From: a virus
IMG/VR virus record: IMGVR_UViG_3300046787_000316
Location: 64,001 to 128,000 of that record
Direction: 5' to 3' (one strand)
DNA: 64,000 nt
The notes beneath the pieces were generated by a model. The model had not been told where the DNA came from and ran no database searches. It saw only the letters and a program-made list of their open reading frames with translations. Below, one piece after another: positions 1 through 64,000 of this stretch. The stretch's first letter is position 1, and every line of letters begins with the position of its first letter. A program made the translations under genes and the position numbers.

Positions 1-450
1 GTATTCATCTTTAACATCTCTAATGTATGCTAATTTATTCAAAGATATTTTATAATCTTCGTAGTAAGGCCAAGTCCCATCGGCTCTTAATTGGGTTTCC
101 TCTTTTGCTAAGCAAGTGGCACATAATCCAGTCTTAGCTATCAATTTTTTATCAGCAGTACTATACTGAATTGTTTTACACTCTTCCGCTGAACAATTTG
201 TTATTTTTTGTAAAAATTGTCTAACCTCATCGAATTTAGTAGTGTTAATTTTGAAACCATCTTTTTGTTCCCACTCCTTTCCTTCTTTATCAGTCCAAAT
301 TTCACCTACTTCTCGTTTCTTTTCGGCTTCAACTTCGTATCCATGTACTCTTTGAGTATTATCCTCTCTACCAAATACAGTATCTATAATTAGTTTACGA
401 GATGCGTGCATCCCCTTTGATTTTTCTTCGAAACTTGTTCTTTTTGCCAT
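1..450 (-). CDS. Hypothetical phage protein with Cys motifs (partial, runs off window start)
   Basis: Manual translation from ATG at 450: MAKRTSFEEKSKGMHASRKLIIDTVFG...NCSAEECKT...GLCATCLAKEE..., open for 150 codons to position 1; absent from the ORF track because there is no stop in the window. Confidence 0.8.
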   Translation of the reverse strand, partial: MAKRTSFEEKSKGMHASRKLIIDTVFGREDNTQRVHGYEVEAEKKREVGEIWTDKEGKEWEQKDGFKINTTKFDEVRQFLQKITNCSAEECKTIQYSTADKKLIAKTGLCATCLAKEETQLRADGTWPYYEDYKISLNKLAYIRDVKDEY

Positions 451-496
451 ATTATTTTATTTTATAACCTTTGTATATATGTATATATATTATTTT

Positions 497-3400
497 TTAT
501 TCGTAAAAGATACCTAAAATTTGATTCAATGGTGCAAATGTGCCTGTTAATTTATAAGTGTTACCTTTGTAAACAAATACAATTCCCTCATTAGGAACTA
601 TCTTATCAATTCCACCAATAGATTGTAATCTTGCTAATTCCTTTTTCAATTTATCAATTTGAGCAGGATTTCCAGCCGTTCTAACTTGCGCTGAAACTGA
701 TTTTAATTTATCTTTCATTGAACGTACTGCCGTATCTGGGTTTGCTGTTAAAACTGAACCCATAAATGATAACACATCGGCTCCAACTCCTAAAAATATT
801 TCCTCAAATGGTCTAATATTATCTTTTTGTTGTTTTGCTACGTTTACTTTATCATTATCAACCGCCCATTTTTGCAATGTAGGGTCTGATATTGTATTTA
901 AACGGAAAGATTTATCATAGAATCCCCATCTTCTAATAAGAGCATCCTTTGTAAGTTTATCAACTTTTATTGGTGCTTTCTTATCAATGAAATTACCCCA
1001 CCACGCGGTATGGTATGCATCAACCCCATCACTATCTTTTAATCCAAATTCAGATTGTAATTTAGAAAGTCTTGAAAGGTATTGAGATTGTTTACTATCC
1101 AATACTTCGTTTTTAGGAAGTTCAGTTACCGGTGGCCCTTGAATTGTATATTTCGATTGAACGTGTCCATTGGTTTGTTTAATCATTCCAGCCAATATAG
1201 TTGCCGCACTTTGGTCAGCCCCAATTGCTACACCTTTTTCATCATAACAAGTTGTATTGTGGAATACTAATAATGGTTGTCCGTAAGGAATTACATTAAC
1301 AGATGTAGGCCATATTACTTCCAAATTCATAAAACATTGTCCTTCTTTGAATATTTTATCTTTTTGTGCTTTTGATAATCCACTAATAGCGGCAGTTAAA
1401 TCTTTCATAGCGTAGTTGTACGCATCTGTTAAACCACCTCTACCACCAAACTTAGCCGCAACATCCTCTATACCCATCGCATTTGCTCCTGCGTTTGCCA
1501 AATGTCCTTTATTACGAGCTGCAATTAATCTTCCGTTTTTCCAACTGATTGCCAATGCCTGTCCATCGGTTTTTTCTCTTGTCAATTCCAATTTACCAGT
1601 CAATGCTCCTTTTATGATATTTTTTAAATCACCAAAAGTTAAATCCATATCATCAAATGGATGCGACATGTGTCCGTATGCCCCACCTTCCAATAGTAAT
1701 CCTTCATTAACCATTTTAGGAGCTGATGATTTAAAATCACCCTTTCTCATTATGGTTTTTGCGATTACTTTATTTGCCGATTTAACAAATGGAATATTAA
1801 TATCACTTCTACTATCGGTAACAACAATCTCCTTATATTTGTTTATGAAATCAGTAAATTCCTTTTTATGTTTTGCTAATCTTTTAAAAAATCCAGTCAA
1901 TTCGGCATCTGATATTTCTTTGCCATTTCTCGGGTCATTTACTCTATCGAAAAAATGTTTAGTAAATTCAATATCTTCGGGTGACATTTGAGAATCGGCA
2001 TACTTTTCAATTTGATTCAAATTCGATTGAGCCATTTCAGCCAAACCCAATGCATCCGTATAATCGGTTACCTCTTCATAATCACTATATCGTAATTCTT
2101 TTGCAATTTTATCCCAAGATGAATTTGGATTCTTAGTAACAACAGCTGCTATCTTTTTTCTTGTAAAAGAACTAGCTCTATCATACATTTTTTTAATTGC
2201 TTTGTAATGCCAATCTTCGTTATGCACTTCGTTTGTGTTATTTTTTTCTTCTGCTCTTGGAATTCTGAATGTAGTTGCCTTTTTGCCATTAATCGTTGGC
2301 ATTCCGTGGTCATCTACACCAATATCTTTTACTGTAACTTTTTTGTTTTTAAACTTTCCCATCAATAAAGTATCACCTTTATCAACATCTAAGTTAATAT
2401 CTTCATTATAAATTTGTTTGTTAATTCTACCATATTCCCTCATTAGAATTCCTGCTACCGCATGGGCTTTGTTCTCAATATCAGAGCCATCTGCTCCATC
2501 TTTTTCAGAATCAGTAACTAACCCCATTTCATCTTGCTTTCTATGTACCATCTCATGTGCAATAGTTCTCAAAATATCAGCAGTCAATCTACCTTCGGTT
2601 GCAACATATATCTCTTTAGTTTCAGGACTATACCCACCTAATGATGTTTTAACTTCTGCAAATTCTCTTCCACCAACTAATGTTACTTTAGGAGTTTCTG
2701 CTAATTTCAAACGTTTAGTGGCATATTCTACAAAGTGCTGAATTGAATTTTGCTTAGTATCTGAAAGATTTTCATTAATACCTTGCATCAATTGCTGTGC
2801 ATCTTGTTGTGGTTTTTGTTTTTTATACGATTCAATGGATTCCAACATCTGTTCATCAGTCATTTGATATGTTTCCATTTTTTTCAATGCCGATTTAATA
2901 ACATTTGCTGATATTGTTTGGTAATCTTCCATACCATTGATTCCTTCTAATAATCCACCGGTTGCTGTTGATAAACCTGCGCCAACTCCAGCGGCAGAAC
3001 CGGCTCCCAATCCCATTGCTTCCAATGTAGCATGTTTACCAATATCTTTTAATAAGTGTAATCCAAATCCACCTACCCCATGAGTAAACGCACCAGCTGC
3101 ACCATGTAATGCGGCACCACCAGCGGAAGCAACCGCTTGTCCACCCATAATTGCCTTAGCCGCTGCTACTCCTGCGCCACCTAATGCCATTGAGCCCAAT
3201 AAAAGTCCAGTAGTTGTAGCGGCAGTTTTCATAGCCCCTATTTGTTTTTTACGAGTTTCATCGGAATATTCCCATTCACCCGTTTCTTTGTTTTTGGTTG
3301 AACCTATTTTTTGCCCATTTGCCAATGCTTTAACCGCATCAGCTGTTCCACCCCAAGCTTCTTTTTGGTGATGTGCCCAATGAATCACTCCCTTACCAAA

Positions 3401-4669
3401 TGCCTTGGTTGCATTTTTAATATTATTCCAAGCCCCTTTTCTTTCAGAAGATTGTGGGTTATTTGTAGAGTCTAAAGTTTTCTTATCATCATCCGATAAT
3501 TCACTCTTAGCTTTATCTAATTTTTGTTTAATTTCGGCATCCTTCTCATTACCTTTAGGCATTTCTGCTTTAGATTTTAATTCAGAACCACTTAGTTTTT
3601 GTGGATTTGGTAATTCAGGTTCGGATGGAGTTTCCCCATTACCTTTATCTGCTTTACCTTGAGCCGTTTGGTCTTTCTTAACGGGTTGACCGGGTGCAGC
3701 TGGCTTAGCCGCTTGAGTAGCTGCTTTACCTTTTTGTGCATTTGGTTCGTTAGCAGGCGCATCATCCGGTCCTACCATTTTTTTAGCCTGAATATGAGCA
3801 GGATGTTCTTTTGCTAAACGTAATGCTCCTCTAACTGTAATCTTTTTCTTCTTACCATCGGATGCCGTATAATCAAATTCCTTATCCATTATAGGATTAC
3901 CACCATCAGCTTCTGTAAAATAATTTTTAACGAATTGTTCAAATATATCTTCAGCGATAGCTCTATCCATTATCTCTCCAATCGGGTCGTATGGTGCTTT
4001 ATTTCCATCAAATGCCTTTTTCTCATCATCTGGATGTTCCGTTTCATGTCGTGTTGGATGTGGCTCAGGTCTTAACGCAGAAGATGGTTCTGTATTTATA
4101 GATTCATTTAATTTACCTGTTATCATATTGAATATATCTTTATCAAATTTTGGATATGCTTTTAAAAATCCTTTCTTTTTTGCTTCATCATCCCCATTAC
4201 CTAACCAACTACGAACATCAGTTCCGCTAATTGCGTTGGTTTCAGCGGGCACTGGATACACATAACCTATTTCACCATACCCATATCCCGTCTTACCATT
4301 ATATGGTTTAAAATACTTCCCAGCCAATCTATCAGCATCTTTTTGTCCAACGGCTGCAATGTATGCCGTAGTTTTATCATCAAATTTACTTAAAATTTCT
4401 TTTGGAGCGTATGGGTTACTAACATTTACTATTTTGTTTGAAGGTATCCCAAACATCTTAGTCATAATTTTTACCTTTTCATTGAAATTGAATGGTGATT
4501 TATCATTATTTGTTACATTTGATGTACCAATATACACATTGTTAGCACCAAATTTTGATGCCAATTTTTGGTATGTTTTATAATGCCCTTGATGGAAGGG
4601 TTGAAATCGACCAGCATATACTACTATGGTCTTTTTAACTTGCGGTTTGTCTGCTTCTTTCAAATTCAT
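497..4669 (-). CDS. Multidomain polyprotein: HxGH nucleotidyltransferase + Gly/Ala hydrophobic segment + HExxH metallopeptidase + small domains + C-terminal KxDG ligase-like (DUF6267-like) domain
   Basis: YAGRFQPFHQGH at N-terminus; IAHEMVH; DIEFTKHFFDRVNDPRN; GGAYGHMSHPF...TREKTDGQAL. Confidence 0.75.
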   Translation of the reverse strand: MNLKEADKPQVKKTIVVYAGRFQPFHQGHYKTYQKLASKFGANNVYIGTSNVTNNDKSPFNFNEKVKIMTKMFGIPSNKIVNVSNPYAPKEILSKFDDKTTAYIAAVGQKDADRLAGKYFKPYNGKTGYGYGEIGYVYPVPAETNAISGTDVRSWLGNGDDEAKKKGFLKAYPKFDKDIFNMITGKLNESINTEPSSALRPEPHPTRHETEHPDDEKKAFDGNKAPYDPIGEIMDRAIAEDIFEQFVKNYFTEADGGNPIMDKEFDYTASDGKKKKITVRGALRLAKEHPAHIQAKKMVGPDDAPANEPNAQKGKAATQAAKPAAPGQPVKKDQTAQGKADKGNGETPSEPELPNPQKLSGSELKSKAEMPKGNEKDAEIKQKLDKAKSELSDDDKKTLDSTNNPQSSERKGAWNNIKNATKAFGKGVIHWAHHQKEAWGGTADAVKALANGQKIGSTKNKETGEWEYSDETRKKQIGAMKTAATTTGLLLGSMALGGAGVAAAKAIMGGQAVASAGGAALHGAAGAFTHGVGGFGLHLLKDIGKHATLEAMGLGAGSAAGVGAGLSTATGGLLEGINGMEDYQTISANVIKSALKKMETYQMTDEQMLESIESYKKQKPQQDAQQLMQGINENLSDTKQNSIQHFVEYATKRLKLAETPKVTLVGGREFAEVKTSLGGYSPETKEIYVATEGRLTADILRTIAHEMVHRKQDEMGLVTDSEKDGADGSDIENKAHAVAGILMREYGRINKQIYNEDINLDVDKGDTLLMGKFKNKKVTVKDIGVDDHGMPTINGKKATTFRIPRAEEKNNTNEVHNEDWHYKAIKKMYDRASSFTRKKIAAVVTKNPNSSWDKIAKELRYSDYEEVTDYTDALGLAEMAQSNLNQIEKYADSQMSPEDIEFTKHFFDRVNDPRNGKEISDAELTGFFKRLAKHKKEFTDFINKYKEIVVTDSRSDINIPFVKSANKVIAKTIMRKGDFKSSAPKMVNEGLLLEGGAYGHMSHPFDDMDLTFGDLKNIIKGALTGKLELTREKTDGQALAISWKNGRLIAARNKGHLANAGANAMGIEDVAAKFGGRGGLTDAYNYAMKDLTAAISGLSKAQKDKIFKEGQCFMNLEVIWPTSVNVIPYGQPLLVFHNTTCYDEKGVAIGADQSAATILAGMIKQTNGHVQSKYTIQGPPVTELPKNEVLDSKQSQYLSRLSKLQSEFGLKDSDGVDAYHTAWWGNFIDKKAPIKVDKLTKDALIRRWGFYDKSFRLNTISDPTLQKWAVDNDKVNVAKQQKDNIRPFEEIFLGVGADVLSFMGSVLTANPDTAVRSMKDKLKSVSAQVRTAGNPAQIDKLKKELARLQSIGGIDKIVPNEGIVFVYKGNTYKLTGTFAPLNQILGIFYE

Positions 4670-4673
4670 ACAT

Positions 4674-4681
4674 ATAAATAT
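4674..4681 (-). promoter_or_regulatory. Putative phage late-promoter motif ATATTTAT
   Basis: Coding-strand ATATTTAT 4 nt upstream of the 4669 start; the same motif recurs before six other minus-strand genes and the plus-strand gene. Confidence 0.5.
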
Positions 4682-4683
4682 CT

Positions 4684-5679
4684 CTATAATAGACTTTGGT
4701 AAATATTTTTTTGAAAACTATACTTCTTTCCTATTATTTTTTCTAAATTGACTATAAAATGGGGTTCTAATTTATTTAATTTATAGTATATCATATTTTT
4801 GAATACGTTTAAATTTCTACCACCAAGTAAATGTAGGTATCCTTCAAAATTATAATCTATTAGCTCCTTCATTTCTTTTGGAGCTGCTGTTTCTAAATTA
4901 TCTGTATAAAAACGATATTCTCTATCTCTAACTATTATCTTTGTAAATCCATTAGTTTCCCAAAAATCTATCATATTCTCATTTGAACAAAATAAAACTT
5001 CTAAATCCAAATTCACATTACGTTTCAGTAAAGAACCAACAATTAAAACCTGTTCCATTACTGCGCCAGGGGTTGTTGAGTTTGGAAATGATTTTACTAT
5101 TTTTTTATTTTCTTTTATAAATTCAAATATTTCGCTATAACCATCCGATAATGCTTTCCAATCATTACCACCAACCACATTACAATTATATGCCAATAAT
5201 GGTCTTGATTCTTTTATAAAATCATAATCATAATTTTCATTTAAAAATGAAAAAAAGTTTAAATAGGTACGTTGCCAGTTAATAACATCATCCATTGGAC
5301 TTTGCTCATTGATACGTTCTTTAAATCCAAATAAAAATGGAGAATTGAATCGTTCAAAATCAAAATCTTCAAAAAAGATAGTATCATAATCTATCTGAAT
5401 GAATGGTTCGGTTTGTATTGAGTTTGTATAGATTTTACTAATAGCAAAAAATGTATTATCATCAATAAACTCTTTGAGTTCATTTTCAATGTTTTCGTAA
5501 AAATCCAATTCAATAGAATATTTCTTCAATAATTCTATAAATTCAGTAGTTGAGTATATACCAACCGTATATCCCAATTTTCTAAGAATTGTTGATGAAT
5601 ATTTAATACAAATTGCATCAAAAAATGTATATTCCGAATCAATACCCTTTAACGGAATATATGAATAAAATATTTTCAT
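4684..5679 (-). CDS. DUF6734-like putative GT-A glycosyltransferase
   Basis: KIYTNSIQTEPFIQIDYDTIF (DxD), YNCNVVGGND, VMEQVLI; terminal gene of the sugar cluster. Confidence 0.55.
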   Translation of the reverse strand: MKIFYSYIPLKGIDSEYTFFDAICIKYSSTILRKLGYTVGIYSTTEFIELLKKYSIELDFYENIENELKEFIDDNTFFAISKIYTNSIQTEPFIQIDYDTIFFEDFDFERFNSPFLFGFKERINEQSPMDDVINWQRTYLNFFSFLNENYDYDFIKESRPLLAYNCNVVGGNDWKALSDGYSEIFEFIKENKKIVKSFPNSTTPGAVMEQVLIVGSLLKRNVNLDLEVLFCSNENMIDFWETNGFTKIIVRDREYRFYTDNLETAAPKEMKELIDYNFEGYLHLLGGRNLNVFKNMIYYKLNKLEPHFIVNLEKIIGKKYSFQKNIYQSLL

Positions 5680-5798
5680 TAAAAGTTTTTATATACGAAC
5701 GGGTCTCTTTTTTTAAGTTCCTCTAATTTCTTTTTAATTCGTTTTTTCATTTTATAGGCATCATACCATTTTATGAAAAGTTTAATTGGATTTATCAT
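5679..5798 (-). CDS. 39-aa basic small protein
   Basis: MINPIKLFIKWYDAYKMKKRIKKKLEELKKRDPFVYKNF; fills the gap exactly, with ATGA and TAATG start/stop overlaps on both sides. Confidence 0.75.
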   Translation of the reverse strand: MINPIKLFIKWYDAYKMKKRIKKKLEELKKRDPFVYKNF

Positions 5799-7234
5799 AA
5801 TATTGATTTTGTTAATTTTGGTATTAGATTATCTTTATCTGTTAATTTTAAAAAATGATAATGGTCTAATGATATTTTTTTACTACCAATATCGTACATC
5901 AATGCTTTGTTGTGTAAAATATTTGGTAACATCTTAGTAACCATTTGTTTTAATTCATCTATACTATAACTATTTAATCTGGTAATTTCATCGAAAATCA
6001 TTTGCAATCTCTTAGTTGGATTTGGCTCTGAATCATATCTCTCATCTATTAATGGATGAAACGTTTTAAATCCAAACTCATTTTTTAAGAATTTTAAAGA
6101 ATTAGCCGGTCCAATTAGTATAAATGGATGCCCATGTACAATTGGTTTCCATATTTTCTCCGAAAGATATCCACTTTCCTCATAAAATAATGTTTCCGAT
6201 ACTATTGATATCAATGAATTCAAATATAGTTCTTTATTTTCAAATCCATACCCCCACACATTTCCAATATCGGCATAATCTACTATCTTTGGCGAAGTAG
6301 ATTGAATATATTTTATAAATTCGGTATATTCGTTCTTTTCCAATTTCATAGATAAATCAGCAAGAGCAGGTGGTGTCATCAATTCATAATCATAACTAAC
6401 TAAGTTATCTTCTAACATATTCTGCTTCCATAGATAATATAATACTTCCAATCTATGTACTCTAATACGTCTATTTAAGTTATTAAATTTATATTTCTTA
6501 TTACTAAAGTCCGATACCTCATCTTCTAATAGAAAATTGTAAGATGTTTGCTTATGGTCATCTTTCCAAAAATGATAATCATCTTTATTCAATTTTTTAA
6601 AATATTCCTCTGCCTTTGAATTCAATGACCAACAGAAATGAATCAACTTTGGCATATTATCACCAAATATTGGCTTCATCATACTTTCTAAATTGAAATC
6701 GTTGTGGCAAATGATTATCTTATTAAATGGAATGTTTAAATCCAATAAACATTTATATAATTTGATTAGTTGGTATTTACTTATATTACCATCTATAACG
6801 TAATTTATAGTAAGAGTTCCACCCCAATCTCTAATTTCTTCCAAAGTTTTCGATGGAATTAATTTACTGAATGGTATATTGTTAGAAAATCTGTCTAAAC
6901 CTAAGAAGTTTGCAATATCCCCATAAGGTTCTATTAGATAATACCATTCGTAATAATTACCACGTTCTCTATCACGTATTACACTATGTACAGAACGAGT
7001 TTCTATTCCAAAATACCCAGGGTTTCCCATTTCATCATTTAATTGAACATTGAATCTTGCATTGAATACCGGCCATACCGATTTTAATTTATCAGTAAAG
7101 AAGTGTTCGGATGAATCAAAATGCCAATCAGTTTGATATGCGAATTCTAAAAATTTAGGATTAAGACAATTGGGAACTTCGTTATATGGAAATAACACAT
7201 CGTATGCAACTATTATCTTTTCAGTATTATTCAT
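5795..7234 (-). CDS. Putative glycosyltransferase, GT10/fucosyltransferase-like C-terminal region
   Basis: LNRRIRVHR, ISIVSETLFYEESGYLSEKIWKPIVHGHPFI, GFKTF; paralogue of 13142..14461. Confidence 0.45.
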   Translation of the reverse strand: MNNTEKIIVAYDVLFPYNEVPNCLNPKFLEFAYQTDWHFDSSEHFFTDKLKSVWPVFNARFNVQLNDEMGNPGYFGIETRSVHSVIRDRERGNYYEWYYLIEPYGDIANFLGLDRFSNNIPFSKLIPSKTLEEIRDWGGTLTINYVIDGNISKYQLIKLYKCLLDLNIPFNKIIICHNDFNLESMMKPIFGDNMPKLIHFCWSLNSKAEEYFKKLNKDDYHFWKDDHKQTSYNFLLEDEVSDFSNKKYKFNNLNRRIRVHRLEVLYYLWKQNMLEDNLVSYDYELMTPPALADLSMKLEKNEYTEFIKYIQSTSPKIVDYADIGNVWGYGFENKELYLNSLISIVSETLFYEESGYLSEKIWKPIVHGHPFILIGPANSLKFLKNEFGFKTFHPLIDERYDSEPNPTKRLQMIFDEITRLNSYSIDELKQMVTKMLPNILHNKALMYDIGSKKISLDHYHFLKLTDKDNLIPKLTKSIL

Positions 7235-7853
7235 TTATTGTAATCTTCAATGCGTAGAATTTAGAATCTCTAATCCATCCAAATCGGTCACACGCTATGA
7301 GTTCTATATTGTATTCATCACCTGCTACATTCTTTACATCATCGGGAGTAATTCCACCTAAGTTTCCTATGAGAATTATAACTCCATCTTTTTTCAAATA
7401 CTTACTTGCATTTTCAAAGAATTCTTGGTGTAAATACATATCCTCATCCAAAGACATCAATTCTTCTTGTATACTTGGATATCCACCAACCCTTGGAGAA
7501 GCGTAATGTGGTGGATTTATTATAATCGTATCAAATTTCATATTGGGCAAATTACTAAACCCATCGGATTGAATAAATTGCGTATTAGTCAATTCATTAT
7601 GTGATATTGTTTTTTCAATAAATGATGCGTTTTGACCATTTATATCAACCAAAACCAATTCATCAGCCATTCCTTTAAAATTGAGATAAAATCCCATAAA
7701 TCCTGGACCGGAACACATTTCTAATATAGTACCCTTTTTAATTGATTCAGCAACAACTTCATGTTTCAATGAATTTATACCAAAAGTAGTTCCACCGCCA
7801 TCGAATTCTATATCATAAAAAATCTTCTTACCTTCTATTGTAAATTGCTTCAT
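7227..7853 (-). CDS. Class I SAM methyltransferase (HemK/RsmC-like, NPPH motif)
   Basis: LEMCSGPGFMG (motif I), LVDIN, SDGF, IIINPPHY (motif IV). Confidence 0.8.
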   Translation of the reverse strand: MKQFTIEGKKIFYDIEFDGGGTTFGINSLKHEVVAESIKKGTILEMCSGPGFMGFYLNFKGMADELVLVDINGQNASFIEKTISHNELTNTQFIQSDGFSNLPNMKFDTIIINPPHYASPRVGGYPSIQEELMSLDEDMYLHQEFFENASKYLKKDGVIILIGNLGGITPDDVKNVAGDEYNIELIACDRFGWIRDSKFYALKITINE

Positions 7854-7856
7854 ATC

Positions 7857-8396
7857 TTAAACGTAATATAATTCAGGGTATTCAACTATGCAATGGATAC
7901 CACCATTACTATATGCGTTTGAATAAATTGTTTCAATATCTTTCCACTCCTTCAAATCATAAAATTCAATATTCTTACACAATGATTTGAATTCATTAAA
8001 ATAATTTCCTTTATGTTGATGGCCGGGGTCAAGCGGAGTATCCGAACCTTTTCCCAATCTGATTATAATATTTACCGTATTACCAGTCATCAATTCATAT
8101 TTATCCAAATGATTTACCAACTGATTTGTTGCTGATATTAGGAAATCCCATCGTGGGTAAAATGTAATAACTGTCTTGCCAGTCATAGCCATTCCCAAAC
8201 TCATTCCCATTTGAGTTTCCTCCATAACAGGTACCTCAATCATCTTCTCCTTTGGGACTTCTCCCAAAGTTGTACTCATTGGATTACCAGCGTAGATAAT
8301 TTGCTGTCCAATAAAAATTGTATCATCTTTACTAGCCAAATTAGTCATAGCATTGGTTAATGCATCCTTATATGGTGAATATTGTGGTGTACTCAT
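7857..8396 (-). CDS. TPP-dependent enzyme, E1-beta/transketolase pyrimidine-binding domain only
   Basis: IFIGQQI, IEVPVMEETQMGMSLGMAMTG, DFLISATNQLVN, GHQH; 179 aa, no C-terminal domain. Confidence 0.8.
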   Translation of the reverse strand: MSTPQYSPYKDALTNAMTNLASKDDTIFIGQQIIYAGNPMSTTLGEVPKEKMIEVPVMEETQMGMSLGMAMTGKTVITFYPRWDFLISATNQLVNHLDKYELMTGNTVNIIIRLGKGSDTPLDPGHQHKGNYFNEFKSLCKNIEFYDLKEWKDIETIYSNAYSNGGIHCIVEYPELYYV

Positions 8397-9388
8397 TATG
8401 GTCTTGAGTTTGGATTATATAAATGTTTATTAGCCTTATACCACTCTATGGTTTCTTTAAGAGCTTCTTTTAAATTTCTTTTTGGTTTCCAACCTAAATC
8501 ATTAATCTTTTTGGATGATAGTAATCTGATAGGAATCATTGGTGCTTTATTGTTCACATATTCGATTGGATTCGTATTACCATCCAATTCCTTAATCGTA
8601 TTCAACGTTTCGTTTACTGTGAATCCTTCTCCGTAACAAACATTAAAGATATCGTATGTATCACAATTTTCTGCTACGAAAATAAAACCATCTGCCATAT
8701 CTTCAACATGTAGTAAATCTCTCACTTCTGTTCCATCTCCCCAAACAGGTATTGGATTTAACCCATCGGCTACTTTACGAATATTCGCAGGTGTAACGTG
8801 GCACTTTTCAAAATCAAACTTATCATTTGGTCCAAATGCGTTTGAAGGTCTAACAATCAAACATTGCATTGGTTCGTGAATCTGATTAGAAAAGAAATCA
8901 CATAACATCTCACCATATCTCTTCATACCACCAACTGCTTTATAAACCGGCAACAATGGAGTTGCATGAACGTTAATATCTTCAACACAAAATTCAGTTC
9001 CCATATCTGGGTATGTTGTATTTGATGATATAAATAAAAATTTACGAACTTTGTTTTTCCAACTTTGTTCCATTAAATTAGTATTCATCTCTACGTTTGG
9101 AGTAACGTGTAATAATGGATTAAATTTGGTATCCAATGCGTTTGAAGTGTTTGCTGCGCAATGGAATACTACATCCACATCTTTTGTAATTTTTTCACAA
9201 AACTCTGCATTTTGTAAATTTCCTACAATGTGTTCTACATTTTCAGTTCCTTCAAAATCGTTTCTTAAACCTCTACTAAATGAAGTTGAACGTAGATTTG
9301 TATATCCTTTTTGATGTAACAATCTTAAAAGATGTGAACCAATGAATCCACTTGCTCCCGTAACTAAAATCTTATCTGTCTTTTTCAT
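8396..9388 (-). CDS. NAD(P)-dependent epimerase/reductase, GDP-L-fucose synthase-like extended SDR
   Basis: VTGASGFIG, VRPSNAFGPNDKF, HVTPANIRK, VWGDGTEVRDLLHVED; YxxxK reads VGGMK. Confidence 0.85.
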   Translation of the reverse strand: MKKTDKILVTGASGFIGSHLLRLLHQKGYTNLRSTSFSRGLRNDFEGTENVEHIVGNLQNAEFCEKITKDVDVVFHCAANTSNALDTKFNPLLHVTPNVEMNTNLMEQSWKNKVRKFLFISSNTTYPDMGTEFCVEDINVHATPLLPVYKAVGGMKRYGEMLCDFFSNQIHEPMQCLIVRPSNAFGPNDKFDFEKCHVTPANIRKVADGLNPIPVWGDGTEVRDLLHVEDMADGFIFVAENCDTYDIFNVCYGEGFTVNETLNTIKELDGNTNPIEYVNNKAPMIPIRLLSSKKINDLGWKPKRNLKEALKETIEWYKANKHLYNPNSRP

Positions 9389-9408
9389 ATTTAATTATTT
9401 GTAATCAA

Positions 9409-9440
9409 TAAAGATACAACATTTTTTTGTAATTAACAAA
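9409..9440 (-). promoter_or_regulatory. Bacteroidota sigma70-type promoter
   Basis: Coding strand TTTG-N20-TATCTTTA upstream of the 9388 start. Confidence 0.7.
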
Positions 9441-10077
9441 AATTTATGTAACAAAATCTATTATAATTTTTAACTTTTTCAACTGCGTGAAATGGATTGT
9501 GTTTTGTAAAATCTAATATAGCAACATTTCCAAAAATAGGTTTAACTATATTTGTATGTTCTATTATTAACTCACCACCATTACCCTCAATATAATTGTG
9601 GGTTAGATATATTAATATAACACAATTTGGCTTGTTTTCAGAATACGATGCATCTTGATGATTAATTAAGTAGCAGCCATCGTTATACATAGTTAGTTGT
9701 GATGAACCTTTGAATTCCGAATCGTAGAATGTTTTAAATATAGTTTCAGCCAATTTAGCCGATTCATTTATATATTTAGGATAATCGAAGTACCAAATTT
9801 GGTCAACTGAATTATCCACACCATTGGTATAATTTTCTAATATATCATTCTTAATGATTTCCAACTCATCAAATGGTGCATCTAATATAGATGATTTGTA
9901 TGGCGATTTCTTATTCAATTCTATAATAGAATTTCTCAAATTACGAAAAGATGAAGGTTTCAATGTTTCAATTGGAAACAATTTTTCTAATTTAAGAAAT
10001 AAATCGTTATTTAATTCACTTAAATGAAATGAAACGTATCCTTTATTGAATAATTCGTTTTTTAAAACAGATTCCAT
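9433..10077 (-). CDS. 2OG-Fe(II) oxygenase (prolyl-hydroxylase-like)
   Basis: YNDGCYLINHQD (HxD), GGEL, PFHAVEKV, NRFCYINF. Confidence 0.8.
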   Translation of the reverse strand: MESVLKNELFNKGYVSFHLSELNNDLFLKLEKLFPIETLKPSSFRNLRNSIIELNKKSPYKSSILDAPFDELEIIKNDILENYTNGVDNSVDQIWYFDYPKYINESAKLAETIFKTFYDSEFKGSSQLTMYNDGCYLINHQDASYSENKPNCVILIYLTHNYIEGNGGELIIEHTNIVKPIFGNVAILDFTKHNPFHAVEKVKNYNRFCYINFC

Positions 10078-11147
10078 TGTGATATTATATTTTTTGTGAA
10101 TATTTTATACATTCTAGCCGATACGTGTCCCAATGGACACCCATCATTATATAGTTCAATCAATTTATCTTCGGTATATTCCCCATCTACTCTTTGCTCC
10201 ATAAATAATGAATTATTGTAGTTGGTATCTCTATTGGAATCATTTATATCATAATTACGAATTGCCCATTCAATTACTCCACCAAATTTATGAATACCCT
10301 CTTCTTCATAAAACCAAAACGTATTCCAATCTACCATATTATAGTAATATTCCAAATATGGATTTTTAAAATAGCTCATAGAGTCATTATAGGTGTTTGG
10401 TATGTATTTGTTTTTTATAATTTCATACATTTCGTTATGCGGCGAATTCTCTGGCTTAAACATTGGGAATCCTCCACCATTTATACAATTTAAAACGTAT
10501 GTATCTGAAAAGTTATTAGATATGTTGAACATCTTATATTTTATACCATTTGATTTAAAATACATTTGTAACATAATGATTGTTTCTAAAAATACAAGCA
10601 ATCTCTCTTCATACGAATGATAGTGTCCTAAGTTTAAATAAGCAAATTCTCTCATAGGATTTTTAACATGCTCCATTCCGAATCCACCTGATAGGAAATA
10701 GTATCCGTTTTCACCAATACTATTTTTTTCTTCTACGAAATCATTAATATGCGCATAATCATCATCCCACCTCTTACCATGCTGTGGTAGTTTTAGTTTT
10801 GGATTTTCATTTATCTTTGATGGTGACACAAAATAACTATTTCTATAAAAAGATGACCATTGTACTATAACCGAAATATCAGATGTATCAATTCCTTCTT
10901 TTTTTAATTTTTCGATTTTGTAAATTATATTTCTAGCTATTACTTGATTATCGTTTGTAACATTTCCCAAATTTATAACTTTCAATTCAGGGTTTGCTTC
11001 TTGAATTTGATGTGCGTAATAATTAAATTCATTCGAATGAGAATGCCTTGCCATATCATCTTCTTCCATAAAATTATCAGCGGTTACATCGATATTAATT
11101 CGACCTGCTCGTGTGAATGAGCAACCATTTGTAATTAAATATTTCAT
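10062..11147 (-). CDS. SGNH/GDSL-like protein
   Basis: ITNGCSFT, NDNQVI, VQWS, C-terminal GHVS. Confidence 0.65.
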   Translation of the reverse strand: MKYLITNGCSFTRAGRINIDVTADNFMEEDDMARHSHSNEFNYYAHQIQEANPELKVINLGNVTNDNQVIARNIIYKIEKLKKEGIDTSDISVIVQWSSFYRNSYFVSPSKINENPKLKLPQHGKRWDDDYAHINDFVEEKNSIGENGYYFLSGGFGMEHVKNPMREFAYLNLGHYHSYEERLLVFLETIIMLQMYFKSNGIKYKMFNISNNFSDTYVLNCINGGGFPMFKPENSPHNEMYEIIKNKYIPNTYNDSMSYFKNPYLEYYYNMVDWNTFWFYEEEGIHKFGGVIEWAIRNYDINDSNRDTNYNNSLFMEQRVDGEYTEDKLIELYNDGCPLGHVSARMYKIFTKNIISQWNLF

Positions 11148-12154
11148 AAGAATTTTGGTTTTAAAATATCAAAATAAAACTTTCTCCACATTAACGTAGA
11201 TGGGTGTCCATACGATTTATCATTGAAGTAATTCTTAATATCCGTATCTGACATAAATTCCATTTCAAAATAGATATTTTTACTTAAATTTAAACCACTA
11301 TCATCTACAATGTTCTCATCCCAATTACCCAAAGTCCATTCCAATGCTCCCCCACATTTGTGATATCCATCTATCTGATAATACCAAAAATCATTTTCAA
11401 AATCTATTAAATCTATTAAATAATTAATATATGGGTTATCCATAAACATACCGGCTTCCCAATTTTCTCCAACCAATTTATATTTAAGTAAGTTTGGTCC
11501 AAAATCTATAACCGGCTCTTGTGTTCTGTTATTTAAGTTATCGTATGTAGAAAATGAATTGGATGTGATATTATTATTCATTTGAAAATATTTGTATTTT
11601 ATTCCCAAACTTTTACAGAATGATGACATCATAATTATATTCTTCAACCAAGATATTATACGTTCTTCGTTTGAGTATTGATGTGCAAAATAATTAAACG
11701 TTATATCATTTAGTTTATCCAAATTATCGGTGCGATTGTATCCACCAGTTAGATATTTGAAACCATGTTCATACGGATATCGTTTTTCTGAAATGAAATC
11801 ATTGGTATGTATCCTATTAGTCATCTCACTACGGCTTACCATATATTTTGGTATATAGAATGAATTTCTACTCAATGCAGACCACTGTATTATAACTTCA
11901 ATATCAGTTGGGTTAATACCATCTTTCATTAATTTACTAATGGCATACATAACACTTTCAACAATTGTACTATTATCATTTGTAGGGCAACCATAGTTAT
12001 GAACTTTATAGTTATCCGATTCGTAATATTGTATCCACTCTACCCAAGTCCAACTTTCCATATTTTTATCAAACAATGGATACTCCGTTGGCATGTCGAT
12101 ATTTGGTTTTACTAAATTAGTAAAAGAACATCCAGATGTTACGAGGTGTTTCAT
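11144..12154 (-). CDS. SGNH/GDSL-like protein (tandem paralogue)
   Basis: VTSGCSFT, TNDNSTI, IQWSALSR, GHPS; similar throughout to 10062..11147. Confidence 0.65.
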   Translation of the reverse strand: MKHLVTSGCSFTNLVKPNIDMPTEYPLFDKNMESWTWVEWIQYYESDNYKVHNYGCPTNDNSTIVESVMYAISKLMKDGINPTDIEVIIQWSALSRNSFYIPKYMVSRSEMTNRIHTNDFISEKRYPYEHGFKYLTGGYNRTDNLDKLNDITFNYFAHQYSNEERIISWLKNIIMMSSFCKSLGIKYKYFQMNNNITSNSFSTYDNLNNRTQEPVIDFGPNLLKYKLVGENWEAGMFMDNPYINYLIDLIDFENDFWYYQIDGYHKCGGALEWTLGNWDENIVDDSGLNLSKNIYFEMEFMSDTDIKNYFNDKSYGHPSTLMWRKFYFDILKPKFL

Positions 12155-13152
12155 TACAATTTACTTTTATATGCTAATATTGATTTTGTAAGTCCTTCTT
12201 TCAAAGTAGTTTGTGGCAAAATACCATATTTGGTTTGTTTTTTAGAACCTAAACATCTAATGGCATCTCCATTTGTTTTAGTTTCATCCCACACTATATT
12301 TTTCTCTATCCCACTTATTTCTTTATATGCTTCAACGATAGTTTCAATTGTTTCTTTAATTGTAACTGCTTCGCCACATCCAAAATTGATTATGTCCTTA
12401 ACTTCCTTTTTAACAACATCGATAGTCGCTTGAGCTACATCATCTCCAAATACAAAATCTCTTTTAGAAGAACCATTTCCCCAACAAATCATATCATCTC
12501 CTTCTACATTAAATAACTTCCATATATTAGAACTAATTACAGTAGCATCTTGAGCAAAATTATCATTTGTGCCATAGATGTTAGATGGGCGTATTACAGT
12601 CCAATTATCCCATCCGTATTGAATCCTAAGCGAATCTAACGTAAGTTCTCCCATACGTTTTGTCCAACCTGGATGCCAATCTAATCGAGATGGAGTTGAT
12701 GCCCAAGTTTCTTCTTGTGACCAAATATCTTCTTCGTGCATTACATCGGCTGGCGAATATACACCAACTGATGAAAGATATACAAACCAATCAACTTTTG
12801 CATCAAATGATGCTTTAATCATATTGGTATTAAACATCAACATTGGGAATAAATAATCAGCAGGTTGCGTTGATGAACGAGCGGGTGAACCTTTTACTCC
12901 AGCAATATGTAATACTATATCAATCTTCTCATTTTCGAATAATTGTTCACAATGTGAAAGATATGTTAAATCTGTTTGAACTAATATCAATCTATCTAAA
13001 CCATATTTAGATTGTAGTTCTCTCAATGATTCGCCGATTTTTAAATCAACTGCCATTACATTAGAACCTTCTTCTAAACACTTTTCAATTGTTGGTAATC
13101 CAACCAACCCATTTGCTCCCGTTACTAAAACGTTTTTGCCTTTAAATTCCAT
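12154..13152 (-). CDS. NAD(P)-dependent epimerase/reductase, GDP-L-fucose synthase-like extended SDR
   Basis: VTGANGLVG, IRPSNIYGTNDNF, CWGNGSSKRDFVFGDD; YxxxK reads PGWTK. Confidence 0.85.
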   Translation of the reverse strand: MEFKGKNVLVTGANGLVGLPTIEKCLEEGSNVMAVDLKIGESLRELQSKYGLDRLILVQTDLTYLSHCEQLFENEKIDIVLHIAGVKGSPARSSTQPADYLFPMLMFNTNMIKASFDAKVDWFVYLSSVGVYSPADVMHEEDIWSQEETWASTPSRLDWHPGWTKRMGELTLDSLRIQYGWDNWTVIRPSNIYGTNDNFAQDATVISSNIWKLFNVEGDDMICWGNGSSKRDFVFGDDVAQATIDVVKKEVKDIINFGCGEAVTIKETIETIVEAYKEISGIEKNIVWDETKTNGDAIRCLGSKKQTKYGILPQTTLKEGLTKSILAYKSKL

Positions 13153-14461
13153 AATTTTTTATTTTTTGTAAACTATTTTCAAATACATCATACTTTGTAA
13201 AACTTAATAGATGATTCCTATTATATATACATATATTTTTCAATTCTAATAGTAGTTGATTTAGTTCAGTTATATCGAATTGAGATATACGAAGTATTTC
13301 ATCGCATACCATTTTAAATCGTTTTTGAGAATTAGTTTCATTATCATATTCCTCATTTATATAAGGTGAGAATGTTTTAAATCCTAATTCTTGCATTATT
13401 TTTAAATGTCCATTTGAAGAAAATACAATGAAAGGTTGTAAATTAATAATTGGATGAAATGTTTTTTCCGAAAGGAATACTCTGTTATTTGTAAATGTAG
13501 TTTCAGTTACAATGTTAATAGCAGATTCCATATACAATGGCTTATAGTATATTTCGGAAGTTCTGAATTCAGATATGTTAATACGTTTATCCAAAAATTG
13601 AGTATCCAACTCCATTGGTATTTTATTAAAAAAAATGGAATCATACTCCATATATGACTGCGCATCTACTTTCGAAAGCACCTCATTTAATTCATCTACA
13701 TTTTTAGGATTGTGGCATACTAAGAAACTAAAATTACCAATATCCCATAGATTATTTTTTTCTAAAAATAAACCCAATGCATATCGATGTGGTCTATCAA
13801 CGTGTCTATTCATTGAAATAAAGTGTTTTTGTTTTTTAGTATCAAATACACTATGGTCTACTATTTCGGTAGTAAATTCAACTTGATTAGATTTATATGT
13901 TTTATTTCTTAATAATAGTTTTAAAGATTGTGCAGTATTTGCCAAAAAGAAATGGTCTGATATATAATTTATATTAGAATTTGTTGGAATATTGTTTGCG
14001 CTTGTTAATATAAAGAAATTAGATGGATTTATGTTGTTATCTCTACAAAATGTTTCTATTTGATTATTAAAAACAACATCGTATAAAGGTTCACCAAACC
14101 AATTAAATATTACCTTTAGTTGATTCGATTTTAACCTATCCAACACATTATCGGATATATTATTTATAAATTCATTATTGTAATATGGAACAGGTGTGTA
14201 TGATTCGCATATATAATACAATACATCATCTGATATATCGGTGGTTTGTAAATTATGTTTAAATACATACCCAGTTGATAATGTGCCAGAAAATTTATTA
14301 GTTCTACGTTCTCTTAAAAAAGAATCCCAATTGTAATCTATTGAGCATAACGTATTGTATTCATCTAATTCAATTTTGGAAAGGTTGTTTGGAAGTATTC
14401 TACCAAATTTATCTACATTTTCAAAGTAGAATTTAAAAGGCAATCCATTTACCTGTTCCAT
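13142..14461 (-). CDS. Putative glycosyltransferase, GT10-like (paralogue of 5795..7234)
   Basis: MNRHVDRPHR, INIVTETTF...FLSEKTFHPIINLQPFI, GFKTF. Confidence 0.45.
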   Translation of the reverse strand: MEQVNGLPFKFYFENVDKFGRILPNNLSKIELDEYNTLCSIDYNWDSFLRERRTNKFSGTLSTGYVFKHNLQTTDISDDVLYYICESYTPVPYYNNEFINNISDNVLDRLKSNQLKVIFNWFGEPLYDVVFNNQIETFCRDNNINPSNFFILTSANNIPTNSNINYISDHFFLANTAQSLKLLLRNKTYKSNQVEFTTEIVDHSVFDTKKQKHFISMNRHVDRPHRYALGLFLEKNNLWDIGNFSFLVCHNPKNVDELNEVLSKVDAQSYMEYDSIFFNKIPMELDTQFLDKRINISEFRTSEIYYKPLYMESAINIVTETTFTNNRVFLSEKTFHPIINLQPFIVFSSNGHLKIMQELGFKTFSPYINEEYDNETNSQKRFKMVCDEILRISQFDITELNQLLLELKNICIYNRNHLLSFTKYDVFENSLQKIKNYGI

Positions 14462-15062
14462 AATGTGGGAATTTTGATTTATAGTTGTAATATATTACAT
14501 CCGATGGTATTTCTCTTTTTGTATTCCAAGTTGCTTCCGTTGGTGTATAAGTTGAAACATTATTATCTTCTACTACGAAATATAAAGGTAAGTCAAAGTT
14601 TTTAGCATACTTATGTACTTCATAAAATATACCACTTTCAAAACTCATATCACCTACAAAACACCAAACTTTTTCATCACTACCACTATCTTTTAAAGAT
14701 TTGGCAACACCCAATGCAATTGAAAGAGTTCCACCAACAATTGCCGATGAATATAATTTTTCATCCGAATTGCATAATGTGATTGATTTTCCTTTAAGGA
14801 TTTCATCTTCAATCCAAATTGGACAAACACCTTTAAGTAATGCATGATAATGCGAACGCCAAGTTGAAAACACCCAATCGGTTGATTTTATTCTTTTGAA
14901 TATTTCAATCAATTGCTCTTCATTTCCTTCCGATAAATGAATGGGGCCCCTAATCTTTGCATCTTCCCAATGCTTCACAATCATTTCTTCAAAATTGATT
15001 AAATCTTCCGAAGTGTATTCCACATCATTTACAATTGGATACTTATCGATATTCTGTATCAT
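14433..15062 (-). CDS. TPP-dependent enzyme, short E1-alpha-like subunit
   Basis: GPIHLSEGNEE, STWRSHYHAL, SSAIVGG, FVGDMSFESG...VVEDNN (TPP/Mg motif); 209 aa. Confidence 0.85.
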   Translation of the reverse strand: MIQNIDKYPIVNDVEYTSEDLINFEEMIVKHWEDAKIRGPIHLSEGNEEQLIEIFKRIKSTDWVFSTWRSHYHALLKGVCPIWIEDEILKGKSITLCNSDEKLYSSAIVGGTLSIALGVAKSLKDSGSDEKVWCFVGDMSFESGIFYEVHKYAKNFDLPLYFVVEDNNVSTYTPTEATWNTKREIPSDVIYYNYKSKFPHYGTGKWIAF

Positions 15063-15811
15063 ATTAGTTTTATTTCAGTTAACTTATTATATATTCGCTG
15101 TGCTACTTCCTTATGCCCTTCGATGGATAAATGTGGGTCTGGCACTGGACAATTTGGTATATCCATTATTCTCATTTCATTATTACTAGCCCATGCTCCC
15201 AAATTATCACCATCAAATTTTATAAAATTATTTGCTTCATTAAATTGAGTTGGATTACCATCATACGAAAGCCATAATGTATCTATACCTTTTGATTTTA
15301 ACCATAAATCATACATCTCAATATCTCTAATTAAATTATTCACAACATCGGTTTCATTGTAAATATATGATAAGTAATTAGTATAGTACTCATGTAATGG
15401 TTTGTATGCGTAGTTTCCTAAAAATGGTGGTTCTGAAAATTCAGTTCTATTTAATTTTATAAACTCATTTGTAAAATCATAATAAACGTGCTGTCTAGTA
15501 AACATTGTCAACTGTCCTATCATTAAAACACGTTGAGTTGGTTTTGGATTTGAAAAGTATTTATAAATTTTTCTAAAAATCAAATCATTAGATGACATCG
15601 ATTCGGCAGTATTTATAAACTTACATCCGAATAAATTAGCCAAATATACTATGTAATTATTATCTTTTTTAAATTTTATAGTATCAGGATGCATGAACCC
15701 AATACTATCATCATTTATATTATTTATAAATTTATAAACGTTTGGATTATCCAGTCCACCACCTTCGGTAAAACTACAACCAAATCCTACTATTAAATCG
15801 TATTGCTTCAT
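15059..15811 (-). CDS. SGNH/GDSL-like protein
   Basis: FGCSFTEGGG, SNDLIFRK, DPHLSIEGHKEVA. Confidence 0.7.
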   Translation of the reverse strand: MKQYDLIVGFGCSFTEGGGLDNPNVYKFINNINDDSIGFMHPDTIKFKKDNNYIVYLANLFGCKFINTAESMSSNDLIFRKIYKYFSNPKPTQRVLMIGQLTMFTRQHVYYDFTNEFIKLNRTEFSEPPFLGNYAYKPLHEYYTNYLSYIYNETDVVNNLIRDIEMYDLWLKSKGIDTLWLSYDGNPTQFNEANNFIKFDGDNLGAWASNNEMRIMDIPNCPVPDPHLSIEGHKEVAQRIYNKLTEIKLI

Positions 15812-16353
15812 CTATCTCTTTTTTGTAATATGGGATTGGTGGTAGGCCATTCCATTTGATATTCCGGGTCGTTCCATTTAATTACACCTTGCTCATTTGC
15901 ATCTATATATTCTCCATTGTAAAATAAATTGTAATGAAACATACAATCGGTAAGTGCATAGTGACCATTTGCAAACCCAGGAGGAACTAATACCTGTTGC
16001 CTGTTACGTTCGGATATGATAAATGATTCCCAATCCCCAAAGGTAGGCGAACCTTCTCTTACATCCAAAACAATGAGGTATATTTCCCCAACAACGGCTT
16101 GGACTAACTTCCAAGTTTTAGTATCATAGTGTAATCCTCGTAATACGTTTTTGTAGGAACGAGAGAATCTACCGTGAATACTAATTTCTGATTTATCATA
16201 GTGAATATGATTCATTACTGGATGTTCCTCACTATGAAATGTAGTAAATATTTCACCCCTATATTCTCTGTAAATAGATGGGGTAAAAATAGGTACTTCG
16301 TACTCAAATATTTTTGATGGAGTTTCTATAAACTCATTCCATTTATTACTCAT
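15808..16353 (-). CDS. rmlC: dTDP-4-dehydrorhamnose 3,5-epimerase family protein
   Basis: YREYRG, SRSYKNVLRGLHY, KLVQAVVGEI, VLVPPGFANGHYAL, IKWNDP. Confidence 0.9.
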   Translation of the reverse strand: MSNKWNEFIETPSKIFEYEVPIFTPSIYREYRGEIFTTFHSEEHPVMNHIHYDKSEISIHGRFSRSYKNVLRGLHYDTKTWKLVQAVVGEIYLIVLDVREGSPTFGDWESFIISERNRQQVLVPPGFANGHYALTDCMFHYNLFYNGEYIDANEQGVIKWNDPEYQMEWPTTNPILQKRDR

Positions 16354-16354
16354 A

Positions 16355-17326
16355 CTATGTATTTTTTGCGTATCCTAATGGGAATCCGTTTCTAAACTCT
16401 GCTCCCATCTTAGGAACAATCATTTGGTAGGCTTGAATTAATTCAGTTATACCCTTATCCAAATTCCAATGTGCTCTCCATCCAGTCGCTTCTATTTTAG
16501 CGTTCGATACAATGTAATCTCTTTTATCAGGGTCCTCATAAAAGTCGTTGTATGATACCGCAAAATCCTTTACATGAGATTGTATCTTTTCTAATAACTC
16601 TTGCTTTGATAAATTGGCAGAACTTAATCCTACGTTAAATACTTCACCTTTGTAAGTATCATATCTATCTAACATAAACATAAACACATTTGCTACATCC
16701 CTAATATGAATAAAGTTTCGTTTGAAATTCTTTTCAAATACAACAATGTATTTATCGGTAATTGCTTTGTAAACAAAATCGTTTACTAATAAGTCGGTTC
16801 TCATTCTTGGCGATACACCAAACACAGTTGCTAATCGGAATATAATAGCATCTGTTTCTTTTAATAATAAATTTTCAGCTTCGCACTTTGTTTTACCATA
16901 AACTGAAATAGGGTTTAGTGGTGATTCTTCCGTACATTCCGTTTGTCCTTCGCCTATTCCATATCCACTATTAGTATTTGGATATAATATTTTTTTACCA
17001 GTCCCCTTTGTGAATCTAACAATATTTTCAATTTGTGTATAATTTACATCCAATGCCAACTGCGGGTCGGCATCGCAAGCAGGGAATCCTACAATAGCTG
17101 CTAATGGAATAATAGCATCCGCTTCATTACAACACTTTTCCAATAATGTCGTATTACGGACATCTCCATAAATGAATTTGAATTTAGTTGTAAATGTATA
17201 TTGTAATAACGATGTTTGATTGAATAATAATTTATCCAAAACAGTCACATGGTGTCCTTCATCTAATAACCTACCAACTATAACCGAGCCTAAGTATCCA
17301 GCTCCTCCTGTTATCAATACTTTCAT
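16355..17326 (-). CDS. NAD-dependent epimerase/dehydratase (extended SDR)
   Basis: ITGGAGYLG, LAAIVG, YGKTK (intact YxxxK), RLATVFGVSPRMRTDL, RNFIHIRD. Confidence 0.9.
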   Translation of the reverse strand: MKVLITGGAGYLGSVIVGRLLDEGHHVTVLDKLLFNQTSLLQYTFTTKFKFIYGDVRNTTLLEKCCNEADAIIPLAAIVGFPACDADPQLALDVNYTQIENIVRFTKGTGKKILYPNTNSGYGIGEGQTECTEESPLNPISVYGKTKCEAENLLLKETDAIIFRLATVFGVSPRMRTDLLVNDFVYKAITDKYIVVFEKNFKRNFIHIRDVANVFMFMLDRYDTYKGEVFNVGLSSANLSKQELLEKIQSHVKDFAVSYNDFYEDPDKRDYIVSNAKIEATGWRAHWNLDKGITELIQAYQMIVPKMGAEFRNGFPLGYAKNT

Positions 17327-17327
17327 A

Positions 17328-18062
17328 TTATAATTTTTCTAAATCTTTACAAAATTTCATTAAGTGGTTGTTGTTACCTGTCATGTCCCAAAACTTATAA
17401 TCAGTTTCGTTTTCAAAATTAAAACAACATAATAATCCTAACTCACTTTTATCAACTAATTGAAATCCATGTTTATTTTTAGTTACAAGATTTGGTAAGT
17501 TTTTTCTGAAATCATTAACAACCGAGCCATCTAATTTTTTATTAGAAACTATAAAGAAATCACTATAACATTCTTGCGACCAACTAAAATCTCCCTTAGT
17601 ATCAGCTGAACCTATAAAGTATGGTGCGTTAACATAATCTCTTAACTTACCACCCAATGTTTCGGAATATACTAATTCATCATCAATCCATAATTCATAA
17701 GTAAACGTATCCCCATCCCAATTTAATGTAAATAAATGTGGTTCTGCCCAAAATTCTTCATCTTTATAGAACAAAATCTTATCGGCATATTTTTCTACCT
17801 CATCTTCCACATACCAAAAATTCAACATTAACATATCGGGTTTTCTATAAACGATTCCCGTATGTAATCCTCTTCTCATAAAGATTCCAGCCATATCATC
17901 TATTTTGGAATCATCTTCTCCTCGTTTCCAAGTTCCACTAATAGTCCAACTTGATTCATTCATTACATAAAAAGCAGATGTATCAATAATCCCATAGGCG
18001 TTATGTGGCCACCAAGGCAAATCTGCTAATATCAATGGTTCTTTGTGTTTTATTTTGTACAT
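17328..18062 (-). CDS. Concanavalin A/LamG-like lectin domain protein
   Basis: SWTISGTW, HLFTLNWDG...LWIDDEL, FIGS, C-terminal WDMTGNNNH. Confidence 0.55.
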   Translation of the reverse strand: MYKIKHKEPLILADLPWWPHNAYGIIDTSAFYVMNESSWTISGTWKRGEDDSKIDDMAGIFMRRGLHTGIVYRKPDMLMLNFWYVEDEVEKYADKILFYKDEEFWAEPHLFTLNWDGDTFTYELWIDDELVYSETLGGKLRDYVNAPYFIGSADTKGDFSWSQECYSDFFIVSNKKLDGSVVNDFRKNLPNLVTKNKHGFQLVDKSELGLLCCFNFENETDYKFWDMTGNNNHLMKFCKDLEKL

Positions 18063-19462
18063 TATAACTGTATTTCTTTTGTGAAATTATAAAATTCTTC
18101 TAATTCTGGGAATGTTTTACAAAAATCCGTTCCTCTTCTTTTGTCGTGTTCACTAAAGAATTTGTGGAAATTATATCTAGCTTTATGCAACTCCCCATTA
18201 TCAATTGGAGATATCGACCAATCGTATGTTCTTTTCAATTTTTGTATTTCTAAATCGGAATACCCAACGTATCCTTTTGAATAATATGGAATCCCATAAT
18301 AAAATGCTAATTGAGCTTGGTCAAATATATTTTGCTTAAATTGATGTGGTAGGATTTGTACCGTTTGATGACGAGGATGTCTTAGATATGATGTATCTAA
18401 TAATACAGGCGATAACCAATATCTATCATCTCCAGCATACTCTCTCTTCAAATCATACACTCCTTTAATTAATTTATCAAAACTGAATACTGATAACATA
18501 TTGTATGTTACCATAAATGTAATAGTGATTCTCGGAACTTCTCTTAAAATTCTATTTACATTATTCCAAAAACGATTAAACTCTAATCCGTTACGGATAT
18601 ATTCAGCTTGCTCTCCCCAACCATCACACGAAGTAAATAACACAAATCCCTTTACTTTATCTTCTTCTGTAATTCTTTTTAATTTTTCGATTAATTTAGT
18701 TATAAGCTCATCGCTAACTCCTAAATTGGAATTGATTGAGAAATCTAAATTTTTATTAGGATTTGGTTCATCAATTATATAATCCAAAACTTTCCAAGTA
18801 TCCTTTGATAACAATGGCTCTCCACCAGTTATTCTAAAAGTATGCAAATCTCTATACAAATCCGGCCACCATTTCCAAAATGCTTCTACATAAGGATTAT
18901 GTTCTCTATGTGGAATTGGCATCTTTTGTTCAGCTGCAAGATGTTTTAAATCATTGAAATTATCAGTTGTATTATACCCACCATGTTGCTGAATCTCTTC
19001 CATCCATTTAGATGAAAAAGTAGGTGAACAATATGAACAAGCAAAATTACAAATGTTTGAGAATGCAACCTCTACATATCTTGGATTAAAATCATCTCTC
19101 CAATTTGAATTTTTAATGGTTTCGAAATCAGGCCAAGACCAATCTTCGGATGATTTGAAAATTCTATCCGAATATAAATCCGAATTATCCTCAACTCCCC
19201 AACAATAATCACATTCCGTTGGCCTCGCACCGGACATCATTTCTTTTCTTTTCTGCTTCTTAAATAAAGTATTATGAAGTGCAGATGGGTTTCTAGCAAT
19301 CTCTGCTTCGGATACTTTGTGAGTATTAGGGTGGTGACAACTATGATTGTGACCGGTGTGTAAGTGAGTTGTAACTTGCGTCCATTTCGCTAAACACATT
19401 CCTTTACCAATGCCATCTAATGAATTTTTTACTTCTTCGTAAAGTGGTTTTTTATACGCCAT
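18062..19462 (-). CDS. Radical SAM protein with N-terminal twitch/SPASM-like Cys cluster
   Basis: CNFACSYC (CxxxCxxC), ITGGEPLL, N-terminal CLAKW...SCHH...CDYCW. Confidence 0.9.
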   Translation of the reverse strand: MAYKKPLYEEVKNSLDGIGKGMCLAKWTQVTTHLHTGHNHSCHHPNTHKVSEAEIARNPSALHNTLFKKQKRKEMMSGARPTECDYCWGVEDNSDLYSDRIFKSSEDWSWPDFETIKNSNWRDDFNPRYVEVAFSNICNFACSYCSPTFSSKWMEEIQQHGGYNTTDNFNDLKHLAAEQKMPIPHREHNPYVEAFWKWWPDLYRDLHTFRITGGEPLLSKDTWKVLDYIIDEPNPNKNLDFSINSNLGVSDELITKLIEKLKRITEEDKVKGFVLFTSCDGWGEQAEYIRNGLEFNRFWNNVNRILREVPRITITFMVTYNMLSVFSFDKLIKGVYDLKREYAGDDRYWLSPVLLDTSYLRHPRHQTVQILPHQFKQNIFDQAQLAFYYGIPYYSKGYVGYSDLEIQKLKRTYDWSISPIDNGELHKARYNFHKFFSEHDKRRGTDFCKTFPELEEFYNFTKEIQL

Positions 19463-19464
19463 AA

Positions 19465-20874
19465 CTATGCTTTAACATTTATAAGTTTGTGTTTATTATA
19501 TATAGTATCGATTGATATTAATTCGTATTTCATTGAGTTAATACCATCCGATTTGTAATCAATTTTACCCTGCTGCATTTGTAATATATATCGTCTTTCA
19601 TTTCTTGCAGTAGTTTCTCCCTTTGCCCATTTATCAATTCCCCCAACATTAATTAATCCTTCGGTTTGATGTGGTAAGCATCTGAATTTACCATCCCTTC
19701 TATATGGTAAGACTGTATTTGGTACTGAAATAGTTTGATTTATAATTTCTACATTATCCATTTCCAATTCATCCATTGGTTGGGAGAAATCCAAATCAAA
19801 TACTAAATTATCAGTAGGCTGTATTTTATGTAAGTTTTGTATTTCATCTGCTGATAAACATCTATCCCACATTTTTATTTCGGAAATATAACCTTTGAAA
19901 AATTCTTCATTTGGTGATTTAGAATATCCAATTTGAAATTTATCCATCCCATAACGTTTCAATGGTTCATTATAAATTAATGGCGAATATGTACCAGTCC
20001 CCAATCTTGCATCACTTTCTTTACCATTTAGATAAAAATGAATTTGTTTTAATTCGGAATCAACTGCCATTGTCACCCAACTCCATTGATTTTCATAACG
20101 TTTAATCCATTGATATAAATGAGTCTTAACTCTATCCCATAACATAGCAGTATAAGCTCTACTATTATTAAATGATATTCCCCAATCGTATCCAGGTTTT
20201 CTGAATATTGGGTACTCTATAAATTGTCTTTCGGAATCTCCAATTAACCATATAGGAACTTTTTCAATTTGTTGGTCAGCTTTTACTAAAATAGAAACGG
20301 TATGTGATTGTGAAATACAATCTTTCATTTCTCTGCTAGGCCTGTATAATGCTTTGGAATTCAATCCATTAAAGTATCCAACTAATTTATCTTTATCAAA
20401 ATCCAATTGATTTCGTTGTGCATACCCTTCCATCACACATCTCCAAAATAAATCATCATCCTCCATTCCCCAATCCCAATAATCATTTGAATATCCATTA
20501 GTACGTTCTACTTGTTCTTTGGAAAATACAACTGCTCCACCAAAATACTCCTCATATTTTAATTGGTAATCCGATTGTGAAATTCTAACGGCAATGTGTT
20601 GTGGGTTATCAGTTGGAAATGAATAATCGCAACTATCATCTTCCGGCACCATATCAATATCATGCCAAACGATGTAATCACATCCATCATCAAATGCATG
20701 TTTAGCTGCAATGTTTTTCATTAAACCTCTATTAAAAAGTTTATCATCACATTGATGTGCTAAATAAATGGTATGTTCAATTCCTTTTGAATCTAAAAAA
20801 GCAGATACAATTGGAATGAATTGATTCATGTGTTCTTCTCGGTTTCTATATGGTACACATACTCCTAATTTCAT
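19465..20874 (-). CDS. GT7 (beta-1,4-galactosyltransferase-like) glycosyltransferase with inserted LamG domain
   Basis: VPYRNREEH, FNRGLMKN, WHDIDM, YFGG, WGMEDDDL; LamG segment; C-terminal DGINSMKY. Confidence 0.85.
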   Translation of the reverse strand: MKLGVCVPYRNREEHMNQFIPIVSAFLDSKGIEHTIYLAHQCDDKLFNRGLMKNIAAKHAFDDGCDYIVWHDIDMVPEDDSCDYSFPTDNPQHIAVRISQSDYQLKYEEYFGGAVVFSKEQVERTNGYSNDYWDWGMEDDDLFWRCVMEGYAQRNQLDFDKDKLVGYFNGLNSKALYRPSREMKDCISQSHTVSILVKADQQIEKVPIWLIGDSERQFIEYPIFRKPGYDWGISFNNSRAYTAMLWDRVKTHLYQWIKRYENQWSWVTMAVDSELKQIHFYLNGKESDARLGTGTYSPLIYNEPLKRYGMDKFQIGYSKSPNEEFFKGYISEIKMWDRCLSADEIQNLHKIQPTDNLVFDLDFSQPMDELEMDNVEIINQTISVPNTVLPYRRDGKFRCLPHQTEGLINVGGIDKWAKGETTARNERRYILQMQQGKIDYKSDGINSMKYELISIDTIYNKHKLINVKA

Positions 20875-22301
20875 TATATACCTACGTTTATAGTTCTTAT
20901 ATTACCATTGGTTTCAACACCATAGGTATGATATTTTAAAGTACTCAATCCATCGTTTTCCAATAATGAATGATTACCATTTACTTCATTTACAAATCTT
21001 AACTGATTCCATCTAGTCGATTGGTCTTTCCAAGCATTTCCTACGAATCCATTCTCATCATGCTTCAATGATTTGAATAGTGATTTCCTACGATGTGGAA
21101 TATAGAAATCTTCATAATCATCTACCAATTCTTTTACAATTTCACATTTATATATAATACCATCATTATCATTGCCAGATAAATCAGTTAGTTTATAGTT
21201 TTCAATGTGGTTAGAATCATAATATGTTTTTAAATTATCAGCAGATTCATATTTTCCAAAATTCTCTGTTAATAGTTTAGTATTATTATTAGAAATATCA
21301 TAAATCTCATCAGCTGATAATTGATTATCATAGTATGCGAAATATTCAATAGTTCCTTTAAACCAATTTGGAATAATTTCCCTATCAGGATTACCAACTC
21401 CTAAATAAAAGTATGGTTCTTTTCTATATCTAGCATTATATCTACGAATTGGTTCAGTTTCTCCAACTAACTCACCATCTTGATACATTTTAATTATAGT
21501 AGATGCTGAATCGTATGATAAAGTAATATTGGTTTTATACTTAGGTTTAATATCTGTATTAAGATATATGGGTTTGAATTTACTATCAAATGTACAGAAG
21601 TTGTATCTATCAAATGACGTATATGATATAGCGAAATCGAAGCCAGGTATACTAAACGCAGTAAATTCATCTGATTGTTTGTTATGATTTAAAATTAAAT
21701 TATTAGGTCTGAAACATATCGATATAGTAAAGTCATTATTCAAATCAATAACATTTTTGGATTTAACATAAGCATTATCGCCATTAAATCTTAAAACATT
21801 ATTATTGTAACCTACGTTTTTTAATTCTATTTTATTTAATTCAACTGAATGATACTTACATCTCAACAATAAGTCATCATCTTCATATCCCCATCCCCAG
21901 TACTTATTAGAATAACCATCAATCTGCTCAAAGATATCCATTGGAAATAACGTAACACCGCCAAAGTATGTATCAAATACAACTCGTTCCTTCTCACCTT
22001 CACTTAATTCAAAATTAGTAGATAAATGTAATGGGATATCCGAATAAGAATAATCTACATCAATTGGTAGCATATCAACATCGTGGAATACTACATAATC
22101 ACATCTAAGCTTTTTAGCTTGCTTAAATCCGATATTAAGTAGCATCCCACGATTAAAAAGTTTGGCATCGTCTTGGTGAACTATAATTAATTCAAATCGT
22201 ATATTTTTAGTTCGTAAATAAGTTACAATTGATTGTTTAAATTGTTTCAAATGTAAATCACGACCTCTATACGGCACAACTATGCCAACTTTCCTATCCA
22301 T
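20874..22301 (-). CDS. GT7 glycosyltransferase with inserted LamG domain (tandem paralogue)
   Basis: VPYRGR, FNRGMLLNIGF, FHDVDM, YFGGV, WGWGYEDDDL; LamG; DGLSTLKY. Confidence 0.85.
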   Translation of the reverse strand: MDRKVGIVVPYRGRDLHLKQFKQSIVTYLRTKNIRFELIIVHQDDAKLFNRGMLLNIGFKQAKKLRCDYVVFHDVDMLPIDVDYSYSDIPLHLSTNFELSEGEKERVVFDTYFGGVTLFPMDIFEQIDGYSNKYWGWGYEDDDLLLRCKYHSVELNKIELKNVGYNNNVLRFNGDNAYVKSKNVIDLNNDFTISICFRPNNLILNHNKQSDEFTAFSIPGFDFAISYTSFDRYNFCTFDSKFKPIYLNTDIKPKYKTNITLSYDSASTIIKMYQDGELVGETEPIRRYNARYRKEPYFYLGVGNPDREIIPNWFKGTIEYFAYYDNQLSADEIYDISNNNTKLLTENFGKYESADNLKTYYDSNHIENYKLTDLSGNDNDGIIYKCEIVKELVDDYEDFYIPHRRKSLFKSLKHDENGFVGNAWKDQSTRWNQLRFVNEVNGNHSLLENDGLSTLKYHTYGVETNGNIRTINVGI

Positions 22302-22482
22302 TTATGGTAGGGTCTTTTTGTTGAGTAGTTTTATGCCATTCGGCAAGATAGAATTGAATTCGGTTACTCCACTCATCTTTATCAATTTCTTCAAACCAAA
22401 TTGCTAAAGCGTCAACACTATTTGCTATCTTTTCTAATGCTTTTACTTCTCTTTCTTTTAATTTTAATTCGTCTGCTGTCAT
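22294..22482 (-). CDS. Hypothetical 62-aa protein
   Basis: ORF preceded by a consensus Bacteroidota promoter; overlaps the next start. Confidence 0.7.
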   Translation of the reverse strand: MTADELKLKEREVKALEKIANSVDALAIWFEEIDKDEWSNRIQFYLAEWHKTTQQKDPTING

Positions 22483-22504
22483 TAGTGTTTAATTATTTAT
22501 ATTA

Positions 22505-22536
22505 CAAAGTTAGTGAATTTTTTTGATAAAACCAAA
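22505..22536 (-). promoter_or_regulatory. Bacteroidota sigma70-type promoter (exact consensus)
   Basis: Coding strand TTTG-N20-TAACTTTG. Confidence 0.8.
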
Positions 22537-23388
22537 TTAAATTGATATTATTTTTTTAAGTAAATTATCCCATTGAGTGTATCCATTATAATCATCTGAA
22601 ATATTTTCAAAACCATATTCTGAATTATTTACATCTATTTCAAAATTATTACTTCTAATAGCTTGATACATTTTCAAATATTCTGCTGAAAATGCATAGG
22701 GTTTGCGCTCATCTGCCACTGTTTTAATCCTATCAACACAAGTTGAATCCCATTTAAAATGATGAACTTGCACATTATACTTATCAATTGGTGCTATTAA
22801 CGGATGATTCCATCCATGCCATCTCCAAGTTGAATGTCCATTTATTTTTGCATAATGTTGTCCTGCTGTAATTTCAATATTACCTTTCATAATACAAACC
22901 TTATTAGGACATGCTTCACTCATAGGATATCTAAAGAATCCAGCCAACGGAAATTGTTTAAATATATTTTTGTATGGTTCTATAACAGGGAATACACCAT
23001 TCTCACCAATTCTATCGATAAATCCTCCTCTAACTAATTCCCATCCATTAATTTCACAATCTTCAACAATATAACTTAGAGGTTGCGAATAAACATGAAA
23101 TTCATCATCATCTGAAACTACCCACCAATCATTTGGATGCATCAATTTAGTTTCATTATATAATTGGGTAACATATTCCCAATTAAACTTCTCTTTAACT
23201 TCCCTTCTAACTATCTTAGCATTTGGAAAATTAACTAATATGTTTGAGATTTCTGAATAAGTACTAAATCCTTCCCACTCATATACTACGATATAAATTT
23301 CATCAACTATATCCTTGTAATGATTCAGCATGTGCCACAATGTATTTGTACGTGAACCAGTAACCGTAACTAACCTTATCTTTTTCAT
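22537..23388 (-). CDS. GT2/GT92-like glycosyltransferase (GT-A fold)
   Basis: MLNHY, WWVVSDDDEF, HHFKW. Confidence 0.65.
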   Translation of the reverse strand: MKKIRLVTVTGSRTNTLWHMLNHYKDIVDEIYIVVYEWEGFSTYSEISNILVNFPNAKIVRREVKEKFNWEYVTQLYNETKLMHPNDWWVVSDDDEFHVYSQPLSYIVEDCEINGWELVRGGFIDRIGENGVFPVIEPYKNIFKQFPLAGFFRYPMSEACPNKVCIMKGNIEITAGQHYAKINGHSTWRWHGWNHPLIAPIDKYNVQVHHFKWDSTCVDRIKTVADERKPYAFSAEYLKMYQAIRSNNFEIDVNNSEYGFENISDDYNGYTQWDNLLKKIISI

Positions 23389-23428
23389 TTTATTTTATTT
23401 TTAAGCTTTCTAAGCTTTTTTAGCTGTC

Positions 23429-24190
23429 TTATTTTCTGCTTAGCAGTGTCAAACCTGTCGAGGTAGGTCTTTTTGTGTCAAATATACGAAAATTTTTTAA
23501 ATTTACCAAGTCCCAATCTGGATTATCTTTTAATTCTTTAACAAATTTAGCAGGTCCATCAAATGTAGCAAAATCCTTTTTAGCATTTTCGGTAACAATA
23601 AACGTATCGTGGTATAGTTTATCGGTATCGTGAATTGTAATCAATCCATTTTCAGACATTATAGTAGAATATAATTCAAAATCTTTCTTAACTCCCTCAT
23701 AAGAATGGTCGCCATCTATATGTAGATAGTCAATTTTAATATCTTGTCTAACAAAGTAATCGTAAAACGCTCTCTCCGAAGTTTCTAATATAATTTGAGG
23801 ACTGAAATGTTTTCTAAGAAACGAATCTTCTTCAGTCCAATCGGTGAACCCACCAACTCCATTTGAAGCATCTACTATAATGGTTGTACCAACATCACCC
23901 CACTCATTGGATGGATTTCCTTCGAATATATTTTGAGAATGTAAATCAACTCTGGCTTGAGTCATAATACGTGGAATGAATCCACCACCACTACCAATAC
24001 AAACGCAGATTTTTGAACGAGAAAATTGTATGAATGAATATATTAACATTCCATCTCCTAAGTGTAAATCAGTTGCACCATGAGTCCATCTGTAATTTAT
24101 CGGAGTATGTATTTGATTACCCTCTTCATCGAAGTGATGATTATTAGTAAGGTAATCTTTAACAATATTTAGATTAAGTAACGATTGCAT
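23429..24190 (-). CDS. Class I SAM methyltransferase (Methyltransf_24-like)
   Basis: CIGSGGG, IDYLHIDGDHSYEGVKKDF, GLITIHDT. Confidence 0.85.
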   Translation of the reverse strand: MQSLLNLNIVKDYLTNNHHFDEEGNQIHTPINYRWTHGATDLHLGDGMLIYSFIQFSRSKICVCIGSGGGFIPRIMTQARVDLHSQNIFEGNPSNEWGDVGTTIIVDASNGVGGFTDWTEEDSFLRKHFSPQIILETSERAFYDYFVRQDIKIDYLHIDGDHSYEGVKKDFELYSTIMSENGLITIHDTDKLYHDTFIVTENAKKDFATFDGPAKFVKELKDNPDWDLVNLKNFRIFDTKRPTSTGLTLLSRK

Positions 24191-24193
24191 AAC

Positions 24194-25171
24194 TTATTGT
24201 ATATACATATATATATCGTTAATCCATTTTTGCTTATCTGTAAACTTTTGTAACCCTTTTTTCAATCTATCAAATTGTTTAGCATTTTTTTCAAATCCAT
24301 CTTCAATGATTTTAAGATATTGATAGTGGAATTGTTTTTTATTCATAGCTCTATAACGATACTTAATATCCTTCATCCAATCCGAATTAAGTATTGGTAA
24401 TTTACCATTATCAATCGCATCGAATATAGAATACCCAAATGGTTCTTTGGTATAGCATCCGTGAAATATTTGAAAATCTTTTTGAAAAAACTTATTATGG
24501 AATCTGTAATCAAATTCTATAAATCGATGAACATCCGCATTTATTTTACTACCTTCCAATAAACGTTTGTAATCATATTTGTTACTGAAAACGTATGATG
24601 GTATTCCATCCAAGTAATGTGCATTTTTACGAGTTTCACATCTCGCCGCATATCCAATGTAATTACTTGATATTTCAGCAAATGGTTTATTATACTTCCA
24701 TTCATAATAATTTGGAATTGTTATTGTTTTTGGAAAGTATGTATGAATCGTATCACTCTCATATCCTATCCATATAATATTTTTAGAATTATCCAAAATA
24801 TCTTTTTGCCAATGCCAATCCAATCGTGTCATTAGGTTTTCATACTCATCATTTAATCCTAACATATCAGGAATAAAAGCATGAACAAAAGTTGTATGAG
24901 TTTTATGAAGATACTTTTTAATTATAGGATTTGCTTTGTAAGAATGGTGTAGAAAAACTATCTTATCACACTCATCCAATATCCTATCTACTTCCCCATC
25001 GTTTTGGAAAGTGTAAATTGCATCTTTTTCTGACAATAAAGGTCTACCATCCACTATTATTTTATATGGTTCATCAACTAATGGTAAAACATTCTCCATA
25101 AAGTTATTACACCATATATCAGAACCTCCTACTACATTTTTTCCGTAACCCGTTGTTATGAATACTATCAT
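24194..25171 (-). CDS. GT4-like (GT-B) glycosyltransferase
   Basis: VVGGSDIW, YAARCETRKN, EPFGYSIFDAIDNGKLPIL. Confidence 0.7.
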   Translation of the reverse strand: MIVFITTGYGKNVVGGSDIWCNNFMENVLPLVDEPYKIIVDGRPLLSEKDAIYTFQNDGEVDRILDECDKIVFLHHSYKANPIIKKYLHKTHTTFVHAFIPDMLGLNDEYENLMTRLDWHWQKDILDNSKNIIWIGYESDTIHTYFPKTITIPNYYEWKYNKPFAEISSNYIGYAARCETRKNAHYLDGIPSYVFSNKYDYKRLLEGSKINADVHRFIEFDYRFHNKFFQKDFQIFHGCYTKEPFGYSIFDAIDNGKLPILNSDWMKDIKYRYRAMNKKQFHYQYLKIIEDGFEKNAKQFDRLKKGLQKFTDKQKWINDIYMYIQ

Positions 25172-25176
25172 ATAAA

Positions 25177-25905
25177 TTAATTATGCTCAAAATATATATT
25201 CATATCTAATTTTGAATCTACATATTCATTTAAAGTCGTATTTGTAGAATTACCATATAAACATTTCGGATGGTATGTTTCTATATATGAATCCAATGTA
25301 GTATCCGTAAAACAATATAAAGTAAATTCTTCTATTAATGTAGTTATATTTTCATCCTTTGCTAAATTTAATAATTGGGTAGATATATTACTATCTGATA
25401 TATAAATAAATCCAGCATTTGGTATCACCAATGTATCCATATAATCCCAACTAAATTTATTTAATAAATTAGATTGTAATTCAACCCAATCATCGGCTCT
25501 ATCATATATTGTTTCGTAATCTGATTTGTTATATGAATATATTGGCGCTAATAAATCTTTACCATCTATTTGATTAAAAAATACATCATCCAAATCCTTC
25601 ACTAAATTACAATCCCAATCTAAAAATAATATTTTAGAATAGGTTTTCATAGAAGTATCTATACCAATCAACTTATGTATGAAGTGGTATTTTGGGTGTG
25701 TAAACTTATAATCTAACGAATTTTTACTCATCAATTTTGTTTCATATCCTAAAGATTTTAAAGCATCTCTATTTTCTACTCCCCACACATATACGATTTC
25801 ATTATATTGTGGTGTAGTTGGTATATTTGAAATATCAAAATTTCCAAAAACAACCCTTACAACCTTGACATCTCTTGTATCTTGAAATGAAATTATTTTA
25901 TCCAT
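25177..25905 (-). CDS. Putative GT-A glycosyltransferase (GT8/DUF6734-like)
   Basis: HKLIGI, ILFLDWD (DxD), PNAGFIY, IEEF. Confidence 0.55.
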   Translation of the reverse strand: MDKIISFQDTRDVKVVRVVFGNFDISNIPTTPQYNEIVYVWGVENRDALKSLGYETKLMSKNSLDYKFTHPKYHFIHKLIGIDTSMKTYSKILFLDWDCNLVKDLDDVFFNQIDGKDLLAPIYSYNKSDYETIYDRADDWVELQSNLLNKFSWDYMDTLVIPNAGFIYISDSNISTQLLNLAKDENITTLIEEFTLYCFTDTTLDSYIETYHPKCLYGNSTNTTLNEYVDSKLDMNIYFEHN

Positions 25906-25911
25906 ATTATT

Positions 25912-28900
25912 TTATTTTTGTATTTGTTCTTCTAATTCCAATACCCTATCTTCTAATAATTCTACCTTTGATGCCATTTCTCGCATAGCAGCTGTAATCA
26001 ATGCGATAATTGCGTTATATTCCACCGTCAATAGATTTTCATATTCAACCGAACCTTTCACAACTTTAACTAACTCCGGAAAATATTTTTGAATATCTTG
26101 TGCAATAAATCCGTATGAATATCCTTTATCGGTTAAAGGCGCAGTTGCATCATTCCATAAAAATGATTTTGGATTTAATTGAGATAATTTCACCATTGGT
26201 GAATCGATTTCTCTAATATCTGTTTTTAATCTCTCATCGGATGTGGAATTAAATGCAGCCGCTTGAATAGAACCGGCTACCTTTACATCTCCAGTAAACG
26301 TTCCAGCTAATCCTGCCCCTGCTGCGGCTCCAATCGCAGTTAAACCACCGGCCGATGAAATTTGGATACCATTTAATCCTATTTCTAATTTTTGAGATAA
26401 TTGTAATGCATTTATTGTAAAAGTCTGAGCGGGTAATGTATATTGATTTACACTTAAACTCCATGCGGGAACACTACTACTAAATGTATATGCAATTGCC
26501 GCACTTGTAATAGACCAAGATATAGCTGTTCCAACTCTGTATTGATACGATGTATTCAATCCACCAAATGCAGCAGCGGTTACCCCACCACTATATCCAG
26601 TAGAAACTGCCCCTGCCATTGTTCCATTGATATACTCATAATATATCTGTTTAGATTGAGTATCCACAGTTTCCCAGCCGCCATTTATAAATCGTTGTAA
26701 CGAAATTGAAATACTAGCGGTGAATACGAAAGTAGAATATTGATAATTTGGTATAGATGATACATTTGATGAAAATGCCGTTCCAATTCCACTTCTTGAA
26801 TTTGGTTGTCCCACCGAAGAACCCTGATAAGTCACCGATATGGTCAATGCATCTTGTGATATACCAAATTGATTGGAATACCCAACTCCAGATGTACGTG
26901 TACGGCTATGACTACCATAATAATTCCAAGTTGTGCCACCCGTTGAACTTAAAGTCTGGTCAGCTCCTTCTACATTTGTCGATGTTGATGTAGCAATTGA
27001 ACTCTGAACCAAATTATCTTTTGTAATTCGAATTCTTTCGGTAGAACCATCGGTTAATGAAATAATACCCGTATTATATAATATAGTTTGGTTGTTATTT
27101 GATTTTATACTACTACCATCGATTGACCAACCACCAACACTACCTGCCGTTTTAGCAGAACCATTATCTTGATATCCAGCATTGTTAGCTAATGATGTTA
27201 TATTTGCTCCAGGTTGAAGTGCCGCATTAGCATTACTTGCAATTGTAGCAATTGTGCTAGCTCCAATTACGGCATTACCACCAATTGTTAAAGTTGCACC
27301 ATCCCAAGTTATACCTTTTGTAGAACCATCTCCGATTGAAAACTTATAATTTGAACCACTATACCCCAAAAAGAACCCCGTTCCAGTATTATAATCGCTC
27401 TGCCCTCCTCTAATGAAACCACCGCCACTCATAGCTATACCACCACTTGCAATAGTAATAGAAGCTTCTATACCAACTTTAGCTTGATTTTGAGCTGAAT
27501 AGTTTTGGACATTTCCTAATCCAACATCGTTGCCGGTCAAACTGAATCCACTCAATGTAAGAGATGTTGCCGTAATTGCTCCCGTAATATTTGCATTGGT
27601 TGCGGTTAATACTCCGGCGGGTGTTACTCTAAATGGAGCAGATGCAAATGTTGCATTTCCTAAAGAAATTCCATCCGTAGTTGCTTTGAAAATATTATTT
27701 CCACTACCAATTGATATCGTTCCACCACTAATAGTTCCACCACTAATAGTTCCACCACTAATGGTAGCAGTCGATGTTATGTTTCCACTAAAATTTCCCG
27801 CATTAGCATTTATAGTTCCATTAACAGTCAATGAAGTTCCATCAAATATTAATTTATCTTTTAATGAGAAATTACCATTACTATCCAAATACACGCCGGT
27901 GTTTGTATTATTAAATGCCCCCGTTCCAATATAAATTTTACGAATAGATGTTCTTGCATCTAAATTTATAGTTGAAGATGTATTATCTCCGACTGTAAAT
28001 AACTCTTTTATATAACCCTGCTGTCCACCAATGGCAGGTGAATATATTACATTATCCCCAATGAATGAACCACTATATTGTCCGTTTGCTAAATTTTTAA
28101 CTTGTGCAAATGATGATGATAGAATTATTGCATTGGAGGAACTTACGGATGCACTTAAAGATGTAATTGAAGAACTAACCGATGAACTTAGAGATGTAAT
28201 ACTACCACTAACACTACCACTCAACGTTGTAATACTACCACTTGCCGATGAACTATACACAGTCATCGTTCCACTAATAGATGAAGAAACTGCTGCCAAC
28301 TCAGCCGCCGATGCGGATGCGGATGCACTTATAAATGTTAAAGTTCCACCAATATTATTATTACCTCCAGTGAAAAGTGCGCTTTGTGTCACTAATACCG
28401 GAACGTAATTATTGTTTACATCATAGAACTCAAATTTAAAATTATAAGTTTCATTCCCAACCACAGTTGGCATAGATGTTACAAACGAAATCTCCGATGG
28501 AGAGAAAGCAGTATCTTCTGTTAACTTTAATGATAGATTTCCAATATGCCATTCACTTTGTGATTGAGAAAGATATAAACTAGCCGTTGGTTCTGCTAAT
28601 GGTAATGTAAACTGAAATACGCTATCTTTTAAATTCTTAGTCGGTGCAATTCCAGTCAATGTTCCAACCAATACTTCCCCATTGTTAGAACCACTCACAT
28701 ATATTCCCATATTACTTGGATTCGATGCCGAATAAAAAGCATCTACTCCAAACTCATATACACTATTTTCTGATAAATTTAGAGATGATGAATATGTAAA
28801 ATACCCACTACCATTTAATTTAACACCATTATCCACTCTACTTGAAGTCAATTGAGTTGTTAGAGTTGGATATGACCATAGTTTTTCTAAAACTTCCGAA

Positions 28901-29679
28901 GTCATTAACCCTGCTTCACCAACCACACTTCCGGTTAACTCATAAGAAGTTAATAACTCCTTTGATTCAACTAAAATATCTTGAATCATATCATAATCAG
29001 AAATATCACCTTCCGATGTTCTGTAAACTTTAATACGTTTAACATCTCCGGCAAATGTATCCAATTTAGAAAGTGTAACATTAGCAAACGATGAAACTAT
29101 ATTTGATTCTATCTTAGAACCGCTTACAATTGTATATATGGGTGAAAGTGTTTCGGAAATACTAGCCGTAGGTCTTTTATAAAAACGTATTTTGGTTGTA
29201 TTTGGTAATTTTGGATTTACCGTTACTTGCTTTTGCCATTTTACATTATAAGTTCCTTGCCAATTTGATGGAACGGGAATTAATACACCGGCATCATTAT
29301 AATAATCACTTAATTCTCCCAATATAGTAATAGTAGCGGGACCAAATGATGTATCCGGGTAAATATGAACAGCTATCACTTTTGATACCCCCTCATAATA
29401 TTCGGTTACAACCGATTCACCCGCTACCGATGAAGAAACTATACCCTCACCTGGTTCGTAGTATATAGTATTACCTTGCGAATCTTTAATTTCAATTTTA
29501 ATTAAGGTATCGGCTACCAATTGTTCTGAACCTTGAATTAAAAATGCGTTCTTTCCACCCGTAAATGTATCGGATAATTCAGTTATTTTAAAATACTTAC
29601 TAAACGGGTCAGTATCCGTTACAAATGTATTATATTTATCTAAATTTTCAGTAAATAGAGTTTTTTGTGTTACAGCCAT
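25912..29679 (-). CDS. Tail fibre/spike protein with C-terminal peptidase S74 intramolecular chaperone
   Basis: Ser/Gly/Thr-rich beta repeats; C-terminal SDERLKTDI...LNPKSFLW...YGFIAQDIQKYFPELV followed by a coiled coil. Confidence 0.9.
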   Translation of the reverse strand: MAVTQKTLFTENLDKYNTFVTDTDPFSKYFKITELSDTFTGGKNAFLIQGSEQLVADTLIKIEIKDSQGNTIYYEPGEGIVSSSVAGESVVTEYYEGVSKVIAVHIYPDTSFGPATITILGELSDYYNDAGVLIPVPSNWQGTYNVKWQKQVTVNPKLPNTTKIRFYKRPTASISETLSPIYTIVSGSKIESNIVSSFANVTLSKLDTFAGDVKRIKVYRTSEGDISDYDMIQDILVESKELLTSYELTGSVVGEAGLMTSEVLEKLWSYPTLTTQLTSSRVDNGVKLNGSGYFTYSSSLNLSENSVYEFGVDAFYSASNPSNMGIYVSGSNNGEVLVGTLTGIAPTKNLKDSVFQFTLPLAEPTASLYLSQSQSEWHIGNLSLKLTEDTAFSPSEISFVTSMPTVVGNETYNFKFEFYDVNNNYVPVLVTQSALFTGGNNNIGGTLTFISASASASAAELAAVSSSISGTMTVYSSSASGSITTLSGSVSGSITSLSSSVSSSITSLSASVSSSNAIILSSSFAQVKNLANGQYSGSFIGDNVIYSPAIGGQQGYIKELFTVGDNTSSTINLDARTSIRKIYIGTGAFNNTNTGVYLDSNGNFSLKDKLIFDGTSLTVNGTINANAGNFSGNITSTATISGGTISGGTISGGTISIGSGNNIFKATTDGISLGNATFASAPFRVTPAGVLTATNANITGAITATSLTLSGFSLTGNDVGLGNVQNYSAQNQAKVGIEASITIASGGIAMSGGGFIRGGQSDYNTGTGFFLGYSGSNYKFSIGDGSTKGITWDGATLTIGGNAVIGASTIATIASNANAALQPGANITSLANNAGYQDNGSAKTAGSVGGWSIDGSSIKSNNNQTILYNTGIISLTDGSTERIRITKDNLVQSSIATSTSTNVEGADQTLSSTGGTTWNYYGSHSRTRTSGVGYSNQFGISQDALTISVTYQGSSVGQPNSRSGIGTAFSSNVSSIPNYQYSTFVFTASISISLQRFINGGWETVDTQSKQIYYEYINGTMAGAVSTGYSGGVTAAAFGGLNTSYQYRVGTAISWSITSAAIAYTFSSSVPAWSLSVNQYTLPAQTFTINALQLSQKLEIGLNGIQISSAGGLTAIGAAAGAGLAGTFTGDVKVAGSIQAAAFNSTSDERLKTDIREIDSPMVKLSQLNPKSFLWNDATAPLTDKGYSYGFIAQDIQKYFPELVKVVKGSVEYENLLTVEYNAIIALITAAMREMASKVELLEDRVLELEEQIQK
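27722..27763. repeat. 15-bp tandem repeat (ISGGT x3) in tail fibre
   Basis: ccaccactaatagtt twice plus a partial third copy. Confidence 0.85.
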
Positions 29680-29694
29680 CGATTATTCTTTTAG

Positions 29695-29702
29695 ATAAAT
29701 AT
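29695..29702 (-). promoter_or_regulatory. Putative late-promoter motif ATATTTAT
   Basis: 15 nt upstream of the tail fibre start. Confidence 0.5.
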
Positions 29703-29714
29703 TCTTAAAAAAAT

Positions 29715-29775
29715 AAACTAACCATATTTATATATAGAAAACTAATGAATACTTTATAAAACTAAAGAAAACTAA
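29715..29775 (+). repeat. Four AAACTAA direct repeats (putative RHH operator)
   Basis: Copies start at 29715, 29739, 29759 and 29769, immediately upstream of the RHH ORF. Confidence 0.6.
29724..29731 (+). promoter_or_regulatory. Putative ATATTTAT promoter motif for the plus-strand gene
   Basis: Motif appears on the plus strand here, matching gene orientation. Confidence 0.45.
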
Positions 29776-29781
29776 ATAGTT

Positions 29782-29961
29782 ATGAAATACGCAATGTTAC
29801 AGATTAAAAAAGAAACCCACGAACTTCTCAAAGGATATTGCGAAGAACATGGGTTTAAAATGGGAAGTTTAGTTGAAAACTTAATTAAGAAACACGTTGG
29901 TGTTCCCAAGCCTCAATCAAATGTGTTGAAGGTTGATAAGGTTAGAAATCAATCTTACTAA
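29782..29961 (+). CDS. Ribbon-helix-helix (CopG/Arc-like) DNA-binding protein, 59 aa
   Basis: MKYAMLQIKKETHELLKGYCEEHGFKMGSLVENLIKKHV...: strand, helix, G turn, helix; only credible plus-strand gene, below the ORF-track length cutoff. Confidence 0.75.
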   Translation: MKYAMLQIKKETHELLKGYCEEHGFKMGSLVENLIKKHVGVPKPQSNVLKVDKVRNQSY

Positions 29962-32900
29962 ATCCATTCTCTTTTTTAATTTCAATTAATCCATCTACTA
30001 TATCTCGCATTTGTTCTAAGTGAGAAATCATCCAAATGAAATCAAATTGAGTTTTTAAATACTGCATCATCATAAATAAAGATGATAGGTTATCACTATC
30101 TAATGTTCCAAACCCTTCATCAATTACTAAGAAGTTTGGACGAGGTAAGTTACATACATTAATAAGAGCAACTCTAATTGCCAATCCACTTACGAATTTC
30201 TCCATACCACTACACATTTCTAATGGCCATTCCTGGTCATCATAAACTATTTTGGCGTTAATTGATTTACCATCCACATCCATCACAATTCCAAAATCAA
30301 CAACTTGTCCTAAAATATTATTTACTTCATTTTCGATAACCGGCAATGCTTTGGAAATCAACTCATAAGGAATACCATCTCTCTTCACCGCATCTAAATA
30401 ATAGGTGTATAGGCGGTTCTTTTCCTCTAAATCCTTAACTTCTTCCATCTGTAACTTTATCCTCTCTATAAACGAAGATATGGAAGAAATAGAGCCATTC
30501 ACTCCTGCTATCTCTTTAGTGATTTTTTTAATCTCACTTTCTATTTCACCTTTGGTTTTTTGTAATCCTACGATTATGCTATTGATTTGAGTATTACGTT
30601 TGATTGTTTCCTCATTATCGTGATATTTTTGAATATTAGCTTTAATAGTATCTAATTGATGTTGTAATAACTCCTCCTTAGTATCAAACCCACTCATTTC
30701 AGCAACGGCAGTTTGTAACTTAGAACTAACATTAGTTACATCGGATTTCAATCTATTCCACTCAATCCATTGAGATTCTACATCTTTAAGTTTTTCAATT
30801 TTAGAAATTAAATTACCTAAATTAGATTGCAATTCATCCAATTGAATTAACTGATGGCTAACTATATTTTTAGTTTCTTGTGCATCTTTAACAAATACGT
30901 TATCACAACAAAACTTACAATTAGGGTCATACTCATGCTTTTCTAAATGCGAAAGTTTATCTGTATTAGCATCTAATGAAATCTTTAACTTATCAATCAA
31001 ATGAACTGATTGAGTATGCTCCGTATTTAACGTATTATAACTTTCATACACCAAATCAACCGATTCGCCATTAAATTCTTTAATTTCACCAATTCTTTCA
31101 TTTAACGAAATGATTGTATCCTTATATGATTGAATTTTTTCATTCTTATCTTTTTTCTCCGATAATATGTGTAAGATATCTCTACCAATAGAATTCTGTT
31201 GTTTAGTTAAACTATCTAAATCCAAATTACCATCCATAGGAGTAAGTTCTGCACTCAATCCAACAATACGATTGCTTAAATCGGTTACATCTTCATTTCT
31301 GTTTGCTAATGTTTTTTCTAAATCTTTTAAAACCGATTTATATGATTTCAATTCATTAGCTTTAGTAGCTAATTCCGTTGTGAAATCCGTTTTCTTAAAA
31401 TTCTTAATTAAAACACTCACTTCTTTAATATCATCGGTAGCAGTTTCATATAATTTATCAAAGATATTCAATCCCATAAATTGTGCTAACAAATCCTTAC
31501 GTTCTGATTGAGATTTATCAATGAATAATGCGTTATTACCTTGTAGAGATAATGCCGTTAATACAAAATCTTCATATTTACCAACATATTGTTCTATAAT
31601 AGTGTTCGTATCACGTCTTTCTGTTCCATTTAACGATGTTTTGGTATCGCCATCTTGTCTCCAAAATTGTACATCAACTTTAACATTCTTTCCTTTGTTA
31701 ATTGTTTTGGCAGTTCTCTCAATATGATAATCTAACCCATCGATTTGAAAATGTAAATGACAAGAGAAATCCGTTTTACGATTATTTAAAATATTAGCCG
31801 CTTTATAAGCTCTACTGCTCTTATCGTATAAACAAAAAGATACTGCATCAAATAATGATGATTTACCTGCGGCATTTGGTGCAAATAATCCAACCAATCC
31901 ACCTAATTTGGTAAAATCAATTTTATTATCCTCACCATAACTAAACATATTAGAAAACTCAAAACGTATTGGTTTCCATTGTATGTTACGTTGTACATCA
32001 TCTTGTACTATCCTACTATTAATATCTCTATTAATCATTTCCAATCCTTTCAAATCTTCGGGAACTACAAATGGCATCATTCTCTCAACATACTCATTTA
32101 TAAGTGAGTTTTGATAATTGATATCTGAAATATCTTCGAAGTCCAATTTGTTTAATCGGTTTCCCGTTTTAGATTTAGAAAGAGAATCGGTTCTAATAAT
32201 TGTGAAATCATCTACACCATATCTCATTTTAATTTCAGCCATTACTCGTTTAGTATCAGCCGTATCAGTATTAGATAAACGAACTCTTAAACGAGGTTTC
32301 CTTGGCATATTCGTTACAATTGGAACTTTTCCATTATCGATATCCATAGTATAATATCCATAATCATTATCGATATCAACTGCCTCATAACTCATAGTAT
32401 CCAAATCCCAAACTAAGAAACCATGCTTATCTAAAGATTCGCCAAAGTTTTGCTGAACTAATGAACCAGCATAAACTACCTTACATCCTTTTGGAGAAAT
32501 CATTTCTTGTCTTTTATGAATATCACCCAATAGGGCTAAATCATATCCATCAAACATATCGGTTGTAAAGTGTCGAGATGAAACTACATATCCAATATCT
32601 GTCATCGAATTATCAACCGGGCCGTGAAACAATGCAATCTTTTTGTTTCCAAACATTGTATCTGCTTTAGGCCAATTCTCTTTAGTATCGAATATACTGA
32701 ACACCCCGAAGTCTACACCACCAATCGAATATACTTGAGTATCTCTTAGGTAAGTAAAGTTTGGTAAGTTCAATGCTTCAACGATTGGAGTAAGAACATC
32801 CAATCTATCGGAGTTATTCATATTACAATCGTGATTACCCGTAATAAGGATAGTTTCGCATAATTTCGAGCATTCCGTAAATAACCAACTAATCTCTCTC

Positions 32901-33085
32901 ACTAATTCGGGAGAAAGTTCCAACTTAGCATGGGCAATATCACCTGCTAAATAAATGATTGAATCTTCTACTCCTCTTGAACGGATTTCATCAAACATTT
33001 TTTCAAACACTTGTCTATACTCATTATGTCTTTTGACATTCCGAATATGTACGTCTGCAATGTGGTAAATCTTTTTTAAACTCAT
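29942..33085 (-). CDS. Single-chain SbcD-SbcC (Mre11-Rad50; T4 gp47-gp46) nuclease-ATPase fusion
   Basis: HIADVH, AGDIAH, GNHD, LGDIH; Walker A APNAAGKS; coiled coil with CKFC hook; CSGMEK signature; VIDEGFG Walker B. Confidence 0.93.
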   Translation of the reverse strand: MSLKKIYHIADVHIRNVKRHNEYRQVFEKMFDEIRSRGVEDSIIYLAGDIAHAKLELSPELVREISWLFTECSKLCETILITGNHDCNMNNSDRLDVLTPIVEALNLPNFTYLRDTQVYSIGGVDFGVFSIFDTKENWPKADTMFGNKKIALFHGPVDNSMTDIGYVVSSRHFTTDMFDGYDLALLGDIHKRQEMISPKGCKVVYAGSLVQQNFGESLDKHGFLVWDLDTMSYEAVDIDNDYGYYTMDIDNGKVPIVTNMPRKPRLRVRLSNTDTADTKRVMAEIKMRYGVDDFTIIRTDSLSKSKTGNRLNKLDFEDISDINYQNSLINEYVERMMPFVVPEDLKGLEMINRDINSRIVQDDVQRNIQWKPIRFEFSNMFSYGEDNKIDFTKLGGLVGLFAPNAAGKSSLFDAVSFCLYDKSSRAYKAANILNNRKTDFSCHLHFQIDGLDYHIERTAKTINKGKNVKVDVQFWRQDGDTKTSLNGTERRDTNTIIEQYVGKYEDFVLTALSLQGNNALFIDKSQSERKDLLAQFMGLNIFDKLYETATDDIKEVSVLIKNFKKTDFTTELATKANELKSYKSVLKDLEKTLANRNEDVTDLSNRIVGLSAELTPMDGNLDLDSLTKQQNSIGRDILHILSEKKDKNEKIQSYKDTIISLNERIGEIKEFNGESVDLVYESYNTLNTEHTQSVHLIDKLKISLDANTDKLSHLEKHEYDPNCKFCCDNVFVKDAQETKNIVSHQLIQLDELQSNLGNLISKIEKLKDVESQWIEWNRLKSDVTNVSSKLQTAVAEMSGFDTKEELLQHQLDTIKANIQKYHDNEETIKRNTQINSIIVGLQKTKGEIESEIKKITKEIAGVNGSISSISSFIERIKLQMEEVKDLEEKNRLYTYYLDAVKRDGIPYELISKALPVIENEVNNILGQVVDFGIVMDVDGKSINAKIVYDDQEWPLEMCSGMEKFVSGLAIRVALINVCNLPRPNFLVIDEGFGTLDSDNLSSLFMMMQYLKTQFDFIWMISHLEQMRDIVDGLIEIKKENGFSKIDF

Positions 33086-34023
33086 AAATTTTTAATCTTA
33101 TTTAATAATAACTCTTCTGGAGAAAACGTATTTGCTTTCCCCAACTCTTCGTAAAATTTGGAATACCCCATATCAGCCGCATCTTTATCTTTAAGATACA
33201 TCATAGTTACGTTAATTCCTTGTTTACGAAAGTATTCACCTGCTTTAAGTGCTTCGTTAATTGCATCGTTATCTAATGAAATAACAATATCGGTAACTCC
33301 GCTCATAAAGATTTTTTGTACTAATTCTCTTGAAGGAAACTTTCCTAACAATGGAATAGCATTTCTTTTAATTGTAATAGCATCAAAAACTCCTTCACAA
33401 AGTATAATTGGTTCATTCCAATTGATTTGCGATTCCAAACAAATTACATTTTTACTGATTGGTGGATTCTTATACTTCATCTTTTCTTCCGGGTAATAGG
33501 AACGAGAAACAAAATAGTTTAACGAACCATCCGAAGTGTAGGATGGAATAATAACTCTTCTACTATATAATCCTTCTTTACAATATCCAATATTATACTT
33601 AATGATTTCTTTTTTAGTAATGCCCCTCTCATTTAGATAATGGATAGCATGTCTGTATTCGGGATTAAATCCTTTAGGTTCATCGCTAAGAGAAATAAAT
33701 TCTTTTGGAAGTTGGATAAACACCTTTGTATCGGCATCTTCCGTTAATGGGTTGTAATTTGAATCACCATAGATATCTCTAATGATACCTATCGTTTTTC
33801 TATCTACATCTAATTTCTTTAATAACGATGTTAATTTCTTACCACCACTATTACAAGTCCAACAATGCCATTTTTGAGTTTCGGTATTTACTTGGAGCTT
33901 TTGCTTAGCATGATTGCAGAATGGACAGTAAAAAGCTAACTCATTACCCTTCAAAGAAGAGTAACTACCCAACGCATTAGATAGCGTAGATATTACGATA
34001 TTTTTGTCTGTAATTTTCAACAC
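33082..34023 (-). CDS. DNA primase (zinc finger + TOPRIM)
   Basis: CPFCNH...WHCWTC, RVIIP, KYKNP, LCEGVFDA, LDND; GTG start. Confidence 0.9.
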   Translation of the reverse strand: MLKITDKNIVISTLSNALGSYSSLKGNELAFYCPFCNHAKQKLQVNTETQKWHCWTCNSGGKKLTSLLKKLDVDRKTIGIIRDIYGDSNYNPLTEDADTKVFIQLPKEFISLSDEPKGFNPEYRHAIHYLNERGITKKEIIKYNIGYCKEGLYSRRVIIPSYTSDGSLNYFVSRSYYPEEKMKYKNPPISKNVICLESQINWNEPIILCEGVFDAITIKRNAIPLLGKFPSRELVQKIFMSGVTDIVISLDNDAINEALKAGEYFRKQGINVTMMYLKDKDAADMGYSKFYEELGKANTFSPEELLLNKIKNL

Positions 34024-34027
34024 AGAA

Positions 34028-34059
34028 CAAATATACGAATTTTATTTGGTTAATCCAAA
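34028..34059 (-). promoter_or_regulatory. Bacteroidota sigma70-type promoter
   Basis: TTTG-N20-TATATTTG just upstream of primase. Confidence 0.8.
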
Positions 34060-34060
34060 T

Positions 34061-34468
34061 TTATTCGAACCAATTTTCGGGAATATGTTTATCTGCGTAT
34101 TTGAAACCATTCTTATCACACCAATCGGCATAAGATGTTTTAGATGCTTTACTGATTTTATTCTTTGAGTTTGAGAATACAAATCGTATATCCAATTCAG
34201 GGTTATGTTCCCTAACTAATAGATGTTTTTTTCTATCTGCCGCAAGAAACCTTCCTTTAGTTTCTACGAAAATACCATTAGGTAACTTAAAGTCAGGATT
34301 ATAAGTATGTTTAGAAGCAGGTATAACATATACCAATTTTTCGGTTTCATACTCCACTTTAATTCCTTTACTTTCGATTTGAGTTGAAATGTTCTCCTCA
34401 AGACCTGACTTAAACCCATATTTTCTGGCAACCCATCCACTTGATTTTTTTGTAACTTTTTTAGCCAT
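34061..34468 (-). CDS. T7 endonuclease I-like Holliday junction resolvase
   Basis: FKSGLEE, YNPDFKLPNGIFVETKGRF, DRKKHLLV, YADWCDKNGF; start moved to MAKKVTKK (34468) to avoid overlap with the upstream gene. Confidence 0.85.
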   Translation of the reverse strand: MAKKVTKKSSGWVARKYGFKSGLEENISTQIESKGIKVEYETEKLVYVIPASKHTYNPDFKLPNGIFVETKGRFLAADRKKHLLVREHNPELDIRFVFSNSKNKISKASKTSYADWCDKNGFKYADKHIPENWFE

Positions 34469-34472
34469 TAAA

Positions 34473-34679
34473 TTATTTTTTTGTATCTGAATATTTCTTT
34501 TCAGAAATTGAACCACCTCTACCAACTTTGAATTTATCAGCAGTTAAGATTTGGTCATCTGCCTTTTTTAAATCGTTTGTAGTATATGGTGTTTTTGCAT
34601 TATCACCAGCAGTATAGCTGATTTTATCAACACCTAATGATTTTTGTGCTGCTTTGTATAAATCTAAAATCTTTGACAT
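34473..34679 (-). CDS. Hypothetical 68-aa protein
   Basis: ORF preceded by the ATATTTAT motif. Confidence 0.7.
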   Translation of the reverse strand: MSKILDLYKAAQKSLGVDKISYTAGDNAKTPYTTNDLKKADDQILTADKFKVGRGGSISEKKYSDTKK

Positions 34680-34687
34680 AGTTTCTT

Positions 34688-34706
34688 TTGTTTAGTAATA
34701 AATATT
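34688..34706 (-). promoter_or_regulatory. 19-bp element AATATTTATTACTAAACAA containing the late motif
   Basis: Identical to 42977..42995. Confidence 0.6.
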
Positions 34707-34708
34707 AA

Positions 34709-35926
34709 TTATGTATCAAAACGTACAATAAAGTTTATAGGAATATCTGGTTCTGATTTAATAGGTTGTGGTAACTTAGCAACTGCTACTAAATCACAAT
34801 TATCATCATATAATCCAATAGTTGTAATAAATGGTGCCAAGAAAGAACCAACCGTATCTATTGAGCCACTTAAATCATAATGTTCGAATCCTGCAAAAAC
34901 ACTTTCACTAACCGATGATGTATATCTATAATCCAATACCTGCCCATCATCCATTATAGATTTTTTACGAATATATTTAGTAGGTTGCTCACTCCAAACA
35001 CGTCTACTAATCCCATCGGAATCAATAAATGTAGAATACTTACCGCCAACTTGTGTTATAGCCGTTGGATTTTGTGATATATTGAATTCATCTTGATTTG
35101 AAATCAAAAGATATTCATGTTCGTATATAGTTTGAGTTGATTTATAGGTCAAATCCCAATCACCTATTAAATGTGTTTCAACTTCCCTATTAATAGTTAC
35201 CAATCCTTGTTGATAAAATACATTACCTAATTTTATACCATTTGCTTCCGCAGGTAAGAATGGGAAGTTATCAACAATCATTTGTTGAGTTTCCATATCA
35301 AACTTATCTATTCGAATAGCAGTATCGCCTCTATACTCTATATCTCTATATGTAAATTCAATTGTTTGATTTTCAATATCCACAAAAAATAAATTATTAT
35401 CAAGTATAATAGTATATTCATTTTCAACGGTATCTTCGAATCTAAAATTTAATGCCGATGCTGATGGTTCGTTTTCAAGATTAATAATCGTTACAAAGAC
35501 TTGGTCGCGTGGGTCGTATAAGTTACCATAACCATCATCAAAGTAAGTACCAAGCGTACTATCATCAACCAATTGTAGTGATGTTTTCTTTATACCCTCT
35601 CCTACATATTTTAAAGGAATTGATATTACTTTAGCAGAACCACTTAAATATCGTTCTTTAGCTTTAGTTTCCGGAATATATAAATTTGTTTTTACTCCTG
35701 AACGTATAAACGGATTATCTTCTTGCCCATTATAGAATTGAGCTCTTAGTTGACCGAATACCGATTTATATGGTACAATTGAGCCATCGTTTAACGTATT
35801 ATTATTGGATATGTTATCATTGGCATATAATATAGAAATATCAGTAGATGCTTCATTGAAAGCCCACTCCTTATACGCCTTAAATGGACGAACGCTAATA
35901 TCCGATTTTGGAATTCTTTTTAACAT
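34709..35926 (-). CDS. Tail/baseplate structural protein with C-terminal tail-collar (DUF3751-like) half
   Basis: FITTIGLYDDNCDLVAVAKLPQPIKS at C-terminus. Confidence 0.65.
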   Translation of the reverse strand: MLKRIPKSDISVRPFKAYKEWAFNEASTDISILYANDNISNNNTLNDGSIVPYKSVFGQLRAQFYNGQEDNPFIRSGVKTNLYIPETKAKERYLSGSAKVISIPLKYVGEGIKKTSLQLVDDSTLGTYFDDGYGNLYDPRDQVFVTIINLENEPSASALNFRFEDTVENEYTIILDNNLFFVDIENQTIEFTYRDIEYRGDTAIRIDKFDMETQQMIVDNFPFLPAEANGIKLGNVFYQQGLVTINREVETHLIGDWDLTYKSTQTIYEHEYLLISNQDEFNISQNPTAITQVGGKYSTFIDSDGISRRVWSEQPTKYIRKKSIMDDGQVLDYRYTSSVSESVFAGFEHYDLSGSIDTVGSFLAPFITTIGLYDDNCDLVAVAKLPQPIKSEPDIPINFIVRFDT

Positions 35927-35933
35927 ATCCTAT

Positions 35934-35941
35934 ATAAATAT
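35934..35941 (-). promoter_or_regulatory. Putative late-promoter motif ATATTTAT
   Basis: 7 nt upstream of the 35926 start. Confidence 0.5.
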
Positions 35942-35949
35942 CGGTTAAA

Positions 35950-35974
35950 CTAAAAACCCACCAATTAGGTGGGT
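35950..35974 (-). terminator. Intrinsic terminator
   Basis: Minus strand ACCCACC-taatt-GGTGGGT followed by TTTTAGTTT, 24 nt after the stop of 35999..37249. Confidence 0.8.
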
Positions 35975-35998
35975 CTAAAGTTTATTAGTTACTCTCTA

Positions 35999-37249
35999 TT
36001 AAAAATCTAACTTTACTTTTATTGCTACTTCCTTATCGAATGATTTTTCGATTGGTTTAGATACTTTCGCCACTGCTAATAATTCATTTGCATCATCATA
36101 CAAACCTACCGATGTAATATAAACCTTAGGGTCTTTTTCAAATGTAGATTGAACAAATGCACCAACTGAACCAGTTACGAATGTTGGGTTGTTTGAGAAA
36201 TTGAATTCTCTATTGTTTGCTCTTACAAAATAATGTGAAGTTGAAACATTTTCAGTTCTTCTCATTTGTAAATCGGCTCCACCAGCGATTGCTTTAAGTA
36301 ATGCTACCGAACCTGAATTGTAAGAATAAGTTGAACCACTCAATGCGTTGTTATGGTAAACATCTTTTTGAGAACCATTAGCTGCTGCTAATTTAGTATC
36401 AACTGCTGCATATAATGCGTTTGGATTTAATAAGATAACTCCCATATCTGGATAGAATAATCCAAATCCTTGTCCGTTTGATGCGGTTGGAGATGCGATT
36501 GTTCCTTCGTTTGCGCTACCAATATTTAATGCTCCACTAACTACATTGAATACTCTACCACTTGCACCAACTGCTTCGGTTTGACCCGAATCATCGATTA
36601 AAGTAATAGTACCCAATGAACCAGAAAGTGTAAGTTGGAAGTTACCTGGGTCTAATTGTTCTTTATATCTCGCTCTGTTGATGTTGATTGCGTAGAATGA
36701 TGTTAAATCGTGTCCTGCGGCAGTTGAGCCGGTATATACACTAAAATTAGTATCAGCTGCATCTAACAACATATTACGGAATTGAGAATAAACTGCTTTA
36801 GTTTGAACCCCTGAATTATCACTTTGAGTGTAAGTAGGTGCACCATATCCATTTATATCTCCGTATGCCAATGAGAACTGAACTTCAGCTGCATCCGATG
36901 ATGGTGTTAGGTTATACACATCTAAGTAATATTTACCACTCACATCTGCTAATTGCGTAGATGAAGTGAAAAATGAACTTAATGAACCTGTATCACCACT
37001 CCAAATACCCGAAGTTACGATTTCTGTTCTGTTAGTTACTTTATCGATGGCGCCAAATTTCTTATAAATACCATTTGTAACGGTAGTTATATCTGAACTG
37101 ATTTGCTCACCTTGTCCTAAAAATTGGTTTACGATATTCACCAATTCGGTTGTATCGACAGGAGTTCCAGCAGTATTTGCCGCTGAAGCTAAGTATTGTG
37201 ATAAATTACTTGCTAAAAGTGCTCCTCTATTATCTCTTATTAATGCCAT
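35999..37249 (-). CDS. Tail/baseplate structural protein with C-terminal tail-collar (DUF3751-like) half
   Basis: YITSVGLYDDANELLAVAKVSKPIEK; HYFVRA/EFNFSNNPT echoes HEYLL/EFNISQNPT in 34709..35926. Confidence 0.65.
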   Translation of the reverse strand: MALIRDNRGALLASNLSQYLASAANTAGTPVDTTELVNIVNQFLGQGEQISSDITTVTNGIYKKFGAIDKVTNRTEIVTSGIWSGDTGSLSSFFTSSTQLADVSGKYYLDVYNLTPSSDAAEVQFSLAYGDINGYGAPTYTQSDNSGVQTKAVYSQFRNMLLDAADTNFSVYTGSTAAGHDLTSFYAININRARYKEQLDPGNFQLTLSGSLGTITLIDDSGQTEAVGASGRVFNVVSGALNIGSANEGTIASPTASNGQGFGLFYPDMGVILLNPNALYAAVDTKLAAANGSQKDVYHNNALSGSTYSYNSGSVALLKAIAGGADLQMRRTENVSTSHYFVRANNREFNFSNNPTFVTGSVGAFVQSTFEKDPKVYITSVGLYDDANELLAVAKVSKPIEKSFDKEVAIKVKLDF

Positions 37250-37257
37250 AGTTTAAA

Positions 37258-37881
37258 TTATTGAACGTATGTTACGGTTACCGGAATTGTTTGTGAACCA
37301 CCCGTTTCATTACCATACACAGTTATAGTTGTTCTGATAGATGAAGTTAATGATGGGTTTGGAATAAATTTGAATGTCAATCCTTTTGCAACAGCTGCAG
37401 TTGCAGAAACATCATCACCAATAAATACTGGCACTGTCCCTACATCAGAAGTTACACCTTCTCCAATAATATCTCCTGCGTTTTTATTAGATAATACGAT
37501 TGTATATCCTAAACGTCTGTTTCCGGCTGGAGATGTCGTTGGTGATAAAGATACTTCACCACTATTTTGATTAACTGCTACATTTGGAATACCAAATTCT
37601 ACAACCGGAATACGAGTTGTATTTTTAGGTAATGTTACCAATTTGTATTTCATTACTTGTGTTTCATCAGGCGATGCTTCTAAAACCGGCATATTTTTAA
37701 TAGCCGCATCATAGTAAGCTGACCCCAATGGATGAGCTGGTTCATATAGAGAGTAGTCAATCTCATCATCTGCTAATGCAAATTGAGTAATGTTTAACCC
37801 TTGCCCAGCTGCTAATTTCTCTCTACCCTTTTTAGTAAGAATAGCATCTACTGTTAATTCAGTATTACTTAAATATCCCAT
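37258..37881 (-). CDS. Structural protein with N-terminal tail-collar (DUF3751-like) half
   Basis: AILTKKGREKLAAG...ITQFALADDEIDY. Confidence 0.6.
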   Translation of the reverse strand: MGYLSNTELTVDAILTKKGREKLAAGQGLNITQFALADDEIDYSLYEPAHPLGSAYYDAAIKNMPVLEASPDETQVMKYKLVTLPKNTTRIPVVEFGIPNVAVNQNSGEVSLSPTTSPAGNRRLGYTIVLSNKNAGDIIGEGVTSDVGTVPVFIGDDVSATAAVAKGLTFKFIPNPSLTSSIRTTITVYGNETGGSQTIPVTVTYVQ

Positions 37882-37902
37882 AGTATTGTATTATCTTTGT
37901 TT

Positions 37903-37910
37903 ATAAATAT
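37903..37910 (-). promoter_or_regulatory. Putative late-promoter motif ATATTTAT
   Basis: 21 nt upstream of the 37881 start. Confidence 0.5.
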
Positions 37911-37928
37911 AATTATTTTTAAAATCCG

Positions 37929-40900
37929 TTATTCTACTTCCAAAATTGGTTCAGATGAATCTCTACCTGCTTTGTTTACTTTCAACGTATTAGGGTTTGT
38001 TGTAAACACTTCTACCGGAGATGAGCCATCTAAAGTAGTTGCCGCAGTATTTTTAGAACCCTTAAAGAATGAATTTTCCATTCCTCGTGTCAAATCGGAT
38101 GTATTTCTAAAATGTGTTTTTAAATACCCATTTACAGGTACTACCGAAATAATATTGTTCTTAACAATTGGAGCAACCGAATTAGCGAATGGTTGAATAT
38201 TCAATGTTGTTTCTGTATAAACCGATGATGTTAATACACTACCACCTCTTTCATCACCCAATCCAGTTAACGATGATGTTACTGCGTATTTAACTATTTG
38301 TCTAGTCTTTTGTTCGGTTATCAAATTAACTCTAACTCTCTCCTTTATAACACTACCATCTGTTCCAAAATAAGTTCTAATGGCAGAACCACTTTGTGCA
38401 TAAATACCAAATCCAATATTTTCTAATACCGATTGACCTGCTATTGTATTACTATTTACTAAATCAATTTCACTTAATATAGTAGGTTCGCCTAAGCCGG
38501 AACTAATTGTAGTTTCTTTTTGATAAACATCCGATGATAATATCAAATCATCATTGGCACCAATTAATGAATCATATTGATAATTCATAGCCGTTAAATT
38601 ATTAGATAAATTGGCTTCAACTAATGATTCATACTGATTATTTTCACCAGATATACTATCGGATAAATCGGCGTTTACAATCATTTCATATTGATTGTTT
38701 TCCATTTGTATTACCGTAGTATCCGAAAACTTTATATTAGTTTCTTTCTGATATTCTTCTCCCGTTGGCTTATTCAATTGAACTTTACTTCTTTCTAAGA
38801 AATGCGGCTCAATTAAAAGACCCGTAGTTGCTTTAACTCTAGCTGGCAACATCTTCTTAATATCTTCAAACATTGATTTCTCATAAAGTTTGATTAAGTT
38901 GATGTATGAATAAATATCTCTACCATCAAATCTTTCGAAGTAATAACTTCTCAAATCATCTAATTGTTTGTAATTAGATTTATATGCATCGGATGGGTCA
39001 CCAATATAGTTATCCAAATTAATTCCACCAAATGATTTGGCGATATCAATATTTAATTCTTTTGTTGGTGAGAAAAATAATCCCACTCTATTTGAATCGG
39101 TTGGAGATTGGTCAAACGCTTTCTTAGTAGCTCTACCTTTAGATGATAAATCTGAAATTAATGTTTGCGATTCCATTCTAACTTTATTCGTAGAATATCT
39201 ACCAGCTCCTAAATCGGGTATTTCCAATACAACACTTCTATCAATAGCTTCGAATTGATACGGATAATCTGTTATAGATGTAAATCCAAACGCAGATGCT
39301 GAATATGATGCCGATGGGTTTGTTGATAATATTGTATCTCCACCTACCAAAGAACCACTTTCTAAATCATTTCTATATAAAGATGATGAATAGTGTATAT
39401 TCGCATCCACATTTAACAATGATTGAGAAACTGATAAATTCTTAGGGTATTCAAAATCTAAACGGAAATATAAATCATCGGTAGATGCTGAAACGTGATT
39501 TCCATTAATCATCTCCGGAAATGAAACGTGTTCAAAGAAACGTTCTTTTTCCAATGGGGTTGACCATAAACGGAATTCATCCAAACTACCAACGTATGTT
39601 CCACCAACCTTTAATTCAGTAGGAGTTTCCCAATCCGAATTTGTATTAACTACACTAGCAGTCGTTGTGTTTTGGAATATAGTTCTTTCTTTATTAGCCT
39701 GTCTTACATTTAATTCAAAATTATGATAACTACCACTTACTTCTCTTGATATCTCTACACCAAAGAAATTACCATTGAATATAGGTAATATTGATGATGT
39801 AAAATTACTAGAGCCATAATTGAACTCCAAATATCCAAACGGATTATCAGCATCATTAGATGATGTGTGTAAATTTAAACTAACCGAACTACCATTCAAT
39901 GAAAGTAATGTAGATGATTGTCTACCCAATGGTTTAACAAATACCTCTATTGTATCAGGTCGTCTATTTCGCTCGGTATCTCTCCAATCAGTTGTAATAT
40001 ATGAACCACTAACCATTTTAAGAGCGGTAGTAATGTTATCCATCACTAACTTAGTCTTAGTAGTTTCGGTTACTTCTGGTCCTCCAAATTCTAAAATAGA
40101 AAGATTAGATGATGGGATACCATAGCAACTCAATAGTGCGTAAACTCCTCTTCGAGTTCCTTTATGTTTTAATAAGTAAGGTAAGTTATTTATAATTCTT
40201 CTCCAAACTTCGTATGTTCTTTGTTTGGCTGGGTTTAATTCAGTTTCACCATTTTGATTACCAAATACATAAGACCACAATGCTTTATCTGCTGCCAGAT
40301 TTTGAGCATCCCATCCAAATGATTTAAGTGCATCAAATAATAATTTATCCGAAATACCATCTTTCGATTGGTATCCTAATCCTCTACTCTTTTCAATTGC
40401 TTTGGTATGGAAATAGATATTATCAAAATGTTGACCAATCATTGAAAAGAATAATAGTAAACTGGCATTCTCCTCATTGTTAACAATATATTGTGGTATA
40501 TTGTTTTGAACCCAATTCATATTATTAGAATCATAGATAGTAGCATCCTCTAATATAATGTTATACCAATCGGCAACACTATTATCATTCGATGATACTC
40601 TATTACTTCCGTTATAAGGCCAAGACATTGAAGATGATGTGTATAAGAATTTCTCAAATCCATCAAATCCAGTTATCAATTGATTTTTCTTAGATAATTG
40701 TCTTTCACTCTCTTGTTGCGATACAAGTGATGATGTATAAAATGCTTGCTCCTCACCGGTATAATCGGTAGATGCGCTTAATATTAATTGCTCATAACTT
40801 TCAATTAATTGAACTTTATAAACGAAATTATCCAATCTTTCTTTTGCCGAACTGAAATGTACGAAGTTATTCCACAAATAAGTTGAACCACTCACATATT

Positions 40901-42971
40901 CAATATTCAGTGCATCAGTACTAATCAATGAAGAGCTTAGATATGTATTCACCAATTCGGATGATGATGATATCGATGTTCCTAATATCAAATTATCTAA
41001 CGATTCGTAGTTAGTAGATTGTCCTTTTACAAAATCAACCGGAATTTCAAAATTAGGCCCTTTTAATGGAGGACATGATAAATCATCTTGCTCATTTAAT
41101 ACAACCGTTTCAATCAACGGATTACTCATTAATTTAGTAATCCAAAATGTTGAATTGTTTGATATATTGGCTGGAAGCGGCGAGTATAGTTTTAATATAA
41201 TCGATTCAACTTCATTTGTAACAAATTCATTACCCAATTCATCAATTGATTTATCAGATAATGTCCAATTATCAACTTCCCAAGATGAAATCAATGTTTG
41301 CTCATTGTTTCCAAAGTTAGCAAGATGTGTTAAGTATTTACTTTCCTTATCTGGTTCAATAATACTTAATTTCTCCGAAAACGATTGGAATAATGATGTA
41401 GCAATTATATCTTCATCCAATGATAAGGTTGGTAAAGTTAATTTAGTAATAATTTCGTATTCATTACCAATTAACTCTTCAGCGCCACCTCTATTATAGG
41501 GTTTTAATATCAATGTAACATTATCACTACCACTCCAATTAGGATATGCGTTTCGTAATGTTTTAAGATTAATCTTTAATCCACCATTTGCAGGTTGATT
41601 GGTAGCTAATCCAATATTAGAACCATCTTTTAATTTTAAAAATATATCAACTGATGTTGCTGCGAATGTTGCGTATTTAACATCGTATTCAACATTGAAA
41701 TCAGAAAATGATGGAACATCGATTGTATCAGCACACGTTACTTCGGTAATAGATGGATAATCATTCACCGATGTAAAGGTTACTAATATTTCTTTTCTAG
41801 TACCCGTTCCATATTTGTTCCCAACAGGAACTAATATAATTCGATTTGAACCATATACCTCTTGAAAATCTTTTTGAAAGAATAATGTGAATTGGTTGTT
41901 AGAGGCCGGTATCTCCAAAACTTTCGAAGGAGATACATATACCATTACTTTATCAGCATTATTGGTTTTAAATGGAATCGTAATAGATTTCTCCGTATCC
42001 GATTCTCTTACACTTAATGTATATTGCGTAGAACTTAGCTCAATGGTAGGTTCGGCAAATGTCAATATCTTTTCAGCGTTAACAATGACTATGAAAGTAG
42101 ATGTTAATTGGTTTGCTGGTATTTGAAATGAATATGGTTGCGTCACCAATCTATCAAAGTTGATGTTATTTACATCATCTCCGATTTGAGATTTAACACC
42201 TGAATAAATACCGGTGATACTAATATCGCTTGGCAAATTACCCTGTAATTGTAGATTAACAACCGCATTACTTATAGTTTGTTTTGGTAATATACCAAGT
42301 AAGTTACCATCTGATAATTTTAATGTACCCGATTTAATTATATCACCATTTGAAATGATATCATATTTTAACGAGATGTAATCGTTAATTTCCGATGTTA
42401 AGTTTGAACCAAACCCCAATTCATATTCAATATTTGGGTTAGGTGACTCGTTTATTTGTTCAATATATGATACGGAAGGGGATACGGCTGCCTTTTCAAG
42501 TTTAAAATTCAAAGTAACACCACCAGTTGCATAGTTTAAAGTTCTTGGTTGTTCAGCTATCCACTCACCATTTGAATAGGTGAACTCTTGAATAGATACT
42601 CCCTCACTTCGTATATTGTTAGCATCTAATGGGATAATACTTACATCAAACTTATTTACAACTCTACCAGCCGAAGTAAGTGCAGTGTAGGTTCTCTTTG
42701 AACCAAATTTAGTAGATGGACTATACGTTACAGTCGTAGAAGTTCCGTATGTAACTACTACACCATTATCTGCGAATTCAAGAGCATCATATCCATCTGC
42801 TGTTAAATTTATATGCAATGGATTTGTTTTTACAGCTCTAGTGGGAACGTATGGAATTACTGGAGTAGGTATCGAAACCCCTCCTCCTCCGCCACCGCCT
42901 CCACCAAATGAGATGAATCCCCCATCTATGGATATACTATCCGCTGCATCTCGTAAAAATTCTTGTACCAT
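37929..42971 (-). CDS. Large baseplate wedge protein (T4 gp7/P2 gpI-like core) with Ig-like and LamG-like regions
   Basis: WRRIINNLPYLLKHKGTRRGVYALLSCYGIP; LamG-like GSLDEFRLWS; located in baseplate module. Confidence 0.65.
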   Translation of the reverse strand: MVQEFLRDAADSISIDGGFISFGGGGGGGGGVSIPTPVIPYVPTRAVKTNPLHINLTADGYDALEFADNGVVVTYGTSTTVTYSPSTKFGSKRTYTALTSAGRVVNKFDVSIIPLDANNIRSEGVSIQEFTYSNGEWIAEQPRTLNYATGGVTLNFKLEKAAVSPSVSYIEQINESPNPNIEYELGFGSNLTSEINDYISLKYDIISNGDIIKSGTLKLSDGNLLGILPKQTISNAVVNLQLQGNLPSDISITGIYSGVKSQIGDDVNNINFDRLVTQPYSFQIPANQLTSTFIVIVNAEKILTFAEPTIELSSTQYTLSVRESDTEKSITIPFKTNNADKVMVYVSPSKVLEIPASNNQFTLFFQKDFQEVYGSNRIILVPVGNKYGTGTRKEILVTFTSVNDYPSITEVTCADTIDVPSFSDFNVEYDVKYATFAATSVDIFLKLKDGSNIGLATNQPANGGLKINLKTLRNAYPNWSGSDNVTLILKPYNRGGAEELIGNEYEIITKLTLPTLSLDEDIIATSLFQSFSEKLSIIEPDKESKYLTHLANFGNNEQTLISSWEVDNWTLSDKSIDELGNEFVTNEVESIILKLYSPLPANISNNSTFWITKLMSNPLIETVVLNEQDDLSCPPLKGPNFEIPVDFVKGQSTNYESLDNLILGTSISSSSELVNTYLSSSLISTDALNIEYVSGSTYLWNNFVHFSSAKERLDNFVYKVQLIESYEQLILSASTDYTGEEQAFYTSSLVSQQESERQLSKKNQLITGFDGFEKFLYTSSSMSWPYNGSNRVSSNDNSVADWYNIILEDATIYDSNNMNWVQNNIPQYIVNNEENASLLLFFSMIGQHFDNIYFHTKAIEKSRGLGYQSKDGISDKLLFDALKSFGWDAQNLAADKALWSYVFGNQNGETELNPAKQRTYEVWRRIINNLPYLLKHKGTRRGVYALLSCYGIPSSNLSILEFGGPEVTETTKTKLVMDNITTALKMVSGSYITTDWRDTERNRRPDTIEVFVKPLGRQSSTLLSLNGSSVSLNLHTSSNDADNPFGYLEFNYGSSNFTSSILPIFNGNFFGVEISREVSGSYHNFELNVRQANKERTIFQNTTTASVVNTNSDWETPTELKVGGTYVGSLDEFRLWSTPLEKERFFEHVSFPEMINGNHVSASTDDLYFRLDFEYPKNLSVSQSLLNVDANIHYSSSLYRNDLESGSLVGGDTILSTNPSASYSASAFGFTSITDYPYQFEAIDRSVVLEIPDLGAGRYSTNKVRMESQTLISDLSSKGRATKKAFDQSPTDSNRVGLFFSPTKELNIDIAKSFGGINLDNYIGDPSDAYKSNYKQLDDLRSYYFERFDGRDIYSYINLIKLYEKSMFEDIKKMLPARVKATTGLLIEPHFLERSKVQLNKPTGEEYQKETNIKFSDTTVIQMENNQYEMIVNADLSDSISGENNQYESLVEANLSNNLTAMNYQYDSLIGANDDLILSSDVYQKETTISSGLGEPTILSEIDLVNSNTIAGQSVLENIGFGIYAQSGSAIRTYFGTDGSVIKERVRVNLITEQKTRQIVKYAVTSSLTGLGDERGGSVLTSSVYTETTLNIQPFANSVAPIVKNNIISVVPVNGYLKTHFRNTSDLTRGMENSFFKGSKNTAATTLDGSSPVEVFTTNPNTLKVNKAGRDSSEPILEVE

Positions 42972-42976
42972 CTATA

Positions 42977-42995
42977 TTGTTTAGTAATAAATATT
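42977..42995 (-). promoter_or_regulatory. 19-bp element AATATTTATTACTAAACAA containing the late motif
   Basis: Identical to 34688..34706; upstream of the 1680-aa gene. Confidence 0.6.
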
Positions 42996-43031
42996 TTAAT
43001 ATTATTTTATTGGAATACTTCCAATTTGAAA

Positions 43032-44456
43032 TTACTGAACTTGTAATTCCATATCATTCCTATCGGTGAATCTATCGCCAAAATTACGTTCGTTTACGAT
43101 ACCACCACCACTACTACCACCACCAAACGATGGCGTTATTGAAACGGCTGGTTCATCTACAATTGGAATAGGTGTGAATGTTGGTAAGAATATATTCGAA
43201 AGATTATCTAATCCCATTGCATTTAACCCAATATTGAGATTCACTCCACTAAAATCTACAATTGGTGCAACCGGTATATTGATTGAATCGATTGGTAACT
43301 TAATTGTTATTTCGGGAGCAATTTCAATTGGTGGAAATACTTTTGGAATTGGAATTGGAATTACTGGCGGAGGAGTTACCTTTACCGGCACTTCAATTTT
43401 AGTTACAGTCTTTATAGGAGCCAATTCAGTAGTTCCTTGAACTCTCAAATCAACTTTATCCGGAGCATAAACATTTCGTTTAATATCCACATTAGTTTGA
43501 AATGAATTCAAATTATCTTGTATTTGCTTTCGCAATTCAACTACCGCAAACTCTTTTGGTAAGTTACTATAATCAATAGCTCTACGTTTTAAAGTCTTTA
43601 TATTATATGTAATACAATTATTTAATATATTAGATATATCACCCATTAATGTTGTAAACGAATATTGCTCACAATCTATAAAACGAATTTCAGATGGTTT
43701 ACCAAAATTAGATTGAGAAATATCATAGTATCGGTTGTTTAGCCAATGATTTACACTATCTCTGAAATTATCAAATATTCTCTTATTAAATGTATCCAAA
43801 TCTCGTAAACCAAAATCCTTTCTTATAGTTGCTCTAAAATCGTTTCCAAATTTAGCAACTAAAGCATCATCAATTTTACCCAATGAATCGGATTCGAATT
43901 TATCTAACGCATCTAATATATTTCTTTTATAATATTTGAAATCTTTACTTAAATTATGAATATTTTTAAATTCATAAGTTGTGATTACATTTATACTTTC
44001 ATCTTTCGTTTTCAATGGAATTATACGAACCTCTTCTCTTGAAGGAGATATTTCTTGTATCCAAACTTTAGTTAATTCATTATCTGAACCAACTTTGTTT
44101 CTAACAAAATTTATGTTTAATTTTAAAATACCATTGGTGAATCCCAACTCATTCAATAACTTTTCAGCATCGATGGCCATTTCGGGAAATCCTTGCTTAT
44201 TATTTAAAACATATAAGTAATTTTTAATATCACCTGTTTTAATATATGCGATATTTTTACCACTTTTATGTGGTAGTATATTGTTGTTAATATCATATAC
44301 GGATACCTCCATAACATCATATTTACAATCTCCAAAATCGGTTTCATCTAATTCATTTTTAGACACAATAAACAAATCCTCCGATTGAAGATATTTACCT
44401 TCATTTTGAGTTTTATTATTGATTTCATCAAAATTAGCGTATTTTGTAATACTCAT
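43032..44456 (-). CDS. Hypothetical virion protein with Pro-rich C-terminus
   Basis: 474-aa ORF in the baseplate operon; IQEISPSREEVRI. Confidence 0.6.
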   Translation of the reverse strand: MSITKYANFDEINNKTQNEGKYLQSEDLFIVSKNELDETDFGDCKYDVMEVSVYDINNNILPHKSGKNIAYIKTGDIKNYLYVLNNKQGFPEMAIDAEKLLNELGFTNGILKLNINFVRNKVGSDNELTKVWIQEISPSREEVRIIPLKTKDESINVITTYEFKNIHNLSKDFKYYKRNILDALDKFESDSLGKIDDALVAKFGNDFRATIRKDFGLRDLDTFNKRIFDNFRDSVNHWLNNRYYDISQSNFGKPSEIRFIDCEQYSFTTLMGDISNILNNCITYNIKTLKRRAIDYSNLPKEFAVVELRKQIQDNLNSFQTNVDIKRNVYAPDKVDLRVQGTTELAPIKTVTKIEVPVKVTPPPVIPIPIPKVFPPIEIAPEITIKLPIDSINIPVAPIVDFSGVNLNIGLNAMGLDNLSNIFLPTFTPIPIVDEPAVSITPSFGGGSSGGGIVNERNFGDRFTDRNDMELQVQ

Positions 44457-44467
44457 AGTTTATATTA

Positions 44468-45613
44468 TTAATATGAATCTGGATGATACTTACCAAACCC
44501 AGCTTCGTATGTTTTATCTTTAGATGAGCCATCCGAACGAGTTACCGTTACTTTCAATGCACCACCTTTATAATCTTTTGATTTGGTGTTACCACCAAAC
44601 CAACCACCTTTTTTACGAGAATCTAAATCTCCAACTGTATTTTCAGTTAGAGTTAAATTTAATTTTTTGTTTTCTCCAGCAGCCATTGTAAACTGCATTT
44701 CGGGAATAGTATAAAAATCCCTACCACTTTCAGGATTAGTTTTGGTTAACTTAATCGTTATTTGACTTTTATCATTATTGGTTATTTCCAATGCTTTTCC
44801 ATTTTTCCATTGAGAACCACCACCTGATTTGAATCTAGCCCAAATAGCCGGAGCACTAGCATCTTCATTTGCCTCCAACTTAATAATTGCAACTTCATTT
44901 ACAACATCCGCACCAGCTGCTTGAGCTTGTGCCAATGTTCCCGATGTGATTGCAGATTGTTGTTGAACTGCTCCTAATTGAGCTTGCAATCCTTCAATGA
45001 TTGAGTTTAACGAATCAATTTGTTTAATCAATGCTTCAATCTGTGCTTTGAATCCTGAATTTTGAGCTTGTAAAGATGCTCTTAAAATAGATTCATCTAC
45101 CGATTTTTGAACCGCTGATTGAATTTGTGTTGTAAAATCTTGTATAGTTCCGTTCAACGCATCTAACTGATTTAATAACACATCATTTGTCTGCTCTATG
45201 TTTAATCTACTATTAATTTCAGTTTGAACTCTAGCATTCAAATCCGTTACAGTATCATTTAATGATTGAACTTCTTGCGTTAAATCGGTTACTTGTTTTC
45301 GTAAATCCTCATTATCTAATACCTTTTCATCATACAACGGCTTTGGAACTAAATCCAAATTAGGTGTTGGAATGTTTGGTTTTAGCTCTTTAACTTCGAT
45401 ATCGATTGCTTTTACCAATTCAACATCATCGTGTCTATCTTTACTAAGGCTTTTGAATAACAAAGATGAAGCAGGTATCTGTTCATTTACTATTGTAACG
45501 TTGTAATCATTTTTGGCAATAGATTGAGAACCCGATACACTTAATATCGTTTCTAATTTCTCTTTACGAGCCGCTTCTAACTTCTGAGCTATTGCTTCTA
45601 ATGCTGTTGCCAT
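44468..45613 (-). CDS. Coiled-coil virion protein
   Basis: Long heptad region (LRKQVTDLTQEVQSLNDTVTDLNARV...) plus an Ig-like C-terminus. Confidence 0.6.
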   Translation of the reverse strand: MATALEAIAQKLEAARKEKLETILSVSGSQSIAKNDYNVTIVNEQIPASSLLFKSLSKDRHDDVELVKAIDIEVKELKPNIPTPNLDLVPKPLYDEKVLDNEDLRKQVTDLTQEVQSLNDTVTDLNARVQTEINSRLNIEQTNDVLLNQLDALNGTIQDFTTQIQSAVQKSVDESILRASLQAQNSGFKAQIEALIKQIDSLNSIIEGLQAQLGAVQQQSAITSGTLAQAQAAGADVVNEVAIIKLEANEDASAPAIWARFKSGGGSQWKNGKALEITNNDKSQITIKLTKTNPESGRDFYTIPEMQFTMAAGENKKLNLTLTENTVGDLDSRKKGGWFGGNTKSKDYKGGALKVTVTRSDGSSKDKTYEAGFGKYHPDSY

Positions 45614-45614
45614 A

Positions 45615-46688
45615 TTAAACTATTTCAAATATTGATTTATCATCAATTATATAATCAATCCCACTTTGGGATATTTTCATTTTTAATAAATAAGTTCTAT
45701 TAGCTGGTAAGCTACTTAAATTCATAATAAAAAAACTACCATTACTATCACAACTAATTTTAGTGTAATCCCCAAATGGAAATATAACTTCTCCAGTTAT
45801 ATAATCTTCCAATTGGTAATATGATGTAGTGGGTAAATAGCTTGTATTATCGTAATCAAACGTTCCTGAAAACGTTCTCATTGGATATAACTCTCTACCT
45901 TTAACTCTAATTTTTATCTTACTATCTTTTGAATATTTTGATTTTAAATTAGAATATACAACTTTAAAATTCTCATCAGGTATCACACTTAGTGAGCCGG
46001 TTGAAAATGTAGAATCATCCCAAACAATTTCTAATTTAGGTTCATATATTGTATGTGTTTCTTTTGAAAAGAATTTCAACACACCATAATCTAATGAATC
46101 CTCTTCATTAGTTAATCCATGTCTTACAATAAATCCATTATTAGGTAATGAACCACTCATCCATAGATTAACAATTCCAGTCACATCCATTCTAACGTCA
46201 TCCACTTCATAGTTGTATGATTGAGATGCTTCCGACCCCGTATACCAAGTACCACCCTCAGCGTTAGCAGAACCAGTAGTTCCCGCTACAAACGTAGCAG
46301 TTCCTCCTAATGTGTTATCTTGCCAAGTATTAATTCCATCTCTATACTTCCAACTTATACCATCGGTTGTTATATTATCGAATTTAGTACCTGTTCCCAT
46401 ATTCCAACTTTGAGAAACGGCGTTGGCATAGATTGTATATTCCAATGGAATTTCCTCTGAACCCGCTGATTTCAAATTTAGATACGCTTTCCAACTACCT
46501 GTAATCTCTCCACTTACTATGGATGCCGATATTTGATTGGTATTGAACTTTATTAATGCTCTAGCTATATCTTTGGTATCTCCATAATATAGTTTACCTA
46601 CTTCCAACATTTCATCCCTACCAGCGTTTTGGTCGGGTTGTTGTAAGTAAATACTGGCATCGAACGATGATGTGAATAGTTTATGCAT
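45615..46688 (-). CDS. DNRLRE-like domain virion protein
   Basis: DASIY...NAGRDEMLEVG...DIARALIKFN...NNGFIV...PKLEIVWDD. Confidence 0.6.
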   Translation of the reverse strand: MHKLFTSSFDASIYLQQPDQNAGRDEMLEVGKLYYGDTKDIARALIKFNTNQISASIVSGEITGSWKAYLNLKSAGSEEIPLEYTIYANAVSQSWNMGTGTKFDNITTDGISWKYRDGINTWQDNTLGGTATFVAGTTGSANAEGGTWYTGSEASQSYNYEVDDVRMDVTGIVNLWMSGSLPNNGFIVRHGLTNEEDSLDYGVLKFFSKETHTIYEPKLEIVWDDSTFSTGSLSVIPDENFKVVYSNLKSKYSKDSKIKIRVKGRELYPMRTFSGTFDYDNTSYLPTTSYYQLEDYITGEVIFPFGDYTKISCDSNGSFFIMNLSSLPANRTYLLKMKISQSGIDYIIDDKSIFEIV

Positions 46689-48733
46689 TATAGTGCTCTT
46701 CCTTTTATGTCTTTATTAGGGTATTTTACTTCGAAAACGCAAGGGTCTAAGGATGGATAAACTATCTTACCTTGAGTTGCTTGTTCTATATTATATCTAT
46801 TAGGAGAATAGTTTTCTCCATTCGTATTTGATTTACATAAATTAGAAATCTTAACAGATGGAACACTCATTACGCCATCCACATTTGCTAATAGTAATTC
46901 TATTTCTGAAATGTTGATTGGTTTATTGAATGTCCAATTATCTGTATTAAAATAATCTTGCAATTCTAATAAACATTTTGTGATAACTTCATTTTTGTTA
47001 TAATTTGAATAACATATAATTTCAAAATCACATCCAATGTTAACAATAAATCCATCGATTATATTAACGGCATCCGTAATCATTCTATACTCACCTAAAT
47101 AAGTTTTAAGGTTTTCCTTTATAGCCGGATTCAAATTTGTTAATTTTTTATCACCATCATAAGCCAATACATACATATTGATTGCGAATGGGTTATTAAC
47201 CTCCGATAGATTTGATTTCTTTTGTGTAAGATATTTTACCAATTCGGTTTGTATTTCCGATTTAGTTTTATCTTTCATCCCATCGACTATACCAACAAAT
47301 TCTGCAATATTATTTGGATTAGCGAGAATCGAAGCAGGTGAATTATTATCAACCTCACCATCGGGAGAAACATATACTTTGGCAACACTACCATATCTTT
47401 CTGGCATACTCAATGCTCTTACAATGTAATCCTGTCTAGTCACTGCTCTGTTTTGAGAACCAAATGTTGCTAATGCGTTTTGTCTGATTTCCTCAATTGA
47501 TTCTACACCTCTACCACCTACCGCTGGTTCTAAGTTTTCAACCGCTACGGATGTCTTATATGTTTCGTAAAGATTTCGTTCAGCTACATCGGCAAATGAT
47601 AATAAATCTTCTTCGAATTCTATTTTTGTTACATTGGTTAAATCGCCCGTATTAACATTTGATTCTACACCACCTCCAACTAAATATTTAACACGCAATG
47701 TTGTTCCATTTGATGGGACAACTCCAAATGTATTTGTTTTTAAGAAATTAGATGGGTCTATCGATGAGTTCAATCTACTAATTGAATGGGCTAATCCTAA
47801 TCCAACATTTTTAGAATTTGGCAATATTACCTCATCCGGTTGGCTTGAATCACCACTACCAAATTGTAAATCAATTGTGTTATCTGAATTTACTTTTACA
47901 CTAAATCTATTTGGAACTTTTTGTATTTCTAAAATATACGGAACTACGGATGATGATGAATATAATTCACTTTTACTTTCAATATTAGCCGTTTCTACAA
48001 AAATACTTTCTTGTGCCAAATATGGAACTTCGTACCACTTCTCACCATCTTGTGATGTTACCGATACAATTTGTATTATATTTGTATCACTTATAGTTTT
48101 AGTTGGATATTCCATATAATCACCAAAATACAAATCAGTTTCTTTTTGAGTAGCTGATATTGCTTTTACTTTTTTGGTAATCAAATATTGAGTAGGAGCA
48201 CCAGTCACACTATCCCTTTCAAACACATCAATTTCTCTATCCGTTGGATTAGAAAAATCAACTGCATCCAATGTTCTAAATGTTATATTTGATTTAGTAG
48301 TCGATGATACTTGCATACCATCTTTTATTCTTAAATAATATTTAGGGTTCGGGTCGTATTTATCACTTCCATTACCACCAATCACCGGCATCAACTGATA
48401 TACAGTCAATGTAGTTACAGCAGGTGATGTTACCTTTGGTTTATATCCCATAGATTGCGCCAATGCTACAACGTTTTTACGTTCGGTAGCATGTGATAAC
48501 ATCGATTCTTTTAATTGAGTATCCTGATAAAATGAAAGAATATCACCAATAGCAGCTGCTTGTTCTACAAACACCATACCTGGCGAAGCCTCATTGAAAT
48601 CCGAATATGTGTTAGGGAAATACGTTTTAGTATAATCAATAAGAGTTTGCTTCAATGTTGCAAAATCTTTACCAACGTAATTTACATTTTTACTTTCGTT
48701 ACCCCAAGTCTTATTTATAGGTTTAAGTCCCAT
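46688..48733 (-). CDS. Baseplate wedge subunit (T4 gp6 / baseplate J-like)
   Basis: YVGKDFATLKQTLIDY, YSDFNEASPG, GGRGVESIEEIRQNA...QNRAVTRQDY. Confidence 0.9.
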   Translation of the reverse strand: MGLKPINKTWGNESKNVNYVGKDFATLKQTLIDYTKTYFPNTYSDFNEASPGMVFVEQAAAIGDILSFYQDTQLKESMLSHATERKNVVALAQSMGYKPKVTSPAVTTLTVYQLMPVIGGNGSDKYDPNPKYYLRIKDGMQVSSTTKSNITFRTLDAVDFSNPTDREIDVFERDSVTGAPTQYLITKKVKAISATQKETDLYFGDYMEYPTKTISDTNIIQIVSVTSQDGEKWYEVPYLAQESIFVETANIESKSELYSSSSVVPYILEIQKVPNRFSVKVNSDNTIDLQFGSGDSSQPDEVILPNSKNVGLGLAHSISRLNSSIDPSNFLKTNTFGVVPSNGTTLRVKYLVGGGVESNVNTGDLTNVTKIEFEEDLLSFADVAERNLYETYKTSVAVENLEPAVGGRGVESIEEIRQNALATFGSQNRAVTRQDYIVRALSMPERYGSVAKVYVSPDGEVDNNSPASILANPNNIAEFVGIVDGMKDKTKSEIQTELVKYLTQKKSNLSEVNNPFAINMYVLAYDGDKKLTNLNPAIKENLKTYLGEYRMITDAVNIIDGFIVNIGCDFEIICYSNYNKNEVITKCLLELQDYFNTDNWTFNKPINISEIELLLANVDGVMSVPSVKISNLCKSNTNGENYSPNRYNIEQATQGKIVYPSLDPCVFEVKYPNKDIKGRAL

Positions 48734-48735
48734 TC

Positions 48736-49173
48736 TTAATTATTTACATTTATTTGAACTGATTCTGATAAATTTGGGTTAGATGTGAGTGCAAACTTAA
48801 TATCCAACGCAATTCTATTATTATCAATATCGTTATCATCGTAATCAAATACAATTTCTGTTACAGTTAAATATGGTAGCCATTTAGATACGGCATCCAA
48901 TATAACCGATTCCACAACTGTTTCAATTGTATCAGCGGGCATCGGTTCGAATAACACTTTCCAAATATCACAACCAAATTCAGGTTGCATCAATCTTTCA
49001 CCTTTTTGGGTTAATATAAGATTTCGTAAATTATGTTTAGCTTGAGTAAGTGTTGTATAATTTACGGCAAAGATACCACCTGCATTAGAAACTTCATTGA
49101 TTCCAATACCTAATATCTTATAATTATTTTCCGTTAAATCGGTTACTTTAACTTTACCAAGCTCTATTGCCAT
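48736..49173 (-). CDS. Baseplate wedge gp25-like (sheath initiation) protein
   Basis: NLRNLILTQKGERLMQPEFGCDI...LFEP. Confidence 0.9.
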   Translation of the reverse strand: MAIELGKVKVTDLTENNYKILGIGINEVSNAGGIFAVNYTTLTQAKHNLRNLILTQKGERLMQPEFGCDIWKVLFEPMPADTIETVVESVILDAVSKWLPYLTVTEIVFDYDDNDIDNNRIALDIKFALTSNPNLSESVQINVNN

Positions 49174-49703
49174 TATCTACGTCTTTTACCTTGTTCTTGT
49201 TCTGCAAAAACTTTTGTTAATGCGCTATAATCTCTAGTCAATGCTTTCATTGTTGCATCTTGCAATGCATCTCCGGTTGATTGTATTTGTTGTGGCATTG
49301 ATTGTGGAATATCTAAACTTCTAAAATCCATAGTTTCCCACTCATCATCCACACTCACATTTGGTTGTAACATATCCAATACACTTCCTCCCATAGTACC
49401 ACCTTCTGCCCTTTGTTCAGCTGAAAATGGTTGAGTCATATTTAAAATCTCATTAATCATAGGGTCTTTTGTGAATTCCTTTGTCTGTTGAGGTCTTTGT
49501 TGTTGTGCAATTGGTTGCTTTCTAATTTGTGGTTGCGAAGCTACTTCAGTCATTTCTCTCAATGACGGAGTTGTTGTTTTCTTTTGTGAGTTCAATGTAA
49601 CCGCACCAGATTTGATAAGTTTAGCTAACTCTTCTTTGACTTGTTGCTTAACTTCATTTTTTACCACTTCTTTAATAAGTGTTACTAAAATTTCTGATTT
49701 CAT
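49173..49703 (-). CDS. Hypothetical protein
   Basis: 176-aa ORF; C-terminal ALTRDYSALTK. Confidence 0.7.
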   Translation of the reverse strand: MKSEILVTLIKEVVKNEVKQQVKEELAKLIKSGAVTLNSQKKTTTPSLREMTEVASQPQIRKQPIAQQQRPQQTKEFTKDPMINEILNMTQPFSAEQRAEGGTMGGSVLDMLQPNVSVDDEWETMDFRSLDIPQSMPQQIQSTGDALQDATMKALTRDYSALTKVFAEQEQGKRRR

Positions 49704-49727
49704 AATAAAAAAATATTCTGTTTGTTA

Positions 49728-49735
49728 ATAAATAT
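49728..49735 (-). promoter_or_regulatory. Putative late-promoter motif ATATTTAT
   Basis: 24 nt upstream of the 49703 start, heading the baseplate operon. Confidence 0.5.
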
Positions 49736-49748
49736 AAAAAGATTAAAT

Positions 49749-50297
49749 TTAATCTGGAACTTGATAGCCATTCCACTTAACTATACCCGGAGCAGGTGGA
49801 GCAGGTGATGGATATTGTGCAATAACGGTGTAAATACCCGATACAGTCATCAAATGTAATTTTGCCGAATTAATAAATGCGTTTAAAAATTGTTCCGGAT
49901 TATTATTTGGTGGAACTTTTACAGGTGTCCAATTACCCGGACTTAACACCAATCCAGCAGTAGTAACTATATTTTTTATAGAACCTGGTGCAGGTATTTT
50001 TGGTGGTGGGACGGGTGACATCTTACCTCCTAACCAATATATTATGATAGCAGGTCCAACTACCTCTAAAAAAGTCAATACTTTAGCTTTTTGAGTTTGT
50101 TCCAAAAATTGTATAATAGATTCTTGCATTAATATGGGATTACCTTTTATTAATGGTACACCATTCAATGGGTCTTTGCCTGATTTAACAGCCGTATCGT
50201 ATGCTAATGTAAATGCTTTGGCAAAATCACTAATAGTTCTATATGAGTTATTTTGCATCTGCGGTAGCAATGTAGATTTAAAAGTTCCCCAAGACAT
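49749..50297 (-). CDS. Hypothetical Pro-rich protein next to the spike gene
   Basis: 182-aa ORF, PVPPPKIPAPG and PSPAPPAPG. Confidence 0.6.
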   Translation of the reverse strand: MSWGTFKSTLLPQMQNNSYRTISDFAKAFTLAYDTAVKSGKDPLNGVPLIKGNPILMQESIIQFLEQTQKAKVLTFLEVVGPAIIIYWLGGKMSPVPPPKIPAPGSIKNIVTTAGLVLSPGNWTPVKVPPNNNPEQFLNAFINSAKLHLMTVSGIYTVIAQYPSPAPPAPGIVKWNGYQVPD

Positions 50298-50298
50298 A

Positions 50299-51504
50299 TT
50301 ATTTACTTAAAAAGTTTTTAGCAGATTGTATGGTTTTCAATTTACTCTTAATAGATGCAAATTGAGAAGCGTTGGTCGGTCCCGTTTTTGATGGGCCGGC
50401 CGGTGTTAGATATACCTGTTTTGTGATTGCATCTATTAATTCTTCCATTATTTTAACCAATTCACCACCCAATACCATTTTTTGTACATCTGCTCCAGCT
50501 GCTCCCTCTCCTTTATTTTTTCCTAAATATATCTTACCATTATCGGAATTAAGAAATATTTGATTAGCACCTTTGGAATGCAATGTTACATTTTTATTGG
50601 TATGTAAGTAGATATCTTTTTCAGCATCTACCGAAAAATTACCATCCGTTATAACACCGGTATTACCTTTACCAAATATGATAAATTCACTTGCTTTTGC
50701 TGAAAATACGATTCTATCGGAATTTACGAACAATTGGTCACCCTTTAATTTATCCGAAGCTGGAAAATCTTTGAATCCAATCTTTTCTTTTTTAATGGTT
50801 TCCTTAAATGGTATTTTAACCTTATTAGATGTAATGTATATAGATGAACCATCCTTATTAATATCCTCTTCAATCAATTCTCCAATTGGTTTAGAATCTA
50901 ACTCTGGATTTTGCTTATTACGGATGAAAATAGATGGAGATGATGTCTTACCATCTTCCGTTAAAAAGAACTCACTAAGACGAAGTGTGTTACCAACTCT
51001 ACCACTTATAATGGTATCTCCCTCACTTGGTTTTAAAAACTTTATCTTCTCCTTTACTTCATACTTCTTTTCAGTAGATTTAGTTTGAGTTGGAGTTTGA
51101 TTTGGCGCACCAGCTTTAGCTTCCGCATAATCTTTATTCTTACCATCTCCTTTTGAAGCGGGTATATCCTTCTCTTTGGAAACTTCGGAAGTTTTATAAT
51201 CTTCTCTATAATTTGGATATTGATTAACAGAATATGGTAACCAATACATATTATTACCTATTTCGATAATCAATACCGTTTCACCCAATATAGGATAAGT
51301 AATATTGTTTTTATCAAATGGAAACGCATATCCTTCTTTATCGATAGCTGATTCTCTTTTAAACTCAACTGCCCCTAAAAAACGAATATCATTCGCATCG
51401 AATGATTCATTACCATTGTATTTCTTTACAAAATCCGTATCTTTATTTAATGGTTTATCTGATTTTAGATAAACTTTAGAAACGGATGCTAAGTATGCCT
51501 CCAT
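50299..51504 (-). CDS. Baseplate hub/central spike (gp5/VgrG-like)
   Basis: OB-fold-like YPILGETVLII; EGDTIISGRVGNTLRL; beta-helix-like repeats; C-terminal TPAGPS. Confidence 0.65.
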   Translation of the reverse strand: MEAYLASVSKVYLKSDKPLNKDTDFVKKYNGNESFDANDIRFLGAVEFKRESAIDKEGYAFPFDKNNITYPILGETVLIIEIGNNMYWLPYSVNQYPNYREDYKTSEVSKEKDIPASKGDGKNKDYAEAKAGAPNQTPTQTKSTEKKYEVKEKIKFLKPSEGDTIISGRVGNTLRLSEFFLTEDGKTSSPSIFIRNKQNPELDSKPIGELIEEDINKDGSSIYITSNKVKIPFKETIKKEKIGFKDFPASDKLKGDQLFVNSDRIVFSAKASEFIIFGKGNTGVITDGNFSVDAEKDIYLHTNKNVTLHSKGANQIFLNSDNGKIYLGKNKGEGAAGADVQKMVLGGELVKIMEELIDAITKQVYLTPAGPSKTGPTNASQFASIKSKLKTIQSAKNFLSK

Positions 51505-51908
51505 TATAGTTTAGTTTTTATATCATCAATTTCAACTTGAATATCTAATAACTTTTCATCTGCTTTTTTCTCAATCTCATCGATTGTTTCTTCCAAATCC
51601 GTTAATAACTGAGCTTTCTCATGCTCACTTAACCAACCATCCTCACCAATTCCCTTAGCTTCTGCGGCTGCTAATCGTTGTGCAATTGTTGCAAGTTTAA
51701 TCAAATGGTCATCATTCTTAATTGATGTATCTATTAAATCTCTAATGATAGGTGCAAGGACTGTTGCCTCACCTACGTTACGAATTAATTTACGAAGCGA
51801 TTCAATCATTTCCGAAATGTTTTTCTTTTTTGATTGCTGATTATCGTAAATATCTTTAAATAATGATGATAAGTTTTTACCATCAAATAACTGAAATTCT
51901 GTTGCCAT
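51504..51908 (-). CDS. Helical hypothetical protein
   Basis: 134-aa ORF, translationally coupled to the spike gene. Confidence 0.7.
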   Translation of the reverse strand: MATEFQLFDGKNLSSLFKDIYDNQQSKKKNISEMIESLRKLIRNVGEATVLAPIIRDLIDTSIKNDDHLIKLATIAQRLAAAEAKGIGEDGWLSEHEKAQLLTDLEETIDEIEKKADEKLLDIQVEIDDIKTKL

Positions 51909-51909
51909 A

Positions 51910-52686
51910 TTATATTATGTTCTTCTTTACTATATAATTATAAAGTTCTTCACTTATTAGTTTATATCCTTCTTTATTTGGATGTTGAGTTGCCCTCGTC
52001 TTAAATGTTGCGTCTTGATGTTCCCATATATCCAACCGTTTGGTTTTATTTAAAAAATCTCTAAACGTTTCTTTATCAAATCCCCAATATGTTGATTTAT
52101 TTATCGTATGTCTAACATCATCTTTTTTATGCAAATCAATCAGCATAGATTCTATACCATCACACATAACATATTTTATACCATAATAATTAAATAGTTG
52201 TTGTAAAAATGTTATATAGTTCTGATTAACAATGTTGTAATAATTTTGATTAAATAATTCAGCAATAAAGAAGTTCTTATAATTTATAAGAAAATCATTA
52301 TAATCTTCATTATTACTTCTAAATGAATTTACAAATTTCTCTGGAGTTTCTATTAAGTGTTTAACAGACCAACTAACCCACTCACCTTTTGGTAAAAATG
52401 GAACGTAATCCCTCAAAGATGAACTCCACATTATAACAACCAAATCACCTGTTCTAATTCTACCATCTTGTACATCTGTAACAGTCTGATTGAATATCTT
52501 ATTATTGGCATTTCCACTAACACCATTGTTGTGTAATGAAATACCTAATTTATTAGATAATTGAGTTGGCCATGATAATGAGTTTCTAAATAATCTCTTA
52601 TCATCTCTATCGGTTAATGTACTTTCAACTGAAATATCAGCGCCTTCTCCTTCTGTCCAACTACATCCGTATGTGTGTAATATCAT
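51910..52686 (-). CDS. SGNH/GDSL-like protein
   Basis: YGCSWTEGEG, GVSGNAN, VIMWSS, QHPNKEGYKLI. Confidence 0.75.
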   Translation of the reverse strand: MILHTYGCSWTEGEGADISVESTLTDRDDKRLFRNSLSWPTQLSNKLGISLHNNGVSGNANNKIFNQTVTDVQDGRIRTGDLVVIMWSSSLRDYVPFLPKGEWVSWSVKHLIETPEKFVNSFRSNNEDYNDFLINYKNFFIAELFNQNYYNIVNQNYITFLQQLFNYYGIKYVMCDGIESMLIDLHKKDDVRHTINKSTYWGFDKETFRDFLNKTKRLDIWEHQDATFKTRATQHPNKEGYKLISEELYNYIVKKNII

Positions 52687-54377
52687 AACTTACTTATTAA
52701 ATAATTTCCCATAACTAAATAATCCATATCACAATTAAGGAATGTATCAATTGCTGTTTGTGGGTCGTTTACCATTGTTTGTCCTCTCAAATTAAATGAA
52801 GTGTTTAAAAGTATAGGAGTACCGGATACTCTTTTGAATTCTTTTAATAATTGATAGTATAATGGATTAGATTCTCTTTTTACTGTTTGTATTCTAGCAG
52901 AACGGTCAACATGAGTTACGGATGGTATTGATTTATAATCTGTAACTTTCACAACCTGATTCATATAAGGAACATCTTCTTCTGAATTAAAATATTTCTT
53001 ATATTCTCTATGAGTTACCGATGGAGCAAATGGTCTAAACATTTCTCTCTTTTTGACAACTCTATTGATTCTATCTCTAATATCCGATAAATGTGGGTTT
53101 CCCAAAATAGAACGATTCCCCAATGCTCTTGCACCAAATTCTGTTCTACCTTGAAACCATCCTATAATATTACCATCATTAATAAGTTGTGCCGTTTTTT
53201 GTAATAACTCTTTAGTTTTAAGTTTAGTACCTGTCACACTTAAATTTAATTCTATTATTTGAGATAAAGATTCGTTGTCCCATTCTGGACCTAAATATGG
53301 TGAAGTATTATCACCACCTTTTACTTTTTGATGACCCAATATATCATGCCATTGATATAAACAAGCCCCGATTGCAGAACCGGCATCCGATGGAGCAAAT
53401 GGTATCCAAACATTATGAACTCCGCAATGTTTTTTAATTTTACCATTAGCAGTTCCATTATAAGCAGAACCACCACCCAACACTAAATTGGAACTTTTAG
53501 AATGACTCATTGAATTGTTGATAATATAATATAAACAACCTTCATACCATTTTTGCAACGCTGCTGCCAAATCTTTATGATGTTGTTCGATATCACTATC
53601 AGCTTCTCTTGGTTCGAATCCAATTAAATCTACTAAATCCATAGTAAACATATCTTTATTAGAATATTGCCAAGTGAAATATTTCTGATTTATAGAAATC
53701 AATGAATCAGTACCAAATGATGTTATTTTATTGAATATATCATAAAACCTATCGGATTCACCATACGGAGCTAATCCCATTACTTTATATTCACCACTAT
53801 TTGGTTTAAATCCCAAATAAGCAGTAATAGATGAGTAAACTAACCCCAATGAGTTAGGAAATTTTATAGATTTTACTTCATTTATACCATTTATGGTACA
53901 TTCTGCGATTGAAACGCTATCCCACTCACCAACGCCATCAATTGAAATACCAACGGCATCATCAAATGGTGATGTATAAAATGATAACGCTAAATGCGAT
54001 AAATGGTGCTTTGTAGTGGTAATTTCACCATTAAACCCCAATTTATCGTTAATATATCGTTTTAAACTACCTTCTGTTGATTTAAAATCTCGTTTAAACC
54101 TATTCCAAGTTCTAAAGTTGCGAATCCAACGTTTTCCTAATGTTTTACTAACTCTATCGTATTTTAATGCCGGTTCTTCGTACCAACAAATCATATCGAT
54201 ATCATTAATTGTAATGTTTGCGTAATCCAAACACATTTGAATTGCCTGTAACGGAAAAGAGTTGTCATGCTTAATGCCTGACAACTTCTCTTCTTCTATT
54301 GCTACAATTACTTTTCCATCTACTACCAAAGCTGCTGCCGAATCGTGGTAGAATGCTGATAATCCTAATTGAATCAT
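52683..54377 (-). CDS. O-carbamoyltransferase (NodU/CmcH/TobZ family)
   Basis: AFYHDSAAAL, HHLSH, DGVGE, EYKVMGLAPYG, GRTEFGARALGNRSIL, LLNTSFN. Confidence 0.95.
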   Translation of the reverse strand: MIQLGLSAFYHDSAAALVVDGKVIVAIEEEKLSGIKHDNSFPLQAIQMCLDYANITINDIDMICWYEEPALKYDRVSKTLGKRWIRNFRTWNRFKRDFKSTEGSLKRYINDKLGFNGEITTTKHHLSHLALSFYTSPFDDAVGISIDGVGEWDSVSIAECTINGINEVKSIKFPNSLGLVYSSITAYLGFKPNSGEYKVMGLAPYGESDRFYDIFNKITSFGTDSLISINQKYFTWQYSNKDMFTMDLVDLIGFEPREADSDIEQHHKDLAAALQKWYEGCLYYIINNSMSHSKSSNLVLGGGSAYNGTANGKIKKHCGVHNVWIPFAPSDAGSAIGACLYQWHDILGHQKVKGGDNTSPYLGPEWDNESLSQIIELNLSVTGTKLKTKELLQKTAQLINDGNIIGWFQGRTEFGARALGNRSILGNPHLSDIRDRINRVVKKREMFRPFAPSVTHREYKKYFNSEEDVPYMNQVVKVTDYKSIPSVTHVDRSARIQTVKRESNPLYYQLLKEFKRVSGTPILLNTSFNLRGQTMVNDPQTAIDTFLNCDMDYLVMGNYLISKL

Positions 54378-54380
54378 AAT

Positions 54381-55097
54381 TTAGATATTTATATCACCCG
54401 TATCCATAAATTGATTATACAATTCCATTTGCTTTTCTCTCATTTTAGTAACAACCTTTGTTATATAATGAGTTGGGTGACCTGTCATTTCTCTTATAAG
54501 TAGATACAAACTCTTTTTATTGAAAGATTCAATATAGTCTGCTCTTCGAAATAACTCTAAGATAGCATCTGCGATTTGCATATCTCTTTTCTTTGGGAAA
54601 TAGTTTTCTAAATGCTCATCCCAATATGCCAACATTCTTTTATTAAAAGTACGATATTCATCGTTAATACTTTCTTCTTTCCAATTATTTTCGGTATCGA
54701 ATGATGGTGGTAACGATGACATTATATCCGTTTCCTTATATCTTTTGTAATTTGCATTGTTTGTAAGGATAAGATAGTTCCTTGCAACGATTGTAAAATA
54801 ACTAAATGCTTTACCTTTACCGGCTTTATACATGTGTATCTTTTCAATCATAAATGCAACAACCTCGCACATTACATCTTGCGGTTCATCATCGAAATAA
54901 CTAAATTTCCATTTGTTATAAACGATTTCCGCTAATTTATCGAATGCCGGCTTGATTCTATCTCTATAAACTCTATCTTTGATACGTTGGTCGTTTGTTG
55001 AGTTATACTCAATGATTGCATCTTCTGTATCTTTTGTGAAATATTGTTTATTTCTTGGCTTTCTAGTTACTTTGGTTGAACTCTTTGTATTTTTCAA
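54381..55097 (-). CDS. Phage sigma factor, gp55-like (late transcription)
   Basis: YFTKDTEDAIIEY...FDKLAE...EVVAFMIEKIHMYKAGKGKAFSYFTIVARNYLI, resembling sigma region 2. Confidence 0.7.
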   Translation of the reverse strand: MKNTKSSTKVTRKPRNKQYFTKDTEDAIIEYNSTNDQRIKDRVYRDRIKPAFDKLAEIVYNKWKFSYFDDEPQDVMCEVVAFMIEKIHMYKAGKGKAFSYFTIVARNYLILTNNANYKRYKETDIMSSLPPSFDTENNWKEESINDEYRTFNKRMLAYWDEHLENYFPKKRDMQIADAILELFRRADYIESFNKKSLYLLIREMTGHPTHYITKVVTKMREKQMELYNQFMDTGDINI

Positions 55098-55314
55098 TTG
55101 TTTCTTTTATTTGGTAAAAAATTGAACCTACTTCATCATCCTTCTCAAACATTTCACGAGAATCAATTTCTCTCAATGCCTCCAGTAACGCTTGGTTTCG
55201 TATTGTTTCTTTTTCTATAAATTCTTCATACGTTTCTAATTTTTGTAGAAGATTATACGTTGTGTAGCCTAATCCTATCGATAAAACTACCAATAATAAT
55301 ATAATGTATTCCAT
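55063..55314 (-). CDS. Small membrane-anchored protein
   Basis: N-terminal hydrophobic YIILLLVVLSIGLGY followed by a charged helix. Confidence 0.65.
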   Translation of the reverse strand: MEYIILLLVVLSIGLGYTTYNLLQKLETYEEFIEKETIRNQALLEALREIDSREMFEKDDEVGSIFYQIKETIEKYKEFNQSN

Positions 55315-55316
55315 AA

Positions 55317-55958
55317 TTAAACTACTTCATATCCTTTTAAAAATAAATCATTAGCTTTCTTATACTTCACTTCAATCAATTCACCGGTTGGAGATTTCAT
55401 AACAACTTTATCATTTCTTCCTGGTAATTCATTTGTAGTACGAGTTGTATTATACACTCTATCTTTGATAGTAATACCATCTAAGTGGTCAATTTCATGC
55501 TGAACTACAACAGTCATCATCGTTTCAACCGATACTTGTCCTTTATCTCCTTCTGGATTAATTTCAAATACCATTTCACCCATATTATCTGATTGAACTA
55601 CAATTTTACAAGCACGAATCGTTCTTAATGGTTTTTCAATAGTCTTTGGAAGAGATAAACATCCTTCGTAAAAAATAAACCCTTCTTTGGAACGGTCTGT
55701 AATAACTGGATTAACTAAGAATAATTCTCTACCATTCTCATCATCTCCAAATTTAATATAACATGCTCTTTTCTTAATTCCTAATTGAGTAGCTGATATA
55801 CCTAAACCCGGATACTTCTTAAACCCTTCCTCTAATTGAGAACGTAACTCATCTGCTTCAGCTGTACTGATTTCAGATTTTGGGACTGGTGTTTTTAGGT
55901 ATTCTACGAATTCAGGCGAAGTTAACCCATTCGAACCTTTTTCTAATATTAATTTCAT
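55317..55958 (-). CDS. def: Peptide deformylase
   Basis: GLGISATQLG, EGCLS, QHEIDHLDG. Confidence 0.93.
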   Translation of the reverse strand: MKLILEKGSNGLTSPEFVEYLKTPVPKSEISTAEADELRSQLEEGFKKYPGLGISATQLGIKKRACYIKFGDDENGRELFLVNPVITDRSKEGFIFYEGCLSLPKTIEKPLRTIRACKIVVQSDNMGEMVFEINPEGDKGQVSVETMMTVVVQHEIDHLDGITIKDRVYNTTRTTNELPGRNDKVVMKSPTGELIEVKYKKANDLFLKGYEVV

Positions 55959-55981
55959 TGTTTGGTTTTTATAAATTTTAC

Positions 55982-56013
55982 TAAATATATGAAAAATAAT
56001 TCAAATTACCAAA
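55982..56013 (-). promoter_or_regulatory. Bacteroidota sigma70-type promoter
   Basis: TTTG-N20-TATATTTA upstream of def. Confidence 0.7.
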
Positions 56014-56024
56014 TAATTACCAAA

Positions 56025-56918
56025 TTATAATTTAATAAATGGTAATATTGCTAATTCTTTTGCTTTTGCCTCAACCATAATATCTACATCTAATCCGTAT
56101 GTATTAGGGATTGAGTTGATGTAATCGGAGTGAGCTTGTGGTTTAAGTTTATCATTACCTTCGTGCAATACTTTACTTTCGGAATAATGAACAACTGGTA
56201 TAATATCTTTTGGCCAAGTTGTAGCTGCCAATTTAAGTGCAGCTTCTTCGGATAAATCGCCTGTACAAAATGTATGATGATGATAATCAAATACAATCGG
56301 TATTTTGATTGCGTCGTGGATATACATTAAATCTCTAACAGAATACATAGATGCTTTATCATCATTCTCAATTGTTAAGCGATTTTGAACCGATTTGGAG
56401 AGTCTTTGGAAGTTTTTGATGAATCTATCCATTGCAGATATTTTATCTCCGTAGACACCATTACAATGGATATTAATCTTATTATACGGAGTTTGTGATA
56501 ACCCCATCATATCAAAAACCTTACCATGTAATTCTAAATCAGCAATTGTAGCCAAAACTACTTTCTCATTAGGAGAAACTAATACATTAAATGGACCTGG
56601 ATGAGATGTAATACGAATATTATGGAGTTTGGCGTAATCGCCTGCTTTCTTTAATTCATCTTTGATTTGAGTATAATCTTTGAGTTGAGTTAAATCTAAG
56701 TTATCACCCCACGGGATAAGAGCAGAAGATAAACGGAAAAATGTAATTCCGTTTAATCTATTCCACTCTAAAATTTTTATAATATCTTTTGCATTGAGTA
56801 ATGCAAGTTCTGAAACATAATCTAAACCTTTCTCATTAAAGGTTTTTTTAACCATAGTTCGGTTAGTGGTAACTTTCTTACCCAATGACATGTTAATACA
56901 AGCGTATCCTAATTTCAT
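56025..56918 (-). CDS. uvsE: UV damage endonuclease (UvsE/UVDE)
   Basis: LGYACIN, FRLSS, SHPGPF, IENDD, FDYHHH, AHSDYI, MVEAKAKE. Confidence 0.93.
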   Translation of the reverse strand: MKLGYACINMSLGKKVTTNRTMVKKTFNEKGLDYVSELALLNAKDIIKILEWNRLNGITFFRLSSALIPWGDNLDLTQLKDYTQIKDELKKAGDYAKLHNIRITSHPGPFNVLVSPNEKVVLATIADLELHGKVFDMMGLSQTPYNKINIHCNGVYGDKISAMDRFIKNFQRLSKSVQNRLTIENDDKASMYSVRDLMYIHDAIKIPIVFDYHHHTFCTGDLSEEAALKLAATTWPKDIIPVVHYSESKVLHEGNDKLKPQAHSDYINSIPNTYGLDVDIMVEAKAKELAILPFIKL

Positions 56919-56944
56919 AATTTAAAGTTTAAATTTTATAATAA

Positions 56945-56976
56945 CAAATATAAACAAAAATTATGAGAATGCCAAA
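56945..56976 (-). promoter_or_regulatory. Bacteroidota sigma70-type promoter
   Basis: TTTG-N20-TATATTTG upstream of uvsE. Confidence 0.8.
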
Positions 56977-56980
56977 TATT

Positions 56981-58102
56981 TTAGTAAGTTTTTACGTTTT
57001 CCTCTTCTGTTCGAAGTCTTGATAAATCTCTAATAGTTCCACCCTTAGTTGCTAACCAATAATTAACTGCTTTTGGATTGTTTATCCACAATTTACGATT
57101 ATTCCAAGGAAATTCGGGATGCATATACTCTTCCCATTGTAAATTTAAAGGAATTTCATCCAATTTCACATTTTCTGAAACATCTTCCGTAATTTCATCA
57201 TCTGTGAAAGTATTTTCCACTAAAATAGGAGTTTCTTCTTCAATTGGTAAATCTTTTCCACTAAAATCTTCATTTTGTAAATTATTTTCCACTAACTCAT
57301 CGCCGTATATCTCATATAATCCCAATTTTTCATCATCTTCCATCATCTTACTCAAAATCTTCCTTCTCTTTTCCGATTGAGGTTCAATTAATCCATTAAA
57401 TGCGATGATTAGAGCTACTGCAAGTGGGTCAAACACAATTACGATGATAAAAATGAAGAATTTTACAACATTTTTCAATTCCACACCAAATGCTTCTGCT
57501 ACAAATCGGAATCCACCAACTTCTTTTTCTAAATCTAAATTGGAAATTTTAATTTGATTGATTTTTTCAGTTTCGGAAGCATTTTCAGCTTGTAAATTAG
57601 AAATTTTATCGTTTAATTTGGAAATTTCTTTATCTCTATTATCAATTGAACGTAATAATCTTCTATTAACCTTACCTCCATCGATAATTTTACCTTGATT
57701 AGCGTTAAATTCCGTAATTTGAGTAGAAAGTTGAGTAATTTGAGCCGTATTTTGGTCAATTTTGGTTTGATGAACCATTACTTCCCTATCTACTTGTTGT
57801 AATTTAAGAGATTGTGCTTGAAAAGCATTTGAAAGATATCCAAAAATACCGGCGGAAGTGATTAACATAAGAATTCCTACTGAAATAGTAAGATACCATT
57901 TATTAAATCCTTCTAATACATCCCACTTTTGCTTCAAATAAGTAGCAGCAACTAACTTAGCAAACTCAAGAGAGCCAGCCATAACCATTACGGATATAGA
58001 TGCTCCTGCAAAAAGAACACCTAAACCCGTTACGGAGAAATATGCGGCACATCCGGCAATAATTAGCGCAGATAAACCGACTAAATATTTAAGCCAATTC
58101 AT
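56981..58102 (-). CDS. Membrane protein with periplasmic/cytoplasmic coiled coil
   Basis: Three N-terminal TM segments, heptad region, VIVFDPLAVALIIA TM, acidic tail. Confidence 0.7.
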   Translation of the reverse strand: MNWLKYLVGLSALIIAGCAAYFSVTGLGVLFAGASISVMVMAGSLEFAKLVAATYLKQKWDVLEGFNKWYLTISVGILMLITSAGIFGYLSNAFQAQSLKLQQVDREVMVHQTKIDQNTAQITQLSTQITEFNANQGKIIDGGKVNRRLLRSIDNRDKEISKLNDKISNLQAENASETEKINQIKISNLDLEKEVGGFRFVAEAFGVELKNVVKFFIFIIVIVFDPLAVALIIAFNGLIEPQSEKRRKILSKMMEDDEKLGLYEIYGDELVENNLQNEDFSGKDLPIEEETPILVENTFTDDEITEDVSENVKLDEIPLNLQWEEYMHPEFPWNNRKLWINNPKAVNYWLATKGGTIRDLSRLRTEEENVKTY

Positions 58103-58103
58103 A

Positions 58104-58283
58104 TTAATCTCTTTCGATACTGATTAACTCACCGATACGTTCAACTACCTTTTTAGTTTCTGCAATAATTTGAACTGTTTCTTGGTTATTCATCTGAATT
58201 GCTCCAGTTGCAATCCCTTCAATGATTCTCAATTTACCATTCAGAACCTCTACTAAACCTTGTACTTTTTCTTTGTATATCAT
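58104..58283 (-). CDS. Hypothetical 59-aa protein
   Basis: MIYKEKVQGLVEVLNGKL...; start placed at 58283 because the promoter at 58339-58370 lies just upstream of the longer 58334 start. Confidence 0.6.
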   Translation of the reverse strand: MIYKEKVQGLVEVLNGKLRIIEGIATGAIQMNNQETVQIIAETKKVVERIGELISIERD

Positions 58284-58338
58284 AACAATATATATTTTAT
58301 TAATAAAAAATGGGTAAAAGCACTTTGCCTTCACCCAT

Positions 58339-58370
58339 TAAAGATACGATTAAAAAATGAATTTTCCTAA
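58339..58370 (-). promoter_or_regulatory. Bacteroidota sigma70-type promoter (one mismatch at -33)
   Basis: TTAG-N20-TATCTTTA. Confidence 0.55.
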
Positions 58371-58373
58371 TTA

Positions 58374-59021
58374 TTAAACTTCATTTTCTTGTGATTCAAT
58401 TACTGTACTCATGTGGTCTGCCCAATGCATTATGTATGGAATTTTGTATTTCATACGTTTTGTAATATCAAATACTTTTAAATATTTAGTATTATCTTCA
58501 TCGTACAATCCATCTGTAAGTTTCATACCAAAGTATTCAGCCTCGGTAACTTCGATACCATATTGCTGCAATAAGAACATAGTTCTATCGGTATGAGTCA
58601 TGTGAGATAATTCTGGGTTAGCTATAAATACTTTACCCTGATTCTTAATATGCCAATCTGATGGATTAGCTATGTAGTAAGGTTTACCTTTAGAACCCAA
58701 CTTACCTAAATCGTGATGTAATGCACAGAATACTAATTCTTCATCTGTAAAATCTACTTGCCCACCTATACTGACAAATAGTTCTTTTACTTTTAATGCA
58801 TTCTTACAAACATTAAAAATATGGTCTATATAACCACCTGTATAACAATTATGATATCCAGCATTTCCACTTGCTGGTGATATTACAAGATTGATTCCTA
58901 ATTCTTGTTCTGAATACATGAACAATAGTTTTTCCAATCTATCACCTGTGAAGTATTTCTTTACTACTCCTAAAAACCTTTGATAATTTTCTGTTAATTC
59001 TTTTTCTGTTTTTTGCTTCAT
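58374..59021 (-). CDS. HD-domain phosphohydrolase
   Basis: YHNCYTGGYIDHIFNV, ALHHDLGK, HWADH. Confidence 0.85.
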   Translation of the reverse strand: MKQKTEKELTENYQRFLGVVKKYFTGDRLEKLLFMYSEQELGINLVISPASGNAGYHNCYTGGYIDHIFNVCKNALKVKELFVSIGGQVDFTDEELVFCALHHDLGKLGSKGKPYYIANPSDWHIKNQGKVFIANPELSHMTHTDRTMFLLQQYGIEVTEAEYFGMKLTDGLYDEDNTKYLKVFDITKRMKYKIPYIMHWADHMSTVIESQENEV

Positions 59022-59059
59022 TGCTGTCTGTTTAAAGTTTAATAATTAAAATAATACTC

Positions 59060-59091
59060 CAAATATACGAAATTTTTTTGAATTTTCCAAA
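59060..59091 (-). promoter_or_regulatory. Bacteroidota sigma70-type promoter
   Basis: TTTG-N20-TATATTTG upstream of the HD gene. Confidence 0.8.
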
Positions 59092-59094
59092 TAT

Positions 59095-59409
59095 TTAGAG
59101 AGTTATTTCTTTTTTAGTTAGAATTTTAAATAAAATCTCAACCTCTTCTTCGGTTTGCAGCTCAGGCAAATCATCATCAAATAATCTCATTGTGTAAATT
59201 GTATTTCCGTTGGAATCTTTTAGGTTATCGGAATCGGAACTAAAAAGAGTTGGTATATCTTCGACATACATCAGTTCTTCTTCATCGACATCTATTAATG
59301 GTATAACGTAATAATGGAAAGAGCCATTACCATCGTTACCCTCTACTTTGTGCGCTTTCCATTTAAGGAAGCTAGCATCTGTTATTGGTGTTTGCGGTAC
59401 TATTATCAT
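59095..59409 (-). CDS. Hypothetical acidic protein
   Basis: 104-aa ORF with its own promoter. Confidence 0.7.
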   Translation of the reverse strand: MIIVPQTPITDASFLKWKAHKVEGNDGNGSFHYYVIPLIDVDEEELMYVEDIPTLFSSDSDNLKDSNGNTIYTMRLFDDDLPELQTEEEVEILFKILTKKEITL

Positions 59410-59414
59410 AGTAA

Positions 59415-59446
59415 CAAATATAATGAATTTTTGTTACATTTACAAA
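59415..59446 (-). promoter_or_regulatory. Bacteroidota sigma70-type promoter
   Basis: TTTG-N20-TATATTTG. Confidence 0.8.
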
Positions 59447-59456
59447 TAAAATATTA

Positions 59457-60023
59457 TTAGATTATTGTTTTTTTAGATATATCCATTGCATATTTTTCAC
59501 CCCTTGGAAATGATACATCATCTAAATTATCAATTGAAATGTAATTTTGAAGTAATTTAAACCCATCCCCATAATATAAACTTTCGTAAGTAATTTTGAA
59601 ATAGTTTGGATTATTAATGAAATCATTAGTAATACCATTTGTTACTCTATCGAATTGCTGTATTATTTCCAAATCATCTACTATGGTATTTGAATCATAC
59701 TTCCATGCGTTATTCCACTTACCCGTCAACATAGCATTATTAAATGATAGTAATTGCTCTCGTTTGTTCTCTCTATATAATACGATTATCTTATCCGAAA
59801 TGGATAATAATTTAGAATAGTCTATATCATATTGATATATTTCTTTTACGAATAAATGTTCAGTATCGTATTTCCATTGAGTTGGGCACACGCCATTCTT
59901 AAACCACTTTAAAGTTGAATTAGTAATAGGTTCGTATAATGTTGTGAATTTGGTTTGATTATAAAACCAATTAGCTAAATTAGTAGAGCCGCTTCTTGGT
60001 TCAGCAATCACTGTAATGACCAT
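59457..60023 (-). CDS. Sulfotransferase-like (Stf0-type P-loop) protein
   Basis: AEPRSGSTNL, LYEPI, VLYREN, ITYESLY. Confidence 0.7.
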   Translation of the reverse strand: MVITVIAEPRSGSTNLANWFYNQTKFTTLYEPITNSTLKWFKNGVCPTQWKYDTEHLFVKEIYQYDIDYSKLLSISDKIIVLYRENKREQLLSFNNAMLTGKWNNAWKYDSNTIVDDLEIIQQFDRVTNGITNDFINNPNYFKITYESLYYGDGFKLLQNYISIDNLDDVSFPRGEKYAMDISKKTII

Positions 60024-60027
60024 AATA

Positions 60028-60135
60028 CTATGTGTGCTTAACTTTTATTAAGTTAATTACAGTTTGTATCATTGCTAAACATTTTTCTTTTTGTGTAATT
60101 GTTAGTGGTTTAACCACTTTAACTATATTTCCCAT
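60028..60135 (-). CDS. 35-aa peptide
   Basis: MGNIVKVVKPLTITQKEKCLAMIQTVINLIKVKHT; fills the gap between 60143 and 60023 with 7- and 4-nt spacers. Confidence 0.6.
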   Translation of the reverse strand: MGNIVKVVKPLTITQKEKCLAMIQTVINLIKVKHT

Positions 60136-60142
60136 ATATTAA

Positions 60143-61528
60143 TTATTTTTGATTTGGGCAATAATTGTGAATTACCAAGGTATTTAAAATCTCATTGGAA
60201 TTAGTCCCAGCTATAAATACATCGGATGGTTCTATATCTATCGTTGTTATTGAACCTGTGAAGTATTCATTATCAATAGATGTAATAGTGGATGTAATAT
60301 CCGATGAGTTAAAAATGGTATCGCCTTCTACTAAATCAATTACATTTTTAAACTTCACTACGCCATCAACGTTTACCAATAACATTTTTCCCGTTGGTAA
60401 TAATGAATATCCGACATTATCCCCATTTGTATATGTAATTTTATTCAACCAATCTTCAGTCGGTTTATGTATAATACTAACTACCGATGCGCTGGTATAT
60501 GATATAAGTGATTCAACACTTCCTGTATATTCCCATTCAAATGTCTGCTGTCTATTGAAATCATATCCAAGTGTATCTATTAATAGTGCTTTAACATTAT
60601 CACCAATTTGAATATCAGCCGCAGCTGTTTCGATAAAACTTCCATCTTCCTGCATCACATCAATTTTATAATCGGATGGGATACCTTCATCAGATACTCT
60701 GTTTGGATTTGAAAAAAACATATATCTTGATTTGTTGTTTAATTTCAAATCAGTATATTCGATAATTGTTTCATCCAATGGTATTTGATTAGAATGCAAA
60801 TATCCACCCAAATCTATAATTTCCGAAAGTTGGTTTGTTATGAGATACCACTGCCTAATGTGAGTAGTTATTGAACCACTTTCTATATTAGTTGGAGAAA
60901 ATTTATATTCTTGCAAAAACAAACCAGTATTCAAATTTGACTTAACGGATTCAAGTTCATCCAAAGTATCTACCTTTATAAATTCGGGATACATTGATTT
61001 ATCAAAATCAGGTAATTGTTTTTTAGAAATTAAATTAGGTATTTCGCCATTATCGTTTATAGATGTAAGAGTATCTAAAACTTCACCATTGTAAGTAGTA
61101 AATGTTTTTGGAAGTATGCTTCCCGAACCACCTTCAAATAATAAATTTATTAATTCATTTTTATCTCTACAATATGTATCATCTAATATTGCTTGCGCAT
61201 TATATGCAAACCTTAAATTTAATGTAGAACTATCATCCGTATAAGAAGGTATTGTTACTCCATTAGCTGGGATTATAATTTCATCAAATATAACATTATT
61301 TAATGTACATTTTTCTTTTATAATATCGACAACAAATTTAGATACAAATTGAGATTTATATATAATACGAAGAGTTGAGAACTCATTCGATACTATATAG
61401 TTAAAAAGACCATCGAAATCAAAATAAGAACTCTTAGCATAAGACAGATTAATATCTGTATTCATTTCTAAAAGTAAAATATCTTCATCGGTTGTAATGA
61501 AGTCAACACCTAATAATACACTGTTCAT
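60143..61528 (-). CDS. Circularly permuted ATP-grasp-like ligase fused to a C-terminal Hint domain
   Basis: N-terminal GVDF...LLEMN, then LPKTF, ISKKQLP, FLQEY; Hint-like GIPSDYKI...DIQIGDNV...IDIEPSDVFIAG...VIHN. Confidence 0.65.
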   Translation of the reverse strand: MNSVLLGVDFITTDEDILLLEMNTDINLSYAKSSYFDFDGLFNYIVSNEFSTLRIIYKSQFVSKFVVDIIKEKCTLNNVIFDEIIIPANGVTIPSYTDDSSTLNLRFAYNAQAILDDTYCRDKNELINLLFEGGSGSILPKTFTTYNGEVLDTLTSINDNGEIPNLISKKQLPDFDKSMYPEFIKVDTLDELESVKSNLNTGLFLQEYKFSPTNIESGSITTHIRQWYLITNQLSEIIDLGGYLHSNQIPLDETIIEYTDLKLNNKSRYMFFSNPNRVSDEGIPSDYKIDVMQEDGSFIETAAADIQIGDNVKALLIDTLGYDFNRQQTFEWEYTGSVESLISYTSASVVSIIHKPTEDWLNKITYTNGDNVGYSLLPTGKMLLVNVDGVVKFKNVIDLVEGDTIFNSSDITSTITSIDNEYFTGSITTIDIEPSDVFIAGTNSNEILNTLVIHNYCPNQK

Positions 61529-61581
61529 AATTGTAAATCTATATAGTATATATATCTCTAAAAAATAAAAATATCAAAGGA

Positions 61582-62175
61582 TTACATCAATACCTTACTA
61601 TCTTTTCTGTATTTTTTGGATGGATTCATATATTCAAATGCATCGTTATAATTCAAACCGCATCCGATACTTTCAAATGTATTTTTTGCTAATTCAAAAT
61701 TTGTAGAGTATAAATCCTCATACCATATCATCGGCAAGTTGGTTATTTTTTGAAAATGAATAATTAAATCAATATATTGATTGACGGTATCCATATATTC
61801 GATATCCATTACCGATGGGTTATGTATATATGTTCCATGCCATACTGTGAATCCATCGTAATATCCATTTCGCTCTATAATTTCTTTACACTTCGATATA
61901 CCATTACACTCACTTTCCCAACTAGCAATTCTATCACGTCTACTTATTAATATAGTTTTATCAAATGTTTTAGAAAATTCCCACAACTCTTCAATACTAT
62001 TGTGTTGATTTATTAATGTTTTTAAAACAACATTTTTTTGATATGGGTTATATAGATTATATGACGCATTTGGATTGAATGGTTCTATTATTTGTTTTAA
62101 ATTTAGTGTAGAAGCAATTGCATTGGTTAATGTAGTTGTCCCACTTCTAGCAGTGCCGATTATTAGTATTTTCAT
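61582..62175 (-). CDS. Sulfotransferase-like protein
   Basis: GTARSGTTTL, IEPFNP, ISRRD, IWYEDLY. Confidence 0.7.
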   Translation of the reverse strand: MKILIIGTARSGTTTLTNAIASTLNLKQIIEPFNPNASYNLYNPYQKNVVLKTLINQHNSIEELWEFSKTFDKTILISRRDRIASWESECNGISKCKEIIERNGYYDGFTVWHGTYIHNPSVMDIEYMDTVNQYIDLIIHFQKITNLPMIWYEDLYSTNFELAKNTFESIGCGLNYNDAFEYMNPSKKYRKDSKVLM

Positions 62176-62648
62176 ATTATACTCCTTGTAATAACTTCGC
62201 CATAAAACTTATTTATCATTTCAACATCATTATAATGTTTTATGGAATTACTATCGCCATTCTTTATCAATTCACTCTTATTATAATGTATATCGGATAG
62301 TTTCGCCATTCGTATCTCACAATCACCCATATCAATTAAATCGTATGTTTGATTATCTACCAAATAGAATGCGCCAAATTTGTTATTCTTTTTGAACCAA
62401 TATGTTTTATTTATAAGTCCAAATTTCTGCTCCCCTATAAATGTAAAATTATAATGATTCTGTAAAATTTCAAAATATTTAATATCGGATGTATTTAATG
62501 CTAGATTTAGATTACCAACATTTCTAGCTATTATATTGTGATAACGTAATACGGATGAACCGCCTAATATTATATTTCCATCTGTTAAATTATGAAAATC
62601 GTTAAATATAATATTATTAAAATCACTAGTGAAGTTCAGTTGTATCAT
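62172..62648 (-). CDS. Minimal nucleotidyltransferase-fold protein (acidic motif degenerate)
   Basis: ILGGSSVL...RNVGNLNLAL...KHYND. Confidence 0.45.
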   Translation of the reverse strand: MIQLNFTSDFNNIIFNDFHNLTDGNIILGGSSVLRYHNIIARNVGNLNLALNTSDIKYFEILQNHYNFTFIGEQKFGLINKTYWFKKNNKFGAFYLVDNQTYDLIDMGDCEIRMAKLSDIHYNKSELIKNGDSNSIKHYNDVEMINKFYGEVITRSII

Positions 62649-62649
62649 A

Positions 62650-62871
62650 TTATTTTATTGTATTCTTTCGTAATCCGTATTTAATCCACTTATACCAAAT
62701 TCGTTCGTGAATATAATATTGAATCGGCTTATATACCAATTCTGCAATACCAAACGCAGTTCCAACTTTAATTGAACCACTTATCCACCACATTAAGATA
62801 AACCCTATCAAGGTACTTAAAATACGATATGATATGGTTTTGGCTATATGTCTTTTTCTCGTAACTATCAT
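62650..62871 (-). CDS. DUF2061-like small membrane protein
   Basis: KRHIAKTISYRILSTL...YYIHERIWYK. Confidence 0.8.
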   Translation of the reverse strand: MIVTRKRHIAKTISYRILSTLIGFILMWWISGSIKVGTAFGIAELVYKPIQYYIHERIWYKWIKYGLRKNTIK

Positions 62872-63377
62872 ATTAATCCAATTTGATTATTTGAAATATT
62901 TTTTCTATATCGTTCATTTGAATTTTTATCAAAGATATCCTCGTAATATGTTATTGGGATATTTAATGTATTACTAAGAACAAGCAATTCGGAATCCCAA
63001 CGAATGATATCGACTTCGTATTTCTCTACATTTGGTGGAGTTTTCCATACATAATGTTTTAATGAATTGAAATTTTTATGATTGTGATGCTGGAGATATG
63101 CCCAGCTTTCCGAACACTCTTTTAAATCTCGTCTACTTAAAAGTATGACTTTATCAAATTCCTTAACTAATTCAATATATGCATCAATCGCCGTATCAAA
63201 CCCATTAGGACAATGATACATCATAGTTTTAACAACAACATCAGTTGGGAGAATACCATACCTATATCGTTTTGGGTCAAATGGTTCAAATATAAATGGT
63301 ATCCGATATTCTTCACTATACCGACTCATTAATGAAGTTGAGCCGGTTCTCGGAAGAGCTATTATTAATATTCTCAT
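62868..63377 (-). CDS. Sulfotransferase-like protein
   Basis: ALPRTGSTSL, FEPFDP, LSRRD, TYYEDIF. Confidence 0.7.
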   Translation of the reverse strand: MRILIIALPRTGSTSLMSRYSEEYRIPFIFEPFDPKRYRYGILPTDVVVKTMMYHCPNGFDTAIDAYIELVKEFDKVILLSRRDLKECSESWAYLQHHNHKNFNSLKHYVWKTPPNVEKYEVDIIRWDSELLVLSNTLNIPITYYEDIFDKNSNERYRKNISNNQIGLI

Positions 63378-63757
63378 TATCCTTTAGTTTCATCATAAGT
63401 AATAGTGCCATCCGGCATCATGTGACCTGTTCTAATAGCAGTTCCGCTTATCTGTGCAACATCGGTTGGCGGTTCGTGGTAGATAACATCATACCCCACA
63501 CCTCTTCCATAATTGATTGATTCAATATCGGGAATAATTGATAATAATACCTTATCCCAATTATTCATAAAGAATGGTTCGTTCATTAGTTCTATCATAA
63601 CTTGGTGAGCAGTTTTCGGATTATTCCCATCAACCTCCACATCTCTAATTGCAACCCAAACATACTTTCCCTTTTCCAATTGTTGGTTAATCAGCCATTC
63701 GTGTCCTTTATGCCAATTTTGCCAACGTCCTACATACATTGCGTACTTTTTACTCAT
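63377..63757 (-). CDS. HxGH (cytidylyltransferase-like) nucleotidyltransferase
   Basis: YVGRWQNWHKGH, ISGTAIR. Confidence 0.8.
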   Translation of the reverse strand: MSKKYAMYVGRWQNWHKGHEWLINQQLEKGKYVWVAIRDVEVDGNNPKTAHQVMIELMNEPFFMNNWDKVLLSIIPDIESINYGRGVGYDVIYHEPPTDVAQISGTAIRTGHMMPDGTITYDETKG

Positions 63758-63763
63758 TGTTTT

Positions 63764-64000
63764 TTAATTTAATTTATCAATAATTTTGGTGAGTTCATCA
63801 TTAAATCCATTTCTGATTATCATTTGTTTCCATTGGTCTACTTTAAATAATCTAAATTCTTCGTTATTATTAACTACACTCTTATCTAACCAAATATGGT
63901 CGAACCCAACCGGCTTTTCATTGTGTGTTTGTGGAATATCAATCCATTGTGGGAGATATCCTACACCATCCACCATCCCATCGTAAAATTGTACGTGAGT
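63764..64000 (-). CDS. Hypothetical protein (partial, starts beyond window end)
   Basis: Frame open from 64000 (THVQFYDGMVDGVGY...) to the stop at 63764. Confidence 0.6.
   Translation of the reverse strand, partial: THVQFYDGMVDGVGYLPQWIDIPQTHNEKPVGFDHIWLDKSVVNNNEEFRLFKVDQWKQMIIRNGFNDELTKIIDKLN

What the first reader, a model, noticed from the sequence alone, without database searches (positions are those of the whole stretch)
7857..15062. Minimal, split PDH-E1-like TPP enzyme embedded among sugar reductases: candidate branched-chain sugar synthase
Seen: a 209-aa E1-alpha-like gene (14433..15062) and a 179-aa E1-beta PYR-domain-only gene (7857..8396), 6 kb apart, each near a GDP-fucose-synthase-like SDR. 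No E2/E3 genes appear in the window. Known: PDH alpha/beta homologues such as AviB1/AviB2 (avilamycin eurekanate) transfer a pyruvate-derived C2 unit onto 4-keto NDP-sugars. Inference: the phage makes a C-branched sugar using a stripped-down enzyme, rather than boosting central metabolism as an AMG label would suggest.
Basis: partly seen in the sequence, partly recalled or inferred. Interest (0 to 1): 0.72.

Follow-up and report, generated by a model that had tools for sequence, protein, structure and literature searches.

The report
Minimal thiamine enzyme in phage heptose operon
A large ocean phage, probably of SAR11 bacteria, carries a stripped-down two-part thiamine enzyme inside a gene set that remodels an activated seven-carbon sugar. 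It most likely welds a short carbon branch onto that sugar, and nobody has yet tested this widespread enzyme family.

Summary
14433-15062(-) encodes a 209-aa E1-alpha-like ThDP-binding core. 7857-8396(-) encodes a 179-aa E1-beta PYR-domain-only protein. The 137-kb phage record has no E2, lipoyl or E3 domain.

The two genes are partners. They sit next to each other in SAR11, CPR, DPANN and other cellular genomes, and they are fused into one ~400-aa protein in cyanophages. The gap between them in related phages runs from 6 bp to 9.3 kb, so the 6-kb split is an insertion specific to this lineage.

The context is GDP-heptose tailoring, not 6-deoxyhexose. The nearby SDR is 58% identical to PDB 6VO6, which I recall is Cj1427, the GDP-heptose C4 dehydrogenase. 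The cupin's best structural relatives are Campylobacter GDP-4-keto-heptose epimerases. Both fucose-synthase-like SDRs lack the catalytic Tyr.

Some phage relatives keep only dehydrogenase, epimerase, alpha and beta, with no reductase. This suggests the ThDP pair consumes the 4-keto group. The best reading is acyl-anion (probably pyruvate-derived C2) addition to GDP-4-keto-heptose. This is inferred, not shown.

The nearest known enzymes are the alphaKADH2-type pairs (AviB1/B2, Plm8/9, KbDH). This family is shorter, GDP-heptose-linked and found in surface-glycan loci. The scan has met this family before on other DNA.

The parts
14433..15062 (-). Alpha subunit: 209-aa minimal E1-alpha-like PP (diphosphate-binding) domain, ThDP motif G137-D138...E165-x-N167
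   Evidence: Pfam E1_dh 4.8e-13. TIGR03182 3.6e-23. hhalign to full-length E1 alpha covers only residues 26-203 of 341. Invariant H42, G118, G137, D138, N167 and H200 in 36 diverse homologues, R69/H71/E165 in at least 90%.
7857..8396 (-). Beta subunit: 179-aa E1-beta-like PYR domain only, with cofactor-activating Glu59 and conserved His96 and His128
   Evidence: Pfam Transket_pyr 1.2e-6. PRK09212 4e-10, positions 6-133 of 327. E59 aligns with the CEQ Glu of BCKDH E1 beta. Invariant E59, H96 and H128 in 22 homologues. 42% identical to the C-terminal half of the fused protein P0124.
16355..17326 (-). SDR323: Cj1427-like GDP-heptose C4 dehydrogenase, the probable maker of the 4-keto acceptor
   Evidence: 58% identity and E 1.5e-101 to PDB 6VO6/6VO8. 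That this entry is Cj1427 is my recollection. Present in 49 of 51 related phage loci. About 50% identical orthologues sit beside alpha/beta in 14 cellular loci.
15808..16353 (-). Cupin epimerase of the GDP-D-glycero-4-keto-heptose 3,5-/3-epimerase type
   Evidence: Best PDB hits are 7AN4, 7ANG, 8DCO, 8DB5 and 7M14 at E about 1e-41, against 4e-25 for dTDP RmlC. 7AN4/7ANG are DdahB/MlghB structures (PMC7949155).
8396..9388 (-). SDR330: GDP-sugar SDR with the canonical catalytic Tyr replaced by Val (Y-x6-K instead of Y-x3-K); its stop overlaps the beta start
   Evidence: Alignments to 8RDG and MlghC 7ANH put Val at the Tyr position. The subfamily pattern is conserved in cellular orthologues. A 34%-identical SDR is fused to alpha in P0126.
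12154..13152 (-). SDR332: second GDP-fucose-synthase-like SDR without the catalytic Tyr (motif P-G-W-x-K)
   Evidence: NCBIfam GDP-L-fucose synthase 9.4e-36. Subfamily alignment. Present in 44 of 51 phage loci.
13142..14461 (-). GT439: probable glycosyltransferase (weak GT10-like lead); its called start overlaps the alpha stop by 29 nt
   Evidence: No Pfam, PHROG or NCBIfam hit. Nearest named Atlas clusters are GT10 at 0.78-0.79, a lead only. Present in 47 of 51 phage loci. Paralogue of 5795-7234.
5795..7234 (-). GT479: paralogue of GT439, downstream of beta and the methyltransferase
   Evidence: It hits the same positions as GT439 in related loci at about 28% identity.
7227..7853 (-). MT208: class I SAM methyltransferase directly after beta
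   Evidence: Pfam MTS 1.3e-15. A weak methyltransferase-like gene also follows beta in Rhabdochlamydiaceae loci.
15059..15811 (-). SGNH-like protein (GCSFT motif) between the epimerase and alpha, one of three paralogues (also 10062-11147 and 11144-12154)
   Evidence: The sequences begin with G-C-S-F-T block-I-like motifs. Only a weak DUF6071 hit. The function is inferred from the motif only.
9433..12154 (-). Variable block between alpha and beta: two SGNH-like genes and a 2OG-Fe(II) oxygenase
   Evidence: Pfam 2OG-FeII_Oxy_3 5e-7. These genes are present in only 12-28 of 80 related loci. They are absent from the compact cassettes.

Best explanation
The two genes encode the PP (alpha) and PYR (beta) halves of one minimal heteromeric ThDP enzyme of the E1/alphaKADH2 type. 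It works inside a GDP-heptose tailoring pathway.

Proposed sequence of steps:
1. [quoted passage not shown]
2. The cupin epimerises C3/C5.
3. The alpha/beta enzyme decarboxylates a 2-oxo acid, most likely pyruvate, to an acyl-anion equivalent on ThDP. It adds this to the C4 ketone, giving a 4-C-acyl (tertiary alcohol) branched GDP-heptose.
4. The Tyr-less SDR330 and SDR332, the methyltransferase, the SGNH-like proteins and the oxygenase then decorate it.
5. The GT439/GT479 glycosyltransferases install it on a host or virion surface glycan.

Shown: domain identity and truncation, partnership of alpha and beta, absence of PDH partners, and the GDP-heptose 4-keto context.

Inferred: the acceptor, the donor, the branching reaction, and the roles of the atypical SDRs and glycosyltransferases.
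For: 1. ThDP machinery is kept. The GD...E-x-N motif in alpha and the activating Glu59 in beta are invariant or nearly so (E165 in at least 90% of rows) across diverse homologues.

2. PDH-specific parts are lost. Alpha aligns only to residues 26-203 of 341 of full-length E1 alpha. Beta lacks Transketolase_C. The record has no E2, lipoyl or E3 domain.

3. Alpha and beta are partners.
- They are adjacent, alpha then beta, in about 35 cellular loci from SAR11, Patescibacteria, DPANN archaea, Chlamydiota, Chloroflexota and Omnitrophota.
- They are fused in about 400-aa proteins, namely phrog_34187 and S-SM2/P-TIM68.
- The fused model folds confidently, pTM 0.87.

4. The context is GDP-heptose. SDR323 is 58% identical to 6VO6. 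The cupin's best hits are GDP-4-keto-heptose epimerases. Cellular loci add GHMP kinase, SIS, HAD and NTP-transferase genes.

5. The phage record lacks kinase, isomerase and nucleotidyltransferase genes. The pair is therefore kept together with NDP-level tailoring enzymes only.

6. Compact phage cassettes (L076, L078, L081, L064) contain SDR323, epimerase, alpha and beta. No other homologue of the window's three SDRs lies within the flanks. In L081, Pfam found no SDR in the main flanking ORFs. This places the pair where Campylobacter uses a C4 reductase.

7. Alpha is fused to an SDR330-type GDP-sugar SDR in P0126 and to a GT2 domain in P0125.

8. There is precedent. E1 alpha/beta (alphaKADH2) pairs add a pyruvate-derived C2 unit to keto sugars, and KbDH-alpha/beta was shown to do so in vitro (PMC12247030; PMC4802897).
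Against: - There is no biochemical or structural data for any member of the minimal family.
- The donor and acceptor cannot be read from sequence.
- The identification of 6VO6 as Cj1427 rests on my memory. The tool shows only 'putative sugar-nucleotide epimerase/dehydratase'.
- At 58% identity SDR323 could prefer GDP-mannose.
- In many cellular loci and in cyanophages the pair sits beside a GHMP kinase, SIS isomerase or Zn-ADH. This also fits a role before nucleotide activation.
- The alpha C-terminal His200 could not be aligned to the E1 catalytic His, and the model there has low confidence.
- The record is about 73% complete, so the absence of genes is not proof.
Confidence: 0.55

Rival explanations
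1. The pair is a transketolase/DXS-like chain builder acting before nucleotide activation. It condenses a C2 unit with a sugar phosphate to make an unusual heptulose or octulose phosphate. SIS isomerase, GHMP kinase, HAD phosphatase and a nucleotidyltransferase then process this. The logic would match LmbR in the lincosamide octose pathway, but with ThDP chemistry.
For: A GHMP kinase is a neighbour in 18 cellular loci and directly adjacent to alpha or beta in about 7. SIS, HAD and NTP-transferase genes occur in several loci. In cyanophages S-SM2 and P-TIM68 the fused enzyme sits between a Zn-ADH and a carbohydrate kinase, with phosphoheptose isomerase and nucleotidyltransferases nearby. The whole-chain fold resembles TK/DXS. 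The comparison with LmbR is from my own knowledge.
Against: - This phage record has no kinase, isomerase or nucleotidyltransferase of these families, yet it keeps alpha/beta in overlapping ORFs with NDP-level enzymes.
- Compact phage cassettes contain only C4 dehydrogenase, epimerase, alpha and beta.
- The kinase/SIS/HAD/NTP set is fully explained as the standard GDP-heptose route that feeds Cj1427-type enzymes.
- Sequence affinity is to E1 rather than TK (E1_dh 4.8e-13 against DXP_synthase_N 1e-6).
- Alpha is fused to a GDP-sugar SDR.
Confidence: 0.15
2. The pair is a ThDP enzyme of the glycan pathway with another reaction. Examples are decarboxylation of a 2-oxo-acid substituent or sugar acid, supply of an acyl group for O- or N-acylation, or C-C cleavage of a keto sugar. 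In this reading it does not form a C-branch.
For: The island holds three SGNH-like putative acyl-handling proteins, a 2OG oxygenase and a radical SAM enzyme whose substrates are unknown. Both adjacent SDRs are catalytically atypical. SAR11 loci carry two further ThDP enzymes, so the chemistry there is complex.
Against: No acyl carrier, lipoyl or CoA-handling partner is conserved with the pair. The only constant partners are 4-keto-sugar-forming and epimerising enzymes. The known E1-type sugar enzymes all branch keto sugars.
Confidence: 0.2
3. The pair is a remnant or auxiliary pyruvate/acetoin dehydrogenase E1 that uses host E2/E3 to boost central metabolism (the AMG reading).
For: Database names given by sources are 'pyruvate dehydrogenase E1 alpha' or 'TPP-dependent pyruvate/acetoin dehydrogenase'.
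Against: - Beta lacks the whole C-terminal domain, which I recall docks E2, and alpha lacks its C-terminal 40%.
- The same truncated lengths recur among the homologues listed. This means a functional minimal form, not decay.
- The pair is always embedded in sugar operons.
- There are no E2, lipoyl or E3 genes.
Confidence: 0.03

Closest known systems
alphaKADH2-type (E1 alpha/beta) sugar C-branching enzymes of actinomycete antibiotic pathways: AviB1/AviB2 (avilamycin), Plm8/Plm9 (paulomycin), aldgamycin and kosinostatin enzymes, KbDH-alpha/beta (kibdelomycin)
   Same: These are two-subunit E1-type ThDP enzymes without E2/E3, encoded among nucleotide-sugar genes that produce a keto sugar. The expected chemistry is transfer of a pyruvate-derived C2 acyl anion to the sugar ketone, giving a tertiary alpha-hydroxy ketone (PMC12247030; PMC4802897).
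   Different: - Here alpha is 209 aa and beta 179 aa: only the cofactor-binding cores, with no beta C-terminal domain.
- The minimal family forms its own clade apart from full-length E1 alpha.
- The context is GDP-heptose surface-glycan loci of SAR11, CPR, DPANN and phages, not dTDP-deoxysugars of secondary metabolites.
- The review places alphaKADH2 enzymes mainly in specialised natural products.
- I could not align actual AviB/Plm/KbDH sequences. None was available by reference.
YerE and YerE-like enzymes (yersiniose A and related LPS branched sugars)
   Same: They have the same proposed reaction type on a 4-keto nucleotide sugar destined for a cell-surface glycan. A dehydrogenase that reduces the new side-chain ketone typically follows. 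That last point is from my own knowledge of YerF.
   Different: YerE is a single-chain decarboxylase-superfamily enzyme (TPP_enzyme_N/M/C) acting on a CDP-3,6-dideoxy-4-keto sugar. The window pair matches E1_dh and Transket_pyr instead. A YerE-like 559-aa enzyme does occur next to alpha/beta in SAR11 loci, so the two types are not interchangeable there.
Campylobacter jejuni GDP-heptose modification pathway (Cj1427/MlghA, Cj1430/MlghB, Cj1428/MlghC)
   Same: SDR323 is 58% identical to PDB 6VO6. The cupin is closest to the GDP-4-keto-heptose epimerases. The SDR330/332 fold is closest to GDP-sugar SDRs, including MlghC.
   Different: Campylobacter finishes with a Ser-Tyr-Lys C4 reductase and has no ThDP enzyme. 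Here the reductase-like SDRs lack the Tyr and a ThDP pair is added. Compact relatives have no reductase at all.
Heterotetrameric 2-oxo acid dehydrogenase E1 (PDH, BCKDH, acetoin dehydrogenase E1)
   Same: The PP and PYR domain folds, the ThDP-binding motif and the activating Glu are shared. Best sequence and fold matches: 1NI4, 1OLX, 3EXE_B, 1QS0_B.
   Different: The pair lacks the C-terminal third of alpha, the E2-binding domain of beta, and all complex partners.

Membership tests
2-oxo acid dehydrogenase E1 (alpha2beta2) of a PDH-type complex | ThDP/Mg binding motif GDG-x(24-27)-NN in alpha | tested here: met
   GDMSFESG...EDNN. G137, D138 and N167 are invariant and E165 is kept in at least 90% of 36 homologues.
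2-oxo acid dehydrogenase E1 (alpha2beta2) of a PDH-type complex | PYR-domain Glu that activates the cofactor | tested here: met
   E59 aligns with the conserved Glu of BCKDH E1 beta. It is invariant in 22 homologues.
2-oxo acid dehydrogenase E1 (alpha2beta2) of a PDH-type complex | Full-length alpha including the C-terminal region with the catalytic His / regulatory loop | tested here: not met
   hhalign covers only residues 26-203 of 341 of full-length E1 alpha. Pfam covers positions 6-175 of 300.
2-oxo acid dehydrogenase E1 (alpha2beta2) of a PDH-type complex | Beta C-terminal (Transketolase_C) domain that docks E2 | tested here: not met
   Beta is 179 aa and only PF02779 matches. NF006667 matches positions 6-133 of 327.
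2-oxo acid dehydrogenase E1 (alpha2beta2) of a PDH-type complex | E2 (lipoyl acyltransferase) and E3 partners | tested here: not met
   PF00198, PF00364 and PF02852 are absent from the 137-kb record. The record is about 73% complete.
alphaKADH2-type sugar C-branching enzymes (AviB1/B2, Plm8/9, KbDH) | Two-subunit E1-type ThDP enzyme encoded without E2/E3 | tested here: met
alphaKADH2-type sugar C-branching enzymes (AviB1/B2, Plm8/9, KbDH) | Encoded with enzymes that make a keto nucleotide sugar | tested here: met
   A Cj1427-like C4 dehydrogenase and a 4-keto-heptose epimerase sit beside alpha in 46-49 of 51 phage loci.
alphaKADH2-type sugar C-branching enzymes (AviB1/B2, Plm8/9, KbDH) | Close sequence kinship with the characterised members | not tested
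   No AviB, Plm or KbDH sequence was available by reference. The minimal family is a separate clade from the full-length E1 alpha pairs sampled.
alphaKADH2-type sugar C-branching enzymes (AviB1/B2, Plm8/9, KbDH) | Pyruvate-dependent C2 transfer to a sugar ketone | not testable with these tools
   This needs an enzyme assay.
YerE-like ThDP branching enzymes | Single chain with TPP_enzyme_N, M and C domains | tested here: not met
   The best Pfam hits are E1_dh and Transket_pyr. TPP_enzyme_C is only 7.5e-4, below its cut-off.
Transketolase / DXP synthase | PP, PYR and C-terminal domains in one chain (or split TK N/C halves), with TK- or DXS-specific profile matches | tested here: not met
   DXP_synthase_N scores 1e-6, weaker than E1_dh. 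There is no Transketolase_N or Transketolase_C match. Fold similarity to TK/DXS is only at superfamily level, TMq 0.36-0.60.
Campylobacter-type GDP-heptose C4 reductases (MlghC/DdahC, GFS-like) | Ser-Tyr-Lys catalytic triad | tested here: not met
   The Tyr position is Val in SDR330 and Pro in SDR332. This is conserved in their subfamilies.

The most novel reading that the evidence does not exclude
The minimal alpha/beta pair is a new class of ThDP carboligase that takes the place of the terminal C4 reductase in GDP-heptose pathways and makes 4-C-acyl-branched heptoses. It would work in physical partnership with Tyr-less GDP-sugar SDRs (fused to alpha in P0126) that hold the nucleotide sugar. 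That would make branched heptoses a common but unrecognised component of the surfaces of SAR11, CPR bacteria, DPANN archaea and marine phage-infected cells or virions. It would also be the first ThDP sugar-branching enzyme of a virus.
Probability: 0.4. Interest if true: 0.75.

Novelty: new variant of a known kind. Interest (0 to 1): 0.6.

Why it matters
If the reading is right, three things follow.

1. An abundant gene routinely labelled 'pyruvate dehydrogenase E1 alpha' in marine viromes is mis-annotated as a central-metabolism AMG. It has over 6000 sequence clusters at 90% identity.

2. Very abundant ocean bacteria (SAR11), their large phages and many ultra-small bacteria and archaea would build a C-branched seven-carbon sugar of unknown structure. 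This bears on phage-host recognition, because the island lies in the pelagimyophage host-recognition cluster (PMC7029224).

3. A roughly 390-residue two-chain ThDP carboligase that accepts ketones would be the smallest of its kind. It would be a useful biocatalyst scaffold for tertiary alcohols. No structure of any alphaKADH2 branching enzyme exists (PMC12247030).

Tried and rejected
- Megablast of the island against GenBank phages found no match.
- tRNA scan found none.
- Promoter and terminator scans across the operon were at chance level and gave no sign of a transcription break between alpha and beta.
- The search for related loci with the 36-sequence alignment failed because no stretch was conserved enough. 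A smaller alignment worked.
- I tried to confirm in the literature that PDB 6VO6 is Cj1427. The two Biochemistry papers are not held, and text searches for the code found nothing relevant. That identification therefore stays a recollection.
- I tried to align the C-terminal 'Y-P-H-x-G' His200 of alpha to the catalytic His loop of E1 alpha. hhalign stops at residue 203 of the template, and the AF2 model has pLDDT below 50 over much of residues 171-225. The equivalence is not claimed.
- Phosphonopyruvate/sulfopyruvate decarboxylase (ComD/ComE-like small split ThDP enzymes) was considered and dropped. The profiles are E1_dh/Transket_pyr, not TPP_enzyme_N/C.
- GT439 stays unassigned. It has no Pfam, PHROG or NCBIfam hit, only a sub-threshold GT10 lead.

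Full report
**What is there.** The window is a low-GC (about 31%) T4-like myophage segment with every gene on the minus strand. It is part of a 137-kb IMG/VR record that is about 73% complete. From about 4.7 to 25.9 kb, next to a tail-fibre gene, lies a tightly packed sugar island with overlapping ORFs.
- ORF 14433-15062 (209 aa, P0001) matches Pfam E1_dh (4.8e-13, profile positions 6-175 of 300) and PDH E1 alpha TIGR03182 (3.6e-23). It carries the ThDP motif GDMSFESG...EDNN.
- ORF 7857-8396 (179 aa, P0002) matches only the transketolase/E1-beta PYR domain. It has the activating Glu at position 59.
- The whole record shows no E2 catalytic, lipoyl or E3 dimerisation domain.

**The two genes are partners, and the split is secondary.** Three lines of evidence agree.
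- In cyanophages S-SM2 and P-TIM68 the two halves are one 380-400-aa ORF. PHROG 34187 is that fused form: alpha maps to positions 4-200 and beta to 237-400. Hundreds of similar fused proteins exist in metagenomes. Beta is 42% identical to the C-terminal half of one of them.
- In about 35 loci from cellular genomes, beta follows alpha directly. These include Pelagibacter/SAR11, Patescibacteria, Woesearchaeota and other DPANN archaea, Rhabdochlamydiaceae, Chloroflexota, Omnitrophota and Actinomycetota.
- In 80 related IMG/VR phage loci beta is always on the same strand downstream. The alpha-to-beta gap ranges from 6 bp to 9.3 kb, apart from one locus where the best beta match lies about 2.9 kb upstream of the alpha end. 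Some relatives (L076, L078, L081, L064) have the compact order C4 dehydrogenase, epimerase, alpha, beta. Others, like this window, have a block of GT, SDR, SGNH-like and oxygenase genes wedged in between.

An AlphaFold2 model of a natural fused form is confident (pLDDT 84, pTM 0.87). Its PYR half superimposes on E1 beta at 1.9-2.3 A, and the whole chain resembles TK/DXS only at superfamily level.

**It is not a PDH E1.** A profile-profile comparison aligns the minimal alpha family to residues 26-203 of 341 of full-length E1 alpha (probability 100%), so the C-terminal 40% is absent. Beta lacks the entire C-terminal domain. The lengths are fixed: nearly all of the 120 best of more than 6000 homologues are exactly 209 aa, and most full-length rows among the 150 best representatives are about 195-220 aa. 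This is therefore a functional minimal form, not decay. A tree places the minimal alphas as one clade apart from full-length E1 alpha. The phage clade (SH-aLRT 99) is grouped with the SAR11 clade (89), which fits exchange with the presumed host.

**The pathway is GDP-heptose tailoring.**
- SDR323 (16355-17326) is 58% identical (E 1.5e-101) to PDB 6VO6/6VO8. [quoted passage not shown] Its function is described in PMC10680097, but I could not confirm the PDB code.
- Independently, the cupin 15808-16353 has as its best structural relatives the Campylobacter GDP-D-glycero-4-keto-D-lyxo-heptose 3,5- and 3-epimerases (E about 1e-41, against 4e-25 for dTDP RmlC). PDB codes 7AN4 and 7ANG are tied to DdahB/MlghB in PMC7949155.
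- SDR330 and SDR332 are closest to GDP-sugar SDRs: the GDP-sugar 4-epimerase 8RDG, GDP-fucose synthase, MlghC and GDP-mannose 3,5-epimerase.
- In cellular loci the pair travels with GHMP kinase (18 loci), NTP-transferase (9), SIS isomerase, HAD phosphatase, DegT aminotransferases, B12-radical SAM enzymes and these SDRs. This is the standard GDP-heptose activation route plus tailoring.
- The phage record has none of the activation enzymes and no DegT enzyme. It presumably draws on host GDP-heptose and carries only tailoring steps.

**Atypical SDRs.** In alignments to 8RDG and MlghC, the catalytic Tyr of SDR330 is Val. Across orthologues from SAR11, Chloroflexota, Omnitrophota and archaea, the SDR330 type has Y-x6-K and the SDR332 type P/A-G-W-x-K, both without the canonical Tyr. 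An SDR330-type domain is fused to the N-terminus of alpha in P0126 (34% and 53% identity to the window proteins). The first-stage note that both SDRs lack the Tyr is correct, and it describes a conserved family trait.

**Mechanism.** The best-supported reading has three steps.
1. SDR323 makes the GDP-4-keto-heptose.
2. The cupin epimerises it.
3. The ThDP pair adds an acyl-anion equivalent, most likely from pyruvate, to C4.

The arguments for this are as follows.
- The cofactor machinery is intact and the lipoyl/E2 parts are lost.
- The constant partners are 4-keto-forming and epimerising enzymes: SDR323 in 49 of 51, the epimerase in 46 of 51 and beta in 45 of 51 phage loci with full flanks.
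- The compact cassettes lack any reductase, so the ketone must be consumed some other way.
- Alpha is fused to a GDP-sugar SDR and to a GT2 domain.
- E1 alpha/beta (alphaKADH2) enzymes set a precedent. They add a pyruvate-derived C2 unit to sugar ketones. This was shown genetically for avilamycin, aldgamycin and paulomycin, and in vitro for KbDH-alpha/beta (PMC12247030; PMC4802897).

Donor, acceptor and product are inferred, and nothing here demonstrates the reaction. The main rival is a TK/DXS-like chain-building step before nucleotide activation. The kinase, SIS and Zn-ADH neighbours in cells and cyanophages suggest it. The phage gene content and the compact cassettes weigh against it.

**Comparison and novelty.** The pair works like the alphaKADH2 branching enzymes but is not shown to belong to that group. 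It is much shorter, forms its own clade, is linked to GDP-heptose rather than dTDP-deoxysugars, and sits in surface-glycan loci and phages rather than antibiotic clusters. The 2025 review states that alphaKADH2 enzymes are mainly known from specialised natural products and that no structure exists. My literature searches found no description of this minimal family. I class it as a new variant of a known kind.

Earlier notes of this scan describe the same family on other DNA and reach similar conclusions. I treated these as leads only and re-derived the points above from tool results. What differs in this window:
- the 6-kb separation of the subunits;
- the absence of a PLP C3-dehydratase, so the acceptor is not a 3-deoxy sugar;
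- the two Tyr-less SDRs.

**Setting.** The island matches the 'host recognition cluster' described for pelagimyophages, a hypervariable region with tail fibres and LPS-type genes (PMC7029224). Whether the glycan decorates the host surface or the virion was not addressed.

Noticed in passing
window 8396-9388 and 12154-13152: Both fucose-synthase-like SDRs lack the YxxxK tyrosine (Val and Pro at that position). This is conserved in two subfamilies sharing a G-W-x-K motif across SAR11, Chloroflexota, Omnitrophota, archaea and phages. The SDR330 type has a Tyr seven residues before the Lys instead.
   Followed up: partly
window 15059-15811, 11144-12154, 10062-11147: Three paralogous proteins start with a G-C-S-F-T motif reminiscent of SGNH/GDSL block I. 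They have no significant family hit. They may be sugar O-acyl esterases or transferases.
   Followed up: no
window 13142-14461 and 5795-7234: These are two paralogous 439- and 479-aa proteins with no family hit. Their C-terminal parts look fucosyltransferase-like (ETxF...SEK), and the nearest named Atlas clusters are GT10 at sub-threshold score. One follows alpha and the other follows beta plus a methyltransferase.
   Followed up: partly
window 22494-22501 (-) and 29725-29732 (-): T4-type late-promoter-like TATAAATA boxes sit in intergenic gaps. One is 12 nt upstream of the first small ORF of the glycan operon (start 22482). The other is upstream of the tail-fibre gene (start 29679). The window-wide count of the motif is at chance level.
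   Followed up: no
L091, L092, L099, L108 (Pelagibacter loci): The SAR11 glycan loci carry three different ThDP enzymes side by side: the minimal alpha/beta pair, a 559-aa acetolactate-synthase/YerE-like enzyme and a split transketolase (264 + 303 aa).
   Followed up: partly
proteins P0136, P0153 (metagenomic alpha homologues): Some alpha homologues carry intein or homing-endonuclease domains (Hint, LAGLIDADG). Others are fused to FkbM methyltransferase, LicD, GT2 or radical SAM domains.
   Followed up: no
L085 (Pelagibacterales MAG contig) and L086 (Saccharibacteria MAG contig): These 'bacterial' contigs have the same gene order and 78-79% alpha identity as the phage window. L085 shows the whole island order and L086 the short epimerase, alpha, GT439-like stretch. 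They are probably phage contigs binned into MAGs.
   Followed up: partly
window 18062-19462: A twitch-domain radical SAM enzyme (NF033640, 2e-104) is conserved in 42 of 51 related phage loci upstream of the heptose genes. Its substrate is unknown.
   Followed up: no
window 497-4669: A 1390-aa multidomain protein has an N-terminal cytidylyltransferase-like domain (CTP_transf_like, 7.9e-10). It is the only nucleotidyltransferase-type domain found in the record.
   Followed up: no
L001 and L002 (S-SM2, P-TIM68), L125: In cyanophages and a Verrucomicrobiota MAG the ThDP enzyme is always next to a Zn-dependent alcohol dehydrogenase rather than an SDR. This may be an analogous side-chain reductase.
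   Followed up: no

Follow-up and report, generated by a model that had tools for sequence, protein, structure and literature searches.

A predicted permuted ATP-grasp ligase fused to a nucleophile-less Hint domain, and the small gene that follows it, in a putative aquatic T4-like phage

Why might a phage join an enzyme domain of the kind that forms amide bonds to a relative of the self-cleaving intein domains, and encode the product just ahead of a gene of a few dozen codons? The question is posed by a gene, here named AGH, in a 64,000-nucleotide stretch of viral DNA (the window) with a GC content of about 0.31 and nearly all of its genes on the minus strand (Table 1). The window spans positions 64001-128000 of one contig of 137,364 bp. 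The answer that we favor, and to which we give a probability of roughly one half, is that AGH specifies an enzyme of two domains whose action is tied to that of the small gene downstream. The Hint domain would cleave the protein at Asn455 and so remove a lysine-bearing tail, and the ligase domain would form an amide bond in which the tail, the partner peptide or both take part.

Table 1. Coordinates of AGH, its parts and its neighbors in the window
Feature	Position	Strand	Basis or remark
Ligase-Hint gene (AGH)	60143..61528	-	ORF, 461 aa
Circularly permuted ATP-grasp ligase domain, AGH residues 1-278	60695..61528	-	Fold model and structural matches
N-terminal beta-hairpin with predicted Mg2+ ligands D9, E21 and N23	61460..61504	-	Conservation and alignment offsets
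Hint domain without N-terminal nucleophile, AGH residues 282-455	60164..60685	-	Structure and profile matches
His454-Asn455 dyad, predicted site of Asn cyclization and C-terminal cleavage	60164..60169	-	Conservation
Tail YCPNQK, six residues after His454-Asn455	60146..60163	-	Sequence; stop codon at 60143-60145
35-aa partner peptide gene	60028..60135	-	Conserved ORF; starts 7 nt past the AGH stop
Sulfotransferase-like gene, 188 aa	59457..60023	-	4 nt past the small ORF; P-loop-like PRSGST motif; profile A4
Sulfotransferase-like gene, 197 aa	61582..62175	-	53 nt upstream of AGH; weak Sulfotransfer_3 match and profile A4
Third sulfotransferase-like paralogue, 169 aa	62868..63377	-	Aligns with the other two in profile A4

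The genes in the neighborhood of AGH include those for a gp55-like late sigma factor, a peptide deformylase, UvdE and an HD phosphohydrolase, and the nearest cultured relatives of a backbone gene, among them Pelagibacter phage Mosig and several jumbo phages, are 27-38% identical to it; we read the source genome as that of an uncultured aquatic T4-like myophage. Homologues of AGH numbered 139 in a word-indexed search and 351 in an exhaustive one, and all of the relatives found are viral (Atlas neighbors, 96-100% viral). In related phages the gene lies in a syntenic order of HxGH transferase, DUF2061, AGH, small ORF, a variable island, HD phosphohydrolase and backbone genes. Among these phages most of the backbone genes share 60-85% identity as opposed to only 25-40% for AGH, which suggests that AGH either evolves fast or is swapped between phages. 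The islands of distant relatives encode 2OG-Fe(II) oxygenases, a radical SAM enzyme and SGNH-like, zinc-ribbon and sulfotransferase-like proteins. The island of the window is poorer, consisting of the three sulfotransferase-like paralogues and orf158; past the end of the window the same contig carries a homologue of the zinc-ribbon protein as well as a GDSL-like gene, and no radical SAM gene was found in the contig as a whole.

The sulfotransferase-like genes had been noted on both sides of AGH and the small ORF in a preliminary description of the locus that was drawn from the sequence and its open reading frames. Their flanking position stands and a third paralogue can be added, while the assignment itself carries modest significance (E 8e-4 for the match of family profile A4 to the NodH sulfotransferase; Sulfotransfer_3 matched by 4 of 10 family members, at best with E 1.7e-4). 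Relatives of the 188-aa, 197-aa and 169-aa genes occur in 24, 21 and 33 related loci, respectively. Two further ideas were considered and set aside: the [L/I]-I ends of the island proteins (the island enzymes end in K-[T/S]-L-[I/L]) are not explained as a by-product of ATGA start/stop overlaps, since just 68 of 328 overlap a start, and a promoter-like motif suspected of recurring between genes is repeated no more often than expected by chance. A scan for promoters and terminators likewise yielded no more sites than were obtained with shuffled sequence.

The full-length AGH protein was modeled by AlphaFold2 with a pLDDT of 84.5 and a pTM of 0.79 (alignment of 74 sequences), the last 11 residues, including His-Asn, being modeled at a pLDDT of only about 30, and two domains, a permuted ATP-grasp ligase and a Hint domain, are confidently predicted. 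Among the best 150 representatives the fusion is kept in every full-length member, and the shorter matches reflect partial profile coverage. The initiating methionine is invariant in 100 homologous sequences, which indicates that the N-terminus is genuine and that no part of the protein has been lost from this end. The signature of a permuted enzyme that had been pointed out for AGH is indeed present, with GVDF (residues 7-10) and LLLEMN (residues 18-23) at the extreme N-terminus, ahead of K58, K169, K196 and Q206-E207-Y208.

When the N-terminal 281 residues were folded alone (100 sequences), the pLDDT rose to 94.5, and the model matched YgiC with a Foldseek E of 9.5e-8 and gave a best VIA Z of 9.1 over 207 aa, so that the N-terminal region has the proposed ATP-grasp fold, which comprises three subdomains, in its permuted form. 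The eleven best VIA chains among 48,161 PDB representatives (Z 7.1-9.1, about 200-225 residues aligned) all belong to the permuted glutathione-synthetase/GspS group, namely YgiC, nematode GS-like effectors, GspS, Cp1B, trypanothione synthetase, eukaryotic glutathione synthetases and two proteins annotated as putative GspS and gamma-glutamylcysteine synthetases. Structural Z scores in this range (7-9) are moderate only. YgiC, GspS, the glutathione synthetases, Cp1B and trypanothione synthetase could be aligned to AGH residues 1-277, whereas the classical ATP-grasps (TTLL, ArgX/LysX, RimK, DcsG, Ddl and PurD) aligned only from residues 48-52 (about 49) onward; the N-terminal hairpin is thus collinear with the permuted class only. 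The domain was assigned to none of the curated sequence families of such enzymes (GSP_synth, GSH_synth_ATP, CP_ATPgrasp) when AGH and 14 relatives were compared with Pfam to E 1, and AGH yielded nothing usable against Pfam and PHROGs.

The residues that such an enzyme would need for catalysis appear to be retained. In the 100 sequences, which extend to about 20% identity, D9, E21, N23, R106 and D116 are invariant along with M1, and T24, Y109, A113, Y119, L129, P164, K169 and R225 are kept in at least 90%. In the trypanothione synthetase of Leishmania, Mg2+ is bound by D330, E344 and N346 and the phosphates by K513, K548 and R613 (PMC2427367). By alignment-range offsets, rather than a residue-level superposition, D330/E344/N346 map to D9/E21/N23, K513 to K169, K548 roughly to K196 and R613 to R268. 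The family-wide conservation of the Mg2+ and ATP residues suggests that the domain probably converts a carboxylate to an acyl-phosphate, from which the acyl group is transferred to an amine, and we regard it as very probably an active carboxylate-amine ligase on the strength of its conserved residues and its modeled fold. The structural neighbors all couple an amine to a diacid or to the carboxylate at the C-terminal end of a small peptide (PMC2427367; PMC12568646): YgiC and YjfC are cited in PMC12568646 as peptide-spermidine ligases, and Cp1B joins a diacid to an amino acid (PMC12568646).

The span that the preliminary description had ascribed to the second, Hint-like domain (60164-60685) corresponds to AGH residues 282-455 and begins with a glycine (GIPSDYKI), and residue 282 superposes in VIA on residue 1 of inteins. 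The best VIA match is to a BIL domain of C. thermocellum (Z 16.6, rmsd 1.9 A, 136 of 138 residues), the best Foldseek E is 4.8e-7, with matches to BIL domains, inteins and the Hedgehog autoprocessing domain, and the Mja KlbA intein (E 5e-4) is the sole significant PDB sequence-profile match. The C-terminal region is therefore a Hint fold, and the losses and retentions that had been read from its sequence are all found there. Position 1 is occupied by G, K, H, Y or a gap in 99 relatives, with no conserved Cys, Ser or Thr; an HMM alignment to the KlbA intein places P378-T379-G380-K381 where the TxxH of block B would be, and this position is unconserved across the AGH family. Without the position-1 nucleophile and TxxH, the domain would be unable to splice or to form an N-terminal thioester. 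At its other end, D436 of block F and the terminal H454-N455 are present, followed by the tail YCPNQK. In 99 diverse homologues His454 is kept in 97 and Asn455 in all 99 while the adjoining columns vary freely, and the D436 column holds Asp in 75 and His in 16; in the near clade defined below, 112 members have HN and 7 have YN by pattern match, with one more YN outside of the pattern. This pattern of conservation fits a Hint domain in which the start of splicing was lost and Asn cyclization, that is, C-terminal cleavage, would be retained.

Block B assists many inteins, and isolated C-terminal cleavage is slow in many of them. The absence of block B from the AGH Hint domain counts against the proposed cleavage. 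The intein classes themselves do not accommodate AGH. Class 1 is rejected by G282 at position 1, PTGK at block B and the lack of a conserved nucleophile in the 99 relatives, and the class 2 and class 3 mechanisms by the absence of a +1 Cys and of a block-F Cys. An intein of any class is contradicted by the residue at +1, a Tyr (86 of 117 relatives have Tyr or Phe there), and by a sequence that ends after 1-9 residues, with no extein. As there is neither a homing endonuclease nor a +1 nucleophile, the AGH Hint domain is not an intein.

What follows His-Asn varies in an instructive way. The near clade comprises the 120 closest homologues, of 455-465 aa, with outliers of 419, 426 and 463 aa and two extended forms; in 117 of them a tail of 1-9 residues follows His-Asn. 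The preliminary description had taken the tail to be a short Cys peptide, but cysteine is no conserved feature of it, being present in just 26 of these 117 tails, many of which are simply YK or FK (47 consist of these two residues alone). Lysine, by contrast, occurs in all 117; it is the last residue in 73, and the +1 residue is Tyr or Phe in 86. In the broader family, as delimited by the exhaustive search, four kinds of continuation are found after His-Asn: cysteine-rich peptides of 21-84 aa; a cysteine-rich peptide followed by a canonical Hint domain that begins with Cys; between one and three canonical Hint domains immediately after the dyad; or a self-cleaving chaperone of the Peptidase_S74 type. 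The cysteine counts of the broad-set tails are always even (6, 8, 10 or 12, once 4). All 66 tails shorter than 90 aa in this set contain lysine, as compared to 47 expected from composition, and 49 of them contain exactly one; after the terminal canonical Hint domain of the relatives that have one, the sequence mostly ends HN-K.

The appearance of short tails, cysteine-rich peptides, Hint domains and S74 units at one and the same junction suggests that the part of the protein after His-Asn is detachable, and on comparison of the homologues the junction after Asn455 is best described as an exchange site for putatively detachable units that have lysine in common. The YCPNQK tail of AGH itself looks like a minimal or vestigial form of such a unit. 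The near clade, in which the cysteine-rich peptide is missing and His-Asn, the lysine and the partner gene are kept, provides a pointer to what is essential: it shows that the cysteine-rich peptide would be dispensable and the other three would not. The tails also bear on a known type of peptide-modifying system. Graspetide (microviridin-type) systems combine a RimK-type ATP-grasp with a precursor whose core repeats contain Thr/Ser/Lys and Asp/Glu. AGH does not belong to this type: its ligase is of the permuted GspS class and not of the RimK type, and YCPNQK has no acidic residue, nor do 26 of the 66 broad-set tails shorter than 90 aa.

The small ORF behind AGH is conserved as well. The preliminary description had remarked on an ORF of 35 aa only 7 nt beyond the AGH stop codon and had called for a conserved adjacent peptide in the relatives; a homologous ORF of 24-38 aa follows the AGH gene on the same strand in all 64 loci that were compared (63 from IMG/VR plus the window). 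It starts 1-58 nt past the AGH stop in 62 of these loci, and in the other two a 69-aa gene is inserted before it. The 44 unique sequences align as one family that shares a Thr, a position that is acidic or Gln, a stretch of hydrophobic residues in which a single Ile never varies, and the C-terminal pair [N/H]-[S/T]; the peptide encoded in the window ends in KHT. Strong conservation is confined to the hydrophobic core and the C-terminus. Its occurrence in 64 of 64 loci as a single alignable family indicates that the small ORF is a real and conserved partner gene, and the gaps of 7 and 4 nt suggest that AGH, the small ORF and the sulfotransferase-like gene beyond it are co-transcribed. The pairing of ligase and peptide rests on gene adjacency in related phages that share ancestry and synteny. 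No similarity was detected between the small ORF and any part of AGH, and an Atlas search and a PDB profile search with the peptide returned nothing meaningful and no likeness to a known structure. The thought that the ORF might be a split C-terminal fragment of a Hint domain, raised by an ending (...LIVTANS) that recalls block G, was abandoned when hhalign detected no similarity to the family alignment.

Taken together, the fusion of two domains, the conservation of catalytic residues, the neighboring partner gene and the make-up of the tails lead us to infer the following chemical steps. Asn455 would cyclize to a succinimide, cutting the Asn455-Tyr456 bond and freeing the tail YCPNQK. The ligase domain would activate the C-terminal carboxylate of a peptide, most likely that of the 35-aa partner, and the activated carboxylate might then be joined to the tail, at the side-chain amine of its Lys or at the alpha-amine that cleavage uncovers, the self-cleavage of the Hint domain serving to release the product or to time the reaction. 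The roles that the preliminary description had put forward, substrate or partner for the small ORF and release or activation for the cleavage, stand as candidates. The brevity of many tails counts against a scheme of this kind, since YK or FK would make a strange cargo and the purpose may lie elsewhere than in freeing the tail. Put in its most specific form, this amounts to the joining of peptides by a single polypeptide, in which a nucleophile-less Hint domain frees or exposes a lysine tail and the ligase attaches it to the C-terminal end of the 24-38-aa partner by an amide or isopeptide linkage; we offer this version only tentatively. If it is true, the product in the relatives with longer tails would be a composite, cysteine-rich and enzymatically tailored peptide, and the system would define a new class in the maturation or tagging of ribosomal peptides, its 'leader' being an enzyme that removes itself.

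The tails of the distant relatives also lend themselves to a different account, in which the Hint domain only frees the tail as a pro-peptide, the ligase acts on unrelated small molecules (a thiol, a polyamine or an amino acid) and the small ORF is a separate gene. Pretoxin-Hint modules free toxin domains in this way, and peptides that are released and rich in disulfides typically have even cysteine counts. The hypervariable tails of 21-84 residues, with their even numbers of cysteines, speak for a released peptide, one of the options in the preliminary description, and the structural neighbors of the ligase do act on small molecules. In the near clade, however, the 'cargo' would be 1-9 residues long and often no more than YK or FK, and still none of His-Asn, the ligase residues and the small ORF has been given up there; the fusion of releasing domain and ligase in all of the full-length members among the best 150 representatives counts against this account too. 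We consider release of cargo alone to be unlikely, though less so than the alternatives that follow.

The lysine that all of the tails share might instead be directed at the enzyme's own active site. As a pseudo-substrate it would occupy the amine site of the ligase, and Asn cyclization would switch the enzyme on by removing the tail. A lysine resembles the polyamine substrates of GspS and YgiC, and there is a precedent in the trypanothione synthetase-amidase of Leishmania, in which an active site is blocked by the protein's own C-terminus (PMC2427367). Such autoinhibition would leave the cysteine-rich tails of 21-84 residues and the added self-cleaving modules unexplained, and a tail in the active site finds no structural support in our models, in which the tail is unmodeled; we think it improbable.

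Slightly less probable again is that the Hint domain is catalytically dead and serves only to dock or recognize the small peptide or the tailoring enzymes, with His-Asn kept for structural reasons. The disappearance of the position-1 nucleophile and of block B, and the poor modeling of the His-Asn strand, are what one might expect of such a domain. A structural role would hardly explain why this His and Asn are 97-99% conserved amid neighbors that vary freely. The acidic or His residue of block F was kept too (75 Asp and 16 His at D436), and it is at this very junction that self-cleaving modules, whether canonical Hint or S74, are found repeatedly. That the Hint domain resembles its relatives by chance, or is what remains of a selfish intein-like element in decay, functionally unlinked to the ligase, is very improbable even though some relatives carry canonical and probably mobile Hint domains; the fold match of Z 16.6 and the presence of the nucleophile-less Hint domain at the same place in every full-length member speak against it.

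The layout of AGH had been put forward as undescribed, and the searched literature, the curated families and the GenBank phage records bear this out. Neither AGH nor a distant relative of it matched any of 50,697 GenBank phage records by tblastn, and a pattern scan of 185,579 prokaryote genomes, with patterns that are near-clade-specific and hence of limited sensitivity, revealed no relative of AGH; the layout was not described in the literature that combines ATP-grasp, Hint domain and phage or cyanophage. Both folds are familiar; what is undescribed within the literature and libraries searched is their fusion, its unfailing association with a micro-gene and the lysine-bearing, seemingly detachable tail. 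If our reading is true, a Hint domain that was reduced to C-terminal cleavage, and was kept in this form by hundreds of proteins from viruses, would amount to a naturally occurring release module of the Asn-lyase kind, and its coupling to a ligase might provide a compact tool for peptide ligation or tagging. The layout may be a new way to join or release small peptides, and would also explain what a portion of the hypervariable, tailoring-enzyme islands does in aquatic T4-like phages.

Parts of this arrangement have counterparts in known systems. The permuted ligases (YgiC/YjfC, GspS, trypanothione synthetase, eukaryotic glutathione synthetase and Cp1B) have the same order of elements, with the Mg2+ hairpin before the nucleotide-binding lysines, but the AGH domain has no sequence-level relation to them (no Pfam match to E 1), and it begins at the hairpin and extends over only about 280 aa, without their long N-terminal region. 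The LysW carrier system with LysX and ArgX, RimK and the tubulin tyrosine ligases offer an analogy of another kind, in that they are ATP-grasps that act on the C-terminus of an adjacent carrier or protein; they are weaker structural matches to the ligase domain (Z 5.8-6.5 for LysX/ArgX, RimK and TTLL), have the classical, non-permuted order and no Hint domain, and act on acidic (Glu) C-termini, whereas the partner peptide of AGH ends in [N/H]-[S/T].

For the second domain the best structural matches are the A-type BIL domains (that of C. thermocellum, 2LWY, and BUBL BIL2 of Tetrahymena, 6Y75/6TMM; Z 16.0-16.6). In these as in AGH a terminal His-Asn is found without a +1 nucleophile, for which reason cleavage rather than splicing would be expected; the BIL domains keep Cys1 and block B, so that an N-terminal thioester is possible, whereas the AGH Hint domain has Gly1, no TxxH and a fused ligase. 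Class 2 inteins such as Mja KlbA (2JMZ) likewise lack a nucleophile at position 1, but KlbA splices via its +1 Cys, where AGH has Tyr (in keeping with the Tyr/Phe of 86 of the 117 relatives) and no extein. The Pretoxin-Hint family (PF07591), whose modules are found in polymorphic toxins, is matched by the extra canonical Hint domains of the AGH relatives, while the first Hint domain of the AGH family matched no Pfam model. As in AGH, a Pretoxin-Hint domain stands ahead of a hypervariable C-terminal unit that would be released; the N-terminal partner in AGH is an enzyme and not a secretion or delivery region, and the units that would be released from the AGH family are tiny or cysteine-rich peptides in place of toxin domains.

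The variable stretch of genes (island) that surrounds the ligase-Hint gene, which encodes a permuted ATP-grasp joined to a nucleophile-less Hint domain, continues beyond base 64000, since two genes lie upstream, past the window end: one for a zinc-ribbon protein whose homologue in the island is the 98-aa Cys protein, the other for a GDSL/SGNH-like protein (Table). The genes for a DUF2061 membrane protein and an HxGH/ISGTxxR nucleotidyltransferase-like protein adjoin each other in 27 or 28 related loci (46-84% identity), in most of which the pair lies directly 5' of the ligase-Hint gene; in the window, sulfotransferase-like genes and orf158, a further island gene, are inserted around the two. 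The ligase-Hint gene and the conserved small ORF are separated in two relatives only (L007 and L009), by a gene for a 69-aa predicted membrane protein.

Table. Features of the island in the window and related loci
Feature	Position	Detail
ST188 (sulfotransferase-like)	window	C-terminal end KKTII
ST197 (sulfotransferase-like)	window	C-terminal end SKVLM
ST169 (sulfotransferase-like)	window	C-terminal end IGLI
orf158	window	C-terminal end RSII
DUF2061 protein	window 62650-62871	Pfam E 8e-15
HxGH/ISGTxxR protein	window 63377-63757	126 aa
Zinc-ribbon protein	window coordinates 65490-65726	78 aa; upstream
GDSL/SGNH-like protein	window coordinates 69000-69665	221 aa; upstream
Inserted gene for predicted membrane protein	L007:7860-8069; L009:7107-7316	
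Peptidase_S74 end	L005:6001-7638	
Oxygenase and radical SAM genes	L031:7627-12580	

Beside the Cys-rich-tailed relatives (L031 and similar far-clade loci), the islands encode a radical SAM enzyme (PF04055) together with two or three 2OG-Fe(II) oxygenases (PF13640), a set that resembles peptide-tailoring enzymes. A radical SAM gene is present in some 30 of the 49 far-clade loci versus 2 of the 15 near-clade loci, a comparison confounded by shared ancestry.

Some homologues of the ligase-Hint protein (P0117, P0150, P0153, P0159 and P0200, and that of locus L005) have at their C-terminal end a Peptidase_S74 intramolecular-chaperone domain, of a kind usually seen in the tail spikes and fibres of phages; it was assigned by Pfam scan for P0117 and by the motif SD.RLK.NI for the remaining relatives. 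Self-cleavage by this domain would again place a Lys near the new C-terminus.

Proteins of the island (window 59457-63377 and the related loci L001-L063) share a C-terminal tag with the consensus K-K-K-[T/S/K]-L-[I/L], and ends of this type were found in 328 of the 709 unique ORFs of the loci. Because just 68 of these 328 ends overlap the next start codon, the tag is a protein-level motif. It is similar to C-terminal ligands of the class I PDZ type, which have the form [S/T]-x-hydrophobic.
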